IMG/VR virus record: IMGVR_UViG_3300044557_000151
Location: 59,723 to 123,722 of that record
Length of the DNA stretch: 64,000 bases
Reading direction: 5' to 3' (one strand)
DNA from: a virus
Lineage: Duplodnaviria; Heunggongvirae; Uroviricota; Caudoviricetes
Shown here: piece by piece, positions 1 through 64,000 of the stretch
Numbering within the stretch: position 1 is the stretch's first letter
How the letters are laid out: every line of letters begins with the position of its first letter
Made by a program: the position numbers and the translations under genes
Notes under the pieces: model-generated
What the model was told of the DNA's origin: nothing
Seen by the model: the letters and a program-made list of their open reading frames with translations, nothing else
The model's database searches: none

Positions 1-220
1 TTTTCCCAGATGGATAGTGAAGATGATGCGCAATGGACACTTGATGACATTGAGCACACTATCAAGGCGATTGAACCGGCATGGAAATTTGAAAAACGTC
101 AAGTGTTCGCATGTTAGCCGATAAAGAATTTTAGTAGGAGAAAGAAATTATGAAATTATATGCCAATGAGGCTTGGGTAACGCTAAAGGTCGTAGATGAA
201 GGTGAGGAGTTTGAACCCTA

Positions 221-577
221 ATGGCTAAATATAATATGTCGCAGAGTGATGCTGCGAAGAAATTTGACGAGCAATTAAACGGCATTGATTTAATTCACAC
301 GGTTGAGAATATTATGGGTGTTAAGGCCAAGGAGGAAGAAGTTATGGGCAAGCTAGATTCTGTTTTTGTATTGACTGAAGTTGACGACGGAGTAATTTCG
401 CCAAACGTTTTCTTAAATAAAGAACAATGTCGTCATGAGTTTGATGAGGTAATTCATGAAATGTTAGAGCCTGAACAGATCGAGGCAAATGTCGAGTATA
501 CCGATGAAGAAAATCACGGTTGTTTCGATACAGGAAATGGTTGGCAGCTTGATTGGAAAGAAGTTTCAATCCAGTAA
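221..577 (+). CDS. hypothetical protein
   Basis: ORF track (118 aa), part of the co-directional plus-strand gene chain. No recognisable motif. Confidence 0.45.
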   Translation: MAKYNMSQSDAAKKFDEQLNGIDLIHTVENIMGVKAKEEEVMGKLDSVFVLTEVDDGVISPNVFLNKEQCRHEFDEVIHEMLEPEQIEANVEYTDEENHGCFDTGNGWQLDWKEVSIQ

Positions 578-659
578 TTGATTGCGTGGTGGCCACGGCT
601 TGATGGTGGCTAGTCTGGAGTTAATTACAATATATTATAGGAAGAAAGAGGTAATAATT

Positions 660-992
660 ATGGTTACGAAGAAATCACAGCGAGTATTTATTGTCTGGGA
701 CGGTGATCTTGGCGAATACTTGCCAGGTGCATGGTTAACACGCTCCATGGCTAGTAAAAATCATGCACGAGAAGATGGATTTGAGGTTGAATCAATTGAA
801 TTTGAAATGCTAGATCATCACGATCAGCAAGAAATTTTAGATCAACGAGAAAAACAGATGATTGATGACGGTGATTATCGTCGCATGAGCGAGAATGTTT
901 TCGGTAGCGATCCATTATGCCACCATATTGCAAGAGCTGATTTTGATGGGAATGGACGCTGCATCAAGTGTGGCGCATGGGAGAGTAACTAA
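660..992 (+). CDS. hypothetical protein with C-terminal CxxC zinc-ribbon-like pair
   Basis: ATG at 660 sits behind the SD AAGAAAGAGG (ORF track began at 582). C-terminus carries CHH...CIKCG cysteines. Confidence 0.45.
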   Translation: MVTKKSQRVFIVWDGDLGEYLPGAWLTRSMASKNHAREDGFEVESIEFEMLDHHDQQEILDQREKQMIDDGDYRRMSENVFGSDPLCHHIARADFDGNGRCIKCGAWESN

Positions 993-1090
993 AAGGCGCA
1001 TTTCATAATACGAGGAAATTTTCACGTATATATGTTGTATAAACGCCCGGTTTAGTTTATACTGTGTTTATACAAAACGGAGGTGCTTTC

Positions 1091-1378
1091 ATGGAAGAAA
1101 TTAAAACAAGCAGCCGTATCCCGTTAGGCTCTGTTACGGCGGGCAAGGTGGGAAATTCAATCAAGGTTACAATCCCGTCGGATGCTGATGTCGAGGTCGG
1201 TACTGAATTCAACGCCTTTATCGAAGAACGAGATGGGCGTGATCGAATTGTGTTTGAGGTCAAGCCCAAGAAGCACGTAAATATCTGGCACACGGATTTT
1301 GTTAAAGAGCATGACTTTCAAAAAGATAAAGAAATTATCGGTGAACTTCAGGGCAATCCGGTAGGTAGGGAGATTTAG
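1091..1378 (+). CDS. MazE/PemI-like antitoxin (AbrB/SpoVT swapped-hairpin fold)
   Basis: ATG 1091 follows the SD AAACGGAGGTG. The motif GKVGNSIKVTIPSD resembles the MazE/AbrB family VGNSxxVxIP signature. Lies directly upstream of a MazF-like ORF. Confidence 0.5.
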   Translation: MEEIKTSSRIPLGSVTAGKVGNSIKVTIPSDADVEVGTEFNAFIEERDGRDRIVFEVKPKKHVNIWHTDFVKEHDFQKDKEIIGELQGNPVGREI

Positions 1379-1382
1379 TCGT

Positions 1383-1751
1383 ATGGGGAATGTCTTTCCA
1401 CGTCAGGGTGATATTGTAAGAATTGATGCAGAGCCACATGCCGGGATCGAGTATGGCGGGCATGATCCGGAAGGCGGAAATATCCAACGTCCAATGATTG
1501 TATTATCAAACGATGATTATAACGAACACGCAAAGATGATTGTCGGTATGGTCATAACATCCACGAAGCGCTACCTAGATCCAGCGTTGCATAAAGAATT
1601 TTTAGACATGGATTCTGGAGTTCACGGTAAGATCGTTATGTGGCAAATTCCGAATTACGATTATGCTGCGCGTCACCTAAAAGTAGTGGGGCACGTTAAA
1701 GAAAAATTACTGAAAGAACTCGTCCAGCGTGCAATTGATATCTTTCAGTAA
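1383..1751 (+). CDS. MazF/PemK/Kid-like toxin (endoribonuclease fold)
   Basis: 122 aa. PRQGDIVRIDAEP...RPMIVLSND...MIVGMVITST matches the MazF/PemK pattern GDI..VDF.P..G.E..G.RP.VVLS. Sits 5 bp after the antitoxin-like ORF. Confidence 0.6.
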   Translation: MGNVFPRQGDIVRIDAEPHAGIEYGGHDPEGGNIQRPMIVLSNDDYNEHAKMIVGMVITSTKRYLDPALHKEFLDMDSGVHGKIVMWQIPNYDYAARHLKVVGHVKEKLLKELVQRAIDIFQ

Positions 1752-1765
1752 GGAAAAGGAGATTT

Positions 1766-2137
1766 ATGTCAAACTTGTTGGAAGGATTTGAAGCTTTTCA
1801 AAGGATTAGTCCAATCACAATGACTGTGGCTTCGGGTGCTGTGAGGTTCTCAAGAGGGGCCGTGAGAATATTAGATCGACCAAAATTCGTTCGTGTGTTG
1901 ATGGGACCCGACGGTGATCGGCTTGCCCTTCAACAAGCTGATGGAGTAACTTCTGACTCGATACATTTTTATGATAATGGTCAGGATTCTGTAAGATGGG
2001 CGTTCAGCTATTTTGCAAAAGAGTTGGCAGAAAATATGGGTTGGAATCTCACAAAGAATAGTTATCGGGTAAAGGGAGAATATTTACCAGATAAACAGGC
2101 CGTGCTGTTTGATCTAGAAATGGCAACTACTTGTTAG
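1766..2137 (+). CDS. hypothetical protein
   Basis: ORF track 123 aa. RBS AGGAAAAGGAGA upstream. Confidence 0.45.
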   Translation: MSNLLEGFEAFQRISPITMTVASGAVRFSRGAVRILDRPKFVRVLMGPDGDRLALQQADGVTSDSIHFYDNGQDSVRWAFSYFAKELAENMGWNLTKNSYRVKGEYLPDKQAVLFDLEMATTC

Positions 2138-2171
2138 GTCAAACTTTTCTTTTAGAAATGGAGGTTTTAGC

Positions 2172-2657
2172 ATGAATGAGTTGAGCTATGACGAATTGAA
2201 AGATTTGAGCTGGAAAGAATTTAATGCGCCATTTCCATGGGAATCACATTTCACCTCTCTTCCACGTCGTAAAGAAGTTATCCTTAAACTAGACTTATGG
2301 CGCGCATTTGCCAATCAGGCAATCAATACCCCGGAAGTCCCGCAAAGTTTAATTGATGCAGTGAACGGGGACGCGCCGTTGTCATCATTAGTTGAAGCCC
2401 CAGAAGAAGATACCCAGATCAAGGGGTTTCGATCAGACTTTGATGATTTGTTAGATTTCTATAATATGGATCACAATTTGGATAAATTCCAAAAACAGTC
2501 AGAAAATCTGTTAATCGAAATCGCCAATGAGTATAGCGAGGGTTTGTCTGTTAGTGGGCATTATGGCATCACAGATAAGTCAGCAAGAAAGTTATACGAC
2601 GAAGTTGTCGCTAAGCGTGATGGGGTTATTGCCCGACATGGACAGACACCGAACTAG
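2172..2657 (+). CDS. hypothetical protein
   Basis: ORF track 161 aa. RBS GGAGG upstream. Confidence 0.45.
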   Translation: MNELSYDELKDLSWKEFNAPFPWESHFTSLPRRKEVILKLDLWRAFANQAINTPEVPQSLIDAVNGDAPLSSLVEAPEEDTQIKGFRSDFDDLLDFYNMDHNLDKFQKQSENLLIEIANEYSEGLSVSGHYGITDKSARKLYDEVVAKRDGVIARHGQTPN

Positions 2658-2669
2658 GACGGTTATCTC

Positions 2670-2933
2670 ATGGAAGATATGAAACAATATGGCAGTGAAT
2701 ATGCGATTCAGTATGATGGCAGCGAAGAAATGAATTGGATGTGGCACATTACCACTGGTCAACGTAGTCTTAAGCCTTTTGTTGATGAGATAATTCAGCA
2801 GAATTATTTTCATGACGCTCCAATAGATCGGGGTGACTGGATTGTTCTGTCACCGAGAACGCAAAAGTTTCGAGTGTTGCCGGATATTGAGTTCCAATAC
2901 AAGTATGGTGAATTGCTAAAATCTAAGTTTTAG
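2670..2933 (+). CDS. hypothetical protein
   Basis: ORF track 87 aa. Confidence 0.4.
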   Translation: MEDMKQYGSEYAIQYDGSEEMNWMWHITTGQRSLKPFVDEIIQQNYFHDAPIDRGDWIVLSPRTQKFRVLPDIEFQYKYGELLKSKF

Positions 2934-2951
2934 AAAGAAGGAATTGAGGTA

Positions 2952-3272
2952 ATGGATCGACAATTATCCGAGATGTCCCGATACGCCCCAGAGGCAATCG
3001 ATTTCACTCTTGAGAAGGAGAGTATTACTGATTTAAGACTTGCGCGAGAAATCTATGAGGCAAGATTGAGTAAATTAAACGAAAGTAATCCCGTGTACCT
3101 ATCGGAGAGCATGTTATTTGGGCTTAATTTTGGTGAAGCAGATATTTCGCCGGCGTCTCACAGAATTAATGAGCTAGGCAAAAGCCAACGCAAACTCATA
3201 AACGAATTGGTTGGGAAAGTCCGCGATTCGATCGACAAGATTGATCGAGAACTTCGCTCGCGTCACAACTAG
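2952..3272 (+). CDS. hypothetical protein
   Basis: ORF track 106 aa. RBS GAAGGAATTGAGG upstream. Confidence 0.4.
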   Translation: MDRQLSEMSRYAPEAIDFTLEKESITDLRLAREIYEARLSKLNESNPVYLSESMLFGLNFGEADISPASHRINELGKSQRKLINELVGKVRDSIDKIDRELRSRHN

Positions 3273-3535
3273 CAGAAAACCATGTGGAACCAAGACGAAA
3301 AATTGAATGCTGTTCAAGATGTAGAATTAGCGTTAGGTGACATTGGACGCATTGCCCGTGATTGGTGATTTGAAGAAGATCCGGCAGTTTCCAAGATTGA
3401 TAAGCAGGGGACAAAGTTGCTTACCGATATGAAGCAAACGTCAGTCGAAGAAGTGGGATAGGATGTTGTGTCATCCATCTTGTCGTGGTATGATTGAGAT
3501 GCTAAAAAATCTCGCAACTCAACAACACCACCACA

Positions 3536-3573
3536 AATCCCCACTTCGGCCAATGAAGTGGGGATTATTTTTT
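3536..3573 (+). terminator. rho-independent terminator
   Basis: Hairpin AATCCCCACTTC-GGCCAAT-GAAGTGGGGATT followed by ATTTTTTGG. Confidence 0.6.
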
Positions 3574-3853
3574 GGCAAAACATAACACACTTAACGATAA
3601 AGCGGAACTTTATTATATCAACACTCAACAAAGCAATGCAGACGTTACGCTGCGACTATTGGATCACGCAAAGAATAAGAATTAGGTATACCATCCTAAA
3701 AGCGCCCGATGGGTACGGACGCTTTATAGGGTGAGCTACCACCCTGAACCTGAACCAACTGGTATAGATTGATGATCTGAAAATTAATTGTGAGGGAGGA
3801 TTAGTTCGATATAATATCTGGGTATAAGAATATATATATGTGGAGGGATCATA

Positions 3854-4651
3854 ATGGGATGGATTATTGTAATTGTTATAATATTCGGACTAGCGTATTG
3901 GTGGAATGATGCACCTGAACGTGCCCGTAAGCGTGCTGAACAAGATGGAAAAGAACTTTTTGAAACACGAAATGCTCAGGTGAGGGATTGGGAGAGCAAG
4001 GCCCGGCCAGATCAAGAGGGTGATTTTTATTGGCGATTGGTTACAGTTCGCTCAAGCGATGTCGCAAAATTAACTGGTGGTTCGTATGGGAAAGACGACA
4101 TGGAATTATATTTCGTTCGCCCAGAAGATTCTGGATACATGCACATTTCACAGAGTACAAGAACCCCTGATCTCAAACTGACCGGAATTCAATATAATGG
4201 GCAATATAGTCACACGACCACCGGGGAATTATCAAGCAACGCGAGCAACGCAATGCTTGGCGGAATGATAGCGGGTTCTGCTGGTGCGCAAATTGGTGCG
4301 GCAGGAAAGAGAACAATCACAACTACGACAATCGATCAGGAAATCAGTTCATGGAATATCCTTGAATTTGAAGTAGTTGAAACTGGTGAACAATTTGCGG
4401 TTGAGGCTGTTTTGGATAAGAACGTCTACCAATCCTTGTACAAGAATTATTTGTTCCGAGGAGAGGGTCCTGCTGATAAGTTGTCAGAGATTGGGGAATT
4501 TACGGACAAGGTAGCTGAATCGTCAGTAACAGAAACGTCTGAATCAATATCGGCTGATCGTACTGCTAAACTCGTGAGCTTATCTAAGGCGCATGAAGAT
4601 GGAATCTTAACTGATGAAGAGTTTAGTCGAAAGGTATCTGAATTAGGATAG
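3854..4651 (+). CDS. membrane-anchored protein with C-terminal SHOCT-like motif
   Basis: N-terminal TM helix (IIVIVIIFGLAYWW). C-terminus KAHEDGILTDEEFSRKVSELG matches the SHOCT short C-terminal domain pattern. Confidence 0.5.
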   Translation: MGWIIVIVIIFGLAYWWNDAPERARKRAEQDGKELFETRNAQVRDWESKARPDQEGDFYWRLVTVRSSDVAKLTGGSYGKDDMELYFVRPEDSGYMHISQSTRTPDLKLTGIQYNGQYSHTTTGELSSNASNAMLGGMIAGSAGAQIGAAGKRTITTTTIDQEISSWNILEFEVVETGEQFAVEAVLDKNVYQSLYKNYLFRGEGPADKLSEIGEFTDKVAESSVTETSESISADRTAKLVSLSKAHEDGILTDEEFSRKVSELG

Positions 4652-4654
4652 TGA

Positions 4655-4680
4655 AGACCGCCTCGGCGGTTCTTCTCATC
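4655..4680 (+). terminator. rho-independent terminator
   Basis: Stem ACCGCC-TCG-GGCGGT followed by a T-rich tract, directly after the stop codon at 4651. Confidence 0.5.
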
Positions 4681-4764
4681 CTTTCAATTAAATTAGAATA
4701 TATAGTTGACAAATAATATCCTCTTGGATTATGATATATACATCAGATAACAGGAGGGGAATAT

Positions 4765-5433
4765 ATGAATGACTACGGCGAGACTAGAGAACAAAAACTC
4801 CAAACAGTCAAGAATGAGATTGAGCGCCTAAATCTTGGCCCTATTCCATCTCAGGATAAGTATAAAAAGCTTCGGGGGAAGCCGTCTATTCCATGGATTC
4901 GCAAACATCTGCAACTGAGTTGGAGAGAACTCTTAATTGAGCTTGGCTATGAAACACGACCAGAAGTTAAGGCGAATACAAAAATATGGGACGCAATGTC
5001 AGATCAGGACCTATCATCTCATATCATGAATTTTATGGCCAACAACAATGTGATTAGCCGTACCGATTTTGTGAAGAAAACTAAAGCGTCAGAAGTCCCA
5101 AGTCAGGAATATATTGTGAAACGTTTCGGTAAAAACGGGGTTTCGATACTCCTGGAACGAACCTACGAACATTACGGAGTGCCGTCAAACGTAAAACGCC
5201 GTATGTGGATGTACCTTACGAAGAATGAATTGCTTGACCATGCACACTATGAAATTGAGGATCAGGGGTTAAATACAGTATTAGCATATATTCAACAATA
5301 TGATCGGAGAATTGCGCCGTCGCTTCAAGTATTACGTAATACGTTCGGCGGGCAAGCTCAATTGTATGATGCGTATCGAGAGCGTTTTGGAAAAGAAATG
5401 TTCATGACTAGCTATGCTAAACGAAATAATTAG
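4765..5433 (+). CDS. hypothetical protein
   Basis: ORF track 222 aa. RBS CAGGAGGGGA upstream. Confidence 0.5.
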   Translation: MNDYGETREQKLQTVKNEIERLNLGPIPSQDKYKKLRGKPSIPWIRKHLQLSWRELLIELGYETRPEVKANTKIWDAMSDQDLSSHIMNFMANNNVISRTDFVKKTKASEVPSQEYIVKRFGKNGVSILLERTYEHYGVPSNVKRRMWMYLTKNELLDHAHYEIEDQGLNTVLAYIQQYDRRIAPSLQVLRNTFGGQAQLYDAYRERFGKEMFMTSYAKRNN

Positions 5434-5447
5434 AGGGGGTAGTCATT

Positions 5448-6509
5448 ATGACTAAATCAATTTCAGAAATCTATCGGGTTTGGCTTGATGGACAATCATC
5501 AGAGGAAACGGCAAAGGTTTACCGCAACTATGTTAACAAGTTCTGCTCCTATGTTTTTGACAAGACTCCAGAACAGTTGTCTGAAGACGATATTTCTTCA
5601 GACAACTTCTATCCGGGTCTTGTCCAAGATAAGTTTATTAATCGTTTACGCGATGAAGATGTGCAAGATTCAAGCATTCGTAATTATATGAACGCCGTGT
5701 CATCTTTCATGGATGCACTGGAATCAAACCGGGTTTCTTCCGAAGCAGACTTCCTATATATCAAGAAAAACGTACTAAACAAAAAGAGCCTGAAAAAAGA
5801 TGGTGGTCATGTCTCAATGATCTCGCGGAATGATCTTGCAGCGTTTGAGGATTTCTTGAGGAATCGGAAGTATCGTAGTAAGGCAGAAAACGTTGGCCTT
5901 AAGTATGCAGGCGTCGTGGACTTCATGTTCACCTTTGCAACTCGTGTTTCAGCTACATTCAATATCAAATGGTCAGATATTAAGGATATCACTGATATCA
6001 AAGGGAACACTGACAAATGTGCATATGTTCATGATAAGGGCAAGGGATCTGGTAGTCGGGCTAATCAAAAGGTAATTGCGCCAGACTACTATGCCAAGAT
6101 GCGTGAATTATACTTCACTGGCGACGAATCAGACACCATATTCCATGAATTAACTCAGGACACATTTACGCGAATGATGAAGGAGTTCTCTGAAAAAACC
6201 GGTCGGGATATGACTCCTCACTCAATTAAAGTTGGGGCGGTTAGCTGGTTGTACGAATTAACCCACGACATTGTCCTTTGCCAGCAATTTGCGGATCATG
6301 AAGATATTGAAACTACCCAACGTTATATCCGTCTAAGTGGTGCCAATCGTAGTAAGGGTACTTATATCATGTCTGAGGGTGTTAACGTATCAGATATTAA
6401 TGATATCTCACTTGAAGAGATTGCAGCAATTGTTAAGAGTGACCCCGTATTGGCATTCAACGTATTGCGAGAATACCGCGAAGCATCACACAAAGACCAA
6501 ATTGCCTAG
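5448..6509 (+). CDS. tyrosine recombinase/integrase-like protein
   Basis: N-terminal SAM-like core-binding region. C-terminal TPHSIKVGAVSWLYELTHDIVLCQQFADHEDIETTQRYIRL fits the integrase box II pattern HxxR...LGH...TxxYxH including the catalytic Tyr. Confidence 0.6.
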   Translation: MTKSISEIYRVWLDGQSSEETAKVYRNYVNKFCSYVFDKTPEQLSEDDISSDNFYPGLVQDKFINRLRDEDVQDSSIRNYMNAVSSFMDALESNRVSSEADFLYIKKNVLNKKSLKKDGGHVSMISRNDLAAFEDFLRNRKYRSKAENVGLKYAGVVDFMFTFATRVSATFNIKWSDIKDITDIKGNTDKCAYVHDKGKGSGSRANQKVIAPDYYAKMRELYFTGDESDTIFHELTQDTFTRMMKEFSEKTGRDMTPHSIKVGAVSWLYELTHDIVLCQQFADHEDIETTQRYIRLSGANRSKGTYIMSEGVNVSDINDISLEEIAAIVKSDPVLAFNVLREYREASHKDQIA

Positions 6510-6545
6510 TAAACAAATACTAACCGTATGTTGAGCAGTTCTGTG

Positions 6546-6574
6546 TTGACAAACACTAATGCGTTTGATAGTAT
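6546..6574 (+). promoter_or_regulatory. sigma70-type promoter with operator palindrome in the spacer
   Basis: TTGACA-N17-TAGTAT. The spacer contains AACACTAATGCGTTT, the variant of the window-wide palindrome. Lies upstream of the 6622 gene. Confidence 0.5.
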
Positions 6575-6621
6575 GAGTAAGTCAAATCAGGAACAACGAA
6601 TAATAAAGGGAGGCGAAGAGC

Positions 6622-7884
6622 ATGGTTGATCTGAAACTATATAAATATAACCAGAAAACTGCTTTTCCCAATGCGGATAGTATTTTTACTGCAAGAAGGT
6701 TATTAAGTGGATTATTTGAAGAATATCGTATTGATAATTTAATAAACGAATTTGAATCTGAGTTCCCAAAACTATCTTTCGAGGAGAAGGCTAAGCTTTG
6801 TCAGAAGTTTTCTGACTTTAATCTTCCATCATTTAACAGGGGTGCTTCGATTAGTTTTGCCCGTGCAGACGAGTTCGTTACGCGGGCAAATGTAAGTACG
6901 TTTTACGCATATGATAATACACTTAAGAAAGCGTTATTGTCTTTCTGCTATATTGATAATGACCAAGGAATCGCTCAGGCATCTCGGGCAAACAATCTTC
7001 TTCGAATTGCAATTCCTTACGAGAAAAAAGTAAACAAAACAATTTTCCAATGGGACAAATCCGAGTTCGAGTCCTATATCAGAGGAGTTCGCGAAGAATA
7101 TACTGACGTTATTACGTTCCAACAGGTCATGGTCACTCTATCACAGTTAATTGATGGGGCTAGGAAAGTTAGCAACGTCATTGTCGCGCCTTATGTGCTA
7201 CACGATATTGCTAAGGAATCCCAGCCGATTGTGAGCGAAATTTATCCAACCTTGAGTGACTTACATGAAGTCGCATATAGAATGGATGACCCACAAGCGT
7301 CTGCAATGGTAATCTTATGCTATTTAGGCGTAAAAATTAGCAGGAATTCAGAGTCTGACGAAATGCTCAGCCTAAAGAAGTCTGATCTTGATGGGAATGT
7401 GTTAACAATTTCTGGTAATGCGCCACGCAAAATCAAACTTGATAATCGAAGTGCAAACATCGTTAGAGCAGCAATTAGAACTAAATTCGAAATATTTGAT
7501 TCCGCTTCCGGGTCTCAACGGAAAATGTACTATGTGAACAGTGATCGAATTTTCCGGCCACTTGATACCAACCGAACAACTGAGCTGACTTGGGCAGGTA
7601 TGTCAAATCGAGTTCGGAAGTTTGCTAATGCGTATAAGGATTCATTCAACACGACCCAACTAATGAATGTTCGACGTTTTGAAACGGCAGGGAAAATGAA
7701 TAGTGTCCACACAATCCTCTCTGAAGAAGGAGTTGGAGATGATGAAATGTTTGAGACCTGGGACAGTCTCAAAGTATTGGACGATGCGTTAATGAAAACA
7801 GCAAATCGTTTTGGGCAAGACGCAATTAAAGCAATTTCTCGTATGCGTGTAAGATATCGGGAATATCTTAAATTAAAAAAATAA
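6622..7884 (+). CDS. divergent tyrosine-recombinase-like protein
   Basis: 420 aa. The segment ILCYLGVKISRNSES...LKKSDLD...ISGNAPRKIKLDN resembles the Arg-I region and strand of the integrase catalytic domain. The remaining catalytic residues are unclear. Confidence 0.35.
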   Translation: MVDLKLYKYNQKTAFPNADSIFTARRLLSGLFEEYRIDNLINEFESEFPKLSFEEKAKLCQKFSDFNLPSFNRGASISFARADEFVTRANVSTFYAYDNTLKKALLSFCYIDNDQGIAQASRANNLLRIAIPYEKKVNKTIFQWDKSEFESYIRGVREEYTDVITFQQVMVTLSQLIDGARKVSNVIVAPYVLHDIAKESQPIVSEIYPTLSDLHEVAYRMDDPQASAMVILCYLGVKISRNSESDEMLSLKKSDLDGNVLTISGNAPRKIKLDNRSANIVRAAIRTKFEIFDSASGSQRKMYYVNSDRIFRPLDTNRTTELTWAGMSNRVRKFANAYKDSFNTTQLMNVRRFETAGKMNSVHTILSEEGVGDDEMFETWDSLKVLDDALMKTANRFGQDAIKAISRMRVRYREYLKLKK

Positions 7885-7963
7885 AATAGGTCACAGGTAA
7901 TCCGAAGTCTAAAGACACGGTGTATAGGGGTCGGATCTACTTGCACGCCGTGGAGGAATATCA

Positions 7964-8413
7964 TTGAAGGACAACGCTTTTACTGGGAAGGTATATAACA
8001 ACTTATTCGATAAGTACATGATTGAAATTAGTGAATATTTACAAAGCATTGGAATGGTTACGGCGAGTGAGTTTATGCGAGACTATGAAACAGCGCTATA
8101 TTTATTTAAGAAGTGCGCCAACATTGATCGGATCGCCACTCTGGCCGATGCTGCGTGCAACGAGGTTGAAAAGAGCGAAACGGACGTCTACCAAAAGGGT
8201 TTTGCAGATCAATACATCTCATCATATGGTGAAAGCTTCGAAGAGGCTTTCCTCATCCTCATTGAAGACCGTATAATTGAAGGTTTTGTGATCGCATGTC
8301 ACGCCATGGAGTCTGCCGGGAAAACTATCAATGATATGGCAAACTTCTTCTACATAACATGTCAAGAGGCCCCACTTGAACAGGTAATTCGATATAATGG
8401 GGAGGTGGACTGA
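7964..8413 (+). CDS. hypothetical protein
   Basis: ORF track 149 aa. Confidence 0.4.
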   Translation: MKDNAFTGKVYNNLFDKYMIEISEYLQSIGMVTASEFMRDYETALYLFKKCANIDRIATLADAACNEVEKSETDVYQKGFADQYISSYGESFEEAFLILIEDRIIEGFVIACHAMESAGKTINDMANFFYITCQEAPLEQVIRYNGEVD

Positions 8414-8625
8414 TGACCACCGATCAACTAGATGAAGAGTTCTCAGAACTTGAAAGTGTTGTCCGATTATTTAAGATTGAATCAGAAATCGCGTTCAATG
8501 CGGAGTCCTTTAGTAAGATGATGCAACATGTTACTGACTTCCTTAAGCATGTGATGAACTCTGATGAACCAGAGGATATCTCAACCACGCGTCTGAGAAT
8601 GGTTAGTGAAATTTTAAAAATTTAG
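8413..8625 (+). CDS. hypothetical protein
   Basis: ORF track 70 aa. The ATGA start/stop overlap with the preceding gene suggests translational coupling. Confidence 0.4.
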   Translation: MTTDQLDEEFSELESVVRLFKIESEIAFNAESFSKMMQHVTDFLKHVMNSDEPEDISTTRLRMVSEILKI

Positions 8626-8645
8626 CCTTCGGGCTATTTTTAAAA
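8615..8645 (+). terminator. rho-independent terminator
   Basis: Hairpin TAGCC-TTCG-GGCTA followed by TTTTTAAAATTT, overlapping the stop codon of the 8413 gene. Confidence 0.5.
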
Positions 8646-8655
8646 TTTATCAGTC

Positions 8656-8671
8656 AAACACTATTGTGTTT
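8656..8671 (+). promoter_or_regulatory. copy of the operator palindrome (AAACACTATTGTGTTT)
   Basis: One mismatch from the recurring AAACACTAATGTGTTT. Sits just upstream of the 3D-domain gene, with no clear -10 element. Confidence 0.35.
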
Positions 8672-9317
8672 ATTGAAAGGTGGTGATACAATTAGTTCAC
8701 AGGCAAGTAAGACTGATCGTAGACCTATTAAGGTGGGTTTTCTAGCATTTGTTTCTGCGTTCGCGTTTGCAATCCTCCCGGCGAAGCACGCTGGTGGCGA
8801 TCAAATCATTCAAACACAGAAAAACGATGACCATTATCGATATTCACGAATTGTAAAAGAAGCAGATCGGCGCGTTGAGCAGAGGCGCGTTCGATACTTT
8901 CGAAGTTTAATGAAGTCTTGGCGTTCAGCTAAGGTTCATTCAGATGAGGTTGCAAGAAAAGAAAAGGCCGCGGCTATGGCTGCGGCTAATAATTCTAGGC
9001 AAACAAACACTAATGTGTTAAAGCCCGTGACAGTTGCAAGATATTCTAACTTCAGGCTTTCATTTTATGATCCAGCAGTATTGGGAGCACTTACCATGCC
9101 GGGCGGTATGTATTCTGGCGTAGCGGCGGATTTGTCGCTATTTCCAAAAGGTACGCACCTACGAATTACCGCTAATAATGGCATGATAATTGATCGGGTC
9201 GTTAATGATACTGGAACGTTTATCTATAGTAATCGATACCAGTTAGATGTTGCTTGGCCGAACAATCAAATACCTAGCGCTGGCGTTCTATACGCTACGG
9301 TTGAGGTTGTTCAATAA
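8664..9317 (+). CDS. 3D-domain protein, putative peptidoglycan-binding/lytic transglycosylase-like
   Basis: The C-terminal ~100 aa (FRLSFYDPAVLGALTMPGG...GTHLRITANNGMIIDRVVNDTGTFI...QLDVAW) fit the 3D (MltA/RlpA-like double-psi beta-barrel) domain. N-terminus is hydrophobic. The start codon is uncertain (TTG in the ORF track). Confidence 0.5.
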   Translation: MCLLKGGDTISSQASKTDRRPIKVGFLAFVSAFAFAILPAKHAGGDQIIQTQKNDDHYRYSRIVKEADRRVEQRRVRYFRSLMKSWRSAKVHSDEVARKEKAAAMAAANNSRQTNTNVLKPVTVARYSNFRLSFYDPAVLGALTMPGGMYSGVAADLSLFPKGTHLRITANNGMIIDRVVNDTGTFIYSNRYQLDVAWPNNQIPSAGVLYATVEVVQ

Positions 9318-9333
9318 GAGAGGGGGTACATGT

Positions 9334-9966
9334 ATCAGAACTATCAAAGTTACGGCAGAGGTTGATCTTGATCCTTTCAAGTCTGATGACGCGAAGGCGG
9401 CAATTCAGATGGTAACAGGAATGGAACAAACAGACTTCGCTACATTATTTTCAAATGATGTTGGTACTCAAATCGCATCATTGTTGAATAAACGTGGTTT
9501 CAAAGATATTCATGTTGATTTTGACGATGCAGACGCTGGTACTGACTGGACTCCGAGTCCTGAAGATACAATTTTAGGTCCAGAGCCTGTCGAACCGGAT
9601 TTTTTAGAAGATGAGTCTGATTCAGTAGACATGTCTGAAGAAGATTCGAATGTGACATTGGCCGGCCAGTTTGATTTGAAGATCGGATTAGAAGATTCAA
9701 TCATTGATTCGGTTGCAGATATCCGTATGGAAATGGATACGCCGACGAATATTGATTTAAATTCCAAACAAATTGATCCGGTGATTTTGGGGGCGATTGA
9801 TGAGGAGTTCATTGAGAATCGCATTGGTAAAAACATCATTTTATCTACCGTAGAAATGCCAGATGAAATTACATATGCAATTACGTCTGAAGGTTTTGAC
9901 GGTAACTTCAACACGCATAAATACGCCTATAATGGCGAAACAACGGAGGAACTGAATGGCAAGTGA
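9334..9966 (+). CDS. acidic hypothetical protein
   Basis: ORF track frame 9247..9966. A strong SD GAGAGGGGGT is followed 6 nt later by an in-frame ATC (9334). The first in-frame ATG is at 9409, preceded by AAGGCGG. Start is ambiguous. Confidence 0.4.
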   Translation: MRTIKVTAEVDLDPFKSDDAKAAIQMVTGMEQTDFATLFSNDVGTQIASLLNKRGFKDIHVDFDDADAGTDWTPSPEDTILGPEPVEPDFLEDESDSVDMSEEDSNVTLAGQFDLKIGLEDSIIDSVADIRMEMDTPTNIDLNSKQIDPVILGAIDEEFIENRIGKNIILSTVEMPDEITYAITSEGFDGNFNTHKYAYNGETTEELNGK

Positions 9967-11080
9967 ACAACTGAAAGCAAAGTATAACAGCTTTCATATT
10001 ATTGGTAAGGTTAAGATTGAATCGGATACTTTTGCAGAAGCGAAGCAAGCCGCGAACAATCCCGAATGGGAATATATCCGCGATCAAATTCCAGTTGAAA
10101 TCAGCGAAGGTCGCATCGTGTATGTTGGCTTAACTGATGGTCACTACACAACCCGTCCACTCACCAAGTATGACTCTGAAGGTGAAAAGCACGAAATCGA
10201 TTGGGAAGACCGTTTCGACGAAGAACAGTTGAAGGATTTGCCTAATTATTCATTCTTCCGTGCAGGATTGGTCATTGGCGAAGATGGTAAACTTGTTCGC
10301 AAGCAATATTTATCCGGCATTGATCTGGCTGAATACCTTAAGGAAAACCTTACTGATGGCACACGAGTATCAATCAGTGGTCAAGTTGAATACAACGAAT
10401 ATAATGGCGATGTTCGTCGTAACTACAACATGAGTTCCATCTACGTTGCCAACGAAGAAGCTACTAACGAAGCTACCATGAGTCAAACTTACCTGATTGA
10501 CGAAAACGCTTTGGAACGCACATGGAAAGATGACGCCAAAGAAAAGCACGAAGTTACCGTTTCTGCTTACGTTCCTTCGTATGTAAGCAAGCGTAACGGT
10601 AAGAAGATTGGTAAGACGTTGCCATTGGCACAATCTTTCGTTGTTCGCCCTCAAGATGAAGAATCAATTGCTCAAATGCCTGAATTTGTAGAAGCATTAT
10701 TCTCCATCAAGCGTGGCAAGGTGCGTGAAATTACCCTGGACCTAGATATTATCGAAGGTTATTCCACCACTACTGTTGCGGCTACTGAAATCGACCCTAA
10801 GCTTGCAGCCATCTTCAAGATGATGTCTCAATCCGATGTTGAAGGTATCAAGTCTCGTGTAGCGGTCACTGGTGATCGTGTGCATGAAGTTGTCTTACGC
10901 GGTCCTCGTGCTACTAATGAAGGTGGCACGTTGAAGCTGATGTTGGATGATGACAAGTACGACACTTCTATTTTTGATGAAGAAGACTACGACGATGATG
11001 AAGACGAACCATCCGGTTCTTCTGAAGCAACCGTTACTAACATCAATAGCGTTTTGGCAGGCTTAAAGGCCGGTATTTAG
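9956..11080 (+). CDS. putative ssDNA-binding protein (acidic C-terminal region)
   Basis: 374 aa. A DE-rich tail (IFDEEDYDDDEDEP) and its position immediately upstream of a Sak4-like ATPase suggest an SSB-like role. No firm motif. Confidence 0.3.
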   Translation: MASEQLKAKYNSFHIIGKVKIESDTFAEAKQAANNPEWEYIRDQIPVEISEGRIVYVGLTDGHYTTRPLTKYDSEGEKHEIDWEDRFDEEQLKDLPNYSFFRAGLVIGEDGKLVRKQYLSGIDLAEYLKENLTDGTRVSISGQVEYNEYNGDVRRNYNMSSIYVANEEATNEATMSQTYLIDENALERTWKDDAKEKHEVTVSAYVPSYVSKRNGKKIGKTLPLAQSFVVRPQDEESIAQMPEFVEALFSIKRGKVREITLDLDIIEGYSTTTVAATEIDPKLAAIFKMMSQSDVEGIKSRVAVTGDRVHEVVLRGPRATNEGGTLKLMLDDDKYDTSIFDEEDYDDDEDEPSGSSEATVTNINSVLAGLKAGI

Positions 11081-11095
11081 GAAGGACGATAATAA

Positions 11096-12061
11096 ATGGG
11101 TTTATTTAGAAAACCAGCTGCATCTAAAAAAGGCTTAATGCTTTTGGCATATGGTGATTCTGGTGTGGGTAAGACCACATTAGCATTATCTGCGCCAAAA
11201 GTTGCCGCAATCGACTCTGAAAAGGGTATGTCGTGGTACGAAGGTCGAGAAGCCGGTAAGAATCTTGTCGGCGTATTCAATACCCAAGACTTCTTTAAAC
11301 TTGAAGATGCCATGAATGAAGTTAAGGAAGACCACGAAGATGTCGAATCCTTAGTAATCGACTCTGAAACTAAATTCAAGGAAAACATCGAAGAAGTGTA
11401 CATTGAAATCGAAAAGAAACGTGCACGTAAAAATCACAAAGACCCGGATGACGCTAACATTTCAATCCGTTCATGGGGTCAAATCGGTCAAGTGTCTAAC
11501 CATTTGCAAAATAAGAAATTGGACCTTGCAAGTCAAGGCATCAATGTTATTTCTATTGCGCAACAAGCGGATATTAAAGACGAAAAAGGCAAAGTTCTTG
11601 GTCATAAACCAGCTATGAAGAAGAACGCCGATTATGATTATGATGTTGTTCTCTACTTGTTTGTCAAAGAAGCAGAAGGCAAGACTCGTCATTACGCCAA
11701 AGTAATGAAGGATCGGACCGAAACCTTTGCCATTGGTCAAATCGTTGAAAATCCTACCTTTGATATGTGGCAAAAGGTTACTGATGCGGTTAAAGATTCC
11801 AAGGTAATTGAACATTCTTTTGCCGATGATAACGTTGCCGCAAAAGATCAATACGAAGAACAAACCGAAGAACAAGATATTCCAGTCTTGGAACGGTTCA
11901 CTACATTTGTAGAAAACAATCCAGACAAGATGGATGAAATCCAAAAGATGATCTCTTCTGTCAAGCTGTCGAAGGACGGGTTGGCAAACCCTACTGCGGC
12001 TGACATGAAGAAACTGGAAACTATTCTGGCACAATTTAAGACGACTGAAAAGGTCGCCTAG
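11096..12061 (+). CDS. AAA_24/Sak4-like RecA-fold ATPase
   Basis: N-terminal Walker A LLAYGDSGVGKTTLA and overall layout are typical of phage Sak4/AAA_24 recombination ATPases. Confidence 0.6.
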   Translation: MGLFRKPAASKKGLMLLAYGDSGVGKTTLALSAPKVAAIDSEKGMSWYEGREAGKNLVGVFNTQDFFKLEDAMNEVKEDHEDVESLVIDSETKFKENIEEVYIEIEKKRARKNHKDPDDANISIRSWGQIGQVSNHLQNKKLDLASQGINVISIAQQADIKDEKGKVLGHKPAMKKNADYDYDVVLYLFVKEAEGKTRHYAKVMKDRTETFAIGQIVENPTFDMWQKVTDAVKDSKVIEHSFADDNVAAKDQYEEQTEEQDIPVLERFTTFVENNPDKMDEIQKMISSVKLSKDGLANPTAADMKKLETILAQFKTTEKVA

Positions 12062-12098
12062 GGTCTAAGGGGTAGACTGAGGTATTCGGAGTGTAAGA

Positions 12099-13340
12099 AT
12101 GCCCAGTTATACAAACAGAAAAAACAGTAAAGTCGCAGTATCTCAAGAGCACTTGGATACTGCGATTGAAATCAAGAGAGAACTTGAGAAGCGAAGTCCT
12201 ACTCATAAGGTCTCTTGGGCGGAACACAAGCGTTTGATGGAGGCGGCTGGGTTTTCGGACTCCGAAAATTCTGGTAACTATAGACTGATGATTAGAGCCG
12301 AACTCAATCGACGGGGAAACCCAACAAGAGTTGATAGCTTAGATCAGTATGTGAATCCTGAAAAGACGTCATCGTTGCGTGAAGCTGTGGGGGACTTAAA
12401 GTTCCGACAGTTGGAAATGCAGGCTGAGGGCAGAGACCTGAATAAGCTGAAGAAGCAAACTTCAGAAGCTCTGTTGTGGCAAGATAGACTCTTAGAAGGA
12501 CTAGCCGAACATCAATTTAGCCCGATCAAAGAGAATCCAATTGTCCATAGCGAATCAGATGAACACGAGATGATCGCAGTCCTCTCAGATATTCATTTTG
12601 GCGCAGTTGTGGATTTAGAAGAGAATCAATATAATACCGAAATCGCGGCTCAGCGTTTGAATGACTATGCGGATAAGCTTATCGAAATGGGTAAGCAAAA
12701 CCATGTTGAGAATATCCATGTTGTGAATATCGGGGATATTATCGAGAACCCTTATATGCGGCACAGCGCAGCATATAATTCTCAACGCACATTAGTTGAC
12801 CAAACGATTGAAGTAACAGATTTGATTATTGGTTTCTTGGGCAGATTAGCTCAAGAATTCCATGTTGATTATGCAGCAATTGCTGGTAATCATGACCGAA
12901 TCGTCGGGAAGAACCATGGCGATGATAACCTGTTTGCCGATGATGTTATCACCATTAGTAATAAGATTATCGAATACGCAATCAAGACCATCTCAGATCG
13001 AATTAAGTACATCCAAGCTCCAAAGTACCATTACGAGCTTTTCTGTAAGTGGAATTGGTTCGAGTTCGTCCATGGTGATCGGGATAAGTTGAACAAGCCT
13101 ACGATCTTGGCAGAATTAAGCAACCTATACGGCAAGCAGTTCTCATTAGTCGTAGGTGGGCATATCCATCATAACGTTCAAAACGAAGTTGGTGACGACC
13201 AGTATGTTACTACTGTTGGGTCATTGAAGGGTACAGACGATTTCTCTCTCCGAATTGGAGCAAGAGCATCAGTATCCCAAGGTGTAATCCTTGTCGATTC
13301 CAACTCAGGTGAATTTGAAACAAAAATCGTAAAGTTGTGA
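12099..13340 (+). CDS. calcineurin-like metallophosphoesterase (SbcD/Mre11-like nuclease)
   Basis: Phosphoesterase motifs are present in order: DIHFG, GDIIEN, GNHD and GGHIHH. Confidence 0.65.
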   Translation: MPSYTNRKNSKVAVSQEHLDTAIEIKRELEKRSPTHKVSWAEHKRLMEAAGFSDSENSGNYRLMIRAELNRRGNPTRVDSLDQYVNPEKTSSLREAVGDLKFRQLEMQAEGRDLNKLKKQTSEALLWQDRLLEGLAEHQFSPIKENPIVHSESDEHEMIAVLSDIHFGAVVDLEENQYNTEIAAQRLNDYADKLIEMGKQNHVENIHVVNIGDIIENPYMRHSAAYNSQRTLVDQTIEVTDLIIGFLGRLAQEFHVDYAAIAGNHDRIVGKNHGDDNLFADDVITISNKIIEYAIKTISDRIKYIQAPKYHYELFCKWNWFEFVHGDRDKLNKPTILAELSNLYGKQFSLVVGGHIHHNVQNEVGDDQYVTTVGSLKGTDDFSLRIGARASVSQGVILVDSNSGEFETKIVKL

Positions 13341-13350
13341 GGGAATTGAA

Positions 13351-13956
13351 TTGATTTGTTATTACTGTGGGAAAGAACTGAGTGAAGAGGACATGGTCAT
13401 CAAAAAGTACCCGATGGTATGTAAGAATGGCAAGGTCAGAAATTACTCGCGTAAGTTACATTACGACTGTGTTCCCAAGTATAACGCTGGTCGAAATGAT
13501 TTTGCGGGACGATCCGAGGAAGCAAGCTCGTGGGATAGAGCATACAAAACATTTAGGACCGATATTCTCGGTTTAGATGACGACAAGGCTTTATCGGAAC
13601 ACGCAGTGAAGCGACTATTAGGGTTGCGCGTAGGTAGATATTATCCGAATGGAAACAATACTCGCATTTTGAAGCGCGGGTATGACTTTGATACCATCTA
13701 CTACACGATTGTTGTGTGCACCCAACAAATCCAACGCGCGTTTGACACACAAAAGTTTAAAGACCAAGATCATAAAATCAATTTCGCGATGAAGATTATC
13801 ACCAACAACATCGATTTTGTACAAAAAAGTGTTGACCAGTCCGAGAAGCAAGCAGAACGTGTTGACAAGATCGACGTTGAAATTGTTGAGCAGCCACAGG
13901 TAGCTGAATACAAACGACGTGGAACAGGGAAAGCGCGTTTTGCAGATATTGAATAG
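13351..13956 (+). CDS. hypothetical protein with N-terminal CxxC...C...C zinc-finger-like segment
   Basis: TTG start in the ORF track. N-terminus reads ICYYCGK...VCKNGK...HYDC. Confidence 0.4.
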   Translation: MICYYCGKELSEEDMVIKKYPMVCKNGKVRNYSRKLHYDCVPKYNAGRNDFAGRSEEASSWDRAYKTFRTDILGLDDDKALSEHAVKRLLGLRVGRYYPNGNNTRILKRGYDFDTIYYTIVVCTQQIQRAFDTQKFKDQDHKINFAMKIITNNIDFVQKSVDQSEKQAERVDKIDVEIVEQPQVAEYKRRGTGKARFADIE

Positions 13957-13964
13957 GAGTTTTT

Positions 13965-14279
13965 ATGTCTCAAAAATTTGGATATGAATTGGCGCTTGAA
14001 TTGATTGTAAGCAATCCTAATTATGAATTGCTCGTTAGTCAATGGGGTGCAACTAGCCTAAAGAAGTCGCATTTGATGATGAAAGAATACTCCGATATGA
14101 TTGAAAAAATCTGTATTGAAGGTTCTACGTTGGATGAAGCAATCTATGAATTCTTTGATGCGTTGACGACGGTTTATATCGATGATCACCCTTTGAAGAA
14201 TGTGTATTCCGAAGCGGAACTTGAAGCGTTTGCTTTGGAAGAACGAGGCTATTACAAAGCGCAACTTGTCTTTGCGTAA
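13965..14279 (+). CDS. hypothetical protein
   Basis: ORF track 104 aa. Confidence 0.4.
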   Translation: MSQKFGYELALELIVSNPNYELLVSQWGATSLKKSHLMMKEYSDMIEKICIEGSTLDEAIYEFFDALTTVYIDDHPLKNVYSEAELEAFALEERGYYKAQLVFA

Positions 14280-14282
14280 CGA

Positions 14283-15746
14283 ATGGAGTTTTTGAGTGTG
14301 GGGGAGACCTTCAGAGAGTCATTAATTAAGGATAAGGCGTTAGCAGAAGGGCAATTCGTCCTTTCGATGGCAAGCGATCCCGATTTGTATTACGACTACC
14401 CGTTGAAGACGGCAGACTTCCACACCCCTGGTTGGGCACTATACTTTGGTATTCTTGCAACACTTATCAGAGACAAGGGCGTGACCAAGGTTGATAGTAT
14501 TGCCTTTGAAACACAGGTAAAGAGCTTGCCTAAAACAGGGCAGGATGTAGTGGATGATTTTGGTGGGTGGACAACCATCCAAAAAGGTATGCGTGTTGTT
14601 GAAGCGGAAAATGCAGAGACATACTACTCAGAAATTAATCGCTATAAAGTACTTATCAAACTTCTCGACGATGGGTTCCCTATCGAAAAGAAGTGGGGCG
14701 TACTTAAAAACCTCAGTCTTGAAGAGATTAGCGATTATCTCGAAGGAAAACTGAGTGCAGCATTCATTGATACAGAGTCAACAGGTGAAGTTGTCCACGA
14801 TATTAACGATGGATTGGACGAGAACCTGAAGGCGGCTGATGAGGGTATTCACGCTGGATTACCTTTCTCAAGTGTACTGATTAATTCGGTGCAGAATGGT
14901 ATGAGCACAGGGAACATTACGATGTTCGCCGCTCAGTCCGGGTTGGGGAAGTCGTTTATGGCTTTAACCCAGATGTTACCAGTCGCAGTGAGATTCCAAG
15001 AACCAATGATGCTGTTAATCAACGAAGAAGATCGAAAAAAGTGGCAATACGAAATCATTACATGGGCTATCAACAACCTGTTCGATGGTGATTTTAATAA
15101 GTCACGATTCTATCAAGGCCATTTCTCGCCAGAGGAATGGGAGTTGATTAATAAAGGGAGCGATTGGATGAAGACGAATATTGAATCAGGATTGATTCGA
15201 TTTGTTGAATTCCAGTCATTCTCTATGGGTAAGGCAATCAAGTATATCAAGAAGTACAGTAAGCTGTATGAGGTGAAATACTTCCTGATTGATACGCTGA
15301 AACTAGATAACGACACCTCTGATCCGTCTGTAAGCGACAAGTCGTGGTTACAGCTTCAACAGAACATGGTAAAGCTGTATAACGCGATCAAAAAGTCTGC
15401 TGCGGATTGTCACGTTGTCGTCACCTATCAGATGAACAAATCACAGCGCGAACGCTACCTGACTCAAAATGATTTAGGTATGTCCAAGAACGTTGCTGAT
15501 GTGGTCACGTCCCTTATTTTGTTCCGCCTAGCTGGTGCAAACGAAAAGGGTGACGGAAAGACCGCACTTACCGTAAAGACTCAAGATGGGAAGCGTAAGA
15601 AGCTAAATCCCGATAAAGACTACTTTATCCTATTCTGGGACAAGAACCGGCAAGGACAAACCTCTCGACAGGTTGTTGTAGAGGTCGATCGTGGGCGTAA
15701 TATTGTTAAAGATATCGGGCTAACACAAATTTCTCCAGAATATTGA
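14283..15746 (+). CDS. DnaB-like replicative DNA helicase
   Basis: C-terminal RecA-like domain with Walker A FAAQSGLGKSF and Walker B-like LIDTLKLD. The N-terminal domain is helical. Confidence 0.6.
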   Translation: MEFLSVGETFRESLIKDKALAEGQFVLSMASDPDLYYDYPLKTADFHTPGWALYFGILATLIRDKGVTKVDSIAFETQVKSLPKTGQDVVDDFGGWTTIQKGMRVVEAENAETYYSEINRYKVLIKLLDDGFPIEKKWGVLKNLSLEEISDYLEGKLSAAFIDTESTGEVVHDINDGLDENLKAADEGIHAGLPFSSVLINSVQNGMSTGNITMFAAQSGLGKSFMALTQMLPVAVRFQEPMMLLINEEDRKKWQYEIITWAINNLFDGDFNKSRFYQGHFSPEEWELINKGSDWMKTNIESGLIRFVEFQSFSMGKAIKYIKKYSKLYEVKYFLIDTLKLDNDTSDPSVSDKSWLQLQQNMVKLYNAIKKSAADCHVVVTYQMNKSQRERYLTQNDLGMSKNVADVVTSLILFRLAGANEKGDGKTALTVKTQDGKRKKLNPDKDYFILFWDKNRQGQTSRQVVVEVDRGRNIVKDIGLTQISPEY

Positions 15747-15755
15747 AATAAGTAG

Positions 15756-15818
15756 TAGACAAACACTAATGTGTTTGGTAATATAATAGACGTAGGTTAA
15801 ACAAACACTAACGTGTTT
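15756..15818 (+). promoter_or_regulatory. promoter-operator unit driving the tRNA array
   Basis: TAGACA-N17-TAATAT at 15756..15784. The palindrome AAACACTAATGTGTTT lies in the spacer and a second copy, AAACACTAACGTGTTT, at 15803..15818. Confidence 0.6.
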
Positions 15819-15836
15819 ATGAACCGCTTCTATTGT

Positions 15837-15910
15837 GTCTCCGTAGCTCAGATGGATAGAGCATAGATCTTCTAAATCTACGGTCATCGGTTCAAATCCG
15901 ATCGGAGACA
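15837..15910 (+). tRNA. tRNA-Arg(TCT)
   Basis: Manual cloverleaf: acceptor GTCTCCG/CGGAGAC, anticodon loop CTTCTAA, T-arm ATCGG-TTCAAAT-CCGAT. 74 nt. Confidence 0.8.
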
Positions 15911-15994
15911 TTGAGCTGAATTAATTATTCACCTGGTTTGACAACCCTCCAATTTAACTCAAACGTGTGCAGGACTGATCAACCTGTTACATAT

Positions 15995-16065
15995 GCGGAT
16001 ATAGTTCAATGGTAGAATTCTAGTTTTCCAAACTAGCGACGCGAGGCCGGTACTCGTTATCCGCT
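15995..16065 (+). tRNA. tRNA-Trp(CCA)-like with atypical T-loop
   Basis: Acceptor GCGGATA/TATCCGC. Anticodon stem CTAGT/ACTAG with loop TTCCAAA. The T-loop GCCGGTA lacks the conserved TTC. May be a pseudo-tRNA. Confidence 0.4.
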
Positions 16066-16096
16066 TTATATATTTATAAGAAGAGGAGGTTAAAGT

Positions 16097-16780
16097 ATGG
16101 AGATTTGGAAGCCGATGGTTGGATATGAGGGCCTTTACGAAGTGTCTAATGACGGACATGCGCGTTCTGTATCAAGAGAAATTGTGGATAGCGTTGGACG
16201 CAGACGCACCCTAAAAGGCAAGGCAGTCTCGTTCACTATAAATCCCAGAGGATATCTTACCTTTCACGCCACGAAAAACGGTAATAGAAGAACAGCATTC
16301 ATTCATGTTGAAGTGGCGAAGGCGTTTATAGAAAAACCTATTTCTGACGAGCGTTTAGATGTGAATCACAAGGACCATAATAAATTGAATTGCTCAATTG
16401 AGAATCTTGAGTGGTTGACACACGGAGATAATGTGAGAGATCTCAGCATATACCGGGCAAGGACATCAAACACATTAACGAGATTTACAAGGGTCAATGA
16501 TAAGATTGTCAAGCTACCAGATAAGACTTGCGTAGATTGTGGAAAAACCGTTGAGTTCACATCCACTCGTTGTCCTTCATGTGCGGCAAGCGCGTCAATG
16601 ACTTTCACAAACAACGTCGGAGTTATCCCGAAAAATATGCTAGTTTCCGTCCTTCGTGAGAATAATGGGAACTTTGTTAAGGCTGCTGCTGAGTTCGGAA
16701 TTACAGATAACTCCTTGAGAAAGTGGTGTAAGAAATATAATTTGCCATTTCACTCATCGGACTATAAGAAAGCATCATAA
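16097..16780 (+). CDS. HNH homing endonuclease (NUMOD4 + HNH + C-terminal HTH)
   Basis: GYEGLYEVSNDG (NUMOD4 motif), VNHKDHNKLNCSIENLEW (HNH motif) and a C-terminal helix-turn-helix. RBS AAGAGGAGG. Confidence 0.75.
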   Translation: MEIWKPMVGYEGLYEVSNDGHARSVSREIVDSVGRRRTLKGKAVSFTINPRGYLTFHATKNGNRRTAFIHVEVAKAFIEKPISDERLDVNHKDHNKLNCSIENLEWLTHGDNVRDLSIYRARTSNTLTRFTRVNDKIVKLPDKTCVDCGKTVEFTSTRCPSCAASASMTFTNNVGVIPKNMLVSVLRENNGNFVKAAAEFGITDNSLRKWCKKYNLPFHSSDYKKAS

Positions 16781-16798
16781 TGAATTGCATTCGCTTTT

Positions 16799-16882
16799 GC
16801 CGAAGTGGTGGAACTGGAAGACGCGCAGGATTTAGGCTCCTGTGTTGGGAACAACGTGTGGGTTCGAATCCCACCTTCGGCA
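16799..16882 (+). tRNA. tRNA-Leu(TAG)
   Basis: Class II tRNA with long variable arm. Acceptor GCCGAAG/CTTCGGC, anticodon stem CAGGA/TCCTG with loop TTTAGGC, T-arm GTGGG-TTCGAAT-CCCAC. Confidence 0.75.
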
Positions 16883-17120
16883 TCGCCCCTCACTTCACGG
16901 TGGTGAGAGGCGTGAATCAATACTAGTCATGCGGTGTTGGTTCCTCCTTATATATGATATTCGTGCGACCGTCCTGAACGAAGGATTTAAGTCTTATTGC
17001 TTGAATCGGGTTTGAATCCCGACAGCCGCATTCCAGCAAACGTGTATGGCCGCGTGGCGGCGACGAGCGCTGGAATTTAGGTGTGGCACCCTTAACCACA
17101 CCACTCGTTATACTGAAGTG

Positions 17121-17344
17121 GGCAAGAAGACATGTTCTTTAAAGGACGTGATGAATTGCACGTATCTGCGTCAGCAGGTACAACAGCCTTGGTAGCGAAA
17201 ACCAAACTACCAACCTGAACTCAACGTTAAGGCGCGGAACGCGCCGTGGTCAATAACCGTAACCTCTGCATTGTTAGTTTAATGCTAATGGTGTAAGTCA
17301 GCGGTGTTCCCAGAAGCTCGGTCATTTATGACCGAGTAGTTCAC
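17121..17344 (+). mobile_element. ORF-less miniature IS200/IS605 derivative (left end + right end/omega-RNA scaffold)
   Basis: 17121..17160 is nearly identical to the left end of the full IS at 54477. 17245..17344 is nearly identical to the right end at 56190..56287 and ends in the same GAGTAGTTCAC. No ORF between the ends. Confidence 0.6.
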
Positions 17345-17348
17345 GAGT

Positions 17349-17421
17349 GCAACTGTAGCTCAGCGGTGGAGCGGCTGCTCAGAAGAGTAGAGTGTCGCTG
17401 GTTCGATTCCAGCCAGTTGTA
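17349..17421 (+). other. degenerate tRNA-like element (pseudo-tRNA, Phe-like loop CAGAAGA)
   Basis: Good acceptor stem, D-arm and T-arm (GCTGG-TTCGATT-CCAGC) are present. The anticodon stem cannot pair. Begins 4 nt after the mini-IS right end. Confidence 0.35.
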
Positions 17422-17574
17422 GATCCGTGGACTATGTCTAAAATACCTATGTTCTCCTGGTGTCGGTTTGAGGAGACTAACTTTTGGCGGGATGTTCGCA
17501 CATAAGATTGCGAACTTTGTTTCGGATAGTAAAACCGTTAGTCGTGATTGCGAAGTACAAGCTTTCGCGCATAT

Positions 17575-17648
17575 GCTTTCTTAGCTCAGTTGGTTAGAGC
17601 ACCTGACTGTTAATCAGGGTGTCACAGGTTCGAGTCCTGTAGAAAGCG
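17575..17648 (+). tRNA. tRNA-Asn(GTT)
   Basis: Acceptor GCTTTCT/AGAAAGC. Anticodon stem CCTGA/TCAGG with loop CTGTTAA. T-arm ACAGG-TTCGAGT-CCTGT. Confidence 0.85.
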
Positions 17649-17933
17649 TATCTGGATAAATTAAGTTTACGACCAAAAAGCATCCAGAGAAACGCTAACG
17701 TATTGCAGCTGGACTTTAGAGCGATACGAGAGGGCAATCAGCTGTCGGACGGCAGGAAGTTGTCGTAGGTGGATTTGCAACACTTATAGAAAAAGGCTGG
17801 CATGTTCTTGCGCACGAACAAAGCTGGTTAAGATTAAAGTGTGGCGCAGTAGTCGGATAGGTGATTAGTAGTCTGGTGGTCGCAGATGAAAGATCTTACC
17901 GGACTAGGTAGTTCGACTCTACCATCCACCATT

Positions 17934-18006
17934 GGTTGTGTGGTGTTAATGGCTAACACGCCTGATTGTCTATCAGGAGCTTAGGGTTCAATTCCCTACA
18001 CGACCG
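17934..18006 (+). tRNA. tRNA-Asp(GTC)
   Basis: Acceptor GGTTGTG/CACGACC. Anticodon stem CCTGA/TCAGG with loop TTGTCTA. T-arm TAGGG-TTCAATT-CCCTA. Confidence 0.8.
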
Positions 18007-18476
18007 TCAAGCCGAAAGGTTTGAGTTCTTTGCTGTTAATATAACTACCTATCGGATTGGCTAATGACCGCCGATATTTCGGGGATGTAACGGTCTCGAC
18101 AGGATATGCTTAACTGACAAAGCATGTAGAGTGATGACTTAATCATCAACTTGCTAAATGCAAAACAAAACGATTTAGTTGCGGCCTAAGTTTAACTTAG
18201 TATAGCAACACTTACCCCAACGTATGATACCAGATACAAGACGTTGGCTAAACAGGCTGGTGTAGGATGACACTTACTTATTTTCATAAGCTTATCCGAA
18301 ATCTATTGAAAATATGCTCGTCTACTCCGATTGCCCATTTGCGGAAGACGCTAAGACTAATAAGTGAGCTAAGCATGTAGAATTGTCAGATAGAAGCATG
18401 TGTTGGAAACGGGTTCAACTCCCGTCATCTCCATATAGTATGTCGTTACACAATAACATACTAGATATAGTGCAAC

Positions 18477-18564
18477 GGAAAGTTACTCAAGTGGCTGAAG
18501 AGGCGCCCCTGCTAAGGGTGTAGGTCGAGAAATCGGCGCATGGGTTCAAACCCCATACTTTCCA
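18477..18564 (+). tRNA. tRNA-Ser(GCT)
   Basis: Class II tRNA. Acceptor GGAAAGT/ACTTTCC, anticodon loop CTGCTAA, long variable arm, T-arm ATGGG-TTCAAAC-CCCAT. Confidence 0.8.
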
Positions 18565-18628
18565 TACGTCACTATCCTTAAGTGGGTACGATGACGTTTA
18601 ATTTAACAACAATATAAGGGGTGGAATT

Positions 18629-19732
18629 TTGGAAGCACAGGAGCTTAAGGATTATCTGTTGGAAGATACAGAGAGAATCCTAAAACTACTTGAGGATTCA
18701 GGATTTCACTCCTTTTCTGTATCATCAGGTGAGATTAGATGCGCCTTGCCTGACGGTGACAATGGACAATCCGTTTCAGTTCGTCTTGAGGAGATGATTC
18801 CCGCAAGTATATTCAGCCGAGATTCTTACCACAGTGATCTATTCGGAATGCTTCAGCAGGTCCGTGATGAGTCATTTGCCGATGTCATGGCGTATATTCA
18901 TGCAAAATTCGGTATATCTAGAAAATACCATAAACAGAAGTTTGATCTACTTTCTCCACTAATGTCCCTGTACTCTGGAGAGAGCGCTAAAACCATAAAG
19001 ACGAATAAGCTTTATGAAAGTTCAATTTTATCGCGCTATATTCATTTACCGCATATTAATTTAATTCAAGAGGGAATTGATCCATCGGTTATTGACAAGT
19101 TCAGAATCTGCTTTGACCCGCAGCAGTCTCGTATTATCTTTCCTCATTATGACTGGAAAGAGCCGGATAAGATTGCTGGTGTAGTGGGACGCACAACTAT
19201 GGATGCTGAATTGGCGCGTAAGCTTGATGTTCCGAAGTATTGGAATTACATAAGCGGATATCTTAAGCGACTGAATCTGTATGGGTATTTAATAGGTAGA
19301 GACACGATTGCCAAGCAGAGAATGATGGTTATTTTCGAAGGTGAGAAGTCGGTACTGAAACAATACACATATACGCATGGTGAGGGCTATAGCGTGAGCG
19401 TTGGTGGTCACGAAATTTCGGAAGAACAAATTGAATTCATTTCGAAAGAGGTTCCTACCGATGTTGAAATAGTCGTTGCGTTCGACCAGGATGTTATCAC
19501 CAACCCGGTCGTATTCGCCCCGATTGTTCGTCAGCTCATGGATTTGACGCTCACGAAAAAGGTCAGCGTCATTACGGATAAGCTAGGATTATTGAAGTCG
19601 AAACAAGCACCGGTCGATAATTATTTTGAAGTCTGGGATTACCTCCTAGATCAGAGGATTACTGTCAATGAGACATATGCACGTAAATTGGAACGAGAAG
19701 CTGAAAAGCTAAAGGAGAAAAAGCATGACTAA
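18629..19732 (+). CDS. TOPRIM-domain primase-like protein
   Basis: MMVIFEGEKSVLKQ (TOPRIM glutamate motif) and VVAFDQDVIT (DxD motif). TTG start after the SD AAGGGGTGG. Confidence 0.5.
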   Translation: MEAQELKDYLLEDTERILKLLEDSGFHSFSVSSGEIRCALPDGDNGQSVSVRLEEMIPASIFSRDSYHSDLFGMLQQVRDESFADVMAYIHAKFGISRKYHKQKFDLLSPLMSLYSGESAKTIKTNKLYESSILSRYIHLPHINLIQEGIDPSVIDKFRICFDPQQSRIIFPHYDWKEPDKIAGVVGRTTMDAELARKLDVPKYWNYISGYLKRLNLYGYLIGRDTIAKQRMMVIFEGEKSVLKQYTYTHGEGYSVSVGGHEISEEQIEFISKEVPTDVEIVVAFDQDVITNPVVFAPIVRQLMDLTLTKKVSVITDKLGLLKSKQAPVDNYFEVWDYLLDQRITVNETYARKLEREAEKLKEKKHD

Positions 19733-20036
19733 ACATTTCGAATTATATGTACGTCCTAATTGGCCTGATTGCCAAAAGACAATTGATTGGTTGGAAAAAC
19801 ATCATCAGCGATATACGGTTTCTGTCATTAATGTTAATGATGTGGATATGAAGCACCGCGAATGGAGTCTTAAGAAGATCAAAGAATTCAAGCAAAAAGG
19901 CTTGTGGAAATTGCCTGTAGTTAAGGCGAATAATGACAACTATATGGGAGAACGTGGTGTTCAAACATGGTGTGGTCTTGATTACAACAAGTTAAAAGCC
20001 AACGCGAAAACGGAAGGAGAACATCAGGTAGCGTGA
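19725..20036 (+). CDS. small thioredoxin-fold (glutaredoxin/NrdH-like) protein
   Basis: 103 aa. LYVRPNWPDCQKTIDWL resembles the N-terminal redox-motif region of NrdH/glutaredoxins. Weak call. Confidence 0.3.
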   Translation: MTKHFELYVRPNWPDCQKTIDWLEKHHQRYTVSVINVNDVDMKHREWSLKKIKEFKQKGLWKLPVVKANNDNYMGERGVQTWCGLDYNKLKANAKTEGEHQVA

Positions 20037-21247
20037 GATACAGTAGAGCGGTCCAAAAGGAACTCGCAAAGGCTTTTGGCGTTGATCGAATTTGGTCATA
20101 CAGCCGAATCAGCACTTTTGTGAATTGCCCTTGGGAATACAAAGTTAAATATATTGACCATGTAAGAGATGCTGGAAATGTCTATTCATTCTATGGGACT
20201 CAATGCCACAATATCATTCAAGGATTCTATGATGGGGTATATACCTACGATCAAATGTCCACTGAATATACCGATTTCGTTCGTCAATGGATGGATGACC
20301 AAGATCATTTCAATTTTCCGAAATCGAAAGATGGATCTGATAAGACCGAAAAGAGTTATATTAAGAATCTGACTCATTATTTCAAGAACACTCAAGTTGT
20401 TGATACTTCGAATGGAATTGAAATTCACAACGAAGAGCCAGTACTTGTTCAGATTCCTAAAGATGACAACCCGGCGGCGTTCGTTCTAGTGGGTTATATT
20501 GACTCGCTATATAAGGATGGCGACGATATCTACCTGTTAGACTACAAAACATCCTCGAAGAGTGGATTCACTGGAAAGAAGCTTATTGAACACTCGCAAC
20601 AATTGCGTCTATATTCAATCGGCATTCATCAACAGAAGGGCATTCCATACGACAAAATTAATCCTCGTTTTGACATGATGAAGTATGTGAAAATCCGGTT
20701 TAAGCAAGAAAATGGTAAGTGGAAGGAGACAATCCAGGAACGGGCATCTTGGGTATCGGGAATTGCCACCAAGCTAAAGACGAAGCTCAAGAAGGCAGGA
20801 CTTGGACCGCTTGAAATTCAACAAGCGATTGATCTTGCAGATGCCCATGGAAATCTGGATAACTTACCGGAATCCGTTCAGAAACAATTCGAAGTTGGCA
20901 ATTGCTATATTGACGTTGAAATCAACGAAGAGATCGCGGCAGAGACTCTCAAGAATCATGCCGACACCATTACTGAAATTATGCGTCGTGAAGCGTGTGA
21001 TCCAGCGACTTATCCAGAAGTGTTTGAACGCGATTTGGCACCATTCCAAAACTCGTTAATGTTTGGGCACATGGCTGAAGCACTCTCTAAGGAAACCATC
21101 GATTACACAGATGATGCTGGAAAGAAACAAGTGTCTAACGTTGTTGATTTAGTATCGTTATTCAAGCCACAGGGGGCAGACAATGGTAAAGAAAAACCAG
21201 AAGAGCCGGGGAACAGTCTTGAACGCCTCGGTTTACATGTATCATAA
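20033..21247 (+). CDS. PD-(D/E)XK family nuclease (RecB/Cas4-like fold)
   Basis: Core motif GYIDSLYKDGDDIYLLDYKTS carries the D...D/ExK catalytic triad of PD-(D/E)XK nucleases. Confidence 0.55.
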   Translation: MRYSRAVQKELAKAFGVDRIWSYSRISTFVNCPWEYKVKYIDHVRDAGNVYSFYGTQCHNIIQGFYDGVYTYDQMSTEYTDFVRQWMDDQDHFNFPKSKDGSDKTEKSYIKNLTHYFKNTQVVDTSNGIEIHNEEPVLVQIPKDDNPAAFVLVGYIDSLYKDGDDIYLLDYKTSSKSGFTGKKLIEHSQQLRLYSIGIHQQKGIPYDKINPRFDMMKYVKIRFKQENGKWKETIQERASWVSGIATKLKTKLKKAGLGPLEIQQAIDLADAHGNLDNLPESVQKQFEVGNCYIDVEINEEIAAETLKNHADTITEIMRREACDPATYPEVFERDLAPFQNSLMFGHMAEALSKETIDYTDDAGKKQVSNVVDLVSLFKPQGADNGKEKPEEPGNSLERLGLHVS

Positions 21248-21431
21248 AAATGAGAAAGAACCACAATTTATTGCTGCGTTGAATAAGAGCGAATTACACA
21301 GTCCAGACTTCAATCAATATGTCGCGGCAGTTACTGAAAAGTTTGGGAAGCAAATTTATGTTAAGATCGATAAAATTGAGTATGCGGTAACACCTCAAGC
21401 GAACGGTTGGTTGCTATATGACAAACACTAA
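21239..21431 (+). CDS. hypothetical small protein
   Basis: Frame of ORF 21183..21431. ATG at 21239. Overlaps the dnaE start. Confidence 0.3.
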
Positions 21432-24400
21432 TGTGTTTATTAACCTACACCAGCATACCGATTATTCTAACGGGTCTATGTTCGAAGTAGTTTCAACAAC
21501 GCAAGATTACATTGATTATGCTAAAGAGCATCAACTTCCGGCTGTGTGCATTACCAATCATGGGAATGTAGTTGGGTGGCTGAAGTCAAAACGTGCAATT
21601 GAAAAGGCCGGGCTGAAATACATTCATGGCATTGAAGCCTACGTTACGATGACCTTAGACGAAAAGATTAAAGATAGCTATCACACAATCTTAATTGCTA
21701 AGAATTATGAAGGTGTCAAAGAGATTAATCGCCTTTCATCTGGAGCATTCAATCGAGACGACAATCATTACTATTTCAAGCCACGCATCCTATTCGATGA
21801 TTTGGTAAAGACTAGCGATAATGTGATTGTAACTACAGCCTGCTTAGGCGGTGCAATTTGGCAGAGTATTAGCCATAACCAACCAGACGTCCTTACAAAA
21901 TGGCTTGAATTTGCTCAAGCAAACCCGGATCGTGTTTATCTTGAGGTCCAACCTCATATGGATGACGACCAAAAGGCGCTTAACAAAGCTCTGTTAGAAA
22001 TCGCAAAGACGTCTAGTTTAAAGCTGATTGCAAGTAACGATGTCCACGCCGCAACTCAAGAACACAATACCATTCGTCAAATCATTAAGAAGGGCAAAGG
22101 CATTGAGTATGAAGGTGATGACGCATTTGAATTATGGTCTAAAGACTACGATGAGATGTACGCCGGATTCAAAGCTCAAGGTGTTCTAAGCGACGAACAA
22201 ATCAATGACGCGTTAACTCAAACTGCCAAGATTGTACAACAGGTCGAAGAGTTTGAAGTTGACCGTACAGCCAAGTATCCTCACGTTTCTGATAATCCAG
22301 ATCAAGAGTTGCTAGACTCGATTCAGAAGGGCTATCACGAGCATGGTTTAGATCAGTTACCAATTGATGACCAGCAGGTTTACCTGCAACGCATTCAGCA
22401 CGAGGTTGAAACGTTCCGTCATAACGGAGCGGTCGAATACATGGTTTTGGACAACATGGTTGCCCAAGAGGCTCATCGTCAAGGTCGTCAGTTTGGATAC
22501 GGTCGTGGTTCCGCCGCCGGTTCGTTAGTTATGTTCCTAACTGGAGAAACTGCGGTTGATCCAATCAAATGGGGATTAAGCTTTGAGCGCTTCATGAACC
22601 CCGAACGAGTATCCCTAGCCGATGTGGACAGAGACTTCGAGAGTGTCGATCAACAGGCGATGCAGAGGTGGTTGGTTCACAACCCAAGCTTCCATTCAGC
22701 CGCAATCATGACTATTAATACTTTCGGACTCAAAAGCGCTATTCCAGCCTTGGCAAATGGTATGCCTGAATACGCCGGAAAGAAGTCTATGATCGAGTCC
22801 ATTAAGAGTTCGATTGCCGATGATGGTAGTTATGCACCCAAGCTTCGCGCCCAGAACGAAAAACTATTCCAATATGCTGAGGCGATTATGGGCGTGACCT
22901 CATCATTTGGTCGTCACGCAGCGGGCATTCTCGTTAGCTCAGATCAAATTGATGAGACTGTTGGCACAATGACGCTGAAGACTAGCACTAGTCCAGACGT
23001 GTATCTAACAACTCAACTCGATATGGGCGACATCGAATACATGAAGTATGTAAAGATGGACATCCTTGGTCTGGATAATGTCGGATTGATTAAGAAGGCG
23101 TGTGATTACGCAGGCTTACCATATTTGACACCAGAAAGTACGGACATCATCGATCCAGAAGATGAAGCCGTTTGGAATTCATTAACCGAAAGCACAATCG
23201 GGATCTTCCAATTTGAAGGCGAACGTGCTGAAAACTTCCTTCAGAAACTTTTCTCCAAGGAGACGATGGCAAAAATTAAGGCTGGAGACCCAGATATCAA
23301 GATGATGGATATGTTGTCTTTGGCAAACGCCGCAATGCGTCCAGCTGGGGCAAGTTATATCGAATCGTTAACTCGTGGTGAATTCTATGACAACGGTCAT
23401 CCAGCACTGAACAAGTTCCTTGGGAAAACAATGGGACGTTTAGTTTATCAAGAGAGTTTGATTGAGTTTTTGGAAAAGTTCTGCGGTTACACAGCAGGGA
23501 AGGCGGACATTATCAGAAGAGGTATAGGCCACAAGATTCCCGCTGTTATGAATGAAGAGGTCCCAAAAATCAAACCCGCGTTTGTAAAGACTATGGTTAA
23601 TAAATATGGTGATACGAAAGAGCACGCCGAATCGATTGCTGATGCTTTTATTCAAGTGTTCATGGACGCTGCCAACTATGGGTTCTCCGTCAACCATTCA
23701 ACACCATATTCGTGGATTGGTTACATCTCCGCTTGGTTGCGTTACTACTATCCAATTGAATTCATCACTGCTGGTCTTGAAATCTGGAAAGATAAGCCAG
23801 AAAAGACTAACAAGCTGATCCAGTACGCACAATCAAAGGGTATTACGATTCAGACTCCTAAGTTTCGTAAGTCTAAGGGGGCATACTTCTTTGACAAAGA
23901 AACTAACGTGATTTATCAAGGAACCGCCCCAATCAAGGAAAACAACGCACAAACCGGTGATACGCTGTACGAACTGAAAGACGACAAATTTAACACGTTC
24001 ACCGACTTTTTGTTAAAGATTACCGATAACGGGGTCGTCACCGATCACGGAGTTGGCTATGAATCATTTGAGTCAACGTTTAATCGCTATCAAGATAATG
24101 AAGACGCAATCAAAGACCTAGACAAGATGATTAGGGCTCAGGATATGTTTGTTGAATCAAATCCAATGTCGATTAATAAGAGTCAGATGGAAGGATTGAT
24201 TTCCATTGATTATTTCGCTGAGTTCGGTAAACGGGACAAGCTGATGAAGATTTATACGTATTTCCGAGACAATTATAAGAAGACTGCCAAGACGATGAAG
24301 ACAAAGTTTAAGAAGTATTGGATGATTCGTGACTTCGAATCGTCCTGTGCAGATGAGGACTTTTCATATAATCGGACTGTTCAGGCTGAGTTGTATTACT

Positions 24401-24711
24401 TCGGTGCCCCCGTATCAGTCGATAAGACTGTCCCTACGAACTATGCGTTTATTGTGGGCGTTGAAGCTAAGTCATATCGTGTAAAAGCAGCGTTGTATAT
24501 CCCATCAACTGGAGACACGGTTAACGTGCTAATGCGTGCCCGACTATATCGTGACGTTCCATTTGGTGTAGGCGATTTAATCAACATCAAGAGTCTAGCA
24601 TCTAAACCACGCAACGTAAATGTGGATGGAGAATGGGTGGCAAGTAAAACCGAAAGCGATGTTTGGCTTGAACACCTTGAAATCATCAAGAAAAAAGAAG
24701 GTAAAAAATGA
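21418..24711 (+). CDS. dnaE: DNA polymerase III alpha subunit (DnaE-type, PHP domain N-terminus)
   Basis: 1097 aa. N-terminal PHP motif INLHQHTDYS. GYGRGSAAGSLV polymerase core motif. HhH and OB regions follow. Confidence 0.9.
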   Translation: MTNTNVFINLHQHTDYSNGSMFEVVSTTQDYIDYAKEHQLPAVCITNHGNVVGWLKSKRAIEKAGLKYIHGIEAYVTMTLDEKIKDSYHTILIAKNYEGVKEINRLSSGAFNRDDNHYYFKPRILFDDLVKTSDNVIVTTACLGGAIWQSISHNQPDVLTKWLEFAQANPDRVYLEVQPHMDDDQKALNKALLEIAKTSSLKLIASNDVHAATQEHNTIRQIIKKGKGIEYEGDDAFELWSKDYDEMYAGFKAQGVLSDEQINDALTQTAKIVQQVEEFEVDRTAKYPHVSDNPDQELLDSIQKGYHEHGLDQLPIDDQQVYLQRIQHEVETFRHNGAVEYMVLDNMVAQEAHRQGRQFGYGRGSAAGSLVMFLTGETAVDPIKWGLSFERFMNPERVSLADVDRDFESVDQQAMQRWLVHNPSFHSAAIMTINTFGLKSAIPALANGMPEYAGKKSMIESIKSSIADDGSYAPKLRAQNEKLFQYAEAIMGVTSSFGRHAAGILVSSDQIDETVGTMTLKTSTSPDVYLTTQLDMGDIEYMKYVKMDILGLDNVGLIKKACDYAGLPYLTPESTDIIDPEDEAVWNSLTESTIGIFQFEGERAENFLQKLFSKETMAKIKAGDPDIKMMDMLSLANAAMRPAGASYIESLTRGEFYDNGHPALNKFLGKTMGRLVYQESLIEFLEKFCGYTAGKADIIRRGIGHKIPAVMNEEVPKIKPAFVKTMVNKYGDTKEHAESIADAFIQVFMDAANYGFSVNHSTPYSWIGYISAWLRYYYPIEFITAGLEIWKDKPEKTNKLIQYAQSKGITIQTPKFRKSKGAYFFDKETNVIYQGTAPIKENNAQTGDTLYELKDDKFNTFTDFLLKITDNGVVTDHGVGYESFESTFNRYQDNEDAIKDLDKMIRAQDMFVESNPMSINKSQMEGLISIDYFAEFGKRDKLMKIYTYFRDNYKKTAKTMKTKFKKYWMIRDFESSCADEDFSYNRTVQAELYYFGAPVSVDKTVPTNYAFIVGVEAKSYRVKAALYIPSTGDTVNVLMRARLYRDVPFGVGDLINIKSLASKPRNVNVDGEWVASKTESDVWLEHLEIIKKKEGKK

Positions 24712-25040
24712 ACTATACCGCAAAGGTAACACGCGTGTTATATCGCCAAGACGATGAGCTAACACGAAAGCTAATTAACGCATATGCAAATGTGCGTTGG
24801 TTGGAATCAGAAAAGCGCGATCAAAAACACGAAGTCCGTATGACGTTTGATGCGATGGTAAGACGTGTGTTGGATACCAACCAAGTCGTTATTGTCCAAG
24901 TATTGAAGGATGAAGATGATAATCAACTGTTGCGCTTCATCGAATTTGACATCGTCAACGAAGGTCACGTTTATGAGATTGCGTCTTTAGACGTTCAGGA
25001 TGGATTACCAAATGTTGGTGTGTTAGAGGTGGAGGATTAA
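24708..25040 (+). CDS. hypothetical protein
   Basis: ORF track 110 aa. ATGA overlap with dnaE. Confidence 0.45.
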   Translation: MNYTAKVTRVLYRQDDELTRKLINAYANVRWLESEKRDQKHEVRMTFDAMVRRVLDTNQVVIVQVLKDEDDNQLLRFIEFDIVNEGHVYEIASLDVQDGLPNVGVLEVED

Positions 25041-25819
25041 TGGCAATGAAAATGATGACAACGAAGACATTTCAAAAGAAAATCGATGATAAATACAATC
25101 ACAAGTTTTTACTCATTGATGATGAATCTGAGACAATTCCTGTAAAAGCAGTCAGAAAACTGTACTGTAGATCGTGCGGGTTAGTCCAGGAATTTCAAGT
25201 TAGGAGATTACTTGTAAAAGAGTATGAGTGCCCGAAGTGTAGACGTAATGAGGCTTTGAGCGGGTGGAACAATCAGAATGATTATTGGCGCACCGTAAAA
25301 GATTATGAAGGGGTGTATGAAGTTTCTCGAAGGGGTGAGGTGCGAACACTTCCTCGGTTACTTAGAAGTAGAAATGGAACACTTTCGTTTGAATCGTCAA
25401 AAATGCTCGTACCAAATCCTGGGAGACGAGGATATCTAAGATATGTTTTATCGATGAGCGGAAAAACCACGCTTCGTTCGGCACACAGAATGGTCGCGGA
25501 TGCGTTTATTCCAAACCCACATAACCTTCCGCAAGTTAACCATATCGACGAGAATAAGACCAACAATTGTGTTGAGAATCTGGAATGGTGTTCAGCCAAA
25601 TATAATTGCAACTTCGGCACAAGAATTGCAAGAATTTCTAAAAACCGTAGAATGTATCGTAATATCATTGCGGTAGATACAGATGGGAATAAAACGAGTT
25701 TTGAAAACGTAAAGGATTTTTGCAAAAAGACAGGAGCAAACAGTTCTTGGGCTCGCGAATGTTTATTGAAGAAGACCGGTACGTGCCGGGGTTATAAACT
25801 TATGATTGGAGTTAATTAA
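25040..25819 (+). CDS. HNH homing endonuclease with N-terminal zinc finger
   Basis: YEGVYEVSRRGEV (NUMOD4 motif) and VNHIDENKTNNCVENLEW (HNH motif). N-terminal CRSCG...CPKC. Confidence 0.7.
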   Translation: MAMKMMTTKTFQKKIDDKYNHKFLLIDDESETIPVKAVRKLYCRSCGLVQEFQVRRLLVKEYECPKCRRNEALSGWNNQNDYWRTVKDYEGVYEVSRRGEVRTLPRLLRSRNGTLSFESSKMLVPNPGRRGYLRYVLSMSGKTTLRSAHRMVADAFIPNPHNLPQVNHIDENKTNNCVENLEWCSAKYNCNFGTRIARISKNRRMYRNIIAVDTDGNKTSFENVKDFCKKTGANSSWARECLLKKTGTCRGYKLMIGVN

Positions 25820-26400
25820 TGGCGAAATTTATATATCGTTATGCCGCGATGTCGGCTGGCAAGTCCTTAGATCTATTGAAAGTTGCGCATAATTACAAGG
25901 ATCAAGGACGAGAAGTCCTGCTAATGACTCCGGCAATTGACACGCGCAATGGTGAAGGGGTTATCAGCAGCCGCGTTGGATTACAATCAAAAGCAATCGC
26001 GTTATCTGTAGAGGATTCACCAGTAAAGATGTTGAATGCTCTAAATAATCCATTACCGGATTGCATCCTTGTTGATGAGGCACAATTCCTGACGAGCGCA
26101 CAAGTAGATGACTTCGCCTGGATTGTTGATTTTTTGAACATTCCGGTGATTTGCTACGGACTTAGAACTGATTTTCAAGGCAATCTTTTTGAGGGCAGTC
26201 AAGCGCTAATGTGTTTAGCTGACAGCATTGAAGAAATCAAAACAATCTGCGCTAAATGCAATCATAAGGCAATTATGAACCTTCGAACCGTAAATGGGAA
26301 ACCAGTTACTGAAGGAGATCAAATTGTCATTGGCGATACCGAATATATCAGCCTTTGTCGCAAACATTGGAAAGAAGCTACAAATTCTTTGCCATTTTAG
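25819..26400 (+). CDS. tdk: thymidine kinase
   Basis: P-loop AAMSAGKS. C-terminal zinc ribbon CAKCNHKAIMNLR...LCRKHW. Typical 193-aa Tdk. Confidence 0.9.
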   Translation: MAKFIYRYAAMSAGKSLDLLKVAHNYKDQGREVLLMTPAIDTRNGEGVISSRVGLQSKAIALSVEDSPVKMLNALNNPLPDCILVDEAQFLTSAQVDDFAWIVDFLNIPVICYGLRTDFQGNLFEGSQALMCLADSIEEIKTICAKCNHKAIMNLRTVNGKPVTEGDQIVIGDTEYISLCRKHWKEATNSLPF

Positions 26401-26401
26401 G

Positions 26402-26464
26402 TAGACAAACACTAATGCGTTTAGTATACTAATACTCGTAAGTTAAACAAACACTAATGTGTTT
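26402..26464 (+). promoter_or_regulatory. promoter-operator unit
   Basis: TAGACA-N17-TATACT at 26402..26430. Second palindrome copy AAACACTAATGTGTTT at 26449..26464. Confidence 0.6.
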
Positions 26465-26579
26465 ATTGGAGGGTGCTAGTCGAGAAAACTCGTTACTTTA
26501 GTGACGAGATGAATCAACGTATTGGGCAATCACCGGTGTAGTGTTCTAATAGCGTACCATAGGGTACACGGGAAAGGAG

Positions 26580-27731
26580 ATGATAAATATTGTTTTAAAA
26601 GGCATTAAACTAAGAATATACCCTAGCAAAGAGCAACAGCTAAGTATAAAGCTTAACTTTGGATATAACCGATTTGTTTGGAATCAGATGCTGGGTATGT
26701 TACAAGAAAGATATGCTAATAACCCTAAGCTATCTTTTCCTAGCGCCTTTACTTTAAATAACTTGTTACCAACAATGAAGATAGAATATTCTTGGCTTAA
26801 CGATGCTGAAAGTCGTAGCTTACAAATAACCTGTAAAAACTTAGTTGATGCTTACAAGAAGTTCTTTAAGACCCATAAGGGGTTTCCTAAGTTTAAATCA
26901 AAGAAGTATCCTAAGCAAAGCTACCAAACAAATTCTACAATAAAGCTAAAGGCCAACGAAGTTAAGTTTCCGAAATTAGGCTATATGAAGTTTAAAGGTA
27001 GTAGCAAAAAACTAAATGAGATTACTAAGATTAAGCTAGGAACTATTAAACTTACACCTACTGGTAAATACTATCTTGTACTGATTGCAGAGTGTGAAAA
27101 CCAAGCACTCCCTAAATCAGGAAATCAAGTAGGTATTGATATGGGGTTAGCTGATTTGATGATTACTAGTGACGGTGTAAAGTATCCTACTTTAAGATTT
27201 GACAAGATACTAGCTAAGAAAAAACGTTACTGGGAAAAGCGTTTAGCTCGTAGACGACTTCAAGCTCAAAAAGAGATTGCTTGGGATAAGCATAATAAGG
27301 TATTAAATCCTAGGGAACTTTCCAACTTTAAAAACTATCAGAAAGCAAAGCTAATGGTTGCTAAGTATTCAGAAAAAATAGCTAACCAGCGTAAAAACTA
27401 CCTTCATATGCTTTCAAAACAGCTTGTATCACAATATGATGTGATTAAGATAGAAGATTTGAAAACCAAGAATCTTCTTAAGAATCATAAGTTATCTAGA
27501 GCAATAGCTAATGCAAGTTGGAAAGAACTTAGAAGACAACTAGAGTACAAGTGCTTATGGTATGGGAAACAGTTAGTCACTGTGAACCCTAGAAAAACCT
27601 CACAAATATGTTCTAGTTGTGGCTATGATGACGGTAAGCATACCTTAGATATTAGAGAGTGGACATGTCCCAAGTGTGGTGTTCACCACGACAGGGACAT
27701 TAACGCGGCTATCAATATCTTAAATGCTTAA
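26580..27731 (+). CDS. tnpB: TnpB RNA-guided endonuclease
   Basis: N-terminal KLRIYPSKEQ...FGYNRFVWNQ. RuvC-I GIDMG and RuvC-II IEDLKTK. C-terminal CSSCG...CPKCG zinc finger followed by RuvC-III DRDINAAINIL. Confidence 0.9.
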   Translation: MINIVLKGIKLRIYPSKEQQLSIKLNFGYNRFVWNQMLGMLQERYANNPKLSFPSAFTLNNLLPTMKIEYSWLNDAESRSLQITCKNLVDAYKKFFKTHKGFPKFKSKKYPKQSYQTNSTIKLKANEVKFPKLGYMKFKGSSKKLNEITKIKLGTIKLTPTGKYYLVLIAECENQALPKSGNQVGIDMGLADLMITSDGVKYPTLRFDKILAKKKRYWEKRLARRRLQAQKEIAWDKHNKVLNPRELSNFKNYQKAKLMVAKYSEKIANQRKNYLHMLSKQLVSQYDVIKIEDLKTKNLLKNHKLSRAIANASWKELRRQLEYKCLWYGKQLVTVNPRKTSQICSSCGYDDGKHTLDIREWTCPKCGVHHDRDINAAINILNA

Positions 27732-27854
27732 ATGACTAGTGTGGGCTGGAACAGCCCTTAGTAAATAGTCGTAACCGCTACACCTCATTCAACGAATGAA
27801 GTGCAAGTCAGCGATGTTCCTAGAAGCTCGGTCATTCATGGCCGAGTAGTTCAC
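27732..27854 (+). ncRNA. putative omega-RNA scaffold / IS right end
   Basis: Structured segment 3' of tnpB with hairpins. Conserved with the other two right-end copies (GTTCC-AGAAGCTCGGTCATTCATGGCCGAGTAGTTCAC). Confidence 0.45.
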
Positions 27855-28015
27855 TCAGCAGTCCATCATTCATTCAAAATCTTACCTTTGACCTTATGAA
27901 TGATGGCTACTATGTTCACTACTTTGGAATTCAAGGTGAAGTTGGGATTCCATTCTCTGTCGGCGGTAAGCGGGGCGTTAAATTTAGCGTCTCAAGTATG
28001 GTTTAGGAGGCTATC

Positions 28016-28204
28016 ATGAGGATTCGAGATTTCTTGGATTATGTGATTGGTAAGAACGTGAGTGAAGATGCTGAATTAAATGTCATCAATAAATCTGGTG
28101 AGATGGAAAAGGCTAAATTCATTATTGACGGGGAGAATGGCGAAAAGATTGCATTCTATCCTTGCTCCTTTGCTACATATGAACAACAAAAAGGGGAACT
28201 ATGA
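28016..28204 (+). CDS. hypothetical protein
   Basis: ORF track 62 aa. RBS GGAGG upstream. Confidence 0.35.
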   Translation: MRIRDFLDYVIGKNVSEDAELNVINKSGEMEKAKFIIDGENGEKIAFYPCSFATYEQQKGEL

Positions 28205-28359
28205 AACCTAAACGTAAGCACTACGGTCATGGTACGAAACGATACGACAAACAAAAATTAGCCAAGCTTGTTGATCGTGTGTCAAAAGAAGATAAGAAAG
28301 AGATTGCCCCAATCAAACGCTGGCGTTTGTGGTGGCGCATGGTTGAGGGGAAATATTAA
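28201..28359 (+). CDS. hypothetical small basic protein
   Basis: 52-aa ORF not in the track (below 60 aa). ATGA overlap upstream and TAATG overlap downstream, so it fits the gene chain. Confidence 0.3.
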   Translation: MKPKRKHYGHGTKRYDKQKLAKLVDRVSKEDKKEIAPIKRWRLWWRMVEGKY

Positions 28360-28634
28360 TGATTAGCAAACAGAAACTTCAAGAGCAGGCCGATCGTATT
28401 CGAAATAACCGAATCAAAAGTATGCAACAACGAATTGAAACCCGAATGGTGAATGCTTTGGCGGAAGATCGAAAATCAATCGTTATCTACCGAAAAGAAG
28501 ACTCCGATTTATATACCGCGCTCAGCTTAGGGCTCATCTCATCAGACCCATATCGTATGGAACCATGCCTCAAGAATGGTAACGATGGACTCGTAATTTA
28601 TTTCGACTTGGATGGTGAAGACGATGGAAACTAG
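28359..28634 (+). CDS. hypothetical protein
   Basis: ORF track 91 aa. Confidence 0.4.
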   Translation: MISKQKLQEQADRIRNNRIKSMQQRIETRMVNALAEDRKSIVIYRKEDSDLYTALSLGLISSDPYRMEPCLKNGNDGLVIYFDLDGEDDGN

Positions 28635-28941
28635 CGCGACTCTATTAGAAAAAACGATTAGCGGAATTGAATCTGATTATCGCGAAGGGATTAAAGAGTT
28701 GATGATCATCTTAAGCGATGCTGCACGAGTGCACGCGACTCGGGAGACGATTATCTTTGCAGAGGAATCGGTATCTGACTTTCCACATGCGATTGACTTC
28801 CTGAAAAGTCGGTGTGCAGAACAATATCTAGGATATTACGGATACAGGTTCTATCAAGAAAACGATTGGGTAAAGAAGCACTTCTGGAACATTGCACAGC
28901 CAATCCATGTTGGGTGCACCATTAGTTGGCCGGTTGAGTAG
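28621..28941 (+). CDS. hypothetical protein
   Basis: Frame of ORF 28612. ATG at 28621. Confidence 0.4.
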   Translation, partial: TMETSATLLEKTISGIESDYREGIKELMIILSDAARVHATRETIIFAEESVSDFPHAIDFLKSRCAEQYLGYYGYRFYQENDWVKKHFWNIAQPIHVGCTISWPVE

Positions 28942-28973
28942 TTTATAATATTGAGATTTTAGGAGGCGCCACG

Positions 28974-29282
28974 GTGAGTACATCAAGTATGCCAAGCACA
29001 CAAACTGGGATTATGGAATTAGCTGATGCGTATTTGCGCGAACGCTATCGTTTAAAGAGTCTGCACAAAAAGCCAAGTGATTTGAACATGTTCCAGTGGA
29101 CGCGCAAATGCCTATGCGTTACTCAAAAACAAATGGCGGACATATTGAATGTCTCTGTGGCCTCTCTCAAGGCTTATGAGTATGGGAGCCGAAATCCAGG
29201 GGAAGACGCATGGAAACGTCTCTCGGACGTCACCCACATGTCAGTTGCGGATTTATTAGAACTGGAAAACAAGAATCGGTAA
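28974..29282 (+). CDS. XRE-family helix-turn-helix protein
   Basis: VTQKQMADILNVSVASLKAYEYGSRNP is a canonical HTH_XRE segment. Lies 30 bp upstream of the second tnpB. Confidence 0.6.
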   Translation: MSTSSMPSTQTGIMELADAYLRERYRLKSLHKKPSDLNMFQWTRKCLCVTQKQMADILNVSVASLKAYEYGSRNPGEDAWKRLSDVTHMSVADLLELENKNR

Positions 29283-29311
29283 AAGTTTGATTTTGTAAAG
29301 GAGGTGAGGCC

Positions 29312-30448
29312 GTGGATACCTATCAAGCATACAAAGTCCGTATCTATCCCACTCAATTACAAGCTGATATGATTATGCAATTTATCGGAAATAGTCGATT
29401 CGTGTATAACCAAATGCTTGCCATGCAGGCTGATCGTTACAAGAACGGCGGAAGGTACGTTGGATACATGGCAATGTCCAACCTAGTCAAACCACTCAAA
29501 CAAGAGTACGCATTCCTCAAGCTGTCACCATCTCAATCGCTACAACAGGCGTGTGCGGATTTGAACGCCGCTTTCCAGAACTTCTTTGCTAAGCGCGCAG
29601 ACTATCCACGGTTCCACTCCCGAAAAGGTGCGAAGCAATCTATGCGGGTCATGCAGGCTTGTTCCATCATCGCTTCGGGAGTCAAGCTGCCAAAGCTCGG
29701 TATCATGCGTTTCCGTTATGGATATAGTCTCGACCCGTCACTTAAAATTCGGCAAGTGACCGTCTCGTACACCTCATCTCACAAGTTTTACGCCAGCATC
29801 TTAGTTAAATGCGAAAAACAAGCATTGTCTAAAACTGGTGAACAAGTGGGATTGGATATGGGCGTGGCTGACTTAGCTATCCAGAGCAATGGCAAGAAAA
29901 TTCCAACTCAGAAGCATGACGAGCTGGAACACTCTCTTCACATTTGGCAACGTAAGTTGGCTCGCCGTAGGGAGTTAGCCAAGGCGGAAATCGCTAAATC
30001 CAAGCACTATGACCACACTGAATTGACGCTTGATGACTTCTCCAATTACAACAAGGCGAAAATAATGGTTGCTAAGTTGCATGAGAAGATTGCTAACAGG
30101 CGGAAGGATTACCTACACAAGACGACAACCAAATTGGTGCGGGAATATGACCTTATCGCTATGGAAGATTTGAGGACCAAGAATATGGTCAAGAATCACC
30201 ATTTGGCGAAGTCAATTACCAATCAAGGCTGGAACATGTTTAAAACCATGCTTCAGTACAAGTGCGAGTGGTATGGGAAGACAATAGTGGTGGTAAACCC
30301 GCGGAATACCAGTCGCGTATGTTCTGATTGTGGTGTGGATAGCGGCAAGAAACCACTAGATGTGCGGGAATGGACGTGTCCAGGATGTGGTACATGGCAT
30401 GATCGTGATGTGAATGCAGCACAAAACATTTTGAAATTAGCAGTGTAA
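29312..30448 (+). CDS. tnpB: TnpB RNA-guided endonuclease
   Basis: KVRIYPTQLQ...GNSRFVYNQ. RuvC-I GLDMG, RuvC-II MEDLRTK. Zinc finger CSDCG...CPGCG. RuvC-III DRDVNAAQNIL. Confidence 0.9.
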   Translation: MDTYQAYKVRIYPTQLQADMIMQFIGNSRFVYNQMLAMQADRYKNGGRYVGYMAMSNLVKPLKQEYAFLKLSPSQSLQQACADLNAAFQNFFAKRADYPRFHSRKGAKQSMRVMQACSIIASGVKLPKLGIMRFRYGYSLDPSLKIRQVTVSYTSSHKFYASILVKCEKQALSKTGEQVGLDMGVADLAIQSNGKKIPTQKHDELEHSLHIWQRKLARRRELAKAEIAKSKHYDHTELTLDDFSNYNKAKIMVAKLHEKIANRRKDYLHKTTTKLVREYDLIAMEDLRTKNMVKNHHLAKSITNQGWNMFKTMLQYKCEWYGKTIVVVNPRNTSRVCSDCGVDSGKKPLDVREWTCPGCGTWHDRDVNAAQNILKLAV

Positions 30449-30568
30449 CTGATAAACAAGGGCAGGGACTGTCCGTGGTAATAGAGTCGAACCTCTTGAG
30501 GTGCTCATGTGTAACACACAAAGTTCGATGCTCCCAGAAGCCTGTCATTTTAATGACGGGTGGTTCAC
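30449..30568 (+). ncRNA. putative omega-RNA scaffold / IS right end of the second tnpB element
   Basis: Hairpin-rich segment ending in GGTGGTTCAC. Architecture parallels the other right ends (CCCAGAAGC + hairpin + GTTCAC). Confidence 0.45.
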
Positions 30569-30616
30569 TTCCGCTACGTTGGGTATGACGTCAAAGATCA
30601 TTATAACGCTTTGGGC

Positions 30617-30808
30617 GAAGTAGACGGTTACGTCATCTCATGGAATAACGAAAAGGGACGGTAGATAATGAAATTTGAACCATATCAACATGTACAACGT
30701 ATGGGCGTTGACGAAGTAGACGGTTACGTCATCTCATGGAATAACGAAAAGGGACGGTAGATAATGAAATTTGAACCATATCAACATGTACAACGTATGG
30801 GCGTTGAC
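30617..30808 (+). repeat. perfect 96-bp tandem duplication spanning RBS and start of the RNA ligase gene
   Basis: 30617..30712 equals 30713..30808 exactly. A 12-bp junction GAAGTAGACGGT recurs at 30809. Copy 1 creates a decoy 30-codon ORF (30668..30760). Confidence 0.9.
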
Positions 30809-31696
30809 GAAGTAGACGGTATCCTGGATGGTAATGTTGTCATTCAACCGAAGATTGATGGAACAAACGCATCAATCTGGTTAGACCAAAATGGAACCTT
30901 GGGATTTGGAAGTCGTCGGCGAAAGCTGACTTTAGAAAAGGACAACGCGGGGTTCATGACCTTCTTCACCTCTGAAATGGCTCAAGGCGACGCCGCCAAA
31001 TTACAAGAGTATCTCGAAGATAACCCAGATTACACCATTTACGGCGAATGGTTAGTCCAACATGTCGTTCATTACAAAGATAACGTTTACCATCAACTGT
31101 TCATTTTCGACGTCTACGACAATGCGAATGAACGATATCTCAACATCGAAGAATATCAAGATGACCTTCAAGAGTTGGGCATGTCGTATGTGGTTGTGAT
31201 CCCGGCGATTTACAAAGGTAAAGCAACAAACGAGATGATTGTAAAGCTCGCTAAGGATAACCACTATCTTCTGGAAAAAGACCAGGTCGGTGAAGGCGTT
31301 GTAGTTAAACGATATGACTTCGTGAATCGATATGGGCGTACCACTTGGGGTAAATACGTGCTTGCAGATTTCAAGAAGCGCAAACATGATGGACGTAATT
31401 ACTCTCAGGATGTTGATGGTATTGGGAACAGTTATGCAGAACCTATTGCTAAATTCATTACACCAGCGTTTGTCGAAAAAGAGTTCATTAAGTTTAAAGA
31501 GCGATTGGATCACCCGTTTAGTGGAAAAGATATTCCGGCATTGCTAGGGACCGTGTATCACGAATTTGTTTCAGAAGAGACGTGGCATTTCTTGAAAGAA
31601 CTTGGGAAGAGTCCGGTTGTCAACTTTGGAACTGTACAGCGCGAATCGTACAAACAAATTAAGCGGTGTTTGCCTGTCTTATTCGGCCAAGCATAG
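30764..31696 (+). CDS. ATP-dependent RNA ligase-like nucleotidyltransferase
   Basis: Motif I KIDGTNA (ligase/capping-enzyme lysine adenylyltransferase). 310 aa. RtcB lies nearby. Confidence 0.5.
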   Translation: MKFEPYQHVQRMGVDEVDGILDGNVVIQPKIDGTNASIWLDQNGTLGFGSRRRKLTLEKDNAGFMTFFTSEMAQGDAAKLQEYLEDNPDYTIYGEWLVQHVVHYKDNVYHQLFIFDVYDNANERYLNIEEYQDDLQELGMSYVVVIPAIYKGKATNEMIVKLAKDNHYLLEKDQVGEGVVVKRYDFVNRYGRTTWGKYVLADFKKRKHDGRNYSQDVDGIGNSYAEPIAKFITPAFVEKEFIKFKERLDHPFSGKDIPALLGTVYHEFVSEETWHFLKELGKSPVVNFGTVQRESYKQIKRCLPVLFGQA

Positions 31697-31703
31697 GAGA
31701 TTT

Positions 31704-32066
31704 ATGAAAATTAAATTAATTGATGTAACAACCGAAGAGGAATACATGGAACTTGGCACATGCGAACTCTGCTTCAGCTATGGCGAAGAAGAGATCCCAA
31801 CCTTTCATTTCGAGAAAGACGACGGAACCAAGTTTGATGTTGAGGCTTTCTATATTGAATGGGGTTGCCCGTATTCTCTCTATGTTGACAACGCAATTAC
31901 CTTTGCTGGGTATCTTGCAAGTTTAGACTTCGACCCTGACTTCGACAAACAAATCAATGCTAAAGGTTATAACGAGTGGGACGATTACGCGTGGCTTAGT
32001 AATTTGCTCCGCGATTATGCCGAGTCCACATTCTGCAAAGATCCAGAATACGATCCATCGTGGTAA
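31704..32066 (+). CDS. hypothetical protein
   Basis: ATG 31704 follows AGGAGA (ORF track frame began at 31602). Confidence 0.45.
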   Translation: MKIKLIDVTTEEEYMELGTCELCFSYGEEEIPTFHFEKDDGTKFDVEAFYIEWGCPYSLYVDNAITFAGYLASLDFDPDFDKQINAKGYNEWDDYAWLSNLLRDYAESTFCKDPEYDPSW

Positions 32067-32089
32067 AAGTACGATTTTAGGAGGTTAAC

Positions 32090-32395
32090 ATGATTACACC
32101 AAGAGGGTTAATGGACAAGGTTAAGGTTCGAAAATTAGAACTTGATAACCAATTTGAGCAAACGTATCTGGATCAAAAAGATGCAATGGAATTATTGCTA
32201 GAAGAACTGTTAGTTGATGCCATTGCTCGTAATGGTAGAGGTGTATGGATTGATGAATACGGTAATAGTTCATTGTATAACTTCCTTGTAAAATACTCCG
32301 ATCGCATTGATGGATATTCGTTTGAAATCGACGACGTAACATGTGATATGTATGTAACGCCAATCTTGGACGACGATTCGTGGAATGAATATTAA
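32090..32395 (+). CDS. hypothetical protein
   Basis: ORF track 101 aa. RBS AGGAGG upstream. Confidence 0.45.
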   Translation: MITPRGLMDKVKVRKLELDNQFEQTYLDQKDAMELLLEELLVDAIARNGRGVWIDEYGNSSLYNFLVKYSDRIDGYSFEIDDVTCDMYVTPILDDDSWNEY

Positions 32396-32412
32396 CTGAA
32401 AGCTGGTACGTC

Positions 32413-33603
32413 TTGGAAATCAAAGGTAAATACGGCGTTGCAAAAGTAATGACCGAGAATATTGAGCAAACCGCTCAAGAACAGTTGAAAACGTTACTGG
32501 ATCAGCCATACATGAAGGGCAACGATGTTCGAATCATGCCGGATGTTCACGCTGGTAAAGGCGCAACAATTGGCACTAGCATCAAGTTAAACAACGACTT
32601 CATTTGCCCAAATACGGTTTCGGTCGACCTGGGCTGTGGAATGCACGTATTCAAGCTTGACATCGATCATGTAGACTTTGAAAAGTTGGATCAGTTAATC
32701 AATAACGAAGTACCATCTGGTTTCAACGTTTACGAAAATCCGATTCGTAAATTCAGACAAATCAATTATACTCGCATTACTCATCTGAAAAACTACGATC
32801 ACATCTTGAACAGTATTGGAACTCTTGGTGGTGGGAACCATTTCATTGAAATCGATCAGGATACCGATGGTGTTTACTACCTGGTAATTCATTCAGGCTC
32901 ACGCAACTTGGGCGTTCAAGTTGCCAACTATTATCAACGCTTAGCAATTTCGAATCAGTCAAAGAATGTTGAGTTACGCGACGCTGTGATTGCAGCATGT
33001 AAAGAGGTTGGACAAGAGCGTCAGATTGAGGGTTTGTTGAATACGTTGAAACAAACGAATCCAATCATTCCAGACGAGTTGGCTCCTGTCAGCGGCCAAG
33101 ATGCTGAAGACTACTTATACGACGTATCGATTGCACAAGAGTTTGCAGCGTTGAATCGTTTGACGATGGCCGAAACAATTATCTACGGCATGAATTGGCA
33201 AGTTGATTCAGACTTTGATTCAATTCACAACTACATTGATATCGATAATCGAATTATTCGCAAAGGTGCTACCGATGCCTCGTTGGGGAAACAATTGGTT
33301 ATCCCATTGAATATGCGTGATGGCTCGATTATTGCAACTGGCATGGGTAACTCTGACTGGAACTACTCAGCTCCACATGGTGCAGGTCGCGTAATGTCTC
33401 GCAAGAAGGCGTTTGAAACAGTTGCCATGAACGACTTTACCAAATCGATGGAAGGTATCTACTCGACTTCTGTTGTCAAAGAAACGATTGATGAATCACC
33501 GTTCGCATACAAGCCTGCACAAGAGATTATTGATGCAATCAGTGAGAAGACTGTCCACATCGATAAGGTGATTAAACCGGTTTACAACTACAAGGCACAT
33601 TAA
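32413..33603 (+). CDS. rtcB: RtcB-family RNA 3'-phosphate ligase
   Basis: MPDVHAGKGATIG, GGGNHFIEID and APHGAGR motifs. Start uncertain: TTG at 32413 or ATG at 32449. Confidence 0.85.
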   Translation: MEIKGKYGVAKVMTENIEQTAQEQLKTLLDQPYMKGNDVRIMPDVHAGKGATIGTSIKLNNDFICPNTVSVDLGCGMHVFKLDIDHVDFEKLDQLINNEVPSGFNVYENPIRKFRQINYTRITHLKNYDHILNSIGTLGGGNHFIEIDQDTDGVYYLVIHSGSRNLGVQVANYYQRLAISNQSKNVELRDAVIAACKEVGQERQIEGLLNTLKQTNPIIPDELAPVSGQDAEDYLYDVSIAQEFAALNRLTMAETIIYGMNWQVDSDFDSIHNYIDIDNRIIRKGATDASLGKQLVIPLNMRDGSIIATGMGNSDWNYSAPHGAGRVMSRKKAFETVAMNDFTKSMEGIYSTSVVKETIDESPFAYKPAQEIIDAISEKTVHIDKVIKPVYNYKAH

Positions 33604-33604
33604 G

Positions 33605-33931
33605 ATGATGAATATTATTTGTGTAGGAGTTGTAGTTGTCATGCTGGGTTTATCCTGTGCCAAGATTGTTGATATGAAGTGTCACCACCAATGTCCATAT
33701 CACCATAGACAATCAAACGGAAAGTGTGAACCATTCCCAAGCGATTATGACTACGGTGAAGGCTACATGTCGCTGTATCAGATCATCGAAACTGGAAGTG
33801 GTTATGTACTAGACGTTCATAGCCAATCGTATCTAGGAGACGATCATATCGATATTGACGAAAACCAAGTTCCGATTACTCACTGTCCACTATGTGGCGG
33901 ATATCTATGGAGGTCACGAAGTAAGTGTTAG
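33605..33931 (+). CDS. Cys-rich small protein
   Basis: CHHQCPYHH...CPLCGG. N-terminal hydrophobic segment. Confidence 0.4.
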   Translation: MMNIICVGVVVVMLGLSCAKIVDMKCHHQCPYHHRQSNGKCEPFPSDYDYGEGYMSLYQIIETGSGYVLDVHSQSYLGDDHIDIDENQVPITHCPLCGGYLWRSRSKC

Positions 33932-34248
33932 AAACAAAACGAGAGATTTTCGACTTCTTAGTCGATCATACTATCCAGATTGCTCAACAAGTCGAAGTAG
34001 GCGAAACCAGCAAGCGTTCTGAAGAGTTTCGGCGCGATATGAACGCACTGTGGGACAGCGCTGACGATCAACGAAAAGGGTGCCCACATTGCTTAAAAGG
34101 TATGCCGTTAATCGACGATGCTTGGAATTATATCGGCATTGAACGTGAGACTAAGCGGATGTTCTTCAACAGCAATAAGGCTGTTGGACATGACGAAGTG
34201 GGTATTGTTCATATCAAGTATTGTCCTGAATGCGGGGCGAAGCTGTGA
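33925..34248 (+). CDS. small zinc-ribbon protein (paralog family)
   Basis: CPHCLKG ... YCPECGAKL. Confidence 0.45.
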   Translation: MLETKREIFDFLVDHTIQIAQQVEVGETSKRSEEFRRDMNALWDSADDQRKGCPHCLKGMPLIDDAWNYIGIERETKRMFFNSNKAVGHDEVGIVHIKYCPECGAKL

Positions 34249-34436
34249 GCGAAACAAAAGAAGACGTGTTCGAAGCCGCAATCGATTTAGTCAAAACTTG
34301 GTGGCCGTATCCCGGTAATGCCATTGACCAGGCCGACGATCTGATTCGCCGATGGAAGAATGCCCCCTACCATAAGCCATTGATTTCATATTGTTACGAC
34401 CAAGACGGGGAGCCGACTCAGGTGGAGATTTCATGA
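34230..34436 (+). CDS. small protein of the ETK-DVF paralog family
   Basis: N-terminus SETKEDVFEAAIDLV matches the N-termini of the 34433, 38070 and 39490 proteins. Confidence 0.4.
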   Translation: MRGEAVSETKEDVFEAAIDLVKTWWPYPGNAIDQADDLIRRWKNAPYHKPLISYCYDQDGEPTQVEIS

Positions 34437-34789
34437 AAGAGACCAAAGAAGATGTATTCCAAAAGCTACTAGATGAATACTGTAAAGACGAGGCGCGAAT
34501 CGACACCTTAGTGTATGAACCAGATCAGCACATTCCAGATCTCGATCGCGAGTATTTTATGAAGCGATATGAGGAGGCAAAACAGGGCGATTCCAAATGC
34601 CCATACTGCCATAGTGACGGGCACACTCGTTGGGATAATAGATCGGTGTGGGGGTCAAAAGAGATTCTTGACTGTTATGGAGAATCCAACAATCTGTTTA
34701 TCAACCTCAGTAGCAAAACTCTGTTGGAAGGTTACGCGATGAGTGAATTTGAGATTTACTACTGTCCGATGTGCGGACGCAAATTATAA
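34433..34789 (+). CDS. small zinc-ribbon protein (paralog family)
   Basis: MKETKEDVFQKLL... CPYCHSDGH ... YYCPMCGRKL. ATGA overlap with the upstream gene. Confidence 0.45.
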   Translation: MKETKEDVFQKLLDEYCKDEARIDTLVYEPDQHIPDLDREYFMKRYEEAKQGDSKCPYCHSDGHTRWDNRSVWGSKEILDCYGESNNLFINLSSKTLLEGYAMSEFEIYYCPMCGRKL

Positions 34790-35032
34790 AACTGAACTTT
34801 TAGAAGGTAGAAAAACTTGAGAAAGCTGTTTTGGATTCCGGCATTACCATTCATTGTCATCGGAGTTCCACTATATACAATTGGGACGCTCGTTATCGCT
34901 TGTGCCTACTGGATTAGTTCGTGGGCAGTCAAGGGTTGGGAACACGAATGGGTGTTTAAGGACTTGTTCGGGCTATGGAACTGGTAGCAACAAAAACAAA
35001 TAAAACTAAAATTTTAGAAAGTAGGAAAGGCA

Positions 35033-35287
35033 ATGGCAGACAAAATTACAATTTATGATCGAGACAATTTTTTTGATCTGATTGAAAACGCGATTCAAGA
35101 TGACATCACTGAGGCTAGTGATTATGAAAACTATCACACTGCGATTGTTGAATATGAAGGACAGACATACGAAGTCGGCTACTCCACAAATATCACGTGG
35201 GGCGTCAACGACGAAAGTGGCTGGGTGCTGACCCCTGTATATCCTTACGAAGTGACGACTACGCGATATTCTTACACACCGCGATAA
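35033..35287 (+). CDS. hypothetical protein
   Basis: ORF track 84 aa. RBS AGGAAAGG upstream. Confidence 0.4.
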   Translation: MADKITIYDRDNFFDLIENAIQDDITEASDYENYHTAIVEYEGQTYEVGYSTNITWGVNDESGWVLTPVYPYEVTTTRYSYTPR

Positions 35288-35315
35288 AAGATGAGTTTTG
35301 CAAAGGAGATCCCGA

Positions 35316-35681
35316 ATGAGTTTTAAGGATATTTTCGAACGAGCAGCGGTCAAGGCTCTGTTTAACATCGATGACTACGACCACATCAGCTTCAATCGGA
35401 CTAATGAAACTGAAGAAAAGTACGGATTGACGCGATTCAACTATAATTTTGACGTTTATATCAAAAAGTCAATCATGTATGTAATCCCCATGGAGGGGAC
35501 CCAAGATGAATACGGAAACTACCGTTATGCCTATCTTGATGATGATGATGTTTGGGCGGTATCCGGTTCCCATCTTTCCGGCATGGAAAGTCCTGCACTT
35601 CGATGGCAGGTTTCATCGACCGAATTTGAAAATGCTCCGAGTTGGATTAGAGACCAGACACCAATTGAGGTGCCAAAATGA
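35316..35681 (+). CDS. hypothetical protein
   Basis: ATG 35316 after AAAGGAGA (track frame began at 35298). Confidence 0.45.
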   Translation: MSFKDIFERAAVKALFNIDDYDHISFNRTNETEEKYGLTRFNYNFDVYIKKSIMYVIPMEGTQDEYGNYRYAYLDDDDVWAVSGSHLSGMESPALRWQVSSTEFENAPSWIRDQTPIEVPK

Positions 35682-35902
35682 GCAATACGGTTATCTTAGC
35701 AATCATCTGGGCGATTATTGTGTTAGTCACAACTGGTGAGACTGTTTATCAGAACATTTGGCAATCAAAGATTATCAATCAGCAACGCGAACTGATCGAA
35801 AAGCAGCTTGATGTTCAAAATAAGGCATTCAAGTCATCTGAAACGCTAATCCGTATCATGTCGGATGTTGATAAGGTGATCGGAGCGAAGAATGATGACT
35901 AA
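35678..35902 (+). CDS. small membrane protein
   Basis: N-terminal TM helix (VILAIIWAIIVLVTT). Confidence 0.4.
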   Translation: MSNTVILAIIWAIIVLVTTGETVYQNIWQSKIINQQRELIEKQLDVQNKAFKSSETLIRIMSDVDKVIGAKNDD

Positions 35903-36203
35903 GACCAAGATTACTCGCGAAATCGAGCGAACTCTTTGGCAGAAGTTTGTAGCTGACAGTATGAATGTCTTTGGTGCATTTGAGGTAACGGTTGGCTATA
36001 CGGGGTATAAAGTCGCCTGTGTTCGGATTCCATATGGACTTAGTTTGACGGATTCCTCACGCAAAGTTTATTACGAGGATTCAATCACTGTGCGATTTGA
36101 TATTCCGAAAGTCGAACCGATAGCAAATAATCCAAAAACCAATATCTCGGATGAGGTTATTGCGTCGATGAAGCGTATGGGTAGCCCGTGGCATCATTGG
36201 TAG
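35892..36203 (+). CDS. hypothetical protein
   Basis: ORF track 103 aa. Confidence 0.4.
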   Translation: MMTKTKITREIERTLWQKFVADSMNVFGAFEVTVGYTGYKVACVRIPYGLSLTDSSRKVYYEDSITVRFDIPKVEPIANNPKTNISDEVIASMKRMGSPWHHW

Positions 36204-36283
36204 AAAAAAGAATCCCTTATATTAAAGGGCTTACGACGCACAAATATATGGTAAAAGTCATATTTTAGAAAGCGGGATATTAC

Positions 36284-36670
36284 ATGATGAGTAGTTTAGA
36301 TATGTCTGGAGACAATATGGTCTCTGTTAAAATGAAACATCCAGTCGAGGCATTTCAACTCACAAACGCGTGGTCAGATGATTATATTGCCGAGTATAAG
36401 AAGGCTGATTCGATCAAAGGCCATGCGGGTACGGAGGCGATCTGGAATTTGTTCTCTAAACATCATGGCGTGATGTACTCAGAATTCTTATACAGAGACG
36501 AGGGATACTTCTCAGTGAAAAACCATTACGGGAACGAAACTACGGTTCATATTGGCGACTGGATCGTCCCTATTGGTCAAGACAAGTATGGACATGATCT
36601 CTGTTTTGCAATGACTAATGAACAATTCGAACAATATTTCACTGAAGATGGGGTGGCTGTGCTTGACTAA
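36284..36670 (+). CDS. hypothetical protein
   Basis: ORF track 128 aa. Confidence 0.45.
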   Translation: MMSSLDMSGDNMVSVKMKHPVEAFQLTNAWSDDYIAEYKKADSIKGHAGTEAIWNLFSKHHGVMYSEFLYRDEGYFSVKNHYGNETTVHIGDWIVPIGQDKYGHDLCFAMTNEQFEQYFTEDGVAVLD

Positions 36671-37097
36671 ATACAATTATGATGATTACCAAGAATACGA
36701 TCCGGATTACCCTGGCGGGCCATATCAAAAAGACTACGACAAATTGCGAGAACGCTTGCTTTATCATCGTATCGTGAAGTGGGATAAACACTCACTGACC
36801 TTGGACGATGGTACTAAAATCGAGATTGTATGTAGCGAACAGGATTGTTGTGCATGGGCAGGTGGCGTTTGGAATGATGTCGAGCTCGATGCAGTAATCA
36901 CTGATGTTTCGAACCCGAAGAGTTGGGACGTACCAGATGACGACACTCATGTTGTAGCGGGAGTTGTTACTATCTTTCATAACCAAAATCCAATCGCGGT
37001 CGCTGATTGTGAAGGCAACGCTGGTAATGGTGGGTATTATGGAAGTGTCTGCTCGTTGCGAATTGGTGATATTGATTATCCAGTATTGGAGGCCTAA
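36618..37097 (+). CDS. hypothetical protein
   Basis: ORF track 159 aa. Start uncertain (candidate ATG at 36648). Confidence 0.35.
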   Translation: MNNSNNISLKMGWLCLTKYNYDDYQEYDPDYPGGPYQKDYDKLRERLLYHRIVKWDKHSLTLDDGTKIEIVCSEQDCCAWAGGVWNDVELDAVITDVSNPKSWDVPDDDTHVVAGVVTIFHNQNPIAVADCEGNAGNGGYYGSVCSLRIGDIDYPVLEA

Positions 37098-37322
37098 ATG
37101 CGAAAAGACATGGAACAGACAGATATGCTCTATGCACTTGTCTACGAATATCCAGATGGACATCAGGAGTTTAAGTCACGTTATCCAAATCGTGGTGTTT
37201 CGGTATATCGATCGAAGAAAATGGCATTATCCAAAGCTAAACAAGCTCCAGTAATTTACACGCAAGATGGGGAAGTAGTTCCACGAGTCGTCTCTTTCAA
37301 ACGATCAGAGGTAGTTGAATGA
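37098..37322 (+). CDS. hypothetical protein
   Basis: ORF track 74 aa. Confidence 0.4.
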   Translation: MRKDMEQTDMLYALVYEYPDGHQEFKSRYPNRGVSVYRSKKMALSKAKQAPVIYTQDGEVVPRVVSFKRSEVVE

Positions 37323-37507
37323 GTAAATGGGAAGCTTTTCTAAAAGGAATGGAATTTCTTTTCTTCTTCTTTATTGCTACTGCGGCGGTTGCGGACGGCG
37401 TTGTTAAGTTTGGCGCATTTGACTTGCTTACTGGTCTAGGTAGATGGGTAACTCTTGTGATCAGTATCGCGATCATGGGGCTAATCATCTGGGAAATGAC
37501 GAGGTGA
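37319..37507 (+). CDS. small membrane protein
   Basis: Two hydrophobic segments (FLFFFFIATAAVA and VTLVISIAIMGLII). Confidence 0.35.
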   Translation: MSKWEAFLKGMEFLFFFFIATAAVADGVVKFGAFDLLTGLGRWVTLVISIAIMGLIIWEMTR

Positions 37508-37511
37508 TTTA

Positions 37512-37694
37512 GTGCGAAACAGCTATTACATTCGTCCAGGCAGTGTTTTAATTAAAATGGCATATGGATACTGGGAAAGCCTACATACAGATCAACCTTT
37601 CGAAGATTGGTTCAAACAGCTTAGATGGGTTGATCCAGAAAAGGAATATATGTTTGATAAAACGTTTACGATTGTGGAGGAACGTGAGCATTGA
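37512..37694 (+). CDS. hypothetical protein
   Basis: ORF track 60 aa. Confidence 0.35.
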   Translation: MRNSYYIRPGSVLIKMAYGYWESLHTDQPFEDWFKQLRWVDPEKEYMFDKTFTIVEEREH

Positions 37695-37891
37695 AACCAG
37701 ATAGAATTACACAAGAAGTTGTTGAGCATTACGGCGAACGCATTTACGAGGCGATGTGCAATAAGCTGGACGATGGAAAACTCATTAATACAATTCGAGC
37801 ATGTTTGTTAGATGCGATCAAAGATGACTGGCATTATCATCATCCACCATTGATTACAGACTATATGGATGCGGGCTGTGGCTGGCAGTGA
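37691..37891 (+). CDS. hypothetical protein
   Basis: ORF track 66 aa. Confidence 0.35.
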   Translation: MKPDRITQEVVEHYGERIYEAMCNKLDDGKLINTIRACLLDAIKDDWHYHHPPLITDYMDAGCGWQ

Positions 37892-38069
37892 TCATTCATT
37901 CGGTTTTCGGGGGAGGTACGAGATGAGCTTATATGATTATCTTGGATTCAAGTTCTGGTTCGAGGTCGTTGCTACAATCATTGGCTTCACCGCGGTTGCT
38001 ATCTTGCTAATTTACAATTGGTGGCACGATCGTTGATTACAACAATGACTATCGTGGAGGTGACTGACG

Positions 38070-38465
38070 ATGAGCAATGAGACGAAGCGGGACGTGTTCG
38101 AAGACGCGTTGGCATATGCGCCAGTCGGCAGGGAATATGACCCAGTGAACGACGATGAGGCTGGCGACCTACGTAGCCGCCTGTCTGCTCGCTATGCTGC
38201 CGCCCTACCAGATGATCTGCCAGTTATTCCGAAAGCGGTGGGCGAATATATTCAAGAGCACAAAGCCGCACATGAAAGCCTTGCATTCGCACTAACTGCA
38301 CGTTGGGTACCAAAGGAAGTTATTGATTGGATGTGTATGGTTGCTGGTGATTCTGATACTGAATTGAGTCAGATTGAGTATGTGAAACAGCAAGACATAT
38401 TCGCCCGTGCATGGGGGCTAGGTGTCTGGCGCGTCGAAGAAACAGGAGAGGTGGTCAAACTATGA
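38070..38465 (+). CDS. hypothetical protein (ETK-DVF N-terminal family)
   Basis: N-terminus MSNETKRDVFEDAL. Confidence 0.45.
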   Translation: MSNETKRDVFEDALAYAPVGREYDPVNDDEAGDLRSRLSARYAAALPDDLPVIPKAVGEYIQEHKAAHESLAFALTARWVPKEVIDWMCMVAGDSDTELSQIEYVKQQDIFARAWGLGVWRVEETGEVVKL

Positions 38466-38743
38466 AAGCAAAGAAATATCGGAAAACGGCAACCATTGAG
38501 GCGGAGCAATTTAACGAAGCTGAGTGGCAAGAAAAATATCGTGCATGTCACAACCCTGATCAGTGGGAAACATTGGCTCGTCCGTACGGAATTGACCGTT
38601 ATCATGGTCACTTTATTATTATGACTCTTGAAGGCGACCTTATCCTGCATGATGGGGACTGGATCGCAACTGGTATCAACGGCGAGCACTGGCCAATTGC
38701 TGATGACATTTTTCGGAAGACATATGTGGAGGCGAAGGACTGA
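38462..38743 (+). CDS. hypothetical protein
   Basis: ATG 38462 overlaps the upstream stop (ATGA). Track frame 38411. Confidence 0.45.
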   Translation: MKAKKYRKTATIEAEQFNEAEWQEKYRACHNPDQWETLARPYGIDRYHGHFIIMTLEGDLILHDGDWIATGINGEHWPIADDIFRKTYVEAKD

Positions 38744-38898
38744 TGGCAGTGAATGATAATCGAGTATGGGCCGAATGCAACGACGGCCACACTAAGCTTG
38801 CAGGGCTGAACGCTGACAAGTTCACGATTGACGAGCTACGCAAATGGTCTGGCGTTATCCTGACGGCGTTCATAAAGGATGCGGAGGCGTCGAAATGA
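38743..38898 (+). CDS. hypothetical small protein
   Basis: 51-aa ORF not in the track. ATG 38743 overlaps the upstream stop. Ends ...EASK like the next gene. Confidence 0.3.
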   Translation: MAVNDNRVWAECNDGHTKLAGLNADKFTIDELRKWSGVILTAFIKDAEASK

Positions 38899-39092
38899 CT
38901 GAAAATTGGAAGACACGGTATTCACGTGCTATTACGTCACTTGACGAGTTGAGTGCTTTTCCGGCCGTAATGCCAAAAAATGAATATCGCGACGATTGTC
39001 TGAACTATTTGGAAAAGGCTAAAGATGCGCTAGAAATGGCTGGACTTGCGTACGGAGCGACGTTTGAATCCGAAAGAGAGGCGTCGAAATGA
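38895..39092 (+). CDS. hypothetical protein
   Basis: ATG 38895 preceded by GGAGGCG. Track frame 38844. Confidence 0.4.
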   Translation: MTENWKTRYSRAITSLDELSAFPAVMPKNEYRDDCLNYLEKAKDALEMAGLAYGATFESEREASK

Positions 39093-39493
39093 AACGAGAG
39101 ATTAAGTTCAGAGTTTGGAACAACCGGGATAAGAAGATGCTTAACGTTGCTGGAGCTGAATTTATCAGTGGCCGAGAAATTATGTCAGCAGGCACTCTCC
39201 TACCCGATGAAGTGGTTTATGGGAAGAATAATGGCGAATATTTTTCGCCTATGATGCAATACACCGGGCTATTCGATAAGAACGGACGGGAAATCTACGA
39301 GGGCGACATTTTAGATATTGGACTCCGAGATCAGGACGGCAAGCCGGTAGTGGCCCCGGTAAGCTACGAAGCATATCTCGCTGGGTATGTGCTTGACAAT
39401 AGAGGATACGGCATCTGGCAACGGCTAGGTGGTGATTGCGAGGTCGTCGGCAATATCTTTGAAAATCCGGAGTTGCTGGAGGATGAGGAATGA
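39089..39493 (+). CDS. YopX-family phage protein
   Basis: N-terminus MKREIKFRVWNNRDKKM and the central MQYTGLFDKNGREIYEGDILD match the YopX signature. Confidence 0.65.
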   Translation: MKREIKFRVWNNRDKKMLNVAGAEFISGREIMSAGTLLPDEVVYGKNNGEYFSPMMQYTGLFDKNGREIYEGDILDIGLRDQDGKPVVAPVSYEAYLAGYVLDNRGYGIWQRLGGDCEVVGNIFENPELLEDEE

Positions 39494-39804
39494 GCGAAAC
39501 CAAATATGATGTATTTGTTCGTCTAATGAGTAATTACCTTGTAGAGAAGATTCAGCTTGATAGTATAACGCGAGACCCCCACCACATCGATATTCAACGT
39601 GAAGCAGATTCGTGGTTGGAAGAATACAACCATGCGGTTGATAACGCGGAACGTCAGGTTGGATGCAAGGAATGTCGCCGAGGTGGAAGCTTAGACGTGG
39701 CAATCAAAATGGTTGAAAAGCTTACTTCGCAACTAATGTCTGCAATCAAATTCTGTCCATATTGCGGACGAAGAATCAACATAAAACTTTCTGACTTATA
39801 CTAG
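39490..39804 (+). CDS. small zinc-ribbon protein (paralog family)
   Basis: MSETKYDVF... CKECRRGG ... FCPYCGRRIN. Stop codon overlaps the -35 element of the next promoter. Confidence 0.45.
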   Translation: MSETKYDVFVRLMSNYLVEKIQLDSITRDPHHIDIQREADSWLEEYNHAVDNAERQVGCKECRRGGSLDVAIKMVEKLTSQLMSAIKFCPYCGRRINIKLSDLY

Positions 39805-39887
39805 ACAAACACTAATGTGTTTGGTAATATAATAAGAGTAGTCAAACACTAATGTGTTTTTAAGGCCGACTGCATCGGCCTTTTCTT
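39802..39887 (+). promoter_or_regulatory. promoter-operator unit with leader hairpin and intrinsic terminator
   Basis: TAGACA-N17-TAATAT at 39802..39830. RNA-level palindrome AAACACTAATGTGTTT at 39844..39859. Terminator hairpin AAGGCCGA-CTGCA-TCGGCCTT + TTTTCTT at 39862..39887. Confidence 0.55.
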
Positions 39888-39934
39888 GTGGATTACATAC
39901 AATTCAAAATAGCATCAGGGGGACAGGCACTAGC

Positions 39935-40462
39935 ATGAAGTCTTACATCGTTTTGGATACAGAGTTTAACAATAAAACAAACCGAATCACGCAGTTAGCA
40001 GCAATCAAAATTTCAAACGGCGTATTCATCAAGAGTCAATTTAATAGATACATTCCATCTATGGATAAGGAAGATCAATTCAAAATCTGGGCGGGTGGGA
40101 ACATGCGTTATTCAGATTATGGCAAGTTGCCACGACCAACACAAACAGTTCGAGATTTCATCGAATGGGTCGGGACAACTCCCGGGACACCGCTTGTAGG
40201 CTGGGGAGTTCATGGCGATTCAGAACGAGTAAAAGGGCTATTCAAAATGTGCTCGCATACAATCCTGAAAGGTTGGCACTTCTTGGATGCGGCAAAACCT
40301 ATTTGTACCGCTTGCGAATTAGATTACACGATTCCGCTACAATCAGCCGCTAATTTTGCTGGTGTTCCGAAGAACCATGCGCATAACGCATTGGATGATT
40401 GCCTACGTACATTTGGGTTAATTAAGACATTAGAACAACGCATGGGAAAACCCGTAATCTAG
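39935..40462 (+). CDS. DnaQ-like 3'-5' exonuclease (DEDDh)
   Basis: Exo I motif YIVLDTEFN and Exo III motif HNALDDCLRT. ATG 39935 after AGGGGGACAGG (track began 39854). Confidence 0.7.
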   Translation: MKSYIVLDTEFNNKTNRITQLAAIKISNGVFIKSQFNRYIPSMDKEDQFKIWAGGNMRYSDYGKLPRPTQTVRDFIEWVGTTPGTPLVGWGVHGDSERVKGLFKMCSHTILKGWHFLDAAKPICTACELDYTIPLQSAANFAGVPKNHAHNALDDCLRTFGLIKTLEQRMGKPVI

Positions 40463-40561
40463 GAGGGGATTGAGTCATGAGTTCACATGCTGTACAAAAT
40501 AAGAACGGAGAATACCTGTACTTTGATAGTCGCAGTTTGGGAATCAAACGAGGAGAAAATC

Positions 40562-41026
40562 ATGAATAAAAAAATTACATTAACGGCAACGGTATTAGCA
40601 GGCCTTATGTTCGGAGCAGGTGCGACCACGGTGGCCGACAATGTGTGGCAAGGACATCAGAACATCGTAGAAACCAAGAACAACATCGACAAGCTGGCGG
40701 CAAAAATCAATGCCTCGCAATCCAGCTTGTCCGACCTGAAACATCAATTAGCCGATGCGCAGGCACAATATTCGGTACTCAAACAGCAATACGATGGCGA
40801 CATGGCAAGCAAAGATGCACAGATTCAACAGAAGATAGCCGAGGGGCAACGGGCGGTGGCTCAGAAGCAAGCGGAAGTGGACCATAAACAACAAACCATC
40901 AATAACCTCAATGCGCAACTGGAGGCGGCTAAGCAAGACAACAATAACCTATCTCAAGCGATTCTCGATGCGCAAAGTGTCCGGGAATATTCCGATCAGG
41001 CCGTTAAAAATACAGGCGCGCAATAA
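40562..41026 (+). CDS. secreted/anchored coiled-coil protein
   Basis: ATG 40562 after AGGAGA. Signal-peptide-like N-terminus KKITLTATVLAGLMFGAGA followed by a Q/A-rich coiled coil. Confidence 0.5.
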   Translation: MNKKITLTATVLAGLMFGAGATTVADNVWQGHQNIVETKNNIDKLAAKINASQSSLSDLKHQLADAQAQYSVLKQQYDGDMASKDAQIQQKIAEGQRAVAQKQAEVDHKQQTINNLNAQLEAAKQDNNNLSQAILDAQSVREYSDQAVKNTGAQ

Positions 41027-41041
41027 GAGGAGGTAAGAGCA

Positions 41042-41620
41042 ATGAGCTTTTATATTATTGAAGACGAAGACGGCAACACCATGGATTATAACGGATATTT
41101 TAATTTCCCAATTAGCCAAACGGAGTTGTTCGATGAACCAAATGAGCCAGCTAAATTTGCAGAGGAATTAGGCGGCCACGTAGTCGAGCTAGTCGAGGAG
41201 CAAAAAGTCAAGTTACCGCAAGATGTATGCGAAGAGCTCGACGACTGGATGGCTGATAACCAAGATAGGTTGGTTGGCCGCATTGGTGAATTGATCTTCG
41301 ACATGATGACCCACGAACCTAAATTAACTAATGTATTTTGTTTTGTTGGTGATAGTGAAGAAAACTATTTCAAGATTATTGATGCTTACCGGTATGGTTG
41401 GGAAGCAGAACCGGAAGCTAAGTGGTATGTAAAAACGCCGGAAGCTTGGGAAAGCGAAGACGGTGATTTTGGCTGGCTATATAAGTCGATCTACGGAGGG
41501 ATAGACACCACTAGCCACTTCGATGGTGAAGAAAACGAGCAGTTCACCCGTGCTGAGATCAAGCAGTATCACCTAGATAGCGACATCTTTACACTGGTGC
41601 CAGTGGAGGAAGAAAAATGA
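41042..41620 (+). CDS. acidic hypothetical protein
   Basis: ORF track 192 aa. RBS AGAGGAGG upstream. Confidence 0.45.
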   Translation: MSFYIIEDEDGNTMDYNGYFNFPISQTELFDEPNEPAKFAEELGGHVVELVEEQKVKLPQDVCEELDDWMADNQDRLVGRIGELIFDMMTHEPKLTNVFCFVGDSEENYFKIIDAYRYGWEAEPEAKWYVKTPEAWESEDGDFGWLYKSIYGGIDTTSHFDGEENEQFTRAEIKQYHLDSDIFTLVPVEEEK

Positions 41621-41768
41621 ATGATGCCAAACGATTTCAAGTTTGCGACGAAGAAGAAGTAATGGCTGACTTCGCCACCAAGGAAGGAGCCTTTGTATAT
41701 ATCGAGTCTTATGACCGTTTTAATACCATGTACGTTTACGACACCGAAAAGGATGAGGTGATTTTTAA

Positions 41769-42329
41769 ATGAGCTTATGGGCAGTTAAAGATGCAGACGG
41801 CTGGTTCTGGGACTTCACCGATGAGGGTTTTTACGAAGAAAATGATACTCGAACGGCTGGCATTCCGAACCGAGATTATGCTAACCAAATCGCAAAGGAA
41901 CACAATGGGACACTTACTGAGTATGTGCAGAAGTCCGCACCGATCGTGGTGAGCCAAGAGGAAGCGGAGATGCTGGAGCGGGCGAAGAGTGGACATTTAT
42001 GGGCCACCAATGTGATACAAAATTACATCGATATGCACATGGATGGCATGTCAAATGATGAAAAACAACAATTTGAAGACCGCCTCATGCGCGCCTACGT
42101 CATCGGCTACACCGTGGCAAAGGAGACGCTGTACAACGTCAAGGTGCCACATTCAACTGATGGCTATTACTGGCGTGGAATTAGTGGACAGGTACACACA
42201 TACACTGAGCCTGACCAGCATGCTCATGTTTTGAAAACCGAAGCGTATGTTTGGGCACAAGAACAAATTAATGATGCTGGCTTGCAGGGCTGCGAGAAAG
42301 TGGAGGTGACTGACGATGAAAATGATTAA
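41769..42329 (+). CDS. hypothetical protein (paralog A of a two-member family)
   Basis: Shares VSQEEAEMLERAKSG and EDRLMRAYVIGYTVAKE with the 42694 protein. Confidence 0.5.
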   Translation: MSLWAVKDADGWFWDFTDEGFYEENDTRTAGIPNRDYANQIAKEHNGTLTEYVQKSAPIVVSQEEAEMLERAKSGHLWATNVIQNYIDMHMDGMSNDEKQQFEDRLMRAYVIGYTVAKETLYNVKVPHSTDGYYWRGISGQVHTYTEPDQHAHVLKTEAYVWAQEQINDAGLQGCEKVEVTDDEND

Positions 42330-42534
42330 GCTAGAAAACGGTAATTTGATAAATCTATCGGCAGTGTCATATATCTCAAAAACTGAAATGGTGGCTTATT
42401 TCAAAAAGCCGGTTATCAAAAGTGAAGGTGACTTTCAAACATATAAATGCTATGGCGTTGGTGTAACAGAAGCCGACATTGAACGAATCGCAGCGAGTAC
42501 GGTGAACAAAGAGGTAAAACGAGATGAAAATTGA
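42316..42534 (+). CDS. hypothetical protein
   Basis: ORF track 72 aa. Confidence 0.35.
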   Translation: MKMIKLENGNLINLSAVSYISKTEMVAYFKKPVIKSEGDFQTYKCYGVGVTEADIERIAASTVNKEVKRDEN

Positions 42535-42693
42535 TCTCATTGAACAATGGATTCATAGCCAGGCAAAATCTGTATATGACATCAAAAGTCGTCAAGCGTG
42601 GGTCAAGGCTATGCGGATCGCCGGACTTGATGAACAGACTATCATGCGTGTGTATGAAATTCGGTTCGAGAAGCAGTTTGTGGAGGTAAAACA

Positions 42694-43230
42694 ATGAGCT
42701 TATACATTATTGAAGATAGATATGGAGCATTACTAGATTCATCTGTAAATTACAATTATGCCAAGTCATTACAACATAGAAATTACCCCGACGGACACGT
42801 GGTTGAGATGGTGCCAGCAAAGCCTAAGGTTAAAGTCAGTCAGGAAGAAGCGGAGATGCTGGAAAAAGCTAAGCACAATCCTACGTTACGGCCGTCATTT
42901 TTGATTACGGAATATTCAAATAGCCACAAAGGCTACATATTAGGCAACGACCTTGAAGATCGACTCATGTGTGCCTACGTAATTGGCTGGACCGTGGGGG
43001 AGAAGCCTAAGCGCTACGTCCTACCGATGCCTGGCACTGAATATCGCAGCAAGCTGATGCACGGAAACGCTCAATATTACGCAATCAAAGGAACTGGAAA
43101 CTGGCGGCCTGACGCAATTGCTTTAGGCACTGACGATGCCGTCAAACACGGATACACCGTCACCAAGTCAGAAATCGACACCGCGCCTGATTGGGTTAAG
43201 GGTATTACGCCAATCGAGGTGACGGAATGA
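42694..43230 (+). CDS. hypothetical protein (paralog B)
   Basis: VSQEEAEMLEKAKHN and EDRLMCAYVIGWTVGEKP. Confidence 0.5.
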   Translation: MSLYIIEDRYGALLDSSVNYNYAKSLQHRNYPDGHVVEMVPAKPKVKVSQEEAEMLEKAKHNPTLRPSFLITEYSNSHKGYILGNDLEDRLMCAYVIGWTVGEKPKRYVLPMPGTEYRSKLMHGNAQYYAIKGTGNWRPDAIALGTDDAVKHGYTVTKSEIDTAPDWVKGITPIEVTE

Positions 43231-43399
43231 ATTTGGTTGTGATTGGTTTATCCGCATCAATTTGCTTGGTTGCATTTCGTTCATGGCAGAAGGGTTTGAG
43301 GTAGCAACGTGGCAAGAGAAACAAAGCGAAGCGTATTCAATGAAGCGATGGAGTTAATTCTTTAGTATTGGTAAAACTAACATTTTAGAAAAGAGTGAA

Positions 43400-43906
43400 A
43401 TGATGGAATTAAAAGAAGCTTTGAAAGTGATGTATGAAAACGACTATTTGTATGACGATCAATTAGATGGATGGAAAGCCCCGGGATATACAAACCTTTC
43501 AAACGAATTAATGGGTGAATTAGTTTCTAATGGATTGGCCGATTATGCTGTGGGAACAGACGAATACGGTTGTTTAACTCTCGCAGCCTACTTAAACGAC
43601 AAAGGCATTGAACTATTCGAAGACATGCAGCTCAAAGCCGCACCTAAGAATAAGCTCGAACAATCCGACATCGATGCAATTATGGATGCGTCTGAATGGG
43701 AATATGATACCCTTTACGGAAAAGTGACTGTAGTATCGGCTAAGTTGCCCAATGGATTCGTGTTGACGGAAACCTCTGGCGCAATTGATTCTAAGAATTA
43801 CAACTTCGAAACGGGCAAGAAGATTGCTCGTGAGCAGATCGAACATCGTATCTGGGAGTTAGAAGGTTATGCTTTGGCGAAACAATTACACGAGGTAGAT
43901 GCCTAA
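43400..43906 (+). CDS. hypothetical protein
   Basis: ORF track 168 aa. Confidence 0.45.
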   Translation: MMELKEALKVMYENDYLYDDQLDGWKAPGYTNLSNELMGELVSNGLADYAVGTDEYGCLTLAAYLNDKGIELFEDMQLKAAPKNKLEQSDIDAIMDASEWEYDTLYGKVTVVSAKLPNGFVLTETSGAIDSKNYNFETGKKIAREQIEHRIWELEGYALAKQLHEVDA

Positions 43907-44262
43907 TGTATGTAATCGAACTACCAAACGGTATGCTGGTTGATTTGAATGAGATTGTCGCGATGGTCCCCGTTCCTAGCGAACCTAATTTGCAATCCGA
44001 GAACTCCGTAATTGCGTTTAAGAGTGGTGATCGATGGGCGAAGAAGGACGTCCCTGACGACGTTCATAAGGTAATCTACGACGAATATCGCAAATTCGCT
44101 CGCAACACCAATAAGAAGTTGCCAGAGCCATATGCTTGGGAGACAAAAGAGGGAGATATCTTGTTCAGCTATGACGATAAAGTTTCCTATGAACACTTGT
44201 ATAACTCTAGCGCAAACCCATTATGGGACGAAGATACTCTCTCAAATGCGGGTATTATCTAA
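43906..44262 (+). CDS. hypothetical protein
   Basis: ORF track 118 aa. ATGA overlap upstream. Confidence 0.45.
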   Translation: MYVIELPNGMLVDLNEIVAMVPVPSEPNLQSENSVIAFKSGDRWAKKDVPDDVHKVIYDEYRKFARNTNKKLPEPYAWETKEGDILFSYDDKVSYEHLYNSSANPLWDEDTLSNAGII

Positions 44263-44450
44263 TGTCTGCTCGATCAGAATTAGACGCCGTTCTTGATGGA
44301 CTGTACAAGAACATGGATTCGTTAACGATGAAGTATTATGCAGATGAATTGCACGTTGATGAATATCCTGATATTGAACCACAGATTCTTGCATTGTGGG
44401 ACTTGCTCGAAGACTTACGAAATATAACCTTGGATGGTGAAGATGATTAA
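44262..44450 (+). CDS. hypothetical protein
   Basis: ATG 44262 overlapping the upstream stop (track frame 44223). Confidence 0.4.
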   Translation: MSARSELDAVLDGLYKNMDSLTMKYYADELHVDEYPDIEPQILALWDLLEDLRNITLDGEDD

Positions 44451-44661
44451 CTCAAGCAACACACGATATTACCTGCATCGGTTGGTCCATGGGTATGACG
44501 AATACCTCTATCGTGATGAAGCAACTGGAGAGTACAACGAACTTCCAGTTCATCAAACAACTACTTTTACTGCTGAAGAAGCAGATTTAATCGATCCAGA
44601 AAATCAATACACAAGAACGGAGGCGCGATTCGTTGTCAGAAACAACCGAAGAGACATTTGA
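44434..44661 (+). CDS. hypothetical protein
   Basis: ORF track 75 aa. Confidence 0.4.
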   Translation: MVKMINSSNTRYYLHRLVHGYDEYLYRDEATGEYNELPVHQTTTFTAEEADLIDPENQYTRTEARFVVRNNRRDI

Positions 44662-44917
44662 AGAGGCATGTCGTAGACAAACACTATACGTCATGCAGAT
44701 CGCGCGAACATATAAGTTTAACGATCCATCTAAAATAAAACAATCAGGATACAGCCCATACAACGAAGCGCTTAAGGCATTTGCAGCATACGAAAAGATC
44801 ATCGATGATTTGATGGCAGAAGTTGAACGGCTGAATGAGGTTATTGATGGAATGGTCGAGCAAATGGAGCGCGAGAACGAGTTACAAATTGAAGAAATGG
44901 AAGGAGAGGATTACTAA
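44633..44917 (+). CDS. hypothetical protein
   Basis: ORF track 94 aa. Confidence 0.4.
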   Translation: MSETTEETFEEACRRQTLYVMQIARTYKFNDPSKIKQSGYSPYNEALKAFAAYEKIIDDLMAEVERLNEVIDGMVEQMERENELQIEEMEGEDY

Positions 44918-44920
44918 CAA

Positions 44921-46054
44921 ATGGTAAAAATTACCTCGTCTGACGTCGTCTCAAGGCTTAATACTTCCCACCCCGGACAGTATGAGCTGCTGGAATATAG
45001 GAACGGGCGAGCCACTGTACTTTGTAAAAAGTGTTCACATCAATGGTCCAACGTATTGCTCGGGAATATTCTAAAAGTCACTAGAAATTGTCCAAACTGC
45101 AATAAGATCGATCGAGCAATTTCTAGAATGGAAAAGTGGAATCATCAACTCAAACAATCGGGGGAGTCATCGCTGGTTGTCGTATCGTTTAACCCAACAG
45201 AAAAAGGTGCTATGCGGGTATTATGCGAGAATTGTAATTCATACTTCAACTCTAGAACGGACTGCTTACCAACCCACTGCATCAATTGCTCTAAATACCA
45301 GAGACCTAATGTCTTTCAATTCTATCAGATGACTCGGTCCGTTGGGAACCATTACCACATTCATAACCCGGAACTGTTTACCTCAGCTAATCAGAAGGTG
45401 ACAGTGACATGCCAAGACTGTGGGTATGAGTTTACTGCAATTGGTAGATCATTGACGATAGGTAGATGTCTACGATGTTCCGGGTCGGCAAAAACAACTG
45501 AAATAGTGTCAAGAGAACTGTATGAAAAGACCGGTGGAAACATTGAGCTTCGTTCAAAGTATATCAATGCACAAACAAAGGTTCAGTTCTACTGCAATGT
45601 ATGTCATCACAGTTTTAAAAATAAGCCCTTTAATATTCTAGTTGGTGGTTCTGGATGTCCGGTATGTCATGAATCGAAAGGTGAGCGCGCAATTCGAAAT
45701 TACCTTGAGGAAAATAATATTGAATTTGAATCCCAAAAAGTATTTCCCTCATGTCGGTTAAAGCTCCCCCTTCCATTTGACTTCTTCATCAATAAATCAT
45801 TGCTTGTAGAATTTGACGGGCCTCAACACTATTCGCCGAATATGTTGATGAATAAACGCGAAGGGTTTCAGGTTCAGAAGGCACGCGACGATGCGAAAAC
45901 GTGGTGGGCACTTAAACATGACTATACGTTGGTGAGAATTAGATATGATCAGATGGAGTTAATACCACGTATTTTGAAGAATGAAATAAATAGGAGTGAA
46001 GTAAAACTTGGTAGCAAACAAAAAGTTCAAGTATCCAGATCGAGTTGCGCATGA
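44921..46054 (+). CDS. multi-zinc-ribbon protein with C-terminal Vsr/DUF559-like PD-(D/E)XK endonuclease domain
   Basis: Five or more CxxC pairs. C-terminus GERAIRNYLEENNIEFESQK...LPFDFFINKSLLVEFDGPQH...LVRIRY fits the Vsr/DUF559 pattern (FDF...iE.DG..H...vlR). Confidence 0.5.
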   Translation: MVKITSSDVVSRLNTSHPGQYELLEYRNGRATVLCKKCSHQWSNVLLGNILKVTRNCPNCNKIDRAISRMEKWNHQLKQSGESSLVVVSFNPTEKGAMRVLCENCNSYFNSRTDCLPTHCINCSKYQRPNVFQFYQMTRSVGNHYHIHNPELFTSANQKVTVTCQDCGYEFTAIGRSLTIGRCLRCSGSAKTTEIVSRELYEKTGGNIELRSKYINAQTKVQFYCNVCHHSFKNKPFNILVGGSGCPVCHESKGERAIRNYLEENNIEFESQKVFPSCRLKLPLPFDFFINKSLLVEFDGPQHYSPNMLMNKREGFQVQKARDDAKTWWALKHDYTLVRIRYDQMELIPRILKNEINRSEVKLGSKQKVQVSRSSCA

Positions 46055-46508
46055 CTTTGTAGTCAAGCGACTTGATGAAAAGGGAGTGTCTTTAGAGGCC
46101 ATCGCCGAAGAGGCTCGCCTTCAACAACTTAGCCACAATGATAAGTTAACATTTGAAGACTGCTTTGATGCTGTTCAAAAAGTCTTGTGGAAGCGAGAAA
46201 TCCTTAACAATATTATGGTCGCCTTAGAGCTAGACCGAATGGCAACGGAAGGACTGTTGGCAGAGCCGCTTCAATCAATCATTGCCAACGACAGTTCCGT
46301 GATGTCAGTAGACGAAGGGTTGGCCCTGTCTATTTCAATGCTATATGGCGAGATTGCACAAACCAACTTTTCGTACCTAGACGTTGTGAAACATGGTCTT
46401 TCGAAGAAGCTTGATAACAGTCACGAAGAAGTAAACACATTCGTCGATGACATCGTAAGCGCGCTGATTGCTTGTACTGAAGCTAAAGTCGCACACAAGT
46501 ATGAATAA
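46008..46508 (+). CDS. hypothetical protein
   Basis: ORF track 166 aa. Start uncertain. Confidence 0.4.
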   Translation: MVANKKFKYPDRVAHDFVVKRLDEKGVSLEAIAEEARLQQLSHNDKLTFEDCFDAVQKVLWKREILNNIMVALELDRMATEGLLAEPLQSIIANDSSVMSVDEGLALSISMLYGEIAQTNFSYLDVVKHGLSKKLDNSHEEVNTFVDDIVSALIACTEAKVAHKYE

Positions 46509-46520
46509 AGGTAAGCTCGT

Positions 46521-46787
46521 ATGTATATGTATTTAGTTATTGGGCGAATGGAAAAGCCTAAAAAGACATTGTATTATCTTTATCGCACTTTTAAATCAGC
46601 ATTAGAGCTCGCTAAGATGCAACTATTGATGCAAGCCGATTACGATGATTGGTTTGAATTCGATCATGAAAACAGTAGGATTGGGACCGATTCTGCATAT
46701 CTTACAACCAAAGATCCAGTGAACGAATGGACTTATGAAGTTAAAAAGCTTGAGGTTCAATATGACTGGATTTACGACAAAGAATAA
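46521..46787 (+). CDS. hypothetical protein
   Basis: ORF track 88 aa. Confidence 0.4.
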   Translation: MYMYLVIGRMEKPKKTLYYLYRTFKSALELAKMQLLMQADYDDWFEFDHENSRIGTDSAYLTTKDPVNEWTYEVKKLEVQYDWIYDKE

Positions 46788-47208
46788 GGTGGAAACTGTA
46801 TTGAAAAACAAACTCACTAAGATTTTAGTAGCGTTATCGTTGTCTGTTGTATTGGGTGGAAGCCTTGCAGCATGTGAGAATGAAACATCTGCTCCCACAA
46901 AGACTGCTCAAGGCAAAAAATTTAAACTGAAGCCTGGCACATACAAATTAGCCTATTTCGATCAGAACACAAACTACAATTCAGACAGCAATCAAAAAGC
47001 GGCGTTTGGACTTGTAATTGACGGAAAAACAAAAGAGTTAACGGTTAACCTCCGCCGCGTCAAAGAACATGTCGGATTAAAGTATGCGGACTCTCCATAT
47101 GTGGTCGTTAAAGAGAGCGATCTTGGCGAAATGCGTCTCAACATTTATCGCGGCCCGTATCAGCAGTATATTCAGACAGACGTTTCTGGCACTGTGACGG
47201 ATAAGTAG
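46762..47208 (+). CDS. lipoprotein
   Basis: Signal peptide with lipobox: LVALSLSVVLGGSLAAC. Start is ATG 46762 or 46735. Confidence 0.55.
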   Translation: MTGFTTKNKVETVLKNKLTKILVALSLSVVLGGSLAACENETSAPTKTAQGKKFKLKPGTYKLAYFDQNTNYNSDSNQKAAFGLVIDGKTKELTVNLRRVKEHVGLKYADSPYVVVKESDLGEMRLNIYRGPYQQYIQTDVSGTVTDK

Positions 47209-47218
47209 AGGCCGGCCT

Positions 47219-48037
47219 ATGCGTAAATTCAAAGGTTTATTATATGGACTGATCGCATTACTGGTCGTATCTGGCGTTGGTGTCGGGGTCGAAACGACTA
47301 TTTCGCCGGCAACGCCCGTTGTAGCATATGGAGGGCATTCGTCTGGAGGACACAGTTCTGGCGGGCACGCGTCCACGTCACATGCCTCAACTGCACACAC
47401 GAGTACGTCTCACGCATCAATTTCTCACTCGTCTGGGACAATGGCACGATCGACAAGCCCAGCAAGTCGATTTGGCGGTTCGACAAGCAGTCATGGTGGA
47501 TTCAGTAGTTCTCCAGCTACGCGGTTTGGCGGCTCGAGTTCAACGACCAAGAGTGCAATTAGCAAGTCGCCAGCAACACGATTTAACAGTACTCCATCTC
47601 GGACATACTCAAGCTCATTCACCAAGAATCCAGCAACACGGGCCAAGGTGTACAACAGTTCGGCAAATAAGAGTTTGGGAACTACGCGAAGCGCTTTAGG
47701 ATTGAATAGCTCGACTCGAACTTACACTAGTTATTTCCATAATCCATATAGTCATTCGTATTATCGACACGGGAGTTTCTATAATACCTACTACCCATAT
47801 TGGATTTGGAATTCAAACCTGACGCGTTCGCAACACGACATTTTGGTAACTCAGGGCATCGATCACGATCAACTTATGAAGTCCAAAACAAAGATTAAAC
47901 ACATCATGATTCGCGACTCGAAAGGGAATAAGAAGAGTGTGATCGTAACACCGCAACAGTATAAGGCAATCAAGGCTGGAGACAAGATTAAGATTCAGGC
48001 TGGATTGCTATATGTGAATGGCGAGGTAGTCAAATGA
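47219..48037 (+). CDS. secreted Ser/Thr/His-rich repeat protein
   Basis: Signal peptide. GGHSSGGHSSGGHASTSHASTAHTSTSHAS tract. Four SPATRF(G/N) repeats. Structured C-terminal domain. Confidence 0.5.
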   Translation: MRKFKGLLYGLIALLVVSGVGVGVETTISPATPVVAYGGHSSGGHSSGGHASTSHASTAHTSTSHASISHSSGTMARSTSPASRFGGSTSSHGGFSSSPATRFGGSSSTTKSAISKSPATRFNSTPSRTYSSSFTKNPATRAKVYNSSANKSLGTTRSALGLNSSTRTYTSYFHNPYSHSYYRHGSFYNTYYPYWIWNSNLTRSQHDILVTQGIDHDQLMKSKTKIKHIMIRDSKGNKKSVIVTPQQYKAIKAGDKIKIQAGLLYVNGEVVK

Positions 48038-48603
48038 TCTTTTACTTCATTGGAGTCGGAATCTTCTTCGTCGGAATGATGACGCTTATCTGGTATCCAA
48101 CTTGGAAACTCAAGCATTCTGAAGTTGACGTGTATGAGGTTGAGCTATCTGAACTTCGGAAGAGACTCAAGCAATACGATACGTTGTTCTTAGACCCACT
48201 AAATCAACCCGTCGGGAAGTTTGGAATGAGCCATTCAATCGACCCTAGCTTGTATCGAGAAGGACTCGCGACAAAGGCATCTCCAACCGATATCATCGCG
48301 TATTCTCAGCAACATTTGTATAGCAAATGGTCATATGGACTCAGAATGCAATGGGATCAATTCCTATTTGCCCAACTTGAAGTGTTATTGCCGGTTGTTA
48401 AAGGTGAGGTTCAAGATTATGTGTTGGGTAATGGGTCTATGACCAATACGGAGATTACCAAAGCGAATGAGACTTTGAGCAATCCGTTACTTGAGTTCAC
48501 AGAACACAACCTCTACAGTCTGGCGGATTTGACTAATACCTATACATTGGTCTCCGCAACAGCCAATATGGAAGCTTATAAACAAAAGGTGGGTAATTAT
48601 TAG
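48034..48603 (+). CDS. membrane protein
   Basis: N-terminal TM helix IFYFIGVGIFFVGMMTLIW. ATGA overlap with the upstream gene. Confidence 0.45.
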   Translation: MIFYFIGVGIFFVGMMTLIWYPTWKLKHSEVDVYEVELSELRKRLKQYDTLFLDPLNQPVGKFGMSHSIDPSLYREGLATKASPTDIIAYSQQHLYSKWSYGLRMQWDQFLFAQLEVLLPVVKGEVQDYVLGNGSMTNTEITKANETLSNPLLEFTEHNLYSLADLTNTYTLVSATANMEAYKQKVGNY

Positions 48604-48818
48604 TGGGTAAGAAGAATAGAGAAACGATTGGTCTGCTTTATCAGTTATCTAACAAGGTGAATAGTGATCGCCGTAACTTCTCTATCGCGGCAAATAGTTG
48701 TAGCGATAGAGGGGACGCAAAATATGACGCTTTTGCAGACCTTACGGTATATGCGCATGATGTCGTTGGGGAGATTGAGAAGATGATTACCCTGGCTGAG
48801 CAAAATGAGTATCTATAA
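48603..48818 (+). CDS. hypothetical protein
   Basis: ORF track 71 aa. Confidence 0.4.
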   Translation: MGKKNRETIGLLYQLSNKVNSDRRNFSIAANSCSDRGDAKYDAFADLTVYAHDVVGEIEKMITLAEQNEYL

Positions 48819-48947
48819 AAGGGAGATTTTATGAAGGATCAGATTTTTGACGCAACAAGCATTAAGGTCAATCCACTAGACGGATACGTAGTAACTGTTA
48901 AGGGAGAGCCACTACACATTTTAGGAGACGTGAAAATTATGAAACAA

Positions 48948-49415
48948 AACACGGTATATATGGCGGAATCTTGGTTTAATGATGAACAAAACGCATTACG
49001 TGAGGCCGGTATGGAGGCGATGAAGCAAAACCAAACAATTGACTGGGAAAACAGCTTCCGCCCAATTGAACATCAATACAAGGGTTGGAAGATTACAGAT
49101 CATCCCGACATGCTCAATAATTCCGAATGGCAGTTAGCGACATTTCGTTCAGACTGTCATTCTGTTGAGGCAATGGACATCACGATTGCGTTGTACGATC
49201 CGAAGATTGAGAACTCAGATCCTGGCGTTTTGTGGGAACTCGGCTATGCTTATGGCTTAAACAAACCAACATTTTTGGTGTTGCCAGATGATTGTGATAC
49301 TCCATTAAACCTAATGCCCGCGTTAGGTGCAACTCGCGTATTACATCTTGCAGACTTGGAGACTTTTGATTTTAACAACAAAGCATTTACAGTATTTACC
49401 GGGGAGGTCTACTAA
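48948..49415 (+). CDS. nucleoside 2-deoxyribosyltransferase
   Basis: YMAESWF...ENSFRPIEHQYKGWKITDHP...WELGYAYGLNKPTFLVLPDD...NLMPALG...FDFNNKAFTVFTGEVY aligns end to end with Lactobacillus NDT. ATG 48948 after GGAGACG. The alternative start at 48831 adds 39 aa. Confidence 0.8.
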   Translation, partial: NTVYMAESWFNDEQNALREAGMEAMKQNQTIDWENSFRPIEHQYKGWKITDHPDMLNNSEWQLATFRSDCHSVEAMDITIALYDPKIENSDPGVLWELGYAYGLNKPTFLVLPDDCDTPLNLMPALGATRVLHLADLETFDFNNKAFTVFTGEVY

Positions 49416-49417
49416 TT

Positions 49418-49900
49418 ATGCAACAACGAAATGTAATGTTATCAGCATCATGGTTCTCACCAGAGGAAGCCGAATTCCTCGAAAAGGTGAAAGCCTCACT
49501 TCATGCCAACGAAACGATTTCAGATTTCAGTTGGTGTTTGGATAAAGATGGACAGTGGGGAGAGACGGATGTTACTCTGCATCCTGAAGTCGCGAGTGAT
49601 TTGTTGTGGCGCTCTCGTACCTTCCTCAATGATGTAACATCTGTAAAAAACGCAGAAGTAATTGTGCTTATGATGGTTCCTGGTCACGAAGATACCGGAG
49701 CAGTTTCCGAGGCAAGTATGGCTTACGCTTGGGGTAAACCCGTAGTCATGGTCCTGCCAGACGCTGATTATGATAACAAGACCACCCCAATTAACTTAAT
49801 GCCATCCATGTTGGCTGACGTCGTAATCCCATATCGTGAACTCGCCACATATAACTTCGGTCACTTACGCAATCGTCCTTACGACGGTCCTTGCTTCTAG
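49418..49900 (+). CDS. nucleoside 2-deoxyribosyltransferase paralog
   Basis: SASWFSPEE...VSEASMAYAWGKPVVMVLPDADYDNKTTPINLMPSM preserves the NDT catalytic Glu region and the PINLM motif. Confidence 0.7.
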   Translation: MQQRNVMLSASWFSPEEAEFLEKVKASLHANETISDFSWCLDKDGQWGETDVTLHPEVASDLLWRSRTFLNDVTSVKNAEVIVLMMVPGHEDTGAVSEASMAYAWGKPVVMVLPDADYDNKTTPINLMPSMLADVVIPYRELATYNFGHLRNRPYDGPCF

Positions 49901-49911
49901 GAGGTACTAAC

Positions 49912-50283
49912 ATGGATAACAACGATTCTAACAAGCAACTAGACGAAGACATCGATCAAGCTAAGATCGAATTGCAAGAGAAGGCCAATGAGGTTCTCCC
50001 AAAGTTTGCTATTATGATTGTATCCTTGATCATCTCGCTCGTCATCAATCCAATCATCTGGCGTTGGGGTTTCAACAGCTTCCTTGCTGACGTTTTTAAC
50101 CTTTCTCATATTACGTTCTGGCAAGCATTTGGACTTTCATTGTTCGTAGATTATGCTATTTGGACGCCACTCAAGGAGAACCTAGACCTTGATACTCCAA
50201 CTCAATATAAAATGCTGATTTCATCCATTGGAACAATCATCATTACGGTATTCGGATTTCTACTCGCAGGCTTATTCGTCTAG
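49912..50283 (+). CDS. membrane protein
   Basis: ATG 49912 after AGGAGG. Three hydrophobic helices. Confidence 0.45.
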   Translation: MDNNDSNKQLDEDIDQAKIELQEKANEVLPKFAIMIVSLIISLVINPIIWRWGFNSFLADVFNLSHITFWQAFGLSLFVDYAIWTPLKENLDLDTPTQYKMLISSIGTIIITVFGFLLAGLFV

Positions 50284-50292
50284 GAGGTTGAC

Positions 50293-50460
50293 ATGTACAA
50301 ACTAGTTTTATATAACGATATTGGTATTGAGGATATCTATTTTCAAGATTACCAAACGTTCTTTGCGGCTCAGATTCAGGTATTCAAAATCTATTTTGCT
50401 CAACACGTCTGGTATCGGGTGGTCAAGGTGAACCCAAATGCAATTGCCTTTAACTTTTAG
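50293..50460 (+). CDS. hypothetical small protein
   Basis: 55-aa ORF below the track cutoff. ATG after TAGGAGGTTGAC. Confidence 0.3.
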   Translation: MYKLVLYNDIGIEDIYFQDYQTFFAAQIQVFKIYFAQHVWYRVVKVNPNAIAFNF

Positions 50461-50461
50461 G

Positions 50462-50558
50462 TAGACAAACACTAATGTGTTTAGTATACTAATCAGTGTG
50501 ATATAGACAAACACTAATGTGTTTTGGCTGACGTGAAATCACGCCAGTCTTTTTGTTT
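50462..50558 (+). promoter_or_regulatory. promoter-operator unit with leader hairpin and intrinsic terminator
   Basis: TAGACA-N17-TATACT at 50462..50490. Second TAGACAAACACTAATGTGTTTT at 50503..50524. Terminator GGCTGACGTG-AAAT-CACGCCAGTC + TTTTTGTTT at 50526..50558. Confidence 0.55.
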
Positions 50559-50597
50559 AAATCAATACATAATGCAGAGGTGAACAACATAGAACAG

Positions 50598-50987
50598 ATG
50601 AAAGACAAGGTGTTACGTATGCTTGACGAAGCACCTGAACGAACTGTAGAAAGATTGAAAAAGGCGGCTTTTGATTGGAGTGAATACGACCTGACAATCA
50701 TTTCCAATGAGATAGGAAATGAGTTATCTACTGTACGAGGGGCCATTCGACAATACTTGGACGATCCGTTGGTCAAATCAATGAATCCAAAGCGATCTGA
50801 ATCATCGTTGGATAATAAAACAATCAACAATTTAGTCGAAGCAACTCAATCTCAGAAAATTGATATTGAGGCATTATCCGATGTGATGTTTGGTCTGGCA
50901 GCGGAATTCGCCGCAGGGCAAAAAACTGCAAGTATGACACAACTTCAAATGCGAAAGTTCTTACTTAACCTATTCAAACAGGGGTAA
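50598..50987 (+). CDS. hypothetical protein
   Basis: Frame of ORF 50553 (TTG). First ATG at 50598. Start uncertain. Confidence 0.4.
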   Translation: MKDKVLRMLDEAPERTVERLKKAAFDWSEYDLTIISNEIGNELSTVRGAIRQYLDDPLVKSMNPKRSESSLDNKTINNLVEATQSQKIDIEALSDVMFGLAAEFAAGQKTASMTQLQMRKFLLNLFKQG

Positions 50988-50994
50988 ACATTTA

Positions 50995-51192
50995 ATGGAA
51001 AACTTACGACTTAAAGCTATTTCATGGTTAGTTGTATTTGCATCAGGGCTACTCATCATCGGGCTCTGCCTGATGTGGTTTGGTCCGTGGGTCACTCTAG
51101 CATTTCTGACATTTACATTCGTGATTGATTCATTATTATTACTTAATTCTGTAGCTTGGGAAGAGGGGGACATGCAACATGTCGAAGATTAA
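50995..51192 (+). CDS. small membrane protein
   Basis: Two TM helices. Confidence 0.35.
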   Translation: MENLRLKAISWLVVFASGLLIIGLCLMWFGPWVTLAFLTFTFVIDSLLLLNSVAWEEGDMQHVED

Positions 51193-51412
51193 AGATGCAA
51201 TTGCTGACCTGATGTGCCGTTTGCTCGATGGATGGGGTTACACAGCTCTTATCCATACTGACATTGATGGTAAAATCAAATTTCGATCACGCAACGCTTA
51301 TATGTATCACGTAAAAATGTCTGAAGATCCAATTCAAGAAAACGGAGTTCCGTTCCGAGTCCCCACTGGCAAGTTTAAGGTAACTACTGATGACAGCGAG
51401 GTTCAAGAATGA
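51179..51412 (+). CDS. hypothetical protein
   Basis: ORF track 77 aa. Confidence 0.4.
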   Translation: MSKIKDAIADLMCRLLDGWGYTALIHTDIDGKIKFRSRNAYMYHVKMSEDPIQENGVPFRVPTGKFKVTTDDSEVQE

Positions 51413-51708
51413 GTAGACCAGACGCAAAGCGAAAAATCGAGAACGCTAATCTCCTGCTGGCAATTCGCGAGCAGCTAGAAAATGATGGGTTCACTCCAAC
51501 AACTTGGAACATGTACAAGCGGTTAGACAACAATATCTTCGTTATTCAACCGGGCGATGGTATTAATCAGTTCATGGTTGTAGCGGATTTTAACGAAGAT
51601 GGTTCAGTTGCTTTCTGGTCTCCAGCATACATGGATATCTCAAGTTCGTTCCGGACTGTTCACACGATCGCTAAGGCAATAGAAGGGCAAGGTATCCCAA
51701 TTGAATAA
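51409..51708 (+). CDS. hypothetical protein
   Basis: ORF track 99 aa. Confidence 0.4.
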   Translation: MSRPDAKRKIENANLLLAIREQLENDGFTPTTWNMYKRLDNNIFVIQPGDGINQFMVVADFNEDGSVAFWSPAYMDISSSFRTVHTIAKAIEGQGIPIE

Positions 51709-51892
51709 ACGTCAAATTAAAAAACAAGATGATATGTGGTTACATGGTGATCGTCGTATTCTACTCCCAGGCGAAATGAACATGAACGATTTTCTTCATG
51801 AAGCTCATTTAGCGAATGGACGTTGGCGATTGCGTCATCGAGTTTTCATCAAACAATTACGGAAGATGTTCAAGGCGACTATTAATGAATAA
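51701..51892 (+). CDS. hypothetical protein (MNKRQ-KK family)
   Basis: TTG start. N-terminus MNKRQIKK parallels the next ORF. Confidence 0.35.
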   Translation: MNKRQIKKQDDMWLHGDRRILLPGEMNMNDFLHEAHLANGRWRLRHRVFIKQLRKMFKATINE

Positions 51893-52055
51893 ACGTCAAC
51901 ATAAGAAGTGGTACAAACTTTGGTTAGTCTCATTTAATCCAAAGTGCTATAAAGCATCTATCCGTATTCAAAAGAAGCGTTGGTGTTCTGGCACAAATCG
52001 CTGGCGTTTATGGTGGCGCGTGAGCACATCAAGCAAACAAACACTATATAAATAG
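51891..52055 (+). CDS. hypothetical protein (MNKRQ-KK family)
   Basis: ATG 51891. N-terminus MNKRQHKKWYKLW. Within track frame 51816. Confidence 0.3.
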   Translation, partial: KRQHKKWYKLWLVSFNPKCYKASIRIQKKRWCSGTNRWRLWWRVSTSSKQTLYK

Positions 52056-52066
52056 GAGATTACATT

Positions 52067-52903
52067 TTGGAAATTTCAACATTAATTAAAACAGGCGTTA
52101 CCGGTGTCGTTGTCTTGGTCGTAGGGACTGTAGCAGGTTTCAAGTTCTTTGAAAAGGTTGATAACGGCAATGTCGGGATCGAATACAGCATGAACGGTGG
52201 CGTCAAGAAGGAAGCCCTGGGTCAAGGTGTTCATTTCGTTGGCCTGGATCACGTTACTGCCTACCCGATCAAGACTCAAACAATCTCACAAACGATCCCG
52301 TTAGCAACTCGCGATGGTAAGAAGACGGACGTTAAGGTTAGTTTGTCATATCACATCGATGCAACCAAGGCTACGTCCGTTTACCAGAAGTTTGGGAACG
52401 TCGAAGTTGAATCTATCGAAAAAGGTTGGTTAAATCAACAATTGACCGCTGCGGGTCGTAATGCCTTATCTAAGTTTACATTGCTCGATGTCGTGGGTGA
52501 AGATTCAACCAAGGCACAAGCTGAAATGTTAAAGGAAGTACAAGATCGCACAGCTTCTCAAGGTTTCGTTATTGAAGACTTGTCAATGGGAACTCCATCC
52601 TTAGACCCTCAGACTCAACAATCCATCGATAACATCATCAAGGCCAACCAAGATCAAAAGCGAATCGCTCTAGAAGCTAAGAGTCAACAGACTAAAGCTG
52701 AAGGTGATGCGAAAGCCAAAACGATTGCTGCCGAAGCAGATGCCAAGGCAACAATTGCAAAAGCTGATGCTACAGCCAAAGCGAATGAAAAAATTAACAA
52801 CTCCATCACGGATAAGACTATTCAATATATGACTGCCCAGGCGCGTCAATCCCATGGTTGGGTGGAAGTACAAGGTGCTGGTTCAACCATCGTAGATAAG
52901 TAG
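52067..52903 (+). CDS. SPFH/band-7 (stomatin-prohibitin-HflK/C) family protein
   Basis: N-terminal TM helix. SPFH core (GVHFVGLDHV...KTDVKVSLSYHID). Ala/Lys-rich coiled-coil tail. TTG start after AGGAGA. Confidence 0.6.
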   Translation: MEISTLIKTGVTGVVVLVVGTVAGFKFFEKVDNGNVGIEYSMNGGVKKEALGQGVHFVGLDHVTAYPIKTQTISQTIPLATRDGKKTDVKVSLSYHIDATKATSVYQKFGNVEVESIEKGWLNQQLTAAGRNALSKFTLLDVVGEDSTKAQAEMLKEVQDRTASQGFVIEDLSMGTPSLDPQTQQSIDNIIKANQDQKRIALEAKSQQTKAEGDAKAKTIAAEADAKATIAKADATAKANEKINNSITDKTIQYMTAQARQSHGWVEVQGAGSTIVDK

Positions 52904-52911
52904 GTGTCTAC

Positions 52912-53091
52912 ATGGCATTCTTCTTATCCAAATTAGTGATTGGTGTAATCGTTATTATCATCGTTGTTGGATTGTTTTCCATGTGGAGTAAACCACTAAC
53001 TCCAAAATCAAAGGCAGTCCACACAACACCAGAACGACCAATTGCACCGAAGCCGGAACCTAATCATAAAGATGAATGGAGTGACTTCTAA
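52912..53091 (+). CDS. small membrane protein (possible NfeD-like partner)
   Basis: 59-aa ORF below the track cutoff. One TM helix (LVIGVIVIIIVVGLF). Immediately after the SPFH gene. Confidence 0.3.
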   Translation: MAFFLSKLVIGVIVIIIVVGLFSMWSKPLTPKSKAVHTTPERPIAPKPEPNHKDEWSDF

Positions 53092-53270
53092 TCGATACAT
53101 TAACTTATCTTAGCGAGATGTTCGTAATCTTATTTACTGGATATGGAATGGTTTATTCGAACGCCGGTATCGAGCTTATTGGGCTACTCATGCTGATCGT
53201 GATGCACACACTTGATTGGGTGCTTTCTTCCAAAGTGAAGAAGGGTAAGCACGCAAAATAGGAGATATAC

Positions 53271-53522
53271 ATGAAAGAATATAAGGTTTATGGAACTGAT
53301 TCAAACGGTAAACGGTTTATTTACTCATTAGAAAACGGACATCTGTGGAAAAATAATGGAGAGTTCGTGAAATGGCATCCAGAGGTTCTGGCGAAATCTC
53401 ACTTCACCTGGGCTCAAATCATTGAATTAAATAACAGTTTTGAAGGCTGTGAGGTTGTTGAAGTTGGAACATATGCCTTCAAACAGTCAGAAATCATGTT
53501 TGAGGACCGGGCTAATGCCTAG
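53271..53522 (+). CDS. hypothetical protein
   Basis: ORF track 83 aa. RBS AGGAGA upstream. Confidence 0.4.
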   Translation: MKEYKVYGTDSNGKRFIYSLENGHLWKNNGEFVKWHPEVLAKSHFTWAQIIELNNSFEGCEVVEVGTYAFKQSEIMFEDRANA

Positions 53523-53535
53523 AAAGGGTGATCGA

Positions 53536-53841
53536 ATGACAACAGGTAAAATGACAGTTTCATCAAGAGAAGGAACCAATTGGGTAATCTCAGAACAGGA
53601 TGCAATTAATTATTACGTTAAGACCGTGATTGACGATCACAACCAGCAAATTAAGGATTTAAACAAAAGGCACGATGCGATGGTTAATCAGCTCAGTGAA
53701 GCGAATGCTAAACTTTCGTCAACAAATGCTCAACTTGAAGATGATGTATCTGAACTGACTTGGAAAATAAAAGCTCTTCAGTGGTGGCTTGTTGGATTAC
53801 TAATCGTGATGGCTGTCGCAACTATCGGATTACTACTATAA
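53536..53841 (+). CDS. tail-anchored coiled-coil membrane protein
   Basis: ATG 53536 after AGAAAGGGTG. C-terminal TM helix LVGLLIVMAVATIGLLL. Confidence 0.4.
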   Translation: MTTGKMTVSSREGTNWVISEQDAINYYVKTVIDDHNQQIKDLNKRHDAMVNQLSEANAKLSSTNAQLEDDVSELTWKIKALQWWLVGLLIVMAVATIGLLL

Positions 53842-54068
53842 TGGAGGAAACCAGTTTGAACGAATTAGAAGATTACATCAACTATCGGAACGAACAACTA
53901 ACCGAAAGCGTAAAGGTTGGAATTGATCTCTATCAGCGAGGTAAGTTAAATCTAAACGGTTTCATCAGCACGGTTGCTGTACTAAAACCAAAGCTTGATA
54001 TATTGCATGGATATGAACGCGCACTTGCTACATTAAAAGGCGAGGGTGGTACTCCATGGCAAGAATAA
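53841..54068 (+). CDS. hypothetical protein
   Basis: ATG 53841 within track frame 53760. TAATG overlap. Confidence 0.4.
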   Translation: MEETSLNELEDYINYRNEQLTESVKVGIDLYQRGKLNLNGFISTVAVLKPKLDILHGYERALATLKGEGGTPWQE

Positions 54069-54228
54069 ACGCAGGTAAGCTTCATATGGAAGGCGTTTTC
54101 CAAGTAGAAGAATCAAAGCTTTTTACCTTCTTACAACAACACAACGAAATTAATCCACGTCAGTTGGTTCAATATCGACCACTTAGAGATGGTATTTACG
54201 AGGTTACATTGTGGAAGAAGGCTGCGTA

Positions 54229-54462
54229 ATGTATCGAGTTAATTCAATTCCGACACCTGGTTGGTTTGATTCCTACTTCGAAGTTGGACAGATCGTATCC
54301 CTGAATGATATCAAGGAAGAGGCGACCAGGTACGCAAACGCTTTCTGGGAACATGCCACTAAACCATCTGCCGATGTTGATTTTAATGTTCCAGAAAATT
54401 ATGCGGATTTCGCCTGTAATTACTGGATCAACTCGGAAGGCGACTTCGAGAAGATTGAATAA
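54229..54462 (+). CDS. hypothetical protein
   Basis: ATG 54229 within track frame 54211. Confidence 0.4.
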   Translation: MYRVNSIPTPGWFDSYFEVGQIVSLNDIKEEATRYANAFWEHATKPSADVDFNVPENYADFACNYWINSEGDFEKIE

Positions 54463-54575
54463 TTTTATCATGTGCAGGAAAGAAGACACGTTCTTTAAAG
54501 GACGTGATGAATTGCCTTCTTTTTAGCGCCAAAGGCGCTACACATGGTACGAAATCGTGTGGTATAATAAGCTAT

Positions 54576-55019
54576 ATGAAAGACACTAATAGACTTACGT
54601 ATGGTAGAACTTCTGTCTACAATCTAAATTACCACATCATCTGGGGAACTAAATACCGTAACCGGGTTCTGAAAGGAAATGTTGAGGTTACGCTCAAGCA
54701 AATTATGTATGAAATCGCAGAGCAATATGGTTTTAGCATCGACCACATGGAAATTGGTCAGGATGACCATATTCACTTGCTGGTGAGTGCACCGCCAAAA
54801 CTATCAGTTACCAATATTGTGCGATGGCTAAAAGGCATTTCAGCGCGCCAGCTATTCGTCGCGTGTCCGGAGCTACAGCGAAGTTACTGGAAACATGCAG
54901 GACGCCACTTATGGTCGCCCAGTTATTACGTAGAAAGTATTGGCACAACTAATCAGAATGCAGTCGCTAAGTACATTGATGACCAAAGGTTGAAGGAGGT
55001 GAAGATTAATGACAATTAA
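54576..55019 (+). CDS. tnpA: IS200-like Y1 (HUH) transposase TnpA
   Basis: YHIIWGTKYR and HIHLLVSAPP (HuH) motifs plus a downstream Tyr. ATG 54576 (track frame from 54504). Confidence 0.85.
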   Translation: MKDTNRLTYGRTSVYNLNYHIIWGTKYRNRVLKGNVEVTLKQIMYEIAEQYGFSIDHMEIGQDDHIHLLVSAPPKLSVTNIVRWLKGISARQLFVACPELQRSYWKHAGRHLWSPSYYVESIGTTNQNAVAKYIDDQRLKEVKINDN

Positions 55020-56148
55020 AGCTTATAAACTTAGGATCTACCCAAATGAGGCTCAAAAGCTTCAAATGGAAAAGAACTTTGGTATGTGTCGATTTGTATG
55101 GAACCAGCTTCTCGCTATGCAGAATGCGCGCTACAAGAACGGTGGTGACTACGTCAACGAGTTTGGCATGAATTACCTATTTAAGCCCCTGAAAAAAGAA
55201 TACCAATGGCTTAAAGAAGCAGACTCAACCAGCTTAATAGCTGTGAGCCACAATCTGCACTTAGCATTTAAAAACTTTTTCAAAAAGCATGAAGGGTATC
55301 CGAAGTTTAAGACTAAGCGGTTCACCCGCCCTGCATATCGTTCTAACGCAGTTAACCACAATATCGTTCTTATGGACGAGCAACATATTCGGCTGCCAAA
55401 ACTTGGATCAATAGCATTTCGATCTGGACAGTTACCAAGGGGTAAAGTTAAAACTGCAACAGTTACTAGAAGTCCCGCTGGTAAATACTATGTACTTGTG
55501 ACTACGGAAGTCGAAATAGAGAAATGGAACCCAACAGGCGCTAGTGTCGGCTTGGATATGGGAGTCGCTGACCTTGTAATCACTAGTGATGGTATGAAGT
55601 TTGCGACCAAACGGTTTGATAAAGCTCTTGCCAAAAAGAAACACTACTGGGAGAAACGATTGGCCCGTAGGCGCGCCTTAGCTCAAAAAGAAATTGCCTG
55701 GGATAAACACCTCAAGGTAGAATCGCCACGTCAGTTATCTGACTTCAAGAATTACATGAAGGCTAAAGAAATGGTGGCGAAATACAGTGAAAAAGTGTCT
55801 AATCAACGTCACGATTACCTTCAAAAGATCAGTACTGAGCTCGTTTCAGAATATGATGTGATTAAATTAGAAGACCTGAAAACCAAGGGCCTGATGAAGA
55901 ATCACAAACTGTCACGAGCAATTGCAAATCAGTCGTGGCGTGAATTACGTCTGATGTTGGAATACAAAGCAGCTTGGTATGGTAAGAGTATCATTGCCGT
56001 GTCTCCGTATAAGACCTCACAACGTTGTTCAGTATGTGGCTACGATGATGGCAAACATGAGCTAGATATCCGCGAATGGACTTGCCCACAATGCCATACT
56101 CATCACGATCGTGACATAAATGCCGCAAAGAACATTCTAGTCGCATAA
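55009..56148 (+). CDS. tnpB: TnpB RNA-guided endonuclease
   Basis: KLRIYPNEAQ...FGMCRFVWNQ. RuvC-I GLDMG, RuvC-II LEDLKTK. Zinc finger CSVCG...CPQCH. RuvC-III DRDINAAKNIL. Confidence 0.9.
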   Translation: MTIKAYKLRIYPNEAQKLQMEKNFGMCRFVWNQLLAMQNARYKNGGDYVNEFGMNYLFKPLKKEYQWLKEADSTSLIAVSHNLHLAFKNFFKKHEGYPKFKTKRFTRPAYRSNAVNHNIVLMDEQHIRLPKLGSIAFRSGQLPRGKVKTATVTRSPAGKYYVLVTTEVEIEKWNPTGASVGLDMGVADLVITSDGMKFATKRFDKALAKKKHYWEKRLARRRALAQKEIAWDKHLKVESPRQLSDFKNYMKAKEMVAKYSEKVSNQRHDYLQKISTELVSEYDVIKLEDLKTKGLMKNHKLSRAIANQSWRELRLMLEYKAAWYGKSIIAVSPYKTSQRCSVCGYDDGKHELDIREWTCPQCHTHHDRDINAAKNILVA

Positions 56149-56287
56149 AAAGCAAAGACCCAAATGGTCTATCGGCACGGGACGTGCCTTGGCTAATAAC
56201 CGTAACCTCTGCATTGTTAGTTTAATGCTAATGGTGTAAGTCGGCGGCGTTCCCAGAAGCTCGGTCATTCATGGCCGAGTAGTTCAC
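56149..56287 (+). ncRNA. putative omega-RNA scaffold / IS right end
   Basis: Nearly identical to 17245..17344. Hairpins GGCACGGGACGTGCC and CTCGGTCATTCATGGCCGAG. Confidence 0.45.
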
Positions 56288-56298
56288 GAATTCAATAG

Positions 56299-56356
56299 TA
56301 GACAAACACTAATGTGTTTGGTATACTATTAGACGTAGACAAATACTAATGTGTTT
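56299..56356 (+). promoter_or_regulatory. promoter-operator unit
   Basis: TAGACA-N17-TATACT at 56299..56327. Second palindrome copy AAATACTAATGTGTTT at 56341..56356. Confidence 0.6.
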
Positions 56357-56388
56357 TTGTTTAACAAGATGTTAAAGGGGAGATTAGT

Positions 56389-56880
56389 ATCACAGAAACG
56401 ATTCGACCTGATTATTACAAACAGGGCGCAAGTGAGACTTGGGACGACATCAAAGCATGGGGACGTACACCATACTTAGGTTTTATCCTTGGGAACACAC
56501 GAAAGTACATTGATCGATATTGGGGAAAGAATGGAGTTAAGGATTTACGTGAACTTCAAACATATCTAGCTCACGTCATTCAGGACCCTGATACTGTTAA
56601 ACCAGCAAAAGTTGCCGACATCCGCGCTAACGTGCAAAAAATTGTTAGCGATGCGGTTGAAGCGTTTGTAGATTCGGCTTGTGAAGATTCATCACAACTG
56701 ACCACCATTCAATTAGTGGTTACTGGATTGATCTCATACGAAGAAGACCTGATTAAGAAGGCTGACGAGACCAACGATGCTGGCGTTACTTTAAAGGAAG
56801 CAGCAGAAGCTGCTACCATGTTGGATGACACCGTCAAGGAGGCTACAACTGTTGAGCAAACGATTAACACTGAAGCGTGA
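56389..56880 (+). CDS. DUF3310-like phage protein, probable non-ATG (ATC) start
   Basis: The open frame from 56365 encodes ...RPDYYKQG..ETWDDIKAWG..GNTRKYIDRYWGK... upstream of the first canonical start (GTG 56632). SD AAAGGGGAG sits 6 nt before ATC 56389. Confidence 0.45.
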   Translation: MTETIRPDYYKQGASETWDDIKAWGRTPYLGFILGNTRKYIDRYWGKNGVKDLRELQTYLAHVIQDPDTVKPAKVADIRANVQKIVSDAVEAFVDSACEDSSQLTTIQLVVTGLISYEEDLIKKADETNDAGVTLKEAAEAATMLDDTVKEATTVEQTINTEA

Positions 56881-57130
56881 TTTCAACTTAACTCGGCTGT
56901 TCCTTAAGATGCGCCCTGATGCTGAACTATACGCTGCTAACGAAGATTCTACAACATTTACTCTTCGTAAGACCGGTTCGGGAATCTTGGGCGGAACTCT
57001 TGATCGTGAAGATGCCGAAAAGATGATGAAGACGAAAAAGGTCGTTGTGATTTATGAAGACCTTAACGAAATTGAGTATTACAACTTCACCAACGATTCT
57101 GAAATCTTTGGCTGGGTAATGAACAACTAG
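56852..57130 (+). CDS. hypothetical protein
   Basis: TTG 56852 after AAGGAGG. Track frame 56825. Confidence 0.35.
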   Translation: MSKRLTLKRDFNLTRLFLKMRPDAELYAANEDSTTFTLRKTGSGILGGTLDREDAEKMMKTKKVVVIYEDLNEIEYYNFTNDSEIFGWVMNN

Positions 57131-57139
57131 GAGGGAACA

Positions 57140-59419
57140 TTGGGACATTCAAACTCAATCAGCGTAACTGCAAAGCTTAAAACGTTACGCTATTCGTCTC
57201 CTGATCCGGAAAATCATTTCTTCATTGGAATATTTGAGGTCATTGACGCAAAAGGGTATGACCTTTCGTATTCCGAGCCATTCGATAAGCTGATTACCGT
57301 TAAGGGAAATGGAGAACCGATCACAGGGGTTACATATAAAGTCTCTGGGACCCTTGAACACAATAATCGATTCGGAGATCAATATCAGGTCTATCAACTG
57401 CCGATTGCGTTTGATTTAACTACTGCAACAAAAGAGCAGGTTCGGACATTCCTGGGATCATTTATCTCGAAAAGTCTTACAAACGCGATTGTAGATGGTC
57501 TACCTAATCCGGGCGAAGTACTTGTATCTGGAACAGTTGAAGAACTGTCACAGATAAAAGGTATCGGGGCGACAAAGGGCGAGAGTATCCTAAACAAAGT
57601 TCGATCACAACTCGATTACAGTGCCGCAATCGTAGCTTTGAAAGACTTTGGCTTTAACTTCTCTCCAAAAGTTGTTCAGAAAGTGGTTCAGGCGTTCAAA
57701 TCACCTGAAGGTGTAGCGTCCGCGCTTAACACCAATCCATATCTCATGACTCGTGTACCTGGTATTGGATTCCTAACTGTCGATAAAGTTGCTATCAAAC
57801 ATGGTATTCAACCAAATGATTCCAACCGGGTTCGCAGTTACATTCAATATTATCTACAAGAAGAACGTGAGAATGGCAATTCTTATGTTGAGGCAAAGGA
57901 CTTTGTCGTGAACCTTAACGATAAGATTTACGGAGTTGATATTCCGGGGGCGATTGAATACATTAATAAGTCGCCATTGTATTCGGTATACCAGGTTGAA
58001 GACGAAATGCGTATTTCATTGTCGTCTGTGAACCAGCGAGAACAGGCCGTAGCCAAAGAATTGAAACGGCTCGTATCATTCAACGGGAAGATGGGTTTCA
58101 AATCGGATCTCGTTGAAAGGGCTGTTGCTCATACTGAAGACAAGCAGGGATTTAAGTATTCAAAAATCCAACGAGCCGCAATTGACGAAATGGTAGACAA
58201 TAACGTCTATCTGTTACAAGGATTATCCGGGAGTGGCAAATCGTCATCGATTGCAGGGTTTGTCAATGCCTTGCGAGAACACCACTTTTCATTCACTCAG
58301 GTAGCTTTATCGGGGAAGGCTGCGAACAACCTCGAACAGATTACCGGTGAAGAAGGATCGACAATTCATCGTCGATTGAAGATTATGCCCGATCAAAAAG
58401 GGAAATACTTCTATGGTCCAGATCAACGCTTAGAAGAAGACGTCATCATTTTAGATGAGTTATCCATGGTCGATCTCGATATTTTCTACGCGTTAATCTC
58501 CGCCATTAAAGACGGTGGCAAGCTGATTATGATCGGTGATATTGCTCAGTTAGAGAGTATTGGGATTAGCGTTATGCGCGACTTTCTCACGTCCAATGTC
58601 GTTCCAACTCGCACACTTGATGAGATTCATCGTCAGGCGCAAAAGTCGGCAATTATCACACATTCAATTCAGATTCGTGGTGGCATCGTACCGGATGGCT
58701 TGGCAAAGTCGCCAGGTACAGTTCGTACCTACGGTGAACTGCAAGATTTAACCTACTCATTCGTTCGTAAGGATGGGGAGCAGGACAGCATCTTACATGA
58801 GTCAATTCGTATCTATAAGGAGTTGCTCAAAGAGCATAAGGTTGACGACATTCAAATCCTTATTCCAACGAAGAAGGGGCTTTGCTCAACCTTCACTCTG
58901 AATAAGGCGGGACAAGCGTTAGTAACACCACACCCAGACGACAAATCGAAACTTACTATCAATCAAGGTAAGGAAAACGAATTTGAGCTTCATGTAGGTG
59001 ATCGTGTTATCAACGTCAAGAATAATACAAAAACTCCAATTGATGACAACGGCAATCCAGCTCCTATCTTCAATGGGAACACAGGTGTCGTACTCAACTT
59101 ATCGAAAGGTGCGATCAAGATTTACTTCGATGGGATTGGAATTGTAAATGTCCTGCCAGATCACTTCAAGTATATCGAATTAGGATATGCAATTACGATT
59201 CATAAATCACAAGGTTCAACTATTCCCTATGTGATTGTTGCCTATCCATTCAACTACATGCTTAACAGTCGGGAATCACTTTATACAGCGATCACCCGCG
59301 CATCAAAACATTGCTGGGTCGTATCTTCTCCTTCGACGTTCGTTGAATCCGTTAAGAAGACAGCATCCACACAACACAACACTAGCTTAGACTATTATAT
59401 CAAAAGGGAGTTTCGTTAA
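57140..59419 (+). CDS. RecD-like SF1 DNA helicase
   Basis: N-terminal HhH (LSQIKGIGATKGESIL). Walker A QGLSGSGKSS. Motif V/VI region: ITIHKSQGST...LYTAITRASK. TTG start after AGGAGGG. Confidence 0.75.
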   Translation: MGHSNSISVTAKLKTLRYSSPDPENHFFIGIFEVIDAKGYDLSYSEPFDKLITVKGNGEPITGVTYKVSGTLEHNNRFGDQYQVYQLPIAFDLTTATKEQVRTFLGSFISKSLTNAIVDGLPNPGEVLVSGTVEELSQIKGIGATKGESILNKVRSQLDYSAAIVALKDFGFNFSPKVVQKVVQAFKSPEGVASALNTNPYLMTRVPGIGFLTVDKVAIKHGIQPNDSNRVRSYIQYYLQEERENGNSYVEAKDFVVNLNDKIYGVDIPGAIEYINKSPLYSVYQVEDEMRISLSSVNQREQAVAKELKRLVSFNGKMGFKSDLVERAVAHTEDKQGFKYSKIQRAAIDEMVDNNVYLLQGLSGSGKSSSIAGFVNALREHHFSFTQVALSGKAANNLEQITGEEGSTIHRRLKIMPDQKGKYFYGPDQRLEEDVIILDELSMVDLDIFYALISAIKDGGKLIMIGDIAQLESIGISVMRDFLTSNVVPTRTLDEIHRQAQKSAIITHSIQIRGGIVPDGLAKSPGTVRTYGELQDLTYSFVRKDGEQDSILHESIRIYKELLKEHKVDDIQILIPTKKGLCSTFTLNKAGQALVTPHPDDKSKLTINQGKENEFELHVGDRVINVKNNTKTPIDDNGNPAPIFNGNTGVVLNLSKGAIKIYFDGIGIVNVLPDHFKYIELGYAITIHKSQGSTIPYVIVAYPFNYMLNSRESLYTAITRASKHCWVVSSPSTFVESVKKTASTQHNTSLDYYIKREFR

Positions 59420-60126
59420 TGTCATACCAAACTATTACTAACTTCGAAGTCTTATACAAAGGTCAACGCGCATTCGTGCGTCGCACTTTTTTTGTCGGCG
59501 AAAAGGAATTCGCTGAAATCATCGTCTTCCCACATCGTGCAGAAAACGACTCTATCAATGTACCACGCGAAGAATTGCGCAGTATGCCTACTGAAAGTAG
59601 CTTAGAATTGGCTCAATTTGGTGCAATTGACGGCCTAGCTGACGGTGGCGCTGGTAAGGATGCTCGTGATATTTCAGACCAACCATTAGATTACCAAGAA
59701 TCCTACATGGAAAACTATCACTTTGCGATCAACAAGTACAACGCCGAACACGCTGAAGATGAAAAGAAGGAACAACAAACTGCCAAAGATACTACTGACG
59801 GTACAACCGCTGGTAAAGCAGATGGTGAAAAGGGTTCTGATCCAGCAGATTTAACTGGTAAGAGTGCTGCATACGTAACTGCTTATAACAAGGCTTACAC
59901 GACTGGCAAGGGTGTATATGACAAGGCTCAAGCTGACACCAAAGCCGGTACTGAAGCTGGTACTACAGATGGATCAAATGGTTCTGCTAAAGCTGATTTA
60001 ACTGGTAAATCAGATGCTTACACCACCGCTTACAACACGGCCTACACTACCGGTAAGGCAGCTTATGGTGCAGCTCATCCAGCAGAAGGTAGCGGTTCTG
60101 AAACTGGTACAACTCCAGAACCTTAA
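59419..60126 (+). CDS. hypothetical protein with C-terminal imperfect repeats
   Basis: Repeats of DLTGKSxAYxTAYNxAYTTGK. G/T/A-rich C-terminal tail. Confidence 0.45.
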   Translation: MSYQTITNFEVLYKGQRAFVRRTFFVGEKEFAEIIVFPHRAENDSINVPREELRSMPTESSLELAQFGAIDGLADGGAGKDARDISDQPLDYQESYMENYHFAINKYNAEHAEDEKKEQQTAKDTTDGTTAGKADGEKGSDPADLTGKSAAYVTAYNKAYTTGKGVYDKAQADTKAGTEAGTTDGSNGSAKADLTGKSDAYTTAYNTAYTTGKAAYGAAHPAEGSGSETGTTPEP

Positions 60127-60218
60127 TTTTAATAAAAGTATGGTAATGTAATCGCTTTCATGTTATAATATAGTTAATCCAAAAGGTGTTCTGGAAGATA
60201 TCTTAAAGGATTAATTAT

Positions 60219-60368
60219 ATGGAACACATTCAAACAAGTGATTACATTGCTCAGCTAAACTACCTCAACGACATCGGTCCCGGCGAATGGTGCACCTATC
60301 TATGGGACGAAGCGTTTAGTGAATTAGCTGACTTCTCGCCATTAATGGCATCATTATATATGGACTGA
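60219..60368 (+). CDS. hypothetical small protein
   Basis: 49-aa ORF below the track cutoff. Extended -10 element TGTTATAAT at 60160..60169 upstream. Confidence 0.25.
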   Translation: MEHIQTSDYIAQLNYLNDIGPGEWCTYLWDEAFSELADFSPLMASLYMD

Positions 60369-60375
60369 AAGAACT

Positions 60376-60402
60376 GGCGGTGATCGCACCGCTATTTCTT
60401 TT
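60376..60402 (+). terminator. rho-independent terminator
   Basis: Stem GGCGGTG-ATCG-CACCGCT followed by ATTTCTTTT. Confidence 0.5.
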
Positions 60403-60566
60403 GCCAAAAATAGCTTAAATAGTCTGAATTAGGTAAGGGAGACGCCAAATGAAGAGTCACGGACCACCAGGATAAAACCCGTATTTTATAACTACGATCC
60501 GCTCACAGAAGCGGGGATAAGGGACCCTACAACGTAGGGACGAAACCTACTAAACGAAAAGAGGAA
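60403..60566 (+). promoter_or_regulatory. structured 5' leader of the pnuC-like gene (candidate riboswitch/attenuator)
   Basis: 164-nt leader. SD-led mini-ORF MKSHGPPG (60447..60473). Hairpins CCGCTCACAGAAGCGG and GACCCTACAACGTAGGGAC lie ahead of the pnuC RBS. Confidence 0.3.
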
Positions 60567-61331
60567 ATGAACAACTTGGAAAACACTAACACAACTAAAT
60601 TTACTGGTACTTATTTTCAATGGATCAAGCATCAATTAACCGGATGGGACACTTTCCCATGGGCATTGTGGGGATTCGGTATCGGATTTGAATTAGCCCT
60701 GCTGCTCACCAATAAGATTACACCATTAGCTATCATTTCATTCATCGGCGTATTCTTCGGTATGTGGTGTACAGTCGCAATGTCGTCAGGCGGTACTGAC
60801 GCTAACGGTAATCGAGTAATCTCTCACTCGATTAATGGATTGTTGGGCGCAATCAGTGTAATCGCCTATGTCTATGTTAACTGGACCGCAGGGCACTGGT
60901 TCAGTGTCCTGGATCAATTTGCCTACTTCTTCTTAATCGATTTTGGTTTGATGATTAACTGGCGCACATGGGGACATGGCGAAAACGGCGGCAAGATGAA
61001 TGAACTCTCCAAAAAAGGCTGGGCAATCGTTACTGCTATTATCCTGATTGGTTGGTTTGCCTTCTACCATCTTGGCGTAGTATTAAACGACAGTAATCCA
61101 ATTTGGGATTCCCTCACGTTCGCTATTGGCGCTACGGCAAGCTGGTTGTGCTTCAAGCGTTACACATCGACATACACATTATGGATTTGTTCAAATATTG
61201 TAAATTTGGTTCTTTGGTTTACTGCCCTGCAAGCAGGGTATAGTCAATCAGCACTCGTTATGCTTGTTATGAACGTATTCTATATGGCTACTGCGATCTA
61301 CGGTAAGTTTGTGTGGAAGGTGGAAAAGTAG
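60567..61331 (+). CDS. pnuC: PnuC-family nucleoside/NMN transporter
   Basis: 254 aa, about 7 TM helices, Trp-rich. NWTAGHWFSVLDQF and the loop layout are typical of PnuC. Confidence 0.6.
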   Translation: MNNLENTNTTKFTGTYFQWIKHQLTGWDTFPWALWGFGIGFELALLLTNKITPLAIISFIGVFFGMWCTVAMSSGGTDANGNRVISHSINGLLGAISVIAYVYVNWTAGHWFSVLDQFAYFFLIDFGLMINWRTWGHGENGGKMNELSKKGWAIVTAIILIGWFAFYHLGVVLNDSNPIWDSLTFAIGATASWLCFKRYTSTYTLWICSNIVNLVLWFTALQAGYSQSALVMLVMNVFYMATAIYGKFVWKVEK

Positions 61332-61334
61332 TCC

Positions 61335-62780
61335 TTGCCAGTATCATTAACATTATCTCAAGTGCAACAACGTATCGACGAAAAGTTTAAGGAAAACATT
61401 GAGGTACATGATGACTTCGTAGGGTGGACACACCCTTGTACAATGAGTTGTCGAAAGTGCGGAACAAGCTGGTTTATGAATCCTAGAAATCTGTGTGACA
61501 TGCGACACGGATGTGGGTGCGACTCGTGTAACAAGAAGACCTTTCAACCTCACAATCTGAAAGCTGCCGAACAGGTACGGGACGAGATTCTTGATGCAAC
61601 CGACGGAACAACGCAATTGCAGGTAAACGCCTACACCCGTTCTCAAGAGAAGTGCGACTTTGTTTGCTTAATCTGTGGCAATACCTGGTGCGCCGTTCCG
61701 TCGGTGCTTTTATGGGAGTCTAAAAACAGAAGAACAACTGGTTGCTCAAAGTGTTCACGTAGGTTGCAGGCGCAAAGACAGCAGCGAACAATCGAAGATG
61801 TAAGAGTGTATGTCGCGGATTGTGCACCGGAAATCACCGTTCTTGCGTATGACCCAATTAAGCACCGTGTCGATATGAAGTGCGATAAGTGCGCGTATGA
61901 GTTTACTACAGGATTCGACTCTGATAAAGAAAAGGGGAAGACGCGCTTCCGCTGTCCTAGATGTACTCCTTGCGAATCATCTGGAGAACGGTTCGTTCGA
62001 CGTGTTCTTGACTACAATCAAATCGAGTATCAACAAGAATACTCGTACTTCAACACGATTGAGAAGACCTGGCAGCGATTTGATTTCTTGCTTCCAGTTC
62101 AAAAGCTAGTAATTGAAATCAATGGTGATCAACACACCAACGAATCGAATTCCTTCTACAAGACTCGCATGGTATACCTCGATAAAGTCAAACGTCAATG
62201 GGCGCTAGATCAAGGGTTGCATGTACTGGATATAGATTATCCAACGGAGTCCATGATTTCACAATTAGTTGGTGAGCTCGGTTTACTCGCTGTGCCTCCG
62301 TTCGATTACAAAGACTCGCGAGAGTCTGAATATCAGGACGTTATTGCGTATCTAACGTCGGGGCATAATCTTATCGAAACACAGGCCAAATTCAACATGG
62401 GTCCCAAGGTAGTGAATAGATACATTAAGATGCGCGGATACGCAAATTATTGGGATTTATACCACACTGAACGGATGAAAAGATTGGGACTAACAAATGA
62501 TCTCATCATCGATTGGCTTAAGCATAACCACTTCTCGCATATTGAAGAAGAGATCGGGATTACTAAGAAGTATGTAATTAACCATATACTTAATAATCCA
62601 GACTACCCATACACCAACCTAACCGACATCAAAGATGAAGCAATTCGGTCAGATGAATTTACAAAGTATCGCAAGACTCACTCCAAGCGAGCAACTAGTA
62701 AATACTTTATGACTGATGCAGCCCACATTATTAAATTAATTGGGGCTGAAAAATGGGATAGAAAAGTTGAGGTGTCGTAA
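61335..62780 (+). CDS. multi-zinc-ribbon protein with Vsr/DUF559-like PD-(D/E)XK endonuclease domain (paralog of 44921)
   Basis: Many CxxC pairs. GERFVRRVLDYNQIEY...FDFLLPVQKLVIEINGDQH...LHVLDIDY matches the nuclease domain of the 44921 protein. C-terminal HTH-like tail. Confidence 0.5.
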   Translation: MPVSLTLSQVQQRIDEKFKENIEVHDDFVGWTHPCTMSCRKCGTSWFMNPRNLCDMRHGCGCDSCNKKTFQPHNLKAAEQVRDEILDATDGTTQLQVNAYTRSQEKCDFVCLICGNTWCAVPSVLLWESKNRRTTGCSKCSRRLQAQRQQRTIEDVRVYVADCAPEITVLAYDPIKHRVDMKCDKCAYEFTTGFDSDKEKGKTRFRCPRCTPCESSGERFVRRVLDYNQIEYQQEYSYFNTIEKTWQRFDFLLPVQKLVIEINGDQHTNESNSFYKTRMVYLDKVKRQWALDQGLHVLDIDYPTESMISQLVGELGLLAVPPFDYKDSRESEYQDVIAYLTSGHNLIETQAKFNMGPKVVNRYIKMRGYANYWDLYHTERMKRLGLTNDLIIDWLKHNHFSHIEEEIGITKKYVINHILNNPDYPYTNLTDIKDEAIRSDEFTKYRKTHSKRATSKYFMTDAAHIIKLIGAEKWDRKVEVS

Positions 62781-62857
62781 GACCCTTATCGACAATGAGA
62801 CCTCGCGTCCGAGTGGGTGGAATGCCCATACATAATCAATGAAAGTGACGGTACAAT

Positions 62858-63589
62858 ATCATTCTGTACATTTTAGGATCAATTGGCGCTGGCAAGACAA
62901 GCCTAACCGATTTATTAGCAAAAGACCTACAAACTACCGCATACTATGAAGACATTAGTGGAAATGGCATGATTGGGAGTATGCTTGAAAAATTCTACGA
63001 ATCAGGGATTGACTCAAGAAAGCGCACGGGTGCGATGCTCCAGATCGCCTTCTTAACATTCCGTTACCAGCAATTAAAACGAGCAATTGTTGAACGTAAC
63101 GCTATTCTGGATTCTAGCCTCGAATCCGATTTTGTAATGGCAAAACAGTTGCATGACAACGGCGAAATTGATGATGTGGACTATAACATCTATACTACCT
63201 TATCACAAGAAATGCAGGCTAACGTGAATGGTATGCCATGGAGCGGATATCCAGATCTCGCCATCTACTTAAAGATTGATCCGGAGAAGGAAATCGAGGA
63301 GATTCAAGGACGTGGCCGCGAAATGGAAGATATCCGCAAAGACCCTGAATTGGTTGATTACTATCATCGCGTCAACAAAGCTTATCGCGAATGGTCTAAA
63401 GGTTATACTCGTGGAATTATGCTGACGATTGATCGTGATAAATACGATTTCGTTAATAATCTCGACGATCGCAACACTGTCCTAAATCAAATCGAACATA
63501 AACTTGTTGATCTCGGCAAGTTGTCCCCCGAAGAGTTTGACGCGATTCGTGCTCGCCGTGAACCATTAACTCGCGGTTTGCCGTTCTAA
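62858..63589 (+). CDS. deoxynucleoside kinase (dAK/dGK family), probable ATC/ATT start
   Basis: P-loop ILGSIGAGKTSL at 62870..62905 lies in frame upstream of the first ATG (62969), with no ATG/GTG/TTG after the in-frame stop at 62846. The C-terminus IQGRGREMEDIRKDPELVDYY...DRDKYDFVNNLDDRN aligns with Lactobacillus dAK/dGK. Confidence 0.75.
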   Translation: MILYILGSIGAGKTSLTDLLAKDLQTTAYYEDISGNGMIGSMLEKFYESGIDSRKRTGAMLQIAFLTFRYQQLKRAIVERNAILDSSLESDFVMAKQLHDNGEIDDVDYNIYTTLSQEMQANVNGMPWSGYPDLAIYLKIDPEKEIEEIQGRGREMEDIRKDPELVDYYHRVNKAYREWSKGYTRGIMLTIDRDKYDFVNNLDDRNTVLNQIEHKLVDLGKLSPEEFDAIRARREPLTRGLPF

Positions 63590-63756
63590 CAATCACAATC
63601 GTTCCATGGGCGGCGCTGATAGCCAAGTTCTACACATGAGTAGATCTAAAGTCCAAATAGTCACGTCATCTTAGAGGGTGACACAGCACTACATTATTAC
63701 AATTTCGATACAATATCGAGCGTCAATTGGAGACGATAACAGGTCAGCAGTTACAC

Positions 63757-63785
63757 AAAAAGCGCCCCTGAATAGGGACGCTTTT
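63757..63785. terminator. bidirectional rho-independent terminator
   Basis: AAAAGCGCCCC-TGAATA-GGGACGCTTTT, with an A-tract on one side and a T-tract on the other. Lies between the plus-strand dNK gene and the minus-strand rplS. Confidence 0.6.
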
Positions 63786-63809
63786 AATAAACATATAAAT
63801 ACCCGTGGA

Positions 63810-64000
63810 TTAACGGCGCTTTTCTTTGATACGCGCAGCCTTACCACGTAATGCCCGCAAGTAGTACAACTTGGCACGGCGTACTTGACCATGACGGGTA
63901 ACTTCGATCTTTTCAACACGTGGGGTGTGTAATGGGAAAGTCCGTTCAACACCAACGCCGCTGGAGATCTTACGAACGGTGTAAGTCGCAGAAACACCAG
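63810..64000 (-). CDS. rplS: 50S ribosomal protein L19, C-terminal part (gene runs off the window)
   Basis: Minus-strand translation ...[56 protein letters not shown] matches the L19 C-terminus. Stop codon complement at 63810..63812. Confidence 0.85.

What the first reader, a model, noticed from the sequence alone, without database searches (positions are those of the whole stretch)
30617..30820. Perfect 96-bp tandem duplication covering the RBS, start codon and first 19 codons of the RNA ligase gene, immediately beside an IS right end
30617..30712 and 30713..30808 are identical, and each copy is bounded by the 12-mer GAAGTAGACGGT, seen three times. The upstream copy creates a decoy ORF (MKFEPYQHVQRMGVDEVDGYVISWNNEKGR*) ahead of the true gene. 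Zero divergence implies a very recent event by slippage or unequal exchange on the 12-bp repeat, possibly repair after TnpB cleavage at the adjacent element boundary at 30568. It may also act as a translational decoy or coupling device for the ligase, or it may be an assembly artefact.
Basis: seen in the sequence. Interest (0 to 1): 0.5.

Follow-up and report, generated by a model that had tools for sequence, protein, structure and literature searches.

The report
Recent 96-bp tandem duplication in phage
A phage genome carries a real, very young 96-base tandem duplication of the start of its RNA ligase gene, made by misalignment between two short repeats that its relatives already have; it is an ordinary mutation with no sign of a function.

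Summary
Window 30616..30820 is a perfect 2.1-copy array of period 96, and the 13-mer CGAAGTAGACGGT occurs three times. Six close relatives (ligase 96-98% identical) are all single-copy. All six already carry the 12-13-nt repeat twice, 96 bp apart: once in the 3' end of an upstream 107-aa gene and once in ligase codons 15-19. The duplication is therefore a lineage-specific, microhomology-mediated event. Both copies share a spacer variant (TAGATA) that no relative has, so it is younger than the split from every sampled relative.

It is not an assembly artefact. An independent k=31 assembly of SRA run SRR16378546 breaks at exactly the two positions the duplication predicts, 30645 and 30791. I predicted the second position before looking it up.

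The neighbouring element is a TnpB/omega-RNA cassette whose right end is at 30568. It has no left end and has replaced the 5' two-thirds of the 107-aa gene. A relative, L024, has a related cassette at the same site without the duplication.

Nothing supports a function for the 30-codon chimeric upstream ORF. Conservation, predicted start-site accessibility and RNA folding are all negative. A TnpB-related or right-end-related trigger is possible, but only weakly hinted.

The parts
30616..30711 (+). Copy 1 of the 96-bp unit. It holds the last 16 codons and stop of the truncated 107-aa gene, the ligase ribosome-binding site, an ATG and ligase codons 1-15.
   Evidence: 100% identical to copy 2.
30712..30807 (+). 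Copy 2 of the 96-bp unit. It carries the start of the full-length ligase gene.
30616..30628 (+). 13-nt microhomology CGAAGTAGACGGT, first occurrence. It is ancestral and encodes EVDG near the C-terminus of the 107-aa gene.
   Evidence: Present at the same place in all 6 relatives.
30712..30724 (+). 13-nt microhomology, second occurrence. This is the novel junction of the duplication.
   Evidence: The junction context GTTGA|CGAAGTAGACGGT|TACGTC is absent from all relatives and from IMG/VR.
30808..30820 (+). 13-nt microhomology, third occurrence. It is ancestral and covers the last base of ligase codon 15 plus codons 16-19 (EVDG).
30668..30760 (+). Chimeric 30-codon upstream ORF: ligase residues 1-19 joined to the last 11 residues of the 107-aa protein. 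Its TAG stop lies 3 nt before the true ATG.
   Evidence: The reading frame follows from the sequence.
30764..31696 (+). RNA ligase gene, 310 aa, intact.
   Evidence: PF09414; 98% identical homologue P0001.
30569..30664 (+). Remnant 3' end (31 codons plus stop) of a 107-aa gene that is intact in relatives.
   Evidence: Intact copies: L022 391..714, L023 455..778, L025 2190..2513.
30569..30588 (+). Predicted omega-RNA guide and target sequence, TTCCGCTACGTTGGGTATGA, directly 3' of the right end.
   Evidence: Position is inferred from the known TnpB architecture.
30449..30568 (+). Right end and omega-RNA scaffold of TnpB cassette 2, ending in GGTGGTTCAC.
   Evidence: conserved structure, 12 of 33 pairs with compensatory changes. 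No Rfam family match.
29312..30448 (+). TnpB gene, 378 aa, GTG start.
   Evidence: PF12323, PF01385, PF07282; full-length match to the ISDra2 TnpB structures 8bf8/8exa, E=1e-59, with the LDMG, MEDL and HDRD catalytic-site motifs present.
29278..29303 (+). Left junction. This is the intergenic and Shine-Dalgarno (SD) region of the 107-aa gene, fused through the shared AAAGGAG to the SD of TnpB. No left-end hairpin is present.
   Evidence: Left-end hairpins are present in element 1, L188, L189 and bacterial copies.

Best explanation
This is a real and very recent tandem duplication made by misalignment between two pre-existing 13-nt direct repeats 96 bp apart. The misalignment could have been replication slippage, template switching or unequal exchange. 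One repeat lies in the 3' end of a small upstream gene and the other in codons 15-19 of the RNA ligase gene; both encode EVDG in the same frame.

The product is repeat-84 bp-repeat-84 bp-repeat. It leaves the ligase gene intact and places a second copy of its ribosome-binding site, ATG and first 19 codons upstream. That copy is fused in frame to the old stop codon of the upstream gene, giving a 30-codon ORF that ends 3 nt before the true ATG.

The event happened in a lineage where a left-end-less TnpB/omega-RNA cassette had already destroyed the upstream gene, so duplicating that gene's tail costs nothing. Shown: the structure, the single-copy ancestral state, the pre-existing microhomology, the youth of the event and support from read k-mers. 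Inferred: the misalignment mechanism itself, and that the duplication is selectively neutral or nearly so.
For: 1. The array is perfect and unique in the window, and the 13-mer occurs three times against 0.06 expected.
2. Six relatives with ligase 96-98% identical (L005, L006, L022, L023, L024, L025) are all single-copy. Each has CGAAGTAGACGG(T/C) twice at a spacing of 96. A 58%-identical relative, L007, has neither the 107-aa gene nor the repeat.
3. The duplication period equals the spacing of the ancestral repeats, and the junction holds exactly one copy of the repeat. This is the signature of short-homology recombination.
4. The 96-nt unit differs from every relative at 3-5 positions. Three of these lie in the stop-ATG spacer (TAGATA versus TAATCA or TAATTT). 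The two copies differ at none.
5. Logan contigs from SRR16378546 are 100% identical to the window. They end at 30645 and start at 30791, exactly where a k=31 graph branches if the duplication junction is present. The in-silico single-copy sequence has no branching 30-mer. Logan uses 31-mers and discards k-mers seen only once (PMC12424806).
6. In single-copy form, the repeat pair is one of only 8 close direct-repeat pairs of 13 nt or more in the window.
Against: No reads could be inspected, so the copy number (2 or more) and the fraction of the population carrying the duplication are unknown. SRR16378546 may be the same library as the source JGI metagenome. In that case it is an independent assembly but not an independent sample. 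Neutrality is inferred from absence of evidence. The location 48 bp from a TnpB right end may not be a coincidence (see rivals).
Confidence: 0.8

Rival explanations
1. The misalignment was triggered by the adjacent TnpB/omega-RNA cassette. One route is repair of an RNA-guided double-strand break during homing into an element-free co-infecting genome: a right-hand break end resected to the first 13-mer anneals to the donor's second 13-mer. The other route is replication stalling at the right-end hairpin. Linkage to the homing cassette could then carry the duplication to high frequency.
For: The duplication starts 48 bp after the right end, about 28 nt beyond the expected cut zone. TnpB is full length with the catalytic-site motifs present, and the omega-RNA scaffold is conserved with covariation. 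Element-free relatives carry TTTAC plus a near-perfect target. The locus holds two further rearrangement junctions within 1.6 kb: loss of the left end and gene 5' part at a shared SD sequence, and absence of an 87-aa gene. In 164 other TnpB loci (846 kb), the only two young tandem duplications (98% identity or more, period 40 or more) both lie within 350 bp downstream of the TnpB ORF (L091 and L162). This gives a post-hoc P of about 0.01.
Against: L024 has a related cassette at the same site and is single-copy. The duplication is not at the predicted cut. The right end finishes in TTCAC, not TTTAC, and single-base changes to the target-adjacent motif abolish cleavage in the tested TnpB (PMC10055086), so self-cleavage is unlikely. 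Short-homology duplications arise spontaneously without nucleases. The enrichment test is post hoc, rests on n=2, and one of the two cases (L162) is a duplication of the right end itself.
Confidence: 0.2
2. The duplication is adaptive. The TnpB cassette removed translation of the upstream gene, whose stop lies 3 nt before the ligase ATG. The new 30-codon ORF would restore termination-reinitiation coupling, or act as a decoy or leader that tunes ligase expression.
For: The stop-to-start geometry of the ancestral gene pair is reproduced exactly (TAG ATA ATG versus ancestral TAA TCA ATG). The ligase SD (AAAGGGA) is weak compared with the AAGGAGG in front of TnpB. A tandem repeat of this kind should be lost easily by recombination, yet it was assembled as the consensus.
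Against: It occurs in only one lineage. L024 carries a related cassette without it. Predicted unpaired probability of the true start region is the same with and without the duplication (0.49-0.54 versus 0.51). The region has no unusual structure (z=0.02). The upstream ORF depends on the same weak SD. Zero divergence fits youth at least as well as selection.
Confidence: 0.1
3. The duplication is an assembly, scaffolding or library artefact, and the real genome is single-copy.
For: The source is a metagenome contig: the identical ligase and TnpB proteins are on record only from one 123,722-bp JGI contig. The junction was not found in IMG/VR. No reads were available.
Against: A second assembler (Logan, k=31) on SRR16378546 produced contig ends at exactly 30645 and 30791. 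These are the only two positions predicted by the duplicated form and are not predicted by the single-copy form. The second position was predicted first and then found. Logan drops k-mers seen once. An overlap-concatenation artefact would have no reason to have a period equal to the spacing of the ancestral 13-mers.
Confidence: 0.04

Closest known systems
Tandem duplication by recombination or slippage between short direct repeats. From memory: Edlund & Normark 1981 for a 12-bp homology at E. coli ampC; Albertini et al. 1982 for the reciprocal deletions; T4 rII duplications and deletions.
   Same: Two direct repeats of about 12-13 nt flank the unit in the ancestor. The product is repeat-unit-repeat-unit-repeat with a single repeat at the junction. 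The copies are perfectly identical.
   Different: Nothing essential differs. This case is small (96 bp), lies in a phage genome assembled from a metagenome, and happens to span a gene start, so it creates a chimeric upstream ORF.
IS200/IS605-family TnpB/omega-RNA elements (IS1341-type) and TnpB-driven homing (Karvelis 2021 and Altae-Tran 2021 from memory; Meers et al. 2023, PMC10055086).
   Same: The neighbouring cassette has a full-length TnpB, a structured right end and omega-RNA, and a right boundary abutting a sequence that in element-free relatives follows a TTTAC motif. TTTAT and TTTAC flank related bacterial copies.
   Different: Cassette 2 has no left-end hairpin and no target-adjacent motif on its left. 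It begins at the SD of the gene it truncated, so TnpA-type transposition looks impossible and only recombinational homing could spread it. The duplication is outside the element and is not a target-site duplication, which this family does not make.
Intronless homing and co-conversion by free-standing homing endonuclease genes in T4-like phages (SegF, SegB; reviewed in PMC13565253).
   Same: A nuclease gene sits between conserved phage genes, is present or absent among close relatives at the same site, and has flanking sequence differences near its target.
   Different: Here the nuclease would be RNA-guided. No homing has been shown, and the link to the duplication is conjecture.
Translational coupling by termination-reinitiation, and short leader ORFs.
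   Same: A short ORF ends 3 nt before the start of the downstream gene, as the ancestral upstream gene did.
   Different: It is not conserved, is a by-product of duplication, and has no predicted structural effect.

Membership tests
Short-homology (microhomology)-mediated tandem duplication | Head-to-tail copies with no intervening sequence | tested here: met
   Period 96, 2.1 copies, 100% match, 0 indels.
Short-homology (microhomology)-mediated tandem duplication | Single-copy state in close relatives | tested here: met
   L005, L006, L022, L023, L024 and L025 are all single-copy.
Short-homology (microhomology)-mediated tandem duplication | The short direct repeat pre-exists at both ends of the unit, with spacing equal to the duplication period | tested here: met
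   CGAAGTAGACGG(T/C) occurs twice, 96 bp apart, in 6 of 6 relatives.
Short-homology (microhomology)-mediated tandem duplication | The junction is present in sequencing reads and not created by the assembler | tested here: met
   Indirect test. The k=31 Logan contigs of SRR16378546 break at 30645 and 30791, as predicted only by the duplicated form. The reads themselves were not seen.
IS200/IS605-family TnpB element (the neighbouring 'IS') | TnpB with HTH, OrfB/RuvC and zinc-ribbon domains | tested here: met
   PF12323, PF01385 and PF07282. E=1e-59 to ISDra2 TnpB structures.
IS200/IS605-family TnpB element (the neighbouring 'IS') | Right end with subterminal hairpin and omega-RNA scaffold, with a sharp boundary against an empty site | tested here: met
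   Boundary is GTTCAC|TTCCGC versus TTTAC|TTCCGC in relatives.
IS200/IS605-family TnpB element (the neighbouring 'IS') | Left end with subterminal hairpin, preceded by the target-adjacent motif | tested here: not met
   Window 29278-29303 is the SD region of the truncated 107-aa gene, and TnpB starts 8 nt later. There is no hairpin and no TTTAY motif. Element 1, L188, L189 and bacterial copies do have the hairpin followed by ATGAATC-like sequence.
IS200/IS605-family TnpB element (the neighbouring 'IS') | A TnpA (Y1 transposase) available in cis or in trans | not tested
   The window was not scanned for Y1 transposases.
Functional leader ORF or translational-coupling device | Conservation of the arrangement among relatives | tested here: not met
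   Absent from all six relatives, including L024, which carries a related cassette at the same site.
Functional leader ORF or translational-coupling device | Measurable effect on downstream translation | not testable with these tools
   Only predicted accessibility could be computed, and it is unchanged.

The most novel reading that the evidence does not exclude
The duplication is a repair scar, or a hitch-hiking marker, of RNA-guided homing. On this reading a left-end-less TnpB/omega-RNA cassette acts as a free-standing, RNA-guided homing endonuclease gene in large Lactobacillaceae phages. It cuts element-free co-infecting relatives at TTTAC+TTCCGCTACGTTGG..., and repair at nearby microhomologies produces local rearrangements such as this 96-bp duplication, loss of the left end at a shared SD, and the duplications near right ends in L091 and L162.
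Probability: 0.12. Interest if true: 0.6.

Novelty: new member of a known kind. Interest (0 to 1): 0.22.

Why it matters
The duplication itself matters little. It is a textbook short-homology tandem duplication caught very young, useful mainly as a clean natural example with the ancestral state documented in six relatives.

Two things have wider use. First, contig-end positions in an independent k=31 assembly can confirm or reject a suspected tandem duplication without access to reads. Second, the locus shows a TnpB/omega-RNA cassette that has lost its left end, sits at the same site in two related phages and is absent from five others whose target sites are intact or nearly so. That is the population pattern expected of a homing element among phages, and it would be worth testing directly.

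Tried and rejected
- megablast of the locus against 50,697 GenBank phages found no match. tblastn found only ligases of 39% identity or less.
- IMG/VR holds no close relative of the ligase (40% or less) and no exact match to the junction.
- Exact look-ups failed for the full 310-aa ligase, for P0121 and for the 30-aa and 34-aa small ORFs. This is explained by the source contig being withheld and by the Logan contigs breaking inside the repeat.
- Rfam found no family at E of 1 or less in 26000-31500.
- The promoter and terminator scan of 28900-31800 found nothing above shuffles and nothing inside the duplication.
- An insulating or unmasking role was rejected. Unpaired probability of the true start region is 0.49-0.54 with the duplication and 0.51 without, and the fold z-score is 0.02.
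- Overlap concatenation by the assembler was rejected. The period equals the ancestral repeat spacing, and the independent k=31 break points match.
- A target-site duplication of the IS was rejected. This family makes none, and the duplicated segment lies 48 bp outside the element and is single-copy in L024.

Full report
**What is there.** The window reads as a phage genome. Nearly all long ORFs are on the + strand, and the neighbourhood encodes an RNA ligase (PF09414) and RtcB (PF01139). Tandem Repeats Finder reports one array at 30616..30820: period 96, 2.1 copies, 100% matches, no indels. It is the only long-period array in the 64 kb. The repeat finder gives the copies as 30616-30711 and 30712-30807.

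The boundary repeat is a 13-mer, CGAAGTAGACGGT. It sits at 30616, 30712 and 30808, three matches against 0.06 expected from shuffles. Each copy holds four things:
- the last 16 codons and stop of an upstream reading frame;
- a weak Shine-Dalgarno (SD) sequence, AAAGGGA;
- an ATG;
- the first codons of the ligase.

The upstream copy therefore gives a 30-codon ORF (30668..30760) whose TAG lies 3 nt before the true ATG at 30764.

**Source and relatives.** The locus has no near match among GenBank phages or IMG/VR. The protein database holds a ligase sequence identical to the window's (P0121) and the identical TnpB (P0126). Each is recorded from a single 123,722-bp JGI contig, evidently the withheld source. 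Five Logan contigs and one JGI contig carry ligases 96-98% identical: L005, L022, L023, L024, L025 and L006. TnpB relatives of about 50% identity are concentrated in Lactobacillaceae and in large Lactobacillus phages, so the host is probably a member of that family.

**Ancestral state.** All six relatives are single-copy across this stretch. In five of them a 107-aa gene ends ...GEVDGYVISWNNEKGR*, with its stop 3 nt before the ligase ATG. All six carry CGAAGTAGACGG(T/C) twice, exactly 96 bp apart. One copy is in the tail of the 107-aa gene; the other begins at the last base of ligase codon 15 and runs through codon 19. Both encode EVDG in the same frame. A 58%-identical relative (L007) has neither the upstream gene nor the repeat.

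The window's structure, repeat-84 bp-repeat-84 bp-repeat, is exactly what misalignment between those two repeats produces. In single-copy form this pair is one of only eight close direct-repeat pairs of 13 nt or more in the window.

**Age.** The 96-nt unit differs from every relative at 3-5 positions. These include a three-base change in the stop-ATG spacer (TAGATA versus TAATCA or TAATTT). Both window copies carry all of these changes and differ from each other at none. The duplication is therefore younger than the split from every sampled relative.

**Artefact test.**
- A cluster look-up of the window's TnpB found a second member on a Logan contig from SRA run SRR16378546.
- That contig, L190, is 100% identical to window 27825-30645 and stops 30 nt into the first repeat copy.
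- Logan assemblies use 31-mers, discard k-mers seen once, and keep each 31-mer only once (PMC12424806).
- In a k=31 graph the duplicated sequence has a 30-mer with two predecessors starting at 30616, so a contig from the left ends at 30645. It also has a 30-mer with two successors ending at 30820, so a contig to the right starts at 30791. The in-silico single-copy sequence has no branching 30-mer anywhere in 30000-31400.
- I predicted a right-hand contig starting at 30791, carrying a ligase that lacks its first nine codons, and looked up that 301-aa product. It is on record from the same run, at the very end of a 7,294-bp contig, and is 100% identical to window 30791-34696.
- The left end of L190 (27825) lies 29 nt before the right end of TnpB element 1 (27854). 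This is the same behaviour at another repeat boundary and validates the reasoning.

Junction k-mers therefore exist in reads. An overlap-concatenation artefact is also implausible because the period equals the ancestral repeat spacing. What remains unknown is the copy number, the allele frequency, and whether SRR16378546 is the same library as the JGI assembly.

**The neighbouring element.**
- TnpB (29312..30448) has the three Pfam domains. It aligns end to end with ISDra2 TnpB structures (E=1e-59) and the catalytic-site motifs are present.
- 30449-30568 aligns with the 3' flanks of related TnpB genes and folds into a conserved structure, with compensatory changes in 12 of 33 pairs. No Rfam family matches.
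- The right boundary is exact. Element-free relatives read TTTAC|TTCCGCTACGTTGG..., while the window and L024 read ...GTTCAC|TTCCGCTACGTTGG....
- Related bacterial copies are flanked on the left by TTTTAC or TTTAT and have a left-end hairpin followed by ATGAATC.
- Cassette 2 has no such left end. Window 29278-29303 is the intergenic and SD region of the 107-aa gene as seen in L006, L023 and L025. It runs through the shared AAAGGAG straight into the TnpB SD and GTG. So about 229 bp of the 107-aa gene, together with the element's left end, are missing.
- L024 has a related cassette (85% nt identity over the compared stretch) at the same site, without the duplication.

**Function.** Nothing points to one.
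- The arrangement is confined to one lineage.
- Predicted unpaired probability of the true start region is 0.49-0.54 with the duplication and 0.51 without.
- The region folds no better than shuffles, z=0.02.
- No promoter-like or terminator-like site lies in it.
- The 30-aa product stops before ligase motif I (KIDG, residues 31-34) and before the Pfam domain (residues 24-199).

The one suggestive feature is that the new ORF reproduces the ancestral stop-ATG geometry, which could restore termination-reinitiation coupling lost when the cassette truncated the upstream gene. L024 manages without it.

**A TnpB trigger?** The duplication begins 48 bp after the right end, about 28 nt beyond where TnpB would cut a matching target. 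Self-cleavage is not expected: the right end finishes in TTCAC rather than TTTAC, and in the tested TnpB single-base changes to the target-adjacent motif abolish cleavage (PMC10055086). Cleavage of element-free co-infecting relatives is plausible. Four of five carry TTTAC plus a target with one mismatch at position 15, and L006 has a perfect target but TCTAT. A break end resected to the first 13-mer could mis-anneal to the donor's second 13-mer and yield this duplication.

As a crude test I ran TRF over 164 other TnpB loci (846 kb). The only two young duplications (98% identity or more, period 40 or more) both lie within 350 bp downstream of the TnpB ORF. One is L091, 102 bp x2. The other is L162, 41 bp x2, which duplicates the right end itself. 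With about 11% of the sequence in that zone, P is about 0.01. The test is post hoc and rests on n=2. I treat it as a lead, not a result.

**Verdict.** This is a real, very recent, short-homology tandem duplication: a known kind of mutation with its ancestral state well documented here. No function is demonstrated. The more interesting biology is next door, in the left-end-less TnpB cassettes that appear to behave like homing elements among related phages.

Noticed in passing
window 29278-30568: TnpB cassette 2 has no left end. Its SD and GTG follow directly on the SD region of the 107-aa gene it truncated, so about 229 bp of that gene plus the element's left end are missing. An 87-aa gene present in L025, L023, L022 and L006 between the HTH gene and the 107-aa gene is also absent from the window.
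   Followed up: partly
window 26476-27854 (TnpB 26580..27731): This is a second, different TnpB element, with a left-end hairpin (CTCGTTACTTTAGTGACGAG followed by ATGAATC) and a right end finishing in GTAGTTCAC at 27854. It is absent from L025. In the window it replaces the first 157 bp of a 101-aa gene (L025 77..382), again starting right after that gene's SD. Logan contig L190 starts at 27825, which is the right end minus 29 nt, so the last 30 nt of this right end are multi-copy in that sample.
   Followed up: partly
window 6551, 8656, 9005, 15761, 15803, 21423, 26201, 26407, 26449, 39807, 39844, 50467, 50509, 56304, 56341: The 16-nt palindrome AAACACTAATGTGTTT occurs 15 times with 2 mismatches or fewer, against 0.09 expected. 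The sites often come as pairs 37-42 bp apart. It looks like a repeated operator or promoter-associated site of this phage.
   Followed up: partly
L005, L022, L023, L025, L006 at the site equivalent to window 30569-30588: Every element-free relative differs from a perfect TnpB target. Four have TTTAC plus a G-to-T mismatch at guide position 15. One (L006) has a perfect 20-nt match but TCTAT in place of TTTAC. This could be escape from RNA-guided cleavage or simply ancestry.
   Followed up: partly
L162 4117-4198; L091 2977-3182: Other young tandem duplications lie just downstream of TnpB genes. L162 has a perfect 41-bp x2 duplication that appears, by position and hairpin, to be the end of the right end itself. 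L091 has a 102-bp x2 duplication (98% identity) about 330 bp after the ORF.
   Followed up: partly
L186, L188, L189; L106/L107 (IMGVR_UViG_2974511964_000001); IMGVR_UViG_3300044557_000107: TnpBs 73-79% identical to cassette 2 sit at other sites in related phage contigs, for example after a RecA-like gene and between two very large (>1,000-aa) genes. Some large phage contigs carry two or three copies. In L106 and L107 the shared upstream sequence looks by eye like a promoter (TTGACA...) rather than a left-end hairpin.
   Followed up: no
window 32084-32408: There is a 325-bp insertion/deletion polymorphism between the ligase operon genes and RtcB. It contains a 101-aa ORF (32090..32395). The ORF is present in the window, L024 and L191 but absent from L005, L022 and L023.
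   Followed up: no
window 30764-33603: RNA ligase (PF09414) and RtcB (PF01139) lie in one gene cluster, separated by two small ORFs of unknown function. This is a likely RNA (tRNA) repair module, conserved in all relatives.
   Followed up: no

What the first reader, a model, noticed from the sequence alone, without database searches (positions are those of the whole stretch)
30764..33603. RNA repair pair (KxDG RNA-ligase-like enzyme + RtcB) 12 kb downstream of the phage tRNA array
RtcB joins 2',3'-cyclic-phosphate and 5'-OH ends, exactly the products of anticodon nucleases such as PrrC, RloC, colicin-like enzymes and some VapC/MazF toxins. T4 counters PrrC with Rnl1 plus Pnk. Here the same logic appears in a different enzymatic form (RtcB needs no kinase/phosphatase), backed by a second ligase and the phage's own tRNAs. 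This is a plausible counter-defence module against tRNA-targeting abortive-infection systems.
Basis: partly seen in the sequence, partly recalled or inferred. Interest (0 to 1): 0.6.

Follow-up and report, generated by a model that had tools for sequence, protein, structure and literature searches.

The report
Phage RNA-repair pair: Rnl2-like ligase plus RtcB
A large uncultured Firmicutes-type phage carries two intact RNA-joining enzymes side by side that between them can reseal both chemical kinds of RNA break, most likely to undo host cutting of tRNA; this arrangement is real but is already known from other phages.

Summary
30764..31696 encodes a 310-aa PF09414 ATP-dependent ligase with KIDG at K30. 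32413..33603 encodes a 396-aa RtcB. Both keep every catalytic residue I could map.

The four genes (ligase, a 120-aa ORF, a 101-aa ORF, RtcB) are tightly packed on one strand.

Ligase-RtcB adjacency recurs at five separate positions in the ligase tree, including Listeria A511/P100 phages. It is not universal:
- 9 of 80 ligase-centred viral loci have RtcB nearby.
- 0 of 80 RtcB-centred loci have this ligase nearby.
- About 24 loci place the ligase in a T7-like replication module.

The window ligase's own subclade is linked to RNA repair (RtcB, or a Pnkp-like kinase-phosphatase-Rnl1 fusion). The RtcB clade travels with tRNA arrays (27 of 40 loci).

Best reading: a repair pair that needs no kinase or phosphatase and covers both 2',3'>P/5'-OH and 3'-OH/5'-P breaks. 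The counter-defence role is inferred, not shown. Phage combinations of RtcB, Rnl1 and Rnl2 with tRNAs are already published, so this is a new member of a known kind.

The parts
30764..31696 (+). ATP-dependent RNA ligase, Rnl2-like (310 aa). Adenylyltransferase domain at about residues 1-210, a low-confidence linker at 211-220, and an all-helical C-terminal domain at 225-310. K30 is the predicted adenylylation lysine.
31704..32066 (+). 120-aa ORF ('orfA') of unknown function. It starts 8 nt after the ligase stop, behind a GGAG Shine-Dalgarno sequence, and is conserved between ligase and RtcB in close relatives.
32084..32408 (+). 325-bp segment carrying a 101-aa ORF ('orfB', 32090..32395). It is present in the window and in L168 but absent from L084. 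It lies exactly between the AGGAG that serves RtcB in L084 and the RtcB TTG start.
   Evidence: blastn of L084 against the window breaks at 32083/32409. Sequences are shown. No Pfam or PHROG hit.
32413..33603 (+). RtcB, the 3'-phosphate or 2',3'-cyclic-phosphate / 5'-OH RNA ligase (396 aa). Metal ligands are D72, C75, H143, H160 and H272. The GMP-accepting histidine is H322, in the motif HGAGR.
   Evidence: PF01139 at 201.5 bits and phrog_1075 at 8e-127. About 50% identical to Listeria A511/P100 RtcB. Alignment to P. horikoshii RtcB maps D95, C98, H203, H234 and H404. All these positions, plus H272 and N273, are invariant across six divergent phage RtcBs.
30616..30807 (.). Perfect 96-bp tandem duplication (30616-30711 = 30712-30807). 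It spans the end of the upstream gene fragment, the ligase ribosome-binding site and the first 44 nt of the ligase ORF. It creates a decoy 30-aa ORF (30668..30760) ahead of the real start.
   Evidence: the repeat finder reports two copies at 100% identity. Sequence shown. The single-copy state is seen in L084.
29312..30563 (+). Solo TnpB (IS200/IS605-type RNA-guided nuclease, 378 aa, 29312..30448) plus a roughly 115-nt omega-RNA-like tail that ends in GTTCAC at about 30563. It forms the immediate upstream border of the module.
   Evidence: NF040570 at 330 bits, plus PF07282, PF12323 and PF01385. The 3' motif is shared with the other two TnpB copies. Homology to the uninterrupted relative L084 resumes at 30564.
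15836..18564 (+). tRNA array with a tmRNA; this is context, not part of the operon. Members: Arg-TCT, Gly-TCC (15995-16065), Leu-TAG, an odd tRNA with a 6-nt anticodon loop (17348-17422), Asn-GTT, Asp-GTC, tmRNA (18081-18436) and Ser-GCT.
   Evidence: ARAGORN, Rfam and folds.

Best explanation
The locus is a small RNA-repair operon of a large phage with a Pol III-alpha replication module. The phage is uncultured and, judged by its nearest relatives, of Firmicutes type.

The operon encodes two catalytically intact RNA ligases with complementary end requirements.

- **RtcB.** It uses GTP and Mn2+, is guanylylated on H322, and directly joins 2',3'-cyclic-phosphate or 3'-phosphate ends to 5'-OH ends. 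These are the products of metal-independent RNases such as HEPN anticodon nucleases (PrrC, RloC), colicin E5/D-type tRNases and MazF.
- **The 310-aa Rnl2-like enzyme.** It is adenylylated on K30 and seals 3'-OH/5'-phosphate nicks in base-paired RNA. These are the products of metal-dependent nucleases.

No kinase or phosphatase is present nearby. Each ligase therefore handles one class of break directly, rather than one backing up the other.

The most likely substrates are tRNAs, and possibly rRNA or the phage's own tRNAs and tmRNA, cut by host defence or toxin nucleases during infection. Resealing them would keep translation running.

**Shown here:** gene presence, family membership, intact active sites, the fold type, operon-like packing, recurrence of the pairing in several lineages, and linkage of the RtcB clade to tRNA arrays.

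**Inferred:** the substrates, the end specificities (taken from the characterised families), co-transcription, and the counter-defence purpose.
For: 1. **Identity and integrity.**
   - RtcB scores 201.5 bits and has every metal-binding and nucleophile residue.
   - The ligase has motifs I, Ia, III, IIIa, IV and V invariant across 40 homologs.
2. **Fold.**
   - No OB domain is present. The C-terminus is all helices, as in Rnl2.
3. **Packing.** Gaps between the four genes are 7, 23 and 17 nt, all on one strand. No convincing internal promoter or terminator was found.
4. **Context of the ligase's own subclade.**
   - The 98% relatives keep ligase-orfA-RtcB.
   - The 48% relative lies 15 nt after a 759-aa kinase + metallophosphoesterase + Rnl1 fusion and near a DUF2828 protein.
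   - The 42% relative follows a Metallophos gene.
5. **Recurrence.**
   - RtcB lies within 3 kb of a family member at five separate tree positions, in both gene orders, with RtcBs only 30-50% identical.
   - Kinase-HD genes follow the ligase at about four more positions.
6. **RtcB and tRNA.** 27 of 40 RtcB-centred loci have tRNA genes within 10 kb, 19 of them with arrays, and one has a tmRNA.
7. **Nearest cultured lineage.** By Pol III alpha this is Bacillus PJN02/FADO/Tsamsa. PJN02 carries a dedicated ATP-dependent DNA ligase next to its PF09414 ligase, so that ligase is not its replicative enzyme.
8. **Literature.** Phage RtcB/Rnl1/Rnl2 combinations with tRNAs are read as answers to RNase effectors (PMC7824862). 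Many defence systems cleave tRNA, and phage tRNA repair is an acknowledged counter (bioRxiv 10.64898/2026.07.10.737580).
Against: - There is no experimental evidence for any step. The host and its nucleases are unknown.
- The pairing is not a conserved module of either family. None of the 80 closest RtcB loci has this ligase within 10 kb, and only 9 of 80 ligase loci have RtcB.
- About 24 ligase loci (one T7-like lineage), Cellulophaga phi19:3 and Clostridium phage Amboise place the ligase among replication genes.
- The window gene also follows a replication module, and no separate DNA ligase was found in the 64 kb.
- The region is in flux: a TnpB insertion, a 96-bp duplication at the ligase start, and a 325-bp insertion that separates RtcB from its Shine-Dalgarno sequence. 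Adjacency could therefore be recent mosaicism.
- The biological role of T4 Rnl2 itself is still unknown (my own knowledge).
Confidence: 0.6

Rival explanations
1. The 310-aa ligase is a replication or recombination enzyme that seals nicks in DNA or at RNA-DNA junctions for the Pol III-alpha replisome. It merely sits next to RtcB. Only RtcB would be an RNA-repair gene.
For: - In about 24 of 80 viral loci the family lies in a T7-like replication module (DNA polymerase, FEN-like exonuclease, SSB-like protein, primase-helicase, RNR, MazG), roughly where T7 has its DNA ligase.
- Cellulophaga phi19:3 has it beside DnaC- and DnaA-like genes, and its authors called it 'DNA ligase'.
- Clostridium phage Amboise has it between an exonuclease and Pol III alpha.
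- In the window it follows helicase, primase, Pol III alpha and thymidine kinase. No other DNA ligase was found in 64 kb.
Against: - There is no OB domain and no PF01068 hit.
- The fold and the sequence profile are closest to Rnl2, Rnl5 and REL1, not to DNA ligases.
- The window's own subclade is linked to RtcB or Pnkp-like genes, while the replication context is essentially one lineage elsewhere in the tree.
- PJN02, the nearest cultured relative by polymerase, has a separate ATP-dependent DNA ligase beside its PF09414 ligase.
- Amboise also has a polynucleotide kinase 7 kb away.
- The window is only about half of a genome of at least 123 kb, so a DNA ligase may lie outside it, and the host LigA is available.
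Confidence: 0.2
2. The pair does housekeeping RNA processing for the phage, rather than reversing host attack. Examples would be maturing or recycling the phage's own tRNAs and tmRNA, or repairing collateral damage from phage-induced RNA turnover.
For: - The RtcB clade is tightly linked to phage tRNA arrays, and sometimes to a tmRNA, in many phages. The window has both.
- One window tRNA has an aberrant 6-nt anticodon loop.
- RtcB is the tRNA-splicing ligase in archaea and metazoa (established knowledge).
Against: - None of the window tRNAs shows an intron or a split or permuted structure in ARAGORN or Rfam.
- Bacterial tRNA introns are self-splicing group I introns that need no ligase (established knowledge).
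- The same tRNA linkage is equally expected under counter-defence.
- Partner genes in relatives (Pnkp-like, kinase-HD, Ro/TROVE-like) are classic damage-repair components.
Confidence: 0.12
3. Both enzymes repair RNA, but independently. Their adjacency is an accident of mosaic accessory-gene shuffling, not a co-adapted module, and orfA and orfB are unrelated cargo.
For: - 0 of 80 RtcB-centred loci carry the ligase.
- Only near-identical relatives (L084, L168) share the arrangement, while the next clade has a Pnkp-like gene instead.
- orfB is a presence/absence insertion. A TnpB element and a fresh 96-bp duplication flank the ligase.
- orfA has no detectable link to RNA biology.
Against: - Adjacency arose at least five times independently, with different RtcB clades and gene orders. 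That is hard to get by chance given frequencies of 1.4% and 0.6% per genome.
- The genes are packed as in an operon.
Confidence: 0.08

Closest known systems
RtcB plus PF09414 'RNA ligase' region of Listeria Herelleviridae phages A511/P100 (Pecentumvirus)
   Same: - The RtcB is about 50% identical over its full length.
- A ligase of the same Pfam family lies 1.6 kb away on the same strand.
- tRNA genes lie a few kb upstream.
- Both genes are already annotated as 'tRNA splicing ligase' and 'RNA ligase'.
   Different: - The gene order is reversed: RtcB comes first in A511.
- The A511 ligase is only about 25% identical and is the outgroup in the tree.
- A511 adds an HD phosphohydrolase, a phosphoesterase, a GatB/YqeY-like protein and a 506-aa RNA-binding protein. 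None of these has a detectable homolog in the window.
- The intervening small ORFs are unrelated.
T4 Rnl2 (gp24.1), the prototype nick-sealing RNA ligase
   Same: - The architecture is the same: an N-terminal NTase plus a C-terminal helical domain, with no OB fold.
- Motif I KxDGxN, motif III GE, motif IIIa FD and motif IV EG..K are conserved.
   Different: - Sequence identity is only about 15-19%.
- By sequence profile the family is slightly nearer to Naegleria Rnl5: 2.4e-8 against 8e-6.
- T4 does not pair Rnl2 with RtcB.
T4 Pnkp + Rnl1 anti-PrrC tRNA repair (heal-and-seal)
   Same: It follows the same proposed logic: a phage-encoded ligase or ligases restore host-cleaved tRNA so that translation continues.
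   Different: - No polynucleotide kinase/phosphatase and no Rnl1 (PF09511) is present in the window.
- RtcB does direct 3'-P/5'-OH ligation instead of healing followed by sealing.
- The 48%-identical sister ligase (L082) does sit beside a Pnkp-like kinase-phosphatase-Rnl1 fusion.
Bacterial RtcB systems (E. coli RtcBA operon; PrfH-RtcB2 ribosome rescue)
   Same: They have the same catalytic family and active site.
   Different: - The window RtcB scores far below the NCBIfam equivalog cutoffs: NF007153 at 135.6 against 407, and TIGR03073 at 102.3 against 271.8. It belongs to a phage clade (phrog_1075).
- No RtcA, RtcR or PrfH gene is nearby.
Phage RNA-repair gene sets catalogued by Iyer, Anantharaman, Krishnan, Burroughs and Aravind 2021 (PMC7824862, sec. 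3.4.9)
   Same: [quoted passage not shown] It also states that the ligases are probably non-redundant and specialised for RNA cleaved by different RNase effectors. That is exactly the reading reached here.
   Different: - That survey concerns jumbo phages.
- This phage is at least 123 kb, from an unsampled lineage with no megablast match among 50,697 phage records.
- In the part seen here it lacks the RlaP, kinase and phosphatase partners the survey describes.

Membership tests
RtcB (PF01139), 3'-phosphate/5'-OH RNA ligase | Profile match above the curated threshold over the full length | tested here: met
   PF01139 scores 201.5 bits against a cutoff of 27. phrog_1075 scores 8e-127 over residues 1-395.
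RtcB (PF01139), 3'-phosphate/5'-OH RNA ligase | Two-metal site ligands (Pho D95, C98, H203, H234, H329) and the guanylylated histidine (Pho H404) in the HGAGR motif | tested here: met
   D72, C75, H143, H160 and H322 map by direct alignment to 1uc2. H272-N273 and all the others are invariant across six phage RtcBs of 31-92% identity.
RtcB (PF01139), 3'-phosphate/5'-OH RNA ligase | GTP/Mn2+-dependent joining of 2',3'>P or 3'-P ends to 5'-OH RNA ends | not testable with these tools
   This needs a biochemical assay.
E. coli-type RtcB / PrfH-associated RtcB2 equivalogs (NF007153, TIGR03073) | Score above the NCBIfam equivalog cutoff | tested here: not met
   NF007153 scores 135.6 against 407. TIGR03073 scores 102.3 against 271.8. 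The protein is an RtcB but not a member of these subfamilies.
Rnl2-like ATP-dependent RNA ligase (PF09414; T4 Rnl2, REL1, Rnl5 clade) | Profile match above threshold and covalent nucleotidyltransferase motifs I (KxDGxN), Ia, III, IIIa, IV and V | tested here: met
   PF09414 scores 76.7 bits against a cutoff of 27. K30, D32, G33, N35, R51, G94, E95, F115, D116, E177, G178 and K197 are invariant, and K182 is at least 90% conserved, in 40 homologs. Motifs I, III, IIIa and IV align to NgrRnl K170 and the following motifs.
Rnl2-like ATP-dependent RNA ligase (PF09414; T4 Rnl2, REL1, Rnl5 clade) | Adenylyltransferase fold closer to RNA ligases than to DNA ligases or capping enzymes | tested here: met
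   [not shown]
Rnl2-like ATP-dependent RNA ligase (PF09414; T4 Rnl2, REL1, Rnl5 clade) | Rnl2-type architecture: N-terminal NTase plus an all-alpha C-terminal domain homologous to the Rnl2 C-domain | tested here: inconclusive
   [not shown]
Rnl2-like ATP-dependent RNA ligase (PF09414; T4 Rnl2, REL1, Rnl5 clade) | Sealing of 3'-OH/5'-PO4 nicks in duplex RNA, with a requirement for ribose on the 3'-OH side | not testable with these tools
   This needs a biochemical assay with RNA/RNA, RNA/DNA and DNA/DNA nicked duplexes.
ATP-dependent DNA ligase (PF01068 NTase + PF04679 OB) | DNA-ligase NTase profile match and a C-terminal OB-fold domain | tested here: not met
   There is no PF01068 or PF04679 hit at E<=0.01. 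The C-terminal third is all-helical with no beta-barrel. DNA ligases rank below all RNA ligase types. There is no tblastn similarity to the PJN02 ATP-dependent DNA ligase.
T4-type heal-and-seal tRNA repair (Pnkp + Rnl1) | A polynucleotide 5'-kinase/3'-phosphatase and an Rnl1-type (PF09511) ligase encoded by the phage | tested here: not met
   No such domain occurs in any window ORF of 150 aa or more. tblastn with Pnkp-like, kinase-HD, HD, metallophosphoesterase and Rnl1-like queries gave no hit at E<=0.01. Only 64 kb of a genome of at least 123 kb was available.
RtcB-archease pair | An archease (PF01951) cofactor encoded next to RtcB | tested here: not met
   [not shown]
Phage counter-defence against anticodon nucleases | A cognate host RNA-cleaving defence whose effect is reversed by the phage genes | not testable with these tools
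   The host is unknown. No genetic or biochemical data exist.

The most novel reading that the evidence does not exclude
The operon could be a self-sufficient, dual-chemistry RNA-resealing module that needs no kinase or phosphatase. RtcB would reverse cuts by metal-independent tRNases (HEPN/PrrC/RloC, colicin-like, MazF). The Rnl2-like ligase would directly reverse cuts by metal-dependent tRNases (TOPRIM, HNH or PIN effectors such as those of PARIS, Septu or OLD). The conserved 120-aa protein of unmatched fold between them, with its invariant G-x-C-x-x-C hairpin, would act as a new cofactor or substrate adaptor. If so, one short cassette would give broad-spectrum protection against both classes of tRNA-targeting immunity.
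Probability: 0.2. Interest if true: 0.55.

Novelty: new member of a known kind. Interest (0 to 1): 0.3.

Why it matters
tRNA cleavage is now recognised as one of the commonest outputs of bacterial anti-phage immunity (PrrC, RloC, PARIS, Septu, OLD, Cas13). The only experimentally proven repair counter-measure is still T4 Pnkp + Rnl1.

A compact cassette that pairs the two direct-sealing chemistries without end-healing enzymes would be a convenient test case for two questions:
- Do phage RtcB enzymes really neutralise HEPN-type nucleases?
- Do Rnl2-type ligases, whose biological role has been unclear since T4 Rnl2 was described, neutralise metal-dependent tRNases?

As a genome annotation, however, the finding is ordinary. 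The same two genes are annotated in A511/P100-like phages, and the concept is published.

Tried and rejected
1. **Megablast of 29000-35000 against 50,697 phage records.** No match. The phage has no close cultured relative.
2. **Sequence search of the ligase against PDB chains.** Only a marginal hit to Pab1020 at E 0.016. It needed a profile and a structure model.
3. **orfA (31704..32066).**
   - The word-indexed homolog search found only the identical protein.
   - The exhaustive search found 107 small relatives.
   - Ten longer fusion relatives have no Pfam domain.
   - Function stays unknown, and the archease hypothesis is rejected.
4. **orfA and orfB conservation.** Neither has a homolog in any of the 160 ligase- or RtcB-centred viral loci, so neither is a conserved partner outside the immediate relatives.
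5. **Expected the RtcB-centred sample to show the ligase nearby.** It was 0 of 80, and the HMM was verified on positive controls. This rejects the idea of a universally conserved two-ligase module.
6. **Searched for end-healing enzymes or a DNA ligase in the window.** I used Pfam and PHROGs on all ORFs of 150 aa or more, and tblastn with 11 accessory proteins from relatives. None was found. Sensitivity is limited for small or very divergent proteins.
7. **Promoter and terminator scan of 28900-35100.** Fewer sites than in shuffled sequence, so it is uninformative.
8. **Considered that the 388-aa 'RNA ligase' of Bacillus phage PJN02 might be an RtcB.** It is not. It matches the Rnl1 domain of the L082 fusion.
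9. **The 5' part of the gene interrupted by TnpB.** It could not be located in the window. Only a weak paralog-like match at 28678-28725 was found. The exact history of that junction is unresolved.

Full report

Yes. On the + strand, 30764..31696 is an ATG-initiated 310-aa ORF and 32413..33603 is a TTG-initiated 396-aa ORF.

The first matches Pfam PF09414 'RNA ligase' at 76.7 bits against a gathering score of 27, and phrog_548 'RNA ligase' at 5e-41. The second matches PF01139 RtcB at 201.5 bits and phrog_1075 'tRNA splicing ligase' at 8e-127.

ARAGORN and Rfam place seven tRNAs and a tmRNA at 15836..18564, so '12 kb downstream of the tRNA array' is correct arithmetic. The interval, however, is filled with other genes: a primase, a PD-(D/E)XK nuclease, a Pol III alpha polymerase, thymidine kinase, two HNH endonucleases and two TnpB genes. 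The array and the pair share a genome, not a locus.

**2. Anatomy of the locus**

Four genes are packed head to tail.

| Gene | Coordinates | Notes |
|---|---|---|
| Ligase | 30764..31696 | stop at 31696 |
| orfA (120 aa) | 31704..32066 | GGAG Shine-Dalgarno sequence upstream |
| orfB (101 aa) | 32090..32395 | AGGAGG upstream |
| RtcB | 32413..33603 | TTG start |

A run of small ORFs follows. A consensus promoter and terminator scan found nothing convincing inside the block. Co-transcription is inferred from the packing only.

Immediately upstream lies a solo TnpB (29312..30448) with an omega-RNA-like tail.

**3. RtcB is intact**

Direct alignment to P. horikoshii RtcB (PDB 1uc2) maps its metal ligands and nucleophile as follows: D95 to D72, C98 to C75, H203 to H143, H234 to H160, and the guanylylated H404 to H322, in the motif HGAGR.

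I aligned six phage RtcBs spanning 31-92% identity. These residues, together with D44, H46, N142, H272-N273 (the remaining metal histidine) and R326, are invariant.

The protein is about 50% identical to the RtcB of Listeria phages A511 and P100. It falls far below the NCBIfam equivalog thresholds for the E. coli-type and PrfH-associated RtcBs. It is therefore a phage-clade RtcB.

The TTG start is supported by a 92%-identical (protein) relative from a public read-set assembly (L084). There AGGAG sits 7 nt upstream of the same TTG.

**4. What kind of ligase is the 310-aa protein?**

Sequence alone barely reaches the PDB (Pab1020/Rnl3 at E 0.016).

A word-indexed search of 5.8 billion proteins returned 771 relatives of about 300 aa, nearly all from metagenomes. 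In an alignment of 40 of them, the covalent nucleotidyltransferase motifs are invariant: K30, D32, G33 and N35 (motif I), R51 (Ia), G94 and E95 (III), F115 and D116 (IIIa), E177, G178 and K182 (IV), and K197 (V).

AlphaFold2 on that alignment gave a confident model with pLDDT 89.4 and pTM 0.81. It has an alpha/beta domain to about residue 210, a disordered linker, and a purely helical domain at 225-310.

Fold and profile comparisons agree:
- **Foldseek against the PDB** ranks full-length T4 Rnl2 first (3e-12), then the archaeal Rnl3 enzymes and Naegleria Rnl5. DNA ligases appear only at about 1e-5.
- **A family profile against PDB sequences** finds NgrRnl (2.4e-8), T4 Rnl2 (8e-6) and Pab1020 (6.5e-5), but no canonical DNA ligase.

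There is no OB fold.

The enzyme is thus an Rnl2-like RNA ligase, with an N-terminal NTase and a helical C-domain. One caveat: homology of the C-domain to that of Rnl2 was not demonstrated.

**5. Is the pairing more than an accident?**

I tested it from both sides.

*From the ligase.* Of 80 IMG/VR loci carrying a relative (35-41% identity), nine have RtcB within 3 kb.
- Seven belong to one lineage, with RtcB 1.1 kb upstream.
- Two others (L027, L081) have a very different RtcB (30% identity) immediately downstream.
- With the window clade and the A511 group, adjacency occurs at five separate positions of a neighbour-joining tree of the ligases, in both gene orders.
- Seven further loci have a P-loop kinase-HD fusion immediately after the ligase, at about four tree positions.

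The largest single context is different. About 24 loci, essentially one tight lineage, place the ligase in a T7-like replication module with DNA polymerase, a FEN-like exonuclease, primase-helicase, RNR and MazG.

Cultured phages show both patterns:
- Cellulophaga phi19:3 and Clostridium phage Amboise have the ligase among replication genes. Amboise also has a polynucleotide kinase 7 kb away.
- Bacillus phage PJN02 has it next to a dedicated ATP-dependent DNA ligase and an Rnl1-like ligase.

*From RtcB.* Among the 80 closest RtcB relatives in IMG/VR (47-54% identity), none has a ligase of this family within 10 kb. The HMM used detects all positive controls, including the distant A511 ligase at 5e-25.

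What does travel with this RtcB clade is the terminase and portal genes just downstream (46 and 44 loci; my reading of the cluster representatives) and tRNA genes. 27 of 40 scanned loci have at least one tRNA within 10 kb, 19 have two or more, and one also has a tmRNA.

*The window's own subclade.*
- The 98%-identical relatives keep ligase-orfA-RtcB (L084, L168).
- The next branch (48% identity, L082/L083) lies 15 nt downstream of a 759-aa AAA_33 kinase + Metallophos + Rnl1 fusion, that is, a bacterial-Pnkp-like heal-and-seal enzyme. A DUF2828/DUF7788 protein is also in the locus.
- A 42% relative follows a Metallophos gene.
- Two other close relatives are on contigs too short to inform.

*Conclusion.* The family as a whole is used in more than one context. 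The branch that includes the window gene is consistently associated with RNA repair. RtcB adjacency has arisen repeatedly, but it is not a fixed module.

**6. Mechanism proposed**

From the established properties of the two families, the enzymes have different end requirements.
- RtcB joins 3'-P or 2',3'>P ends to 5'-OH ends via RtcB-His-GMP and RNA(3')pp(5')G intermediates.
- Rnl2-type enzymes seal 3'-OH/5'-PO4 nicks in base-paired RNA via Lys-AMP and AppRNA intermediates.

The two are therefore complementary.

I found no polynucleotide kinase, no 2H, HD, HAD or metallophosphoesterase, and no Rnl1 in the window. I used Pfam and PHROGs on every ORF of 150 aa or more, and tblastn with eleven accessory proteins taken from relatives.

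The best reading has two parts. RtcB reverses cuts by metal-independent RNases. The Rnl2-like ligase reverses single nicks by metal-dependent nucleases. tRNA is the likeliest substrate, given the RtcB-tRNA linkage.

The counter-defence purpose is an inference. It is consistent with the literature:
- Iyer et al. [quoted passage not shown]
- Recent work lists Cas12, Cas13, PARIS, retron-Septu, OLD, PrrC and RloC as tRNA-cleaving defences. It mentions phage tRNA repair as a selective pressure on them.

**7. Rivals**

- **Replication role for the ligase.** This is the strongest rival. The evidence for it is the replication context in several lineages, the window gene's position after the Pol III-alpha module, and the absence of another DNA ligase in the 64 kb. 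The evidence against it is the fold, the missing OB domain, the subclade context, and PJN02, the closest cultured lineage by polymerase (37% identity), which carries a separate DNA ligase beside its PF09414 ligase. The window is only about half of the genome, since the identical orfA is on a 123.7-kb contig. A DNA ligase may simply lie outside it.
- **Housekeeping processing of phage tRNAs or tmRNA.** This is possible but nothing specific supports it. No tRNA here is split or intron-bearing.
- **Pure mosaic accident.** The repeated independent origin of the adjacency argues against it.

**8. The genes in between**

orfB sits on a 325-bp segment that is present in the window and L168 but absent from L084. 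The segment is inserted exactly between the Shine-Dalgarno sequence and the start codon that serve RtcB in L084.

**9. Comparison with what is known, and novelty**

The closest known case is the annotated RtcB + RNA ligase region of A511/P100-type Listeria phages. The concept is in the comparative-genomics literature.

The differences here are modest:
- an unsampled phage lineage;
- the reversed gene order;
- no visible end-healing partners;
- a conserved small protein of unmatched fold inside the operon.

This is a new member of a known kind. Interest is modest, with some value as a minimal test case for the still-unknown biological role of Rnl2-type ligases.

Noticed in passing
window 30616-30807: A perfect 96-bp tandem duplication, bounded by a 13-nt microhomology (CGAAGTAGACGGT, with a third copy at 30808). 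It duplicates the last 52 nt of the upstream gene fragment, the ribosome-binding site and the first 44 nt of the ligase ORF. This creates a decoy 30-aa ORF at 30668..30760. The relative L084 has a single copy. It may be a very recent microhomology-mediated duplication or an assembly artefact.
   Followed up: partly
window 32084-32408 (orfB 32090..32395): A 325-bp presence/absence segment carrying a 101-aa ORF with its own strong use of the AGGAGG. It is inserted precisely between the Shine-Dalgarno sequence and the TTG start of RtcB as seen in L084. It leaves RtcB in the window with only a weak upstream SD-like sequence. It is present in L168 and absent in L084.
   Followed up: partly
window 26580-27731, 29312-30563, 54504-56290: Three different IS200/IS605-type TnpB genes, 47-56% identical to each other. 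Only the third has a TnpA (54504..55019). All three share a 3' omega-RNA-like motif (CCAGAAGC, hairpin, GTTCAC). For the second copy the motif ends at about 30563, and homology to the uninterrupted relative L084 resumes right there. The flanking TTCCGCTACGTTGGGTATGA would then be the guide, and L084 would be the empty site, preceded by TTTAC. The 5' part of the interrupted gene was not found.
   Followed up: partly
window 18081-18436: A phage-encoded tmRNA (Rfam RF00023, 112.9 bits) with a short tag peptide, AKQNDLVAA, embedded in the tRNA array. One RtcB-centred viral locus (L129) also has a tmRNA 3 kb upstream of its RtcB.
   Followed up: no
window 17348-17422 and 15995-16065: One tRNA-like gene has a 6-nt anticodon loop; ARAGORN reports a 2-base 'anticodon', and Rfam scores it at 46.5 bits as a tRNA. 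A second tRNA, with a UCC anticodon by my reading (Gly), is found by Rfam but missed by ARAGORN. The aberrant-loop tRNA could be non-decoding, a frameshift suppressor, or resistant to anticodon nucleases.
   Followed up: partly
loci L020, L026, L032-L049, L063-L067, L073, L076 (IMG/VR): In one T7-like lineage of environmental phages, the PF09414 'RNA ligase' family gene sits between HNH, FEN-like exonuclease, SSB-like protein and DNA polymerase on one side, and MazG and RNR on the other. That is about where T7 has its DNA ligase. The family may have been recruited for a replication role there. Whether those phages have another DNA ligase was not checked.
   Followed up: partly
loci L009, L013, L017, L028 versus L012, L016, L018: Otherwise near-identical RtcB genes differ by a roughly 26-aa insertion just before the HNY metal-binding motif. 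It is variable within one phage lineage.
   Followed up: no
locus L082 14828-17449: A DNA methylase gene interrupted by an intein (PF00145 - PF14890 - PF00145), 4 kb downstream of the Pnkp-like + Rnl2-like ligase pair.
   Followed up: no
window 33605-34789: Directly downstream of RtcB are three small paralogous ORFs (33605..33931, 33925..34248, 34391..34789), each ending in a CPxCG zinc-ribbon-like motif. Two of them match phrog_1494 (unknown function).
   Followed up: no
window 5448-7884, 41042-43230, 48831-49900, 60567-61331: Other gene content of note: two integrase-like genes in tandem, three DUF1642 paralogs, two nucleoside 2-deoxyribosyltransferase paralogs, and a PnuC-like NMN transporter. 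Pol III alpha is about 37% identical to that of Clostridioides phage-plasmid pCD1602_4 and large Bacillus siphoviruses, which suggests a Firmicutes host.
   Followed up: no

Follow-up and report, generated by a model that had tools for sequence, protein, structure and literature searches.

Repeated palindromes beside two terminators of a distantly SPbeta-like phage as candidate operators of an MrpR-like repressor

The master repressor of the Bacillus phage SPbeta, MrpR/YopR, recognizes a DNA site known as SPBRE, at which binding and repression have been established by ChAP-seq, EMSA and lacZ fusions (Kohm et al., 2023; PMC10516654). SPbeta carries 11 copies of SPBRE. Five of its SPBRE promoters (yonP, yorE, yorM, yorZ and yosX) read TAGACAAAnAnAAAnAATATGTAT ATAAT, that is, a TAGACA -35, the element filling a 17-bp spacer, and a TATAAT -10; copies at yonX and yopV lie instead in leaders, just ahead of the ribosome-binding site. 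The same phage family offers a second example of a palindromic site involved in gene control: AimR of phi3T/SPbeta binds palindromic DNA beside an intrinsic terminator and prevents termination in a distance-dependent manner (Zamora-Caballero et al., 2024; PMC10769878). This site lies downstream of the terminator, between the promoter and the regulated gene. Its half-sites are widely spaced. In phage lambda, the Q binding element is found between the -35 and the -10 of pR', with tR' following, and the LoaP and lambda N systems use a small hairpin that the leader carries ahead of terminators. The stoperators of mycobacteriophage L5 and other cluster A phages, reportedly described by Brown et al. 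in 1997, are 13-bp asymmetric sites at which a bound HTH repressor, gp71, halts the elongating polymerase.

We analyzed a 64,000-nucleotide stretch of DNA from a tailed phage (hereafter the window), with two sites of interest on the + strand. The original prediction was that a promoter, a palindrome and a terminator precede a gene in this order, twice, and this is borne out at 39802-39889 and 50462-50558: both sites have a near-consensus sigma-A promoter, a palindrome, a terminator 1-2 nt further on, and then the next gene. At the first site, promoter P4 (39802..39830) has a TAGACA -35 (39802-39807), a 17-bp spacer and an extended -10, TGG-TAATAT (39825-39830), from which transcription would start at about 39836-39837. 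The ORF upstream (39490-39804) ends in a TAG codon that falls within the -35 of P4. The leader palindrome, O2 (AAACACTAATGTGTTT, 39844..39859), covers about +8 to +23, and the terminator T1 (39862..39889) begins 2 nt past it, with a stem-loop at 39862-39882 followed by TTCTTGT. This stem-loop, AAGGCCGA-CTGCA-TCGGCCTT, has an 8-bp stem with five G-C pairs and a 5-nt loop (-11.7 kcal/mol). The first gene past T1 (39935..40462, with its ATG at 39935) encodes a DEDD/RNase_T-type exonuclease of 175 aa. At the second site, promoter P5 (50462..50490) consists of TAGACA (50462-50467), a 17-bp spacer and TATACT (50485-50490); its O2 (50509..50524) lies at about +13 to +28, and T2 (50526..50558) begins 1 nt past O2, with a stem-loop at 50526-50549, a stem of 10 positions including one A.C mismatch (-10.3 kcal/mol), and then TTTTTGTTT. 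The gene that follows (50598..50987, with its ATG at 50598) encodes a protein of 129 aa with no Pfam family. The palindrome had been assigned to the leader as a single copy per site. The leader copy is indeed present, but each site has a second copy, O1, inside the promoter spacer (39807-39822 in P4 and 50467-50482 in P5), 37 bp and 42 bp from O2, respectively. The RNAs running from promoter to terminator are predicted to be about 50 and 60 nt long, in agreement with the earlier estimate. For any transcript initiated at these promoters, the dilemma formulated there, to stop as a short RNA or to read through, is inescapable.

The palindrome AAACACTAATGTGTTT, a perfect 6-4-6 inverted repeat of 16 bp, is present in the window in 15 copies at two mismatches or fewer, all on the + strand, where shuffled sequences lead us to expect 0.09. 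Six of the 15 are spacer copies, one in each of the six promoters; these are upstream of the start site, so that they can be transcribed only by read-through. Five of the promoters have a second copy downstream, giving a cassette of about 60 bp made of TAGACA, 17 bp and TAATAT or TATACT, with O1 in the spacer and O2 37 or 42 bp downstream. The claim that the element is modular also stands, since the cassette is found again, with no terminator attached, at 15756, 26402 and 56299, and in a single-copy version at 6546. Cassette P2 (15756..15818; O1 at 15761, O2 at 15803, spacing 42) drives a tRNA/tmRNA cluster from a leader devoid of terminator. Cassette P3 (26402..26464; O1 at 26407, O2 at 26449, spacing 42) is followed by a TnpB insertion sequence, and in a relative (L022) a ribosome-binding site and an ATG come directly after O2. 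Cassette P6 (56299..56356; O1 at 56304, O2 at 56341, spacing 37) is upstream of a DUF3310 gene and a RecD2-like helicase. The single-copy promoter, P1 (6546..6574), has a TTGACA, a 17-bp spacer containing the palindrome as AAACACTAATGCGTTT, and a TAGTAT. Also, where the mrpR-like operon borders on the replication module (8625..8671), a weak terminator (8625-8641) is followed after 14 nt by an orphan palindrome (8656-8671) and a ribosome-binding site. The two O1-O2 spacings, 37 and 42 bp, are half a helical turn apart, which argues against phased cooperative binding. Two other roles for the palindrome were discarded: that of a 5' stabilizer hairpin, given that the stem is weak, stands 7-12 nt from the 5' end and recurs as a motif in untranscribed spacers, and that of a promoter for a phage-specific sigma factor or RNA polymerase, given that the leader copies have no -10.

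The design of these promoters is that of the five SPBRE promoters of SPbeta, with an identical -35 and spacer layout. Like SPBRE, the window palindrome is repeated, intergenic and on one strand relative to transcription (15 copies in one orientation, six of them in spacers of TAGACA-type promoters), it has copies in leaders, and its left half (GACAAACACTAAT) is near-identical to that of the SPbeta element (GACAAATACAAAT). The right half is different, the window element being a perfect palindrome where SPBRE is imperfect, and the presence of two copies 37 or 42 bp apart is the rule in the window and the exception in SPbeta. Neither the SPBRE copies of SPbeta nor the cassettes of Liquorilactobacillus hordei have an intrinsic terminator behind them.

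The window also encodes a YopP-like and a putative MrpR-like protein. In the window, the YopP-like tyrosine recombinase (353 aa, 5448..6509, + strand) and the MrpR/YopR-like protein (420 aa, 6622..7884, + strand) are in the same order as yopP and yopR in SPbeta; there, yopQ stands between the two genes, whereas here they are adjacent. The MrpR-like gene is directly downstream of P1, and its product is our candidate repressor of the palindromes. Its similarity to SPbeta YopR reaches an E value of 6e-7 in a BLASTP search of a 20-protein database, at 24-25% identity, and a probability of 76% in hhalign. It matches a syntenic L. hordei protein carrying PF22823 (BLASTP E 3e-14), and PF22823 also figures in the precomputed annotation of a protein 99% identical to it (P0124). 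On the other side of the balance, hmmscan left the protein without a Pfam family at a cutoff as loose as E<=10, MrpR was missed in the PDB by both phmmer and profile searches, a tblastn search against phages for MrpR membership gave no match, and the AlphaFold single-sequence model has a pLDDT of 36. Taken together, these comparisons are divided, and a kinship with MrpR would be a remote one (about 24% identity); binding of the protein to the window palindromes is predicted by homology and analogy.

Our preferred reading is that the palindromes are DNA operators of a phage repressor, with the MrpR/YopR-like protein as the likeliest binder, that T1 and T2 are ordinary terminators, and that the P4 and P5 sites are where one long early operon gives way to the next in a temperate phage, distantly SPbeta-like, with a Lacticaseibacillus-type host. 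We give it, as a whole, a probability of about 0.55. It proceeds by analogy: the palindromes are read as operators because they share the design of the five SPbeta SPBRE promoters, and SPBRE is the DNA site of MrpR. Repressor bound at O1 would occlude the core promoter, and at O2, as at the orphan copies that have no promoter, it would block an RNA polymerase that is starting or reading through, in a manner akin to the leader SPBRE copies of SPbeta and to the L5 stoperators. The latter resemble the window palindromes in being many short sites in one orientation, at an early promoter and at promoter-less intergenic positions, but share no sequence or protein homology with the window. Most transcripts from P4 and P5 would then stop at T1 and T2, yielding RNAs of about 50-60 nt as by-products, and the downstream genes would be expressed from the fraction that reads through, together with read-through out of the upstream operon. 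In the lysogen, the terminator would act as a second lock behind a repressed promoter, and a dedicated RNA-hairpin antiterminator would be needless. Two aspects of the junctions count against this model, as it gives no reason for placing the promoter before the terminator, nor for both terminators, unrelated as they are, abutting O2 within 1-2 nt.

T1 and T2 have no sequence in common. Each is predicted to be an intrinsic terminator from its G+C-rich stem-loop followed by a T tract between ORFs, and their strength is similar to that of other terminators in the window. Between 26.4 and 60.4 kb we found no other strong intergenic terminator on the + strand, so the P3 unit (13.4 kb) would have its 3' end at T1 and the P4 unit (10.7 kb) at T2; with each terminator just downstream of the next promoter, they would act on the transcripts of that promoter too. 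A promoter-operator-terminator order is unusual at operon junctions, where the terminator comes here after the promoter instead of before it. By a rough Poisson estimate, two terminators starting within 5 nt of a palindrome would arise by chance with a probability of about 3e-4 in the window as a whole and of about 2.5e-3 in its intergenic DNA alone; three terminators of the window have a palindrome 15 nt away or less. What little variation the relatives show preserves or strengthens the terminators: in L014/L015 the T1 stem is kept and the T tract is altered to TTTTTATGT, and in L017 a T->C change turns a G.U pair of T2 into G-C (-13.0 kcal/mol). The terminator hairpin is part of the minimum-free-energy structure of both promoter-initiated and read-through RNAs. 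We rejected a riboswitch-like attenuator with alternative folds, as there is no competing fold and the terminator hairpin forms equally in both types of RNA, and also the idea of T1 as a recombinase core site, its 8-bp arms and 5-bp spacer being too short.

The palindromes could well be operators and the terminators ordinary, and yet the binder be another protein. An XRE-type HTH protein (28974-29282), encoded within the P3 operon, has a Pfam HTH_3 domain and a weak likeness to YonR of SPbeta (E 1e-4, from a small database), and could take the place of the MrpR-like protein given that the window element departs from SPBRE in its perfect 6-4-6 symmetry, a feature typical of sites for HTH dimers. 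Nevertheless, copies strictly in one orientation, with a conserved 5' flank that is asymmetric (nAnnC), suit SPBRE-like recognition better than a symmetric dimer, the placement in the spacer is identical to that of MrpR-bound SPBRE promoters, and the position of P1 directly upstream of the MrpR-like gene is the one expected for autoregulation. We consider the YonR-like protein an unlikely binder, if the first in rank among the alternatives. Just behind it, and quite unlikely in our view, comes control of termination itself from a DNA site, as AimR or lambda Q exert it, in which palindrome and terminator would form one regulatory unit. This could take the form of a DNA-level switch, where termination at T1, T2 or 8625-8641 would depend on a protein sitting on the palindromes of promoter and leader; or of a domino-like process, in which polymerase coming from the upstream operon would displace the repressor from the next promoter before terminating, leading to a sequential de-repression of early operons. 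Either version would account for the promoter-before-terminator order and for both terminators being 1-2 nt past O2. The position of the Q element between the -35 and -10 of pR', with tR' next, and the three window terminators within 15 nt of a palindrome agree with it, and the AimR site of phi3T/SPbeta is a precedent from the same phage family for a palindrome beside a terminator between promoter and regulated gene, as seen here. Since AimR is a DNA-bound antiterminator in SPbeta phages, dedicated antitermination keeps a small share of the probability. However, the geometry is another one: the AimR site is downstream of its terminator and O2 is upstream of T1 and T2, and the AimR order is found at the 8625/8656 pair alone. 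Nor did we find an AimR-like or Q-like protein in the window, where BLASTP with SPbeta AimR and Pfam scans for AimR homologues gave no match, and near-consensus promoters with the site in their spacer fit repression, which is what MrpR does at SPBRE in SPbeta (PMC10516654).

At the RNA level, the palindrome had been proposed to play a boxB-like role in a nut/put-like antitermination system. In such a system, or a LoaP-like one, the O2 hairpin would bring a factor, encoded by phage or host, to RNA polymerase, and the modified enzyme would pass T1, T2 and later terminators, only 50-60-nt RNAs being made without the factor. The order of elements does resemble lambda pR'-qut-tR', where a constitutive promoter with a close terminator gives a short RNA (6S RNA) unless the polymerase is modified. 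In favor of such a system, a terminator comes 1-2 nt after a hairpin at two sites, with unrelated terminator sequences, and every copy of the palindrome is on the coding strand. Also, substitutions in transcribed copies are wobble-compatible or central (C4T, A3G, A5G and loop changes), so that stems retain G.U pairing, as opposed to the pair-breaking T12C of the two varying spacer copies; this pattern is a weak hint of RNA-level constraint. Against it, all six promoters have the same 16-mer in their spacer, where they do not transcribe it, in a placement that copies the SPBRE promoters, whose element is the DNA site of MrpR (PMC10516654), and an MrpR-like protein is encoded directly downstream of one of the six. 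The hairpin is weak (6 bp, -4.3 kcal/mol) and the equivalent elements barely fold, at -0.8 kcal/mol for SPBRE and 0 for the Liquorilactobacillus (L. hordei) element. No compensatory double changes were seen across the 15 copies or in relatives, nor any alternative anti-terminator fold, and no NusG, Q, N or other antiterminator Pfam family was detected among the approximately 90 window proteins scanned, many small ones of which have no family. Unlike in the lambda and HK022 systems, the motif is also present at promoters without a terminator (three of the five two-copy cassettes have none to overcome), and the window yielded neither a homologue of Q, N or put nor such an RNA family. Because of the spacer copies, the likeness to SPBRE, the MrpR-like gene, the poor folding and the lack of covariation and antiterminator, the RNA-hairpin mechanism finds no support in our data, and we regard it as improbable. 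The most doubtful of the alternatives is that the short two-hairpin transcripts are functional small RNAs, for instance decoys of RNA-binding proteins or nucleases, with the downstream genes driven from elsewhere. The strong promoter/terminator pairs do predict RNAs of about 50 and 60 nt sharing a 5' hairpin, with structure z-scores of -2.7 and -2.3. But the two RNAs share only the operator sequence, their terminators being unrelated, they offer almost no single-stranded seed region, and neither site has an Rfam family at threshold; moreover, we see no other promoter that could serve the following 10-kb gene blocks, and elsewhere the same cassette directly drives tRNAs and protein genes.

If the palindromes are operators of an MrpR-like repressor, whole-genome repression of the MrpR/SPBRE type, so far demonstrated in the Bacillus phage SPbeta only, would extend to phages of lactobacilli, and the window supplies a directly testable pair of new operator sequence and candidate repressor. 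The promoter-operator-terminator junctions provide a simple system for studying the balance between silencing in the lysogen and read-through in the lytic cycle, and allow one to ask whether DNA-bound proteins adjacent to terminators, of which AimR is an example, recur more broadly in this phage family. They also carry a warning for annotation, in that a perfect palindrome in a leader beside a terminator is not necessarily an RNA element.

As judged from its sequence, the window phage is a distant member of the SPbeta-like group. An exact-motif scan of viral contigs, a search of these contigs with the exonuclease and helicase proteins, and a search of the literature for the motif string gave no match, and a motif scan of reference genomes returned a single chance match in Vibrio. 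A metagenome scan yielded three true relatives (L016, L017 and L022), which are almost identical across the cassettes and hence give little covariation signal. Homologues of the exonuclease at 52% identity are found in unrelated small L. paracasei prophages that lack the cassette. Megablast against phages and plasmids gave only matches of 45-80 nt, to Lacticaseibacillus phages. The window encodes a YopX-domain protein, and the gene order of its replication module is that of yorG-yorI-yorK-yorL in SPbeta and that of L028 and L029, at identities of 24-42%. The closest relatives of the helicase (about 40% identity) are on contigs of 100-150 kb from lactobacilli and Bacillus.

Two sites of the window, both on the + strand, do carry the architecture described in the original prediction, with promoter, palindrome, terminator stem-loop and gene each located where they had been placed. 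At the first, a -35 hexamer TAGACA (39802-39807), a 17-bp spacer and an extended -10 TGG-TAATAT (39825-39830) precede a leader palindrome, AAACACTAATGTGTTT (39844-39859), the stem-loop AAGGCCGA/CTGCA/TCGGCCTT (39862-39882) followed by TTCTTGT, and a gene for a DEDD-type exonuclease (ATG at 39935). The second has TAGACA (50462-50467), 17 bp, TATACT (50485-50490), the palindrome (50509-50524), a stem-loop (50526-50549) followed by TTTTTGTTT, and a gene starting with ATG at 50598. From the inferred start sites, the predicted promoter-to-terminator RNAs would measure about 50 and 60 nt, respectively. Folding gives the two terminators, hereafter T1 and T2, hairpins of -11.7 and -10.3 kcal/mol, within the range of the window's remaining intergenic terminators (-10.3 to -20.2 kcal/mol), and the 16-nt palindrome alone -4.3 kcal/mol. 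The chance of two terminators starting at most 5 nt from a palindrome is roughly 3e-4 to 2.5e-3.

What had been overlooked is that each site contains two palindromes: one, O1, inside the promoter spacer, its first base being the last base of the -35 hexamer, and another, O2, in the leader. Allowing up to two mismatches, the window holds 15 copies of the 16-mer, all on the + strand (0.09 expected), and three mismatches added no convincing further copy. The C directly 5' of the motif is invariant in all 15 (consensus nAnnC) and has no matching G on the 3' side, making the element asymmetric. Six promoters share the spacer palindrome, five with both copies and one (6551) with a single copy. O1 and O2 lie 37 bp apart in the cassettes at 39807 and 56304, and 42 bp apart in those at 15761, 26407 and 50467. 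Since the five cassettes with two copies share 78-88% identity across roughly 60 bp, even at positions without obvious function, they constitute a repeated element. Four orphan copies, also on the + strand, have no promoter. Two are intragenic (9005 and 26201); another (8656) comes 14 nt 3' of a weak terminator, GCCTTCGGGC followed by TATTTTT, and is immediately 5' of a ribosome-binding site, terminator and palindrome together spanning 8625-8671. The last, a perfect copy at 21423 (region 21418-21438, ATGACAAACACTAATGTGTTT), begins within the DNA polymerase start codon, at its third base, and could be a repression or roadblock site for that gene.

This design has a counterpart in Bacillus phage SPbeta, where the master repressor MrpR (YopR) binds DNA at the repeated element SPBRE; ChAP-seq of MrpR gave ten peaks at SPBRE promoters, and binding and repression were confirmed by EMSA and lacZ fusions (PMC10516654). 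We located 11 SPBRE copies in NC_001884. Five of them (yonP, yorE, yorM, yorZ and yosX) read TAGACAAAnAnAAAnAATATGTAT ATAAT, so that, as in the window, an identical -35 hexamer is separated from a -10 by a 17-bp spacer that the element occupies; the left halves are nearly the same (GACAAATACAAAT in SPbeta versus GACAAACACTAAT here). Of the others, the yopV copy and the second at yonX sit in leaders just 5' of the ribosome-binding site, and the aimR copy and the first at yonX precede promoters. SPBRE orientation is uniform relative to transcription, the minus-strand yonP promoter included. The strand bias, the reason why the window motif resembled an RNA element, is also a property of a proven DNA operator. 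A distant Liquorilactobacillus hordei relative (CP049301.1, a 145-kb replicon, region 1-22262) has a repeated element of its own, AATAAACATAATGAAAG, with 13 copies in 22 kb on one strand and none on the opposite one; it overlaps the -35 of TTGACA promoters, elsewhere sits before ribosome-binding sites, and has an MrpR_C_cat gene adjacent. One-strand repeated operators thus seem general in this phage group. Hairpin formation is not conserved in this class of elements, as SPBRE folds at only -0.8 kcal/mol and its L. hordei counterpart forms no hairpin.

The cassette of operator and promoter is probably a diverged member of the SPBRE/MrpR type in a new host group, and the simplest account of the window palindromes is that they are putative SPBRE-like DNA operators. 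O1 would occlude a strong sigma-A promoter, and O2 and the orphan copies would block polymerase that escapes or reads through, like the leader SPBREs; the stoperators of mycobacteriophages are an analogue of such a block. One reservation is that the 37- and 42-bp spacings differ by half a helical turn. The candidate repressor is encoded at 6622-7884, next to a gene (5448-6509) matching SPbeta YopP (E 7e-10). In a 20-protein database the 6622-7884 product matches YopR/MrpR with 24% identity over 206 residues (E 6e-7), hhalign gives it a 76% probability against YopR, and PF22823 is listed for a database protein 99% identical to it. The syntenic L. hordei gene has the Pfam domain MrpR_C_cat, and the two proteins match with E 3e-14. 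On the other side, hmmscan assigned no family, a profile search of the PDB failed to recover MrpR, and no usable structure model was obtained. On these comparisons the protein is probably a remote MrpR homologue, and the position of the single-copy promoter (6551) directly 5' of its gene suggests autoregulation.

The main mechanism originally proposed, antitermination through an RNA hairpin of the nut/boxB, put or LoaP-like kind, found no support. Palindromes occur in promoter spacers, the design is homologous to that of SPBRE, the stem is weak, covariation is absent, with no compensatory double changes in the palindromes, and the 64-kb window, many of whose small proteins have no family, contains no recognisable antiterminator. 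The substitutions in transcribed copies are few and wobble-compatible or central, and two spacer copies have a pair-breaking T12C; this pattern, of six to eight events, is a weak hint that RNA pairing might matter. An alternative worth keeping, though of low probability, is that termination is controlled through a protein at a DNA site: AimR of phi3T and SPbeta binds a palindromic DNA site adjoining an intrinsic terminator and, depending on the distance between the two, keeps polymerase from terminating (PMC10769878). Three window terminators lie at most 15 nt from a palindrome. Only 8625/8656 has the AimR order, terminator first and DNA site second, and the window yielded no AimR homologue. 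That unit also divides the mrpR-like operon from the replication module. We assign a low probability to a single DNA-level switch built from palindrome and terminator, or to displacement of the repressor from the next promoter by read-through polymerase that then terminates. The short transcripts could be functional small RNAs, a possible but unsupported idea, as the operator sequence is all that the two share. Finally, an XRE-type HTH protein (28974-29282) would also suit as the binding protein, given the perfect 6-4-6 symmetry of the palindrome.

Under the operator reading, as under any model, transcripts from these two promoters (P4 at 39802 and P5 at 50462) must pass T1 and T2. The terminators are unrelated in sequence and start 2 and 1 nt after O2, so this abutting placement arose independently or was kept. 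Between 26.4 and 60.4 kb no other strong intergenic terminator was found on the + strand, and the upstream ORFs end at the -35 itself, the TAG stop at 39802-39804 being part of TAGACA. T1 and T2 are thus operon 3' ends: T1 ends the 13.4-kb operon of the preceding promoter (P3, 26402) and T2 the 10.7-kb operon of P4. What is unusual is that the promoter precedes the terminator; the reverse order is seen at 4651-4720 and 8625 and in the L. hordei relative, and in SPbeta no terminator follows an SPBRE promoter. These promoter-proximal terminators are an unusual variant. A cis-acting attenuator is unlikely, because in folding the terminator hairpin forms in the minimum-free-energy structure of promoter-initiated and read-through RNAs alike, with no competing structure. 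Relatives with 88-91% identity keep the promoter, two palindromes and both terminator stems, and their changes (a central T to C in O2, one T gained in the T tract, and, in T2, a G.U pair turned into G-C that gives a stronger hairpin, -13.0 instead of -10.3 kcal/mol) are consistent with selection for termination, though such relatives are too close for a real test. In the account we favour, the terminators would be operon boundaries that also attenuate the next promoter, keeping silencing tight in the lysogen and letting a fraction of transcription read through during lytic growth, with the RNAs of 50-60 nt as by-products.

The window genes are tightly packed on the + strand. They include a replication module (a Sak4-like AAA_24 protein, exonuclease, DnaB-like helicase, primase, PD-(D/E)XK nuclease and a 1097-aa DNA polymerase), thymidine kinase, RNA ligase, RtcB, a RecD2-like helicase and numerous small proteins, DUF1642 and YopX proteins among them. 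No close nucleotide relative was found among known phages or plasmids. Contigs of 100-150 kb from Liquorilactobacillus, Lactobacillus and Bacillus carry the best relatives of the helicase (about 40% identity), and tblastn also found such relatives in SPbeta-like phages; two of these contigs (L028, from L. hordei, and L029) share the gene order of 6622-15746. Accessory regions (1383-1751, 30764-33603, 48831-49900 and 60567-61331) encode a MazF/PemK-like toxin, RNA ligase and RtcB (tRNA repair), two nucleoside 2-deoxyribosyltransferase-family proteins and a PnuC-like NMN transporter, then a deoxynucleoside kinase. Directly downstream of the cassette at 15756 lie a tmRNA (18081-18436, tag AKQNDLVAA) and eight tRNA genes (15837-18564); ARAGORN gives the tRNA at 17348-17422 an odd anticodon loop. 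The DUF3310 domain (56404-56568, gene region 56383-56880) precedes the first canonical start codon (a GTG at 56632), and the gene apparently starts at ATT 56383 or ATC 56389, 3' of the ribosome-binding site GGGGAG; near 8700, a strong ribosome-binding site likewise precedes an ATT. Three TnpB (IS605 OrfB/Cas12f-like) genes (26580-27731, 29312-30448 and 54504-56148), one with an IS200 TnpA, each have a conserved right end (…ttcccagaagctcggtcattcatggccgagtagttcac) on their 3' side, near 27815, 30530 and 56250. In one relative (L022) a ribosome-binding site and ATG come directly after the P3 cassette, so in the window an insertion sequence separates the P3 leader from its gene. Just 3' of a TnpB right end, a perfect 89-nt direct duplication with a period of 96 nt (30616-30800) spans the beginning of the RNA ligase gene together with its ribosome-binding site.
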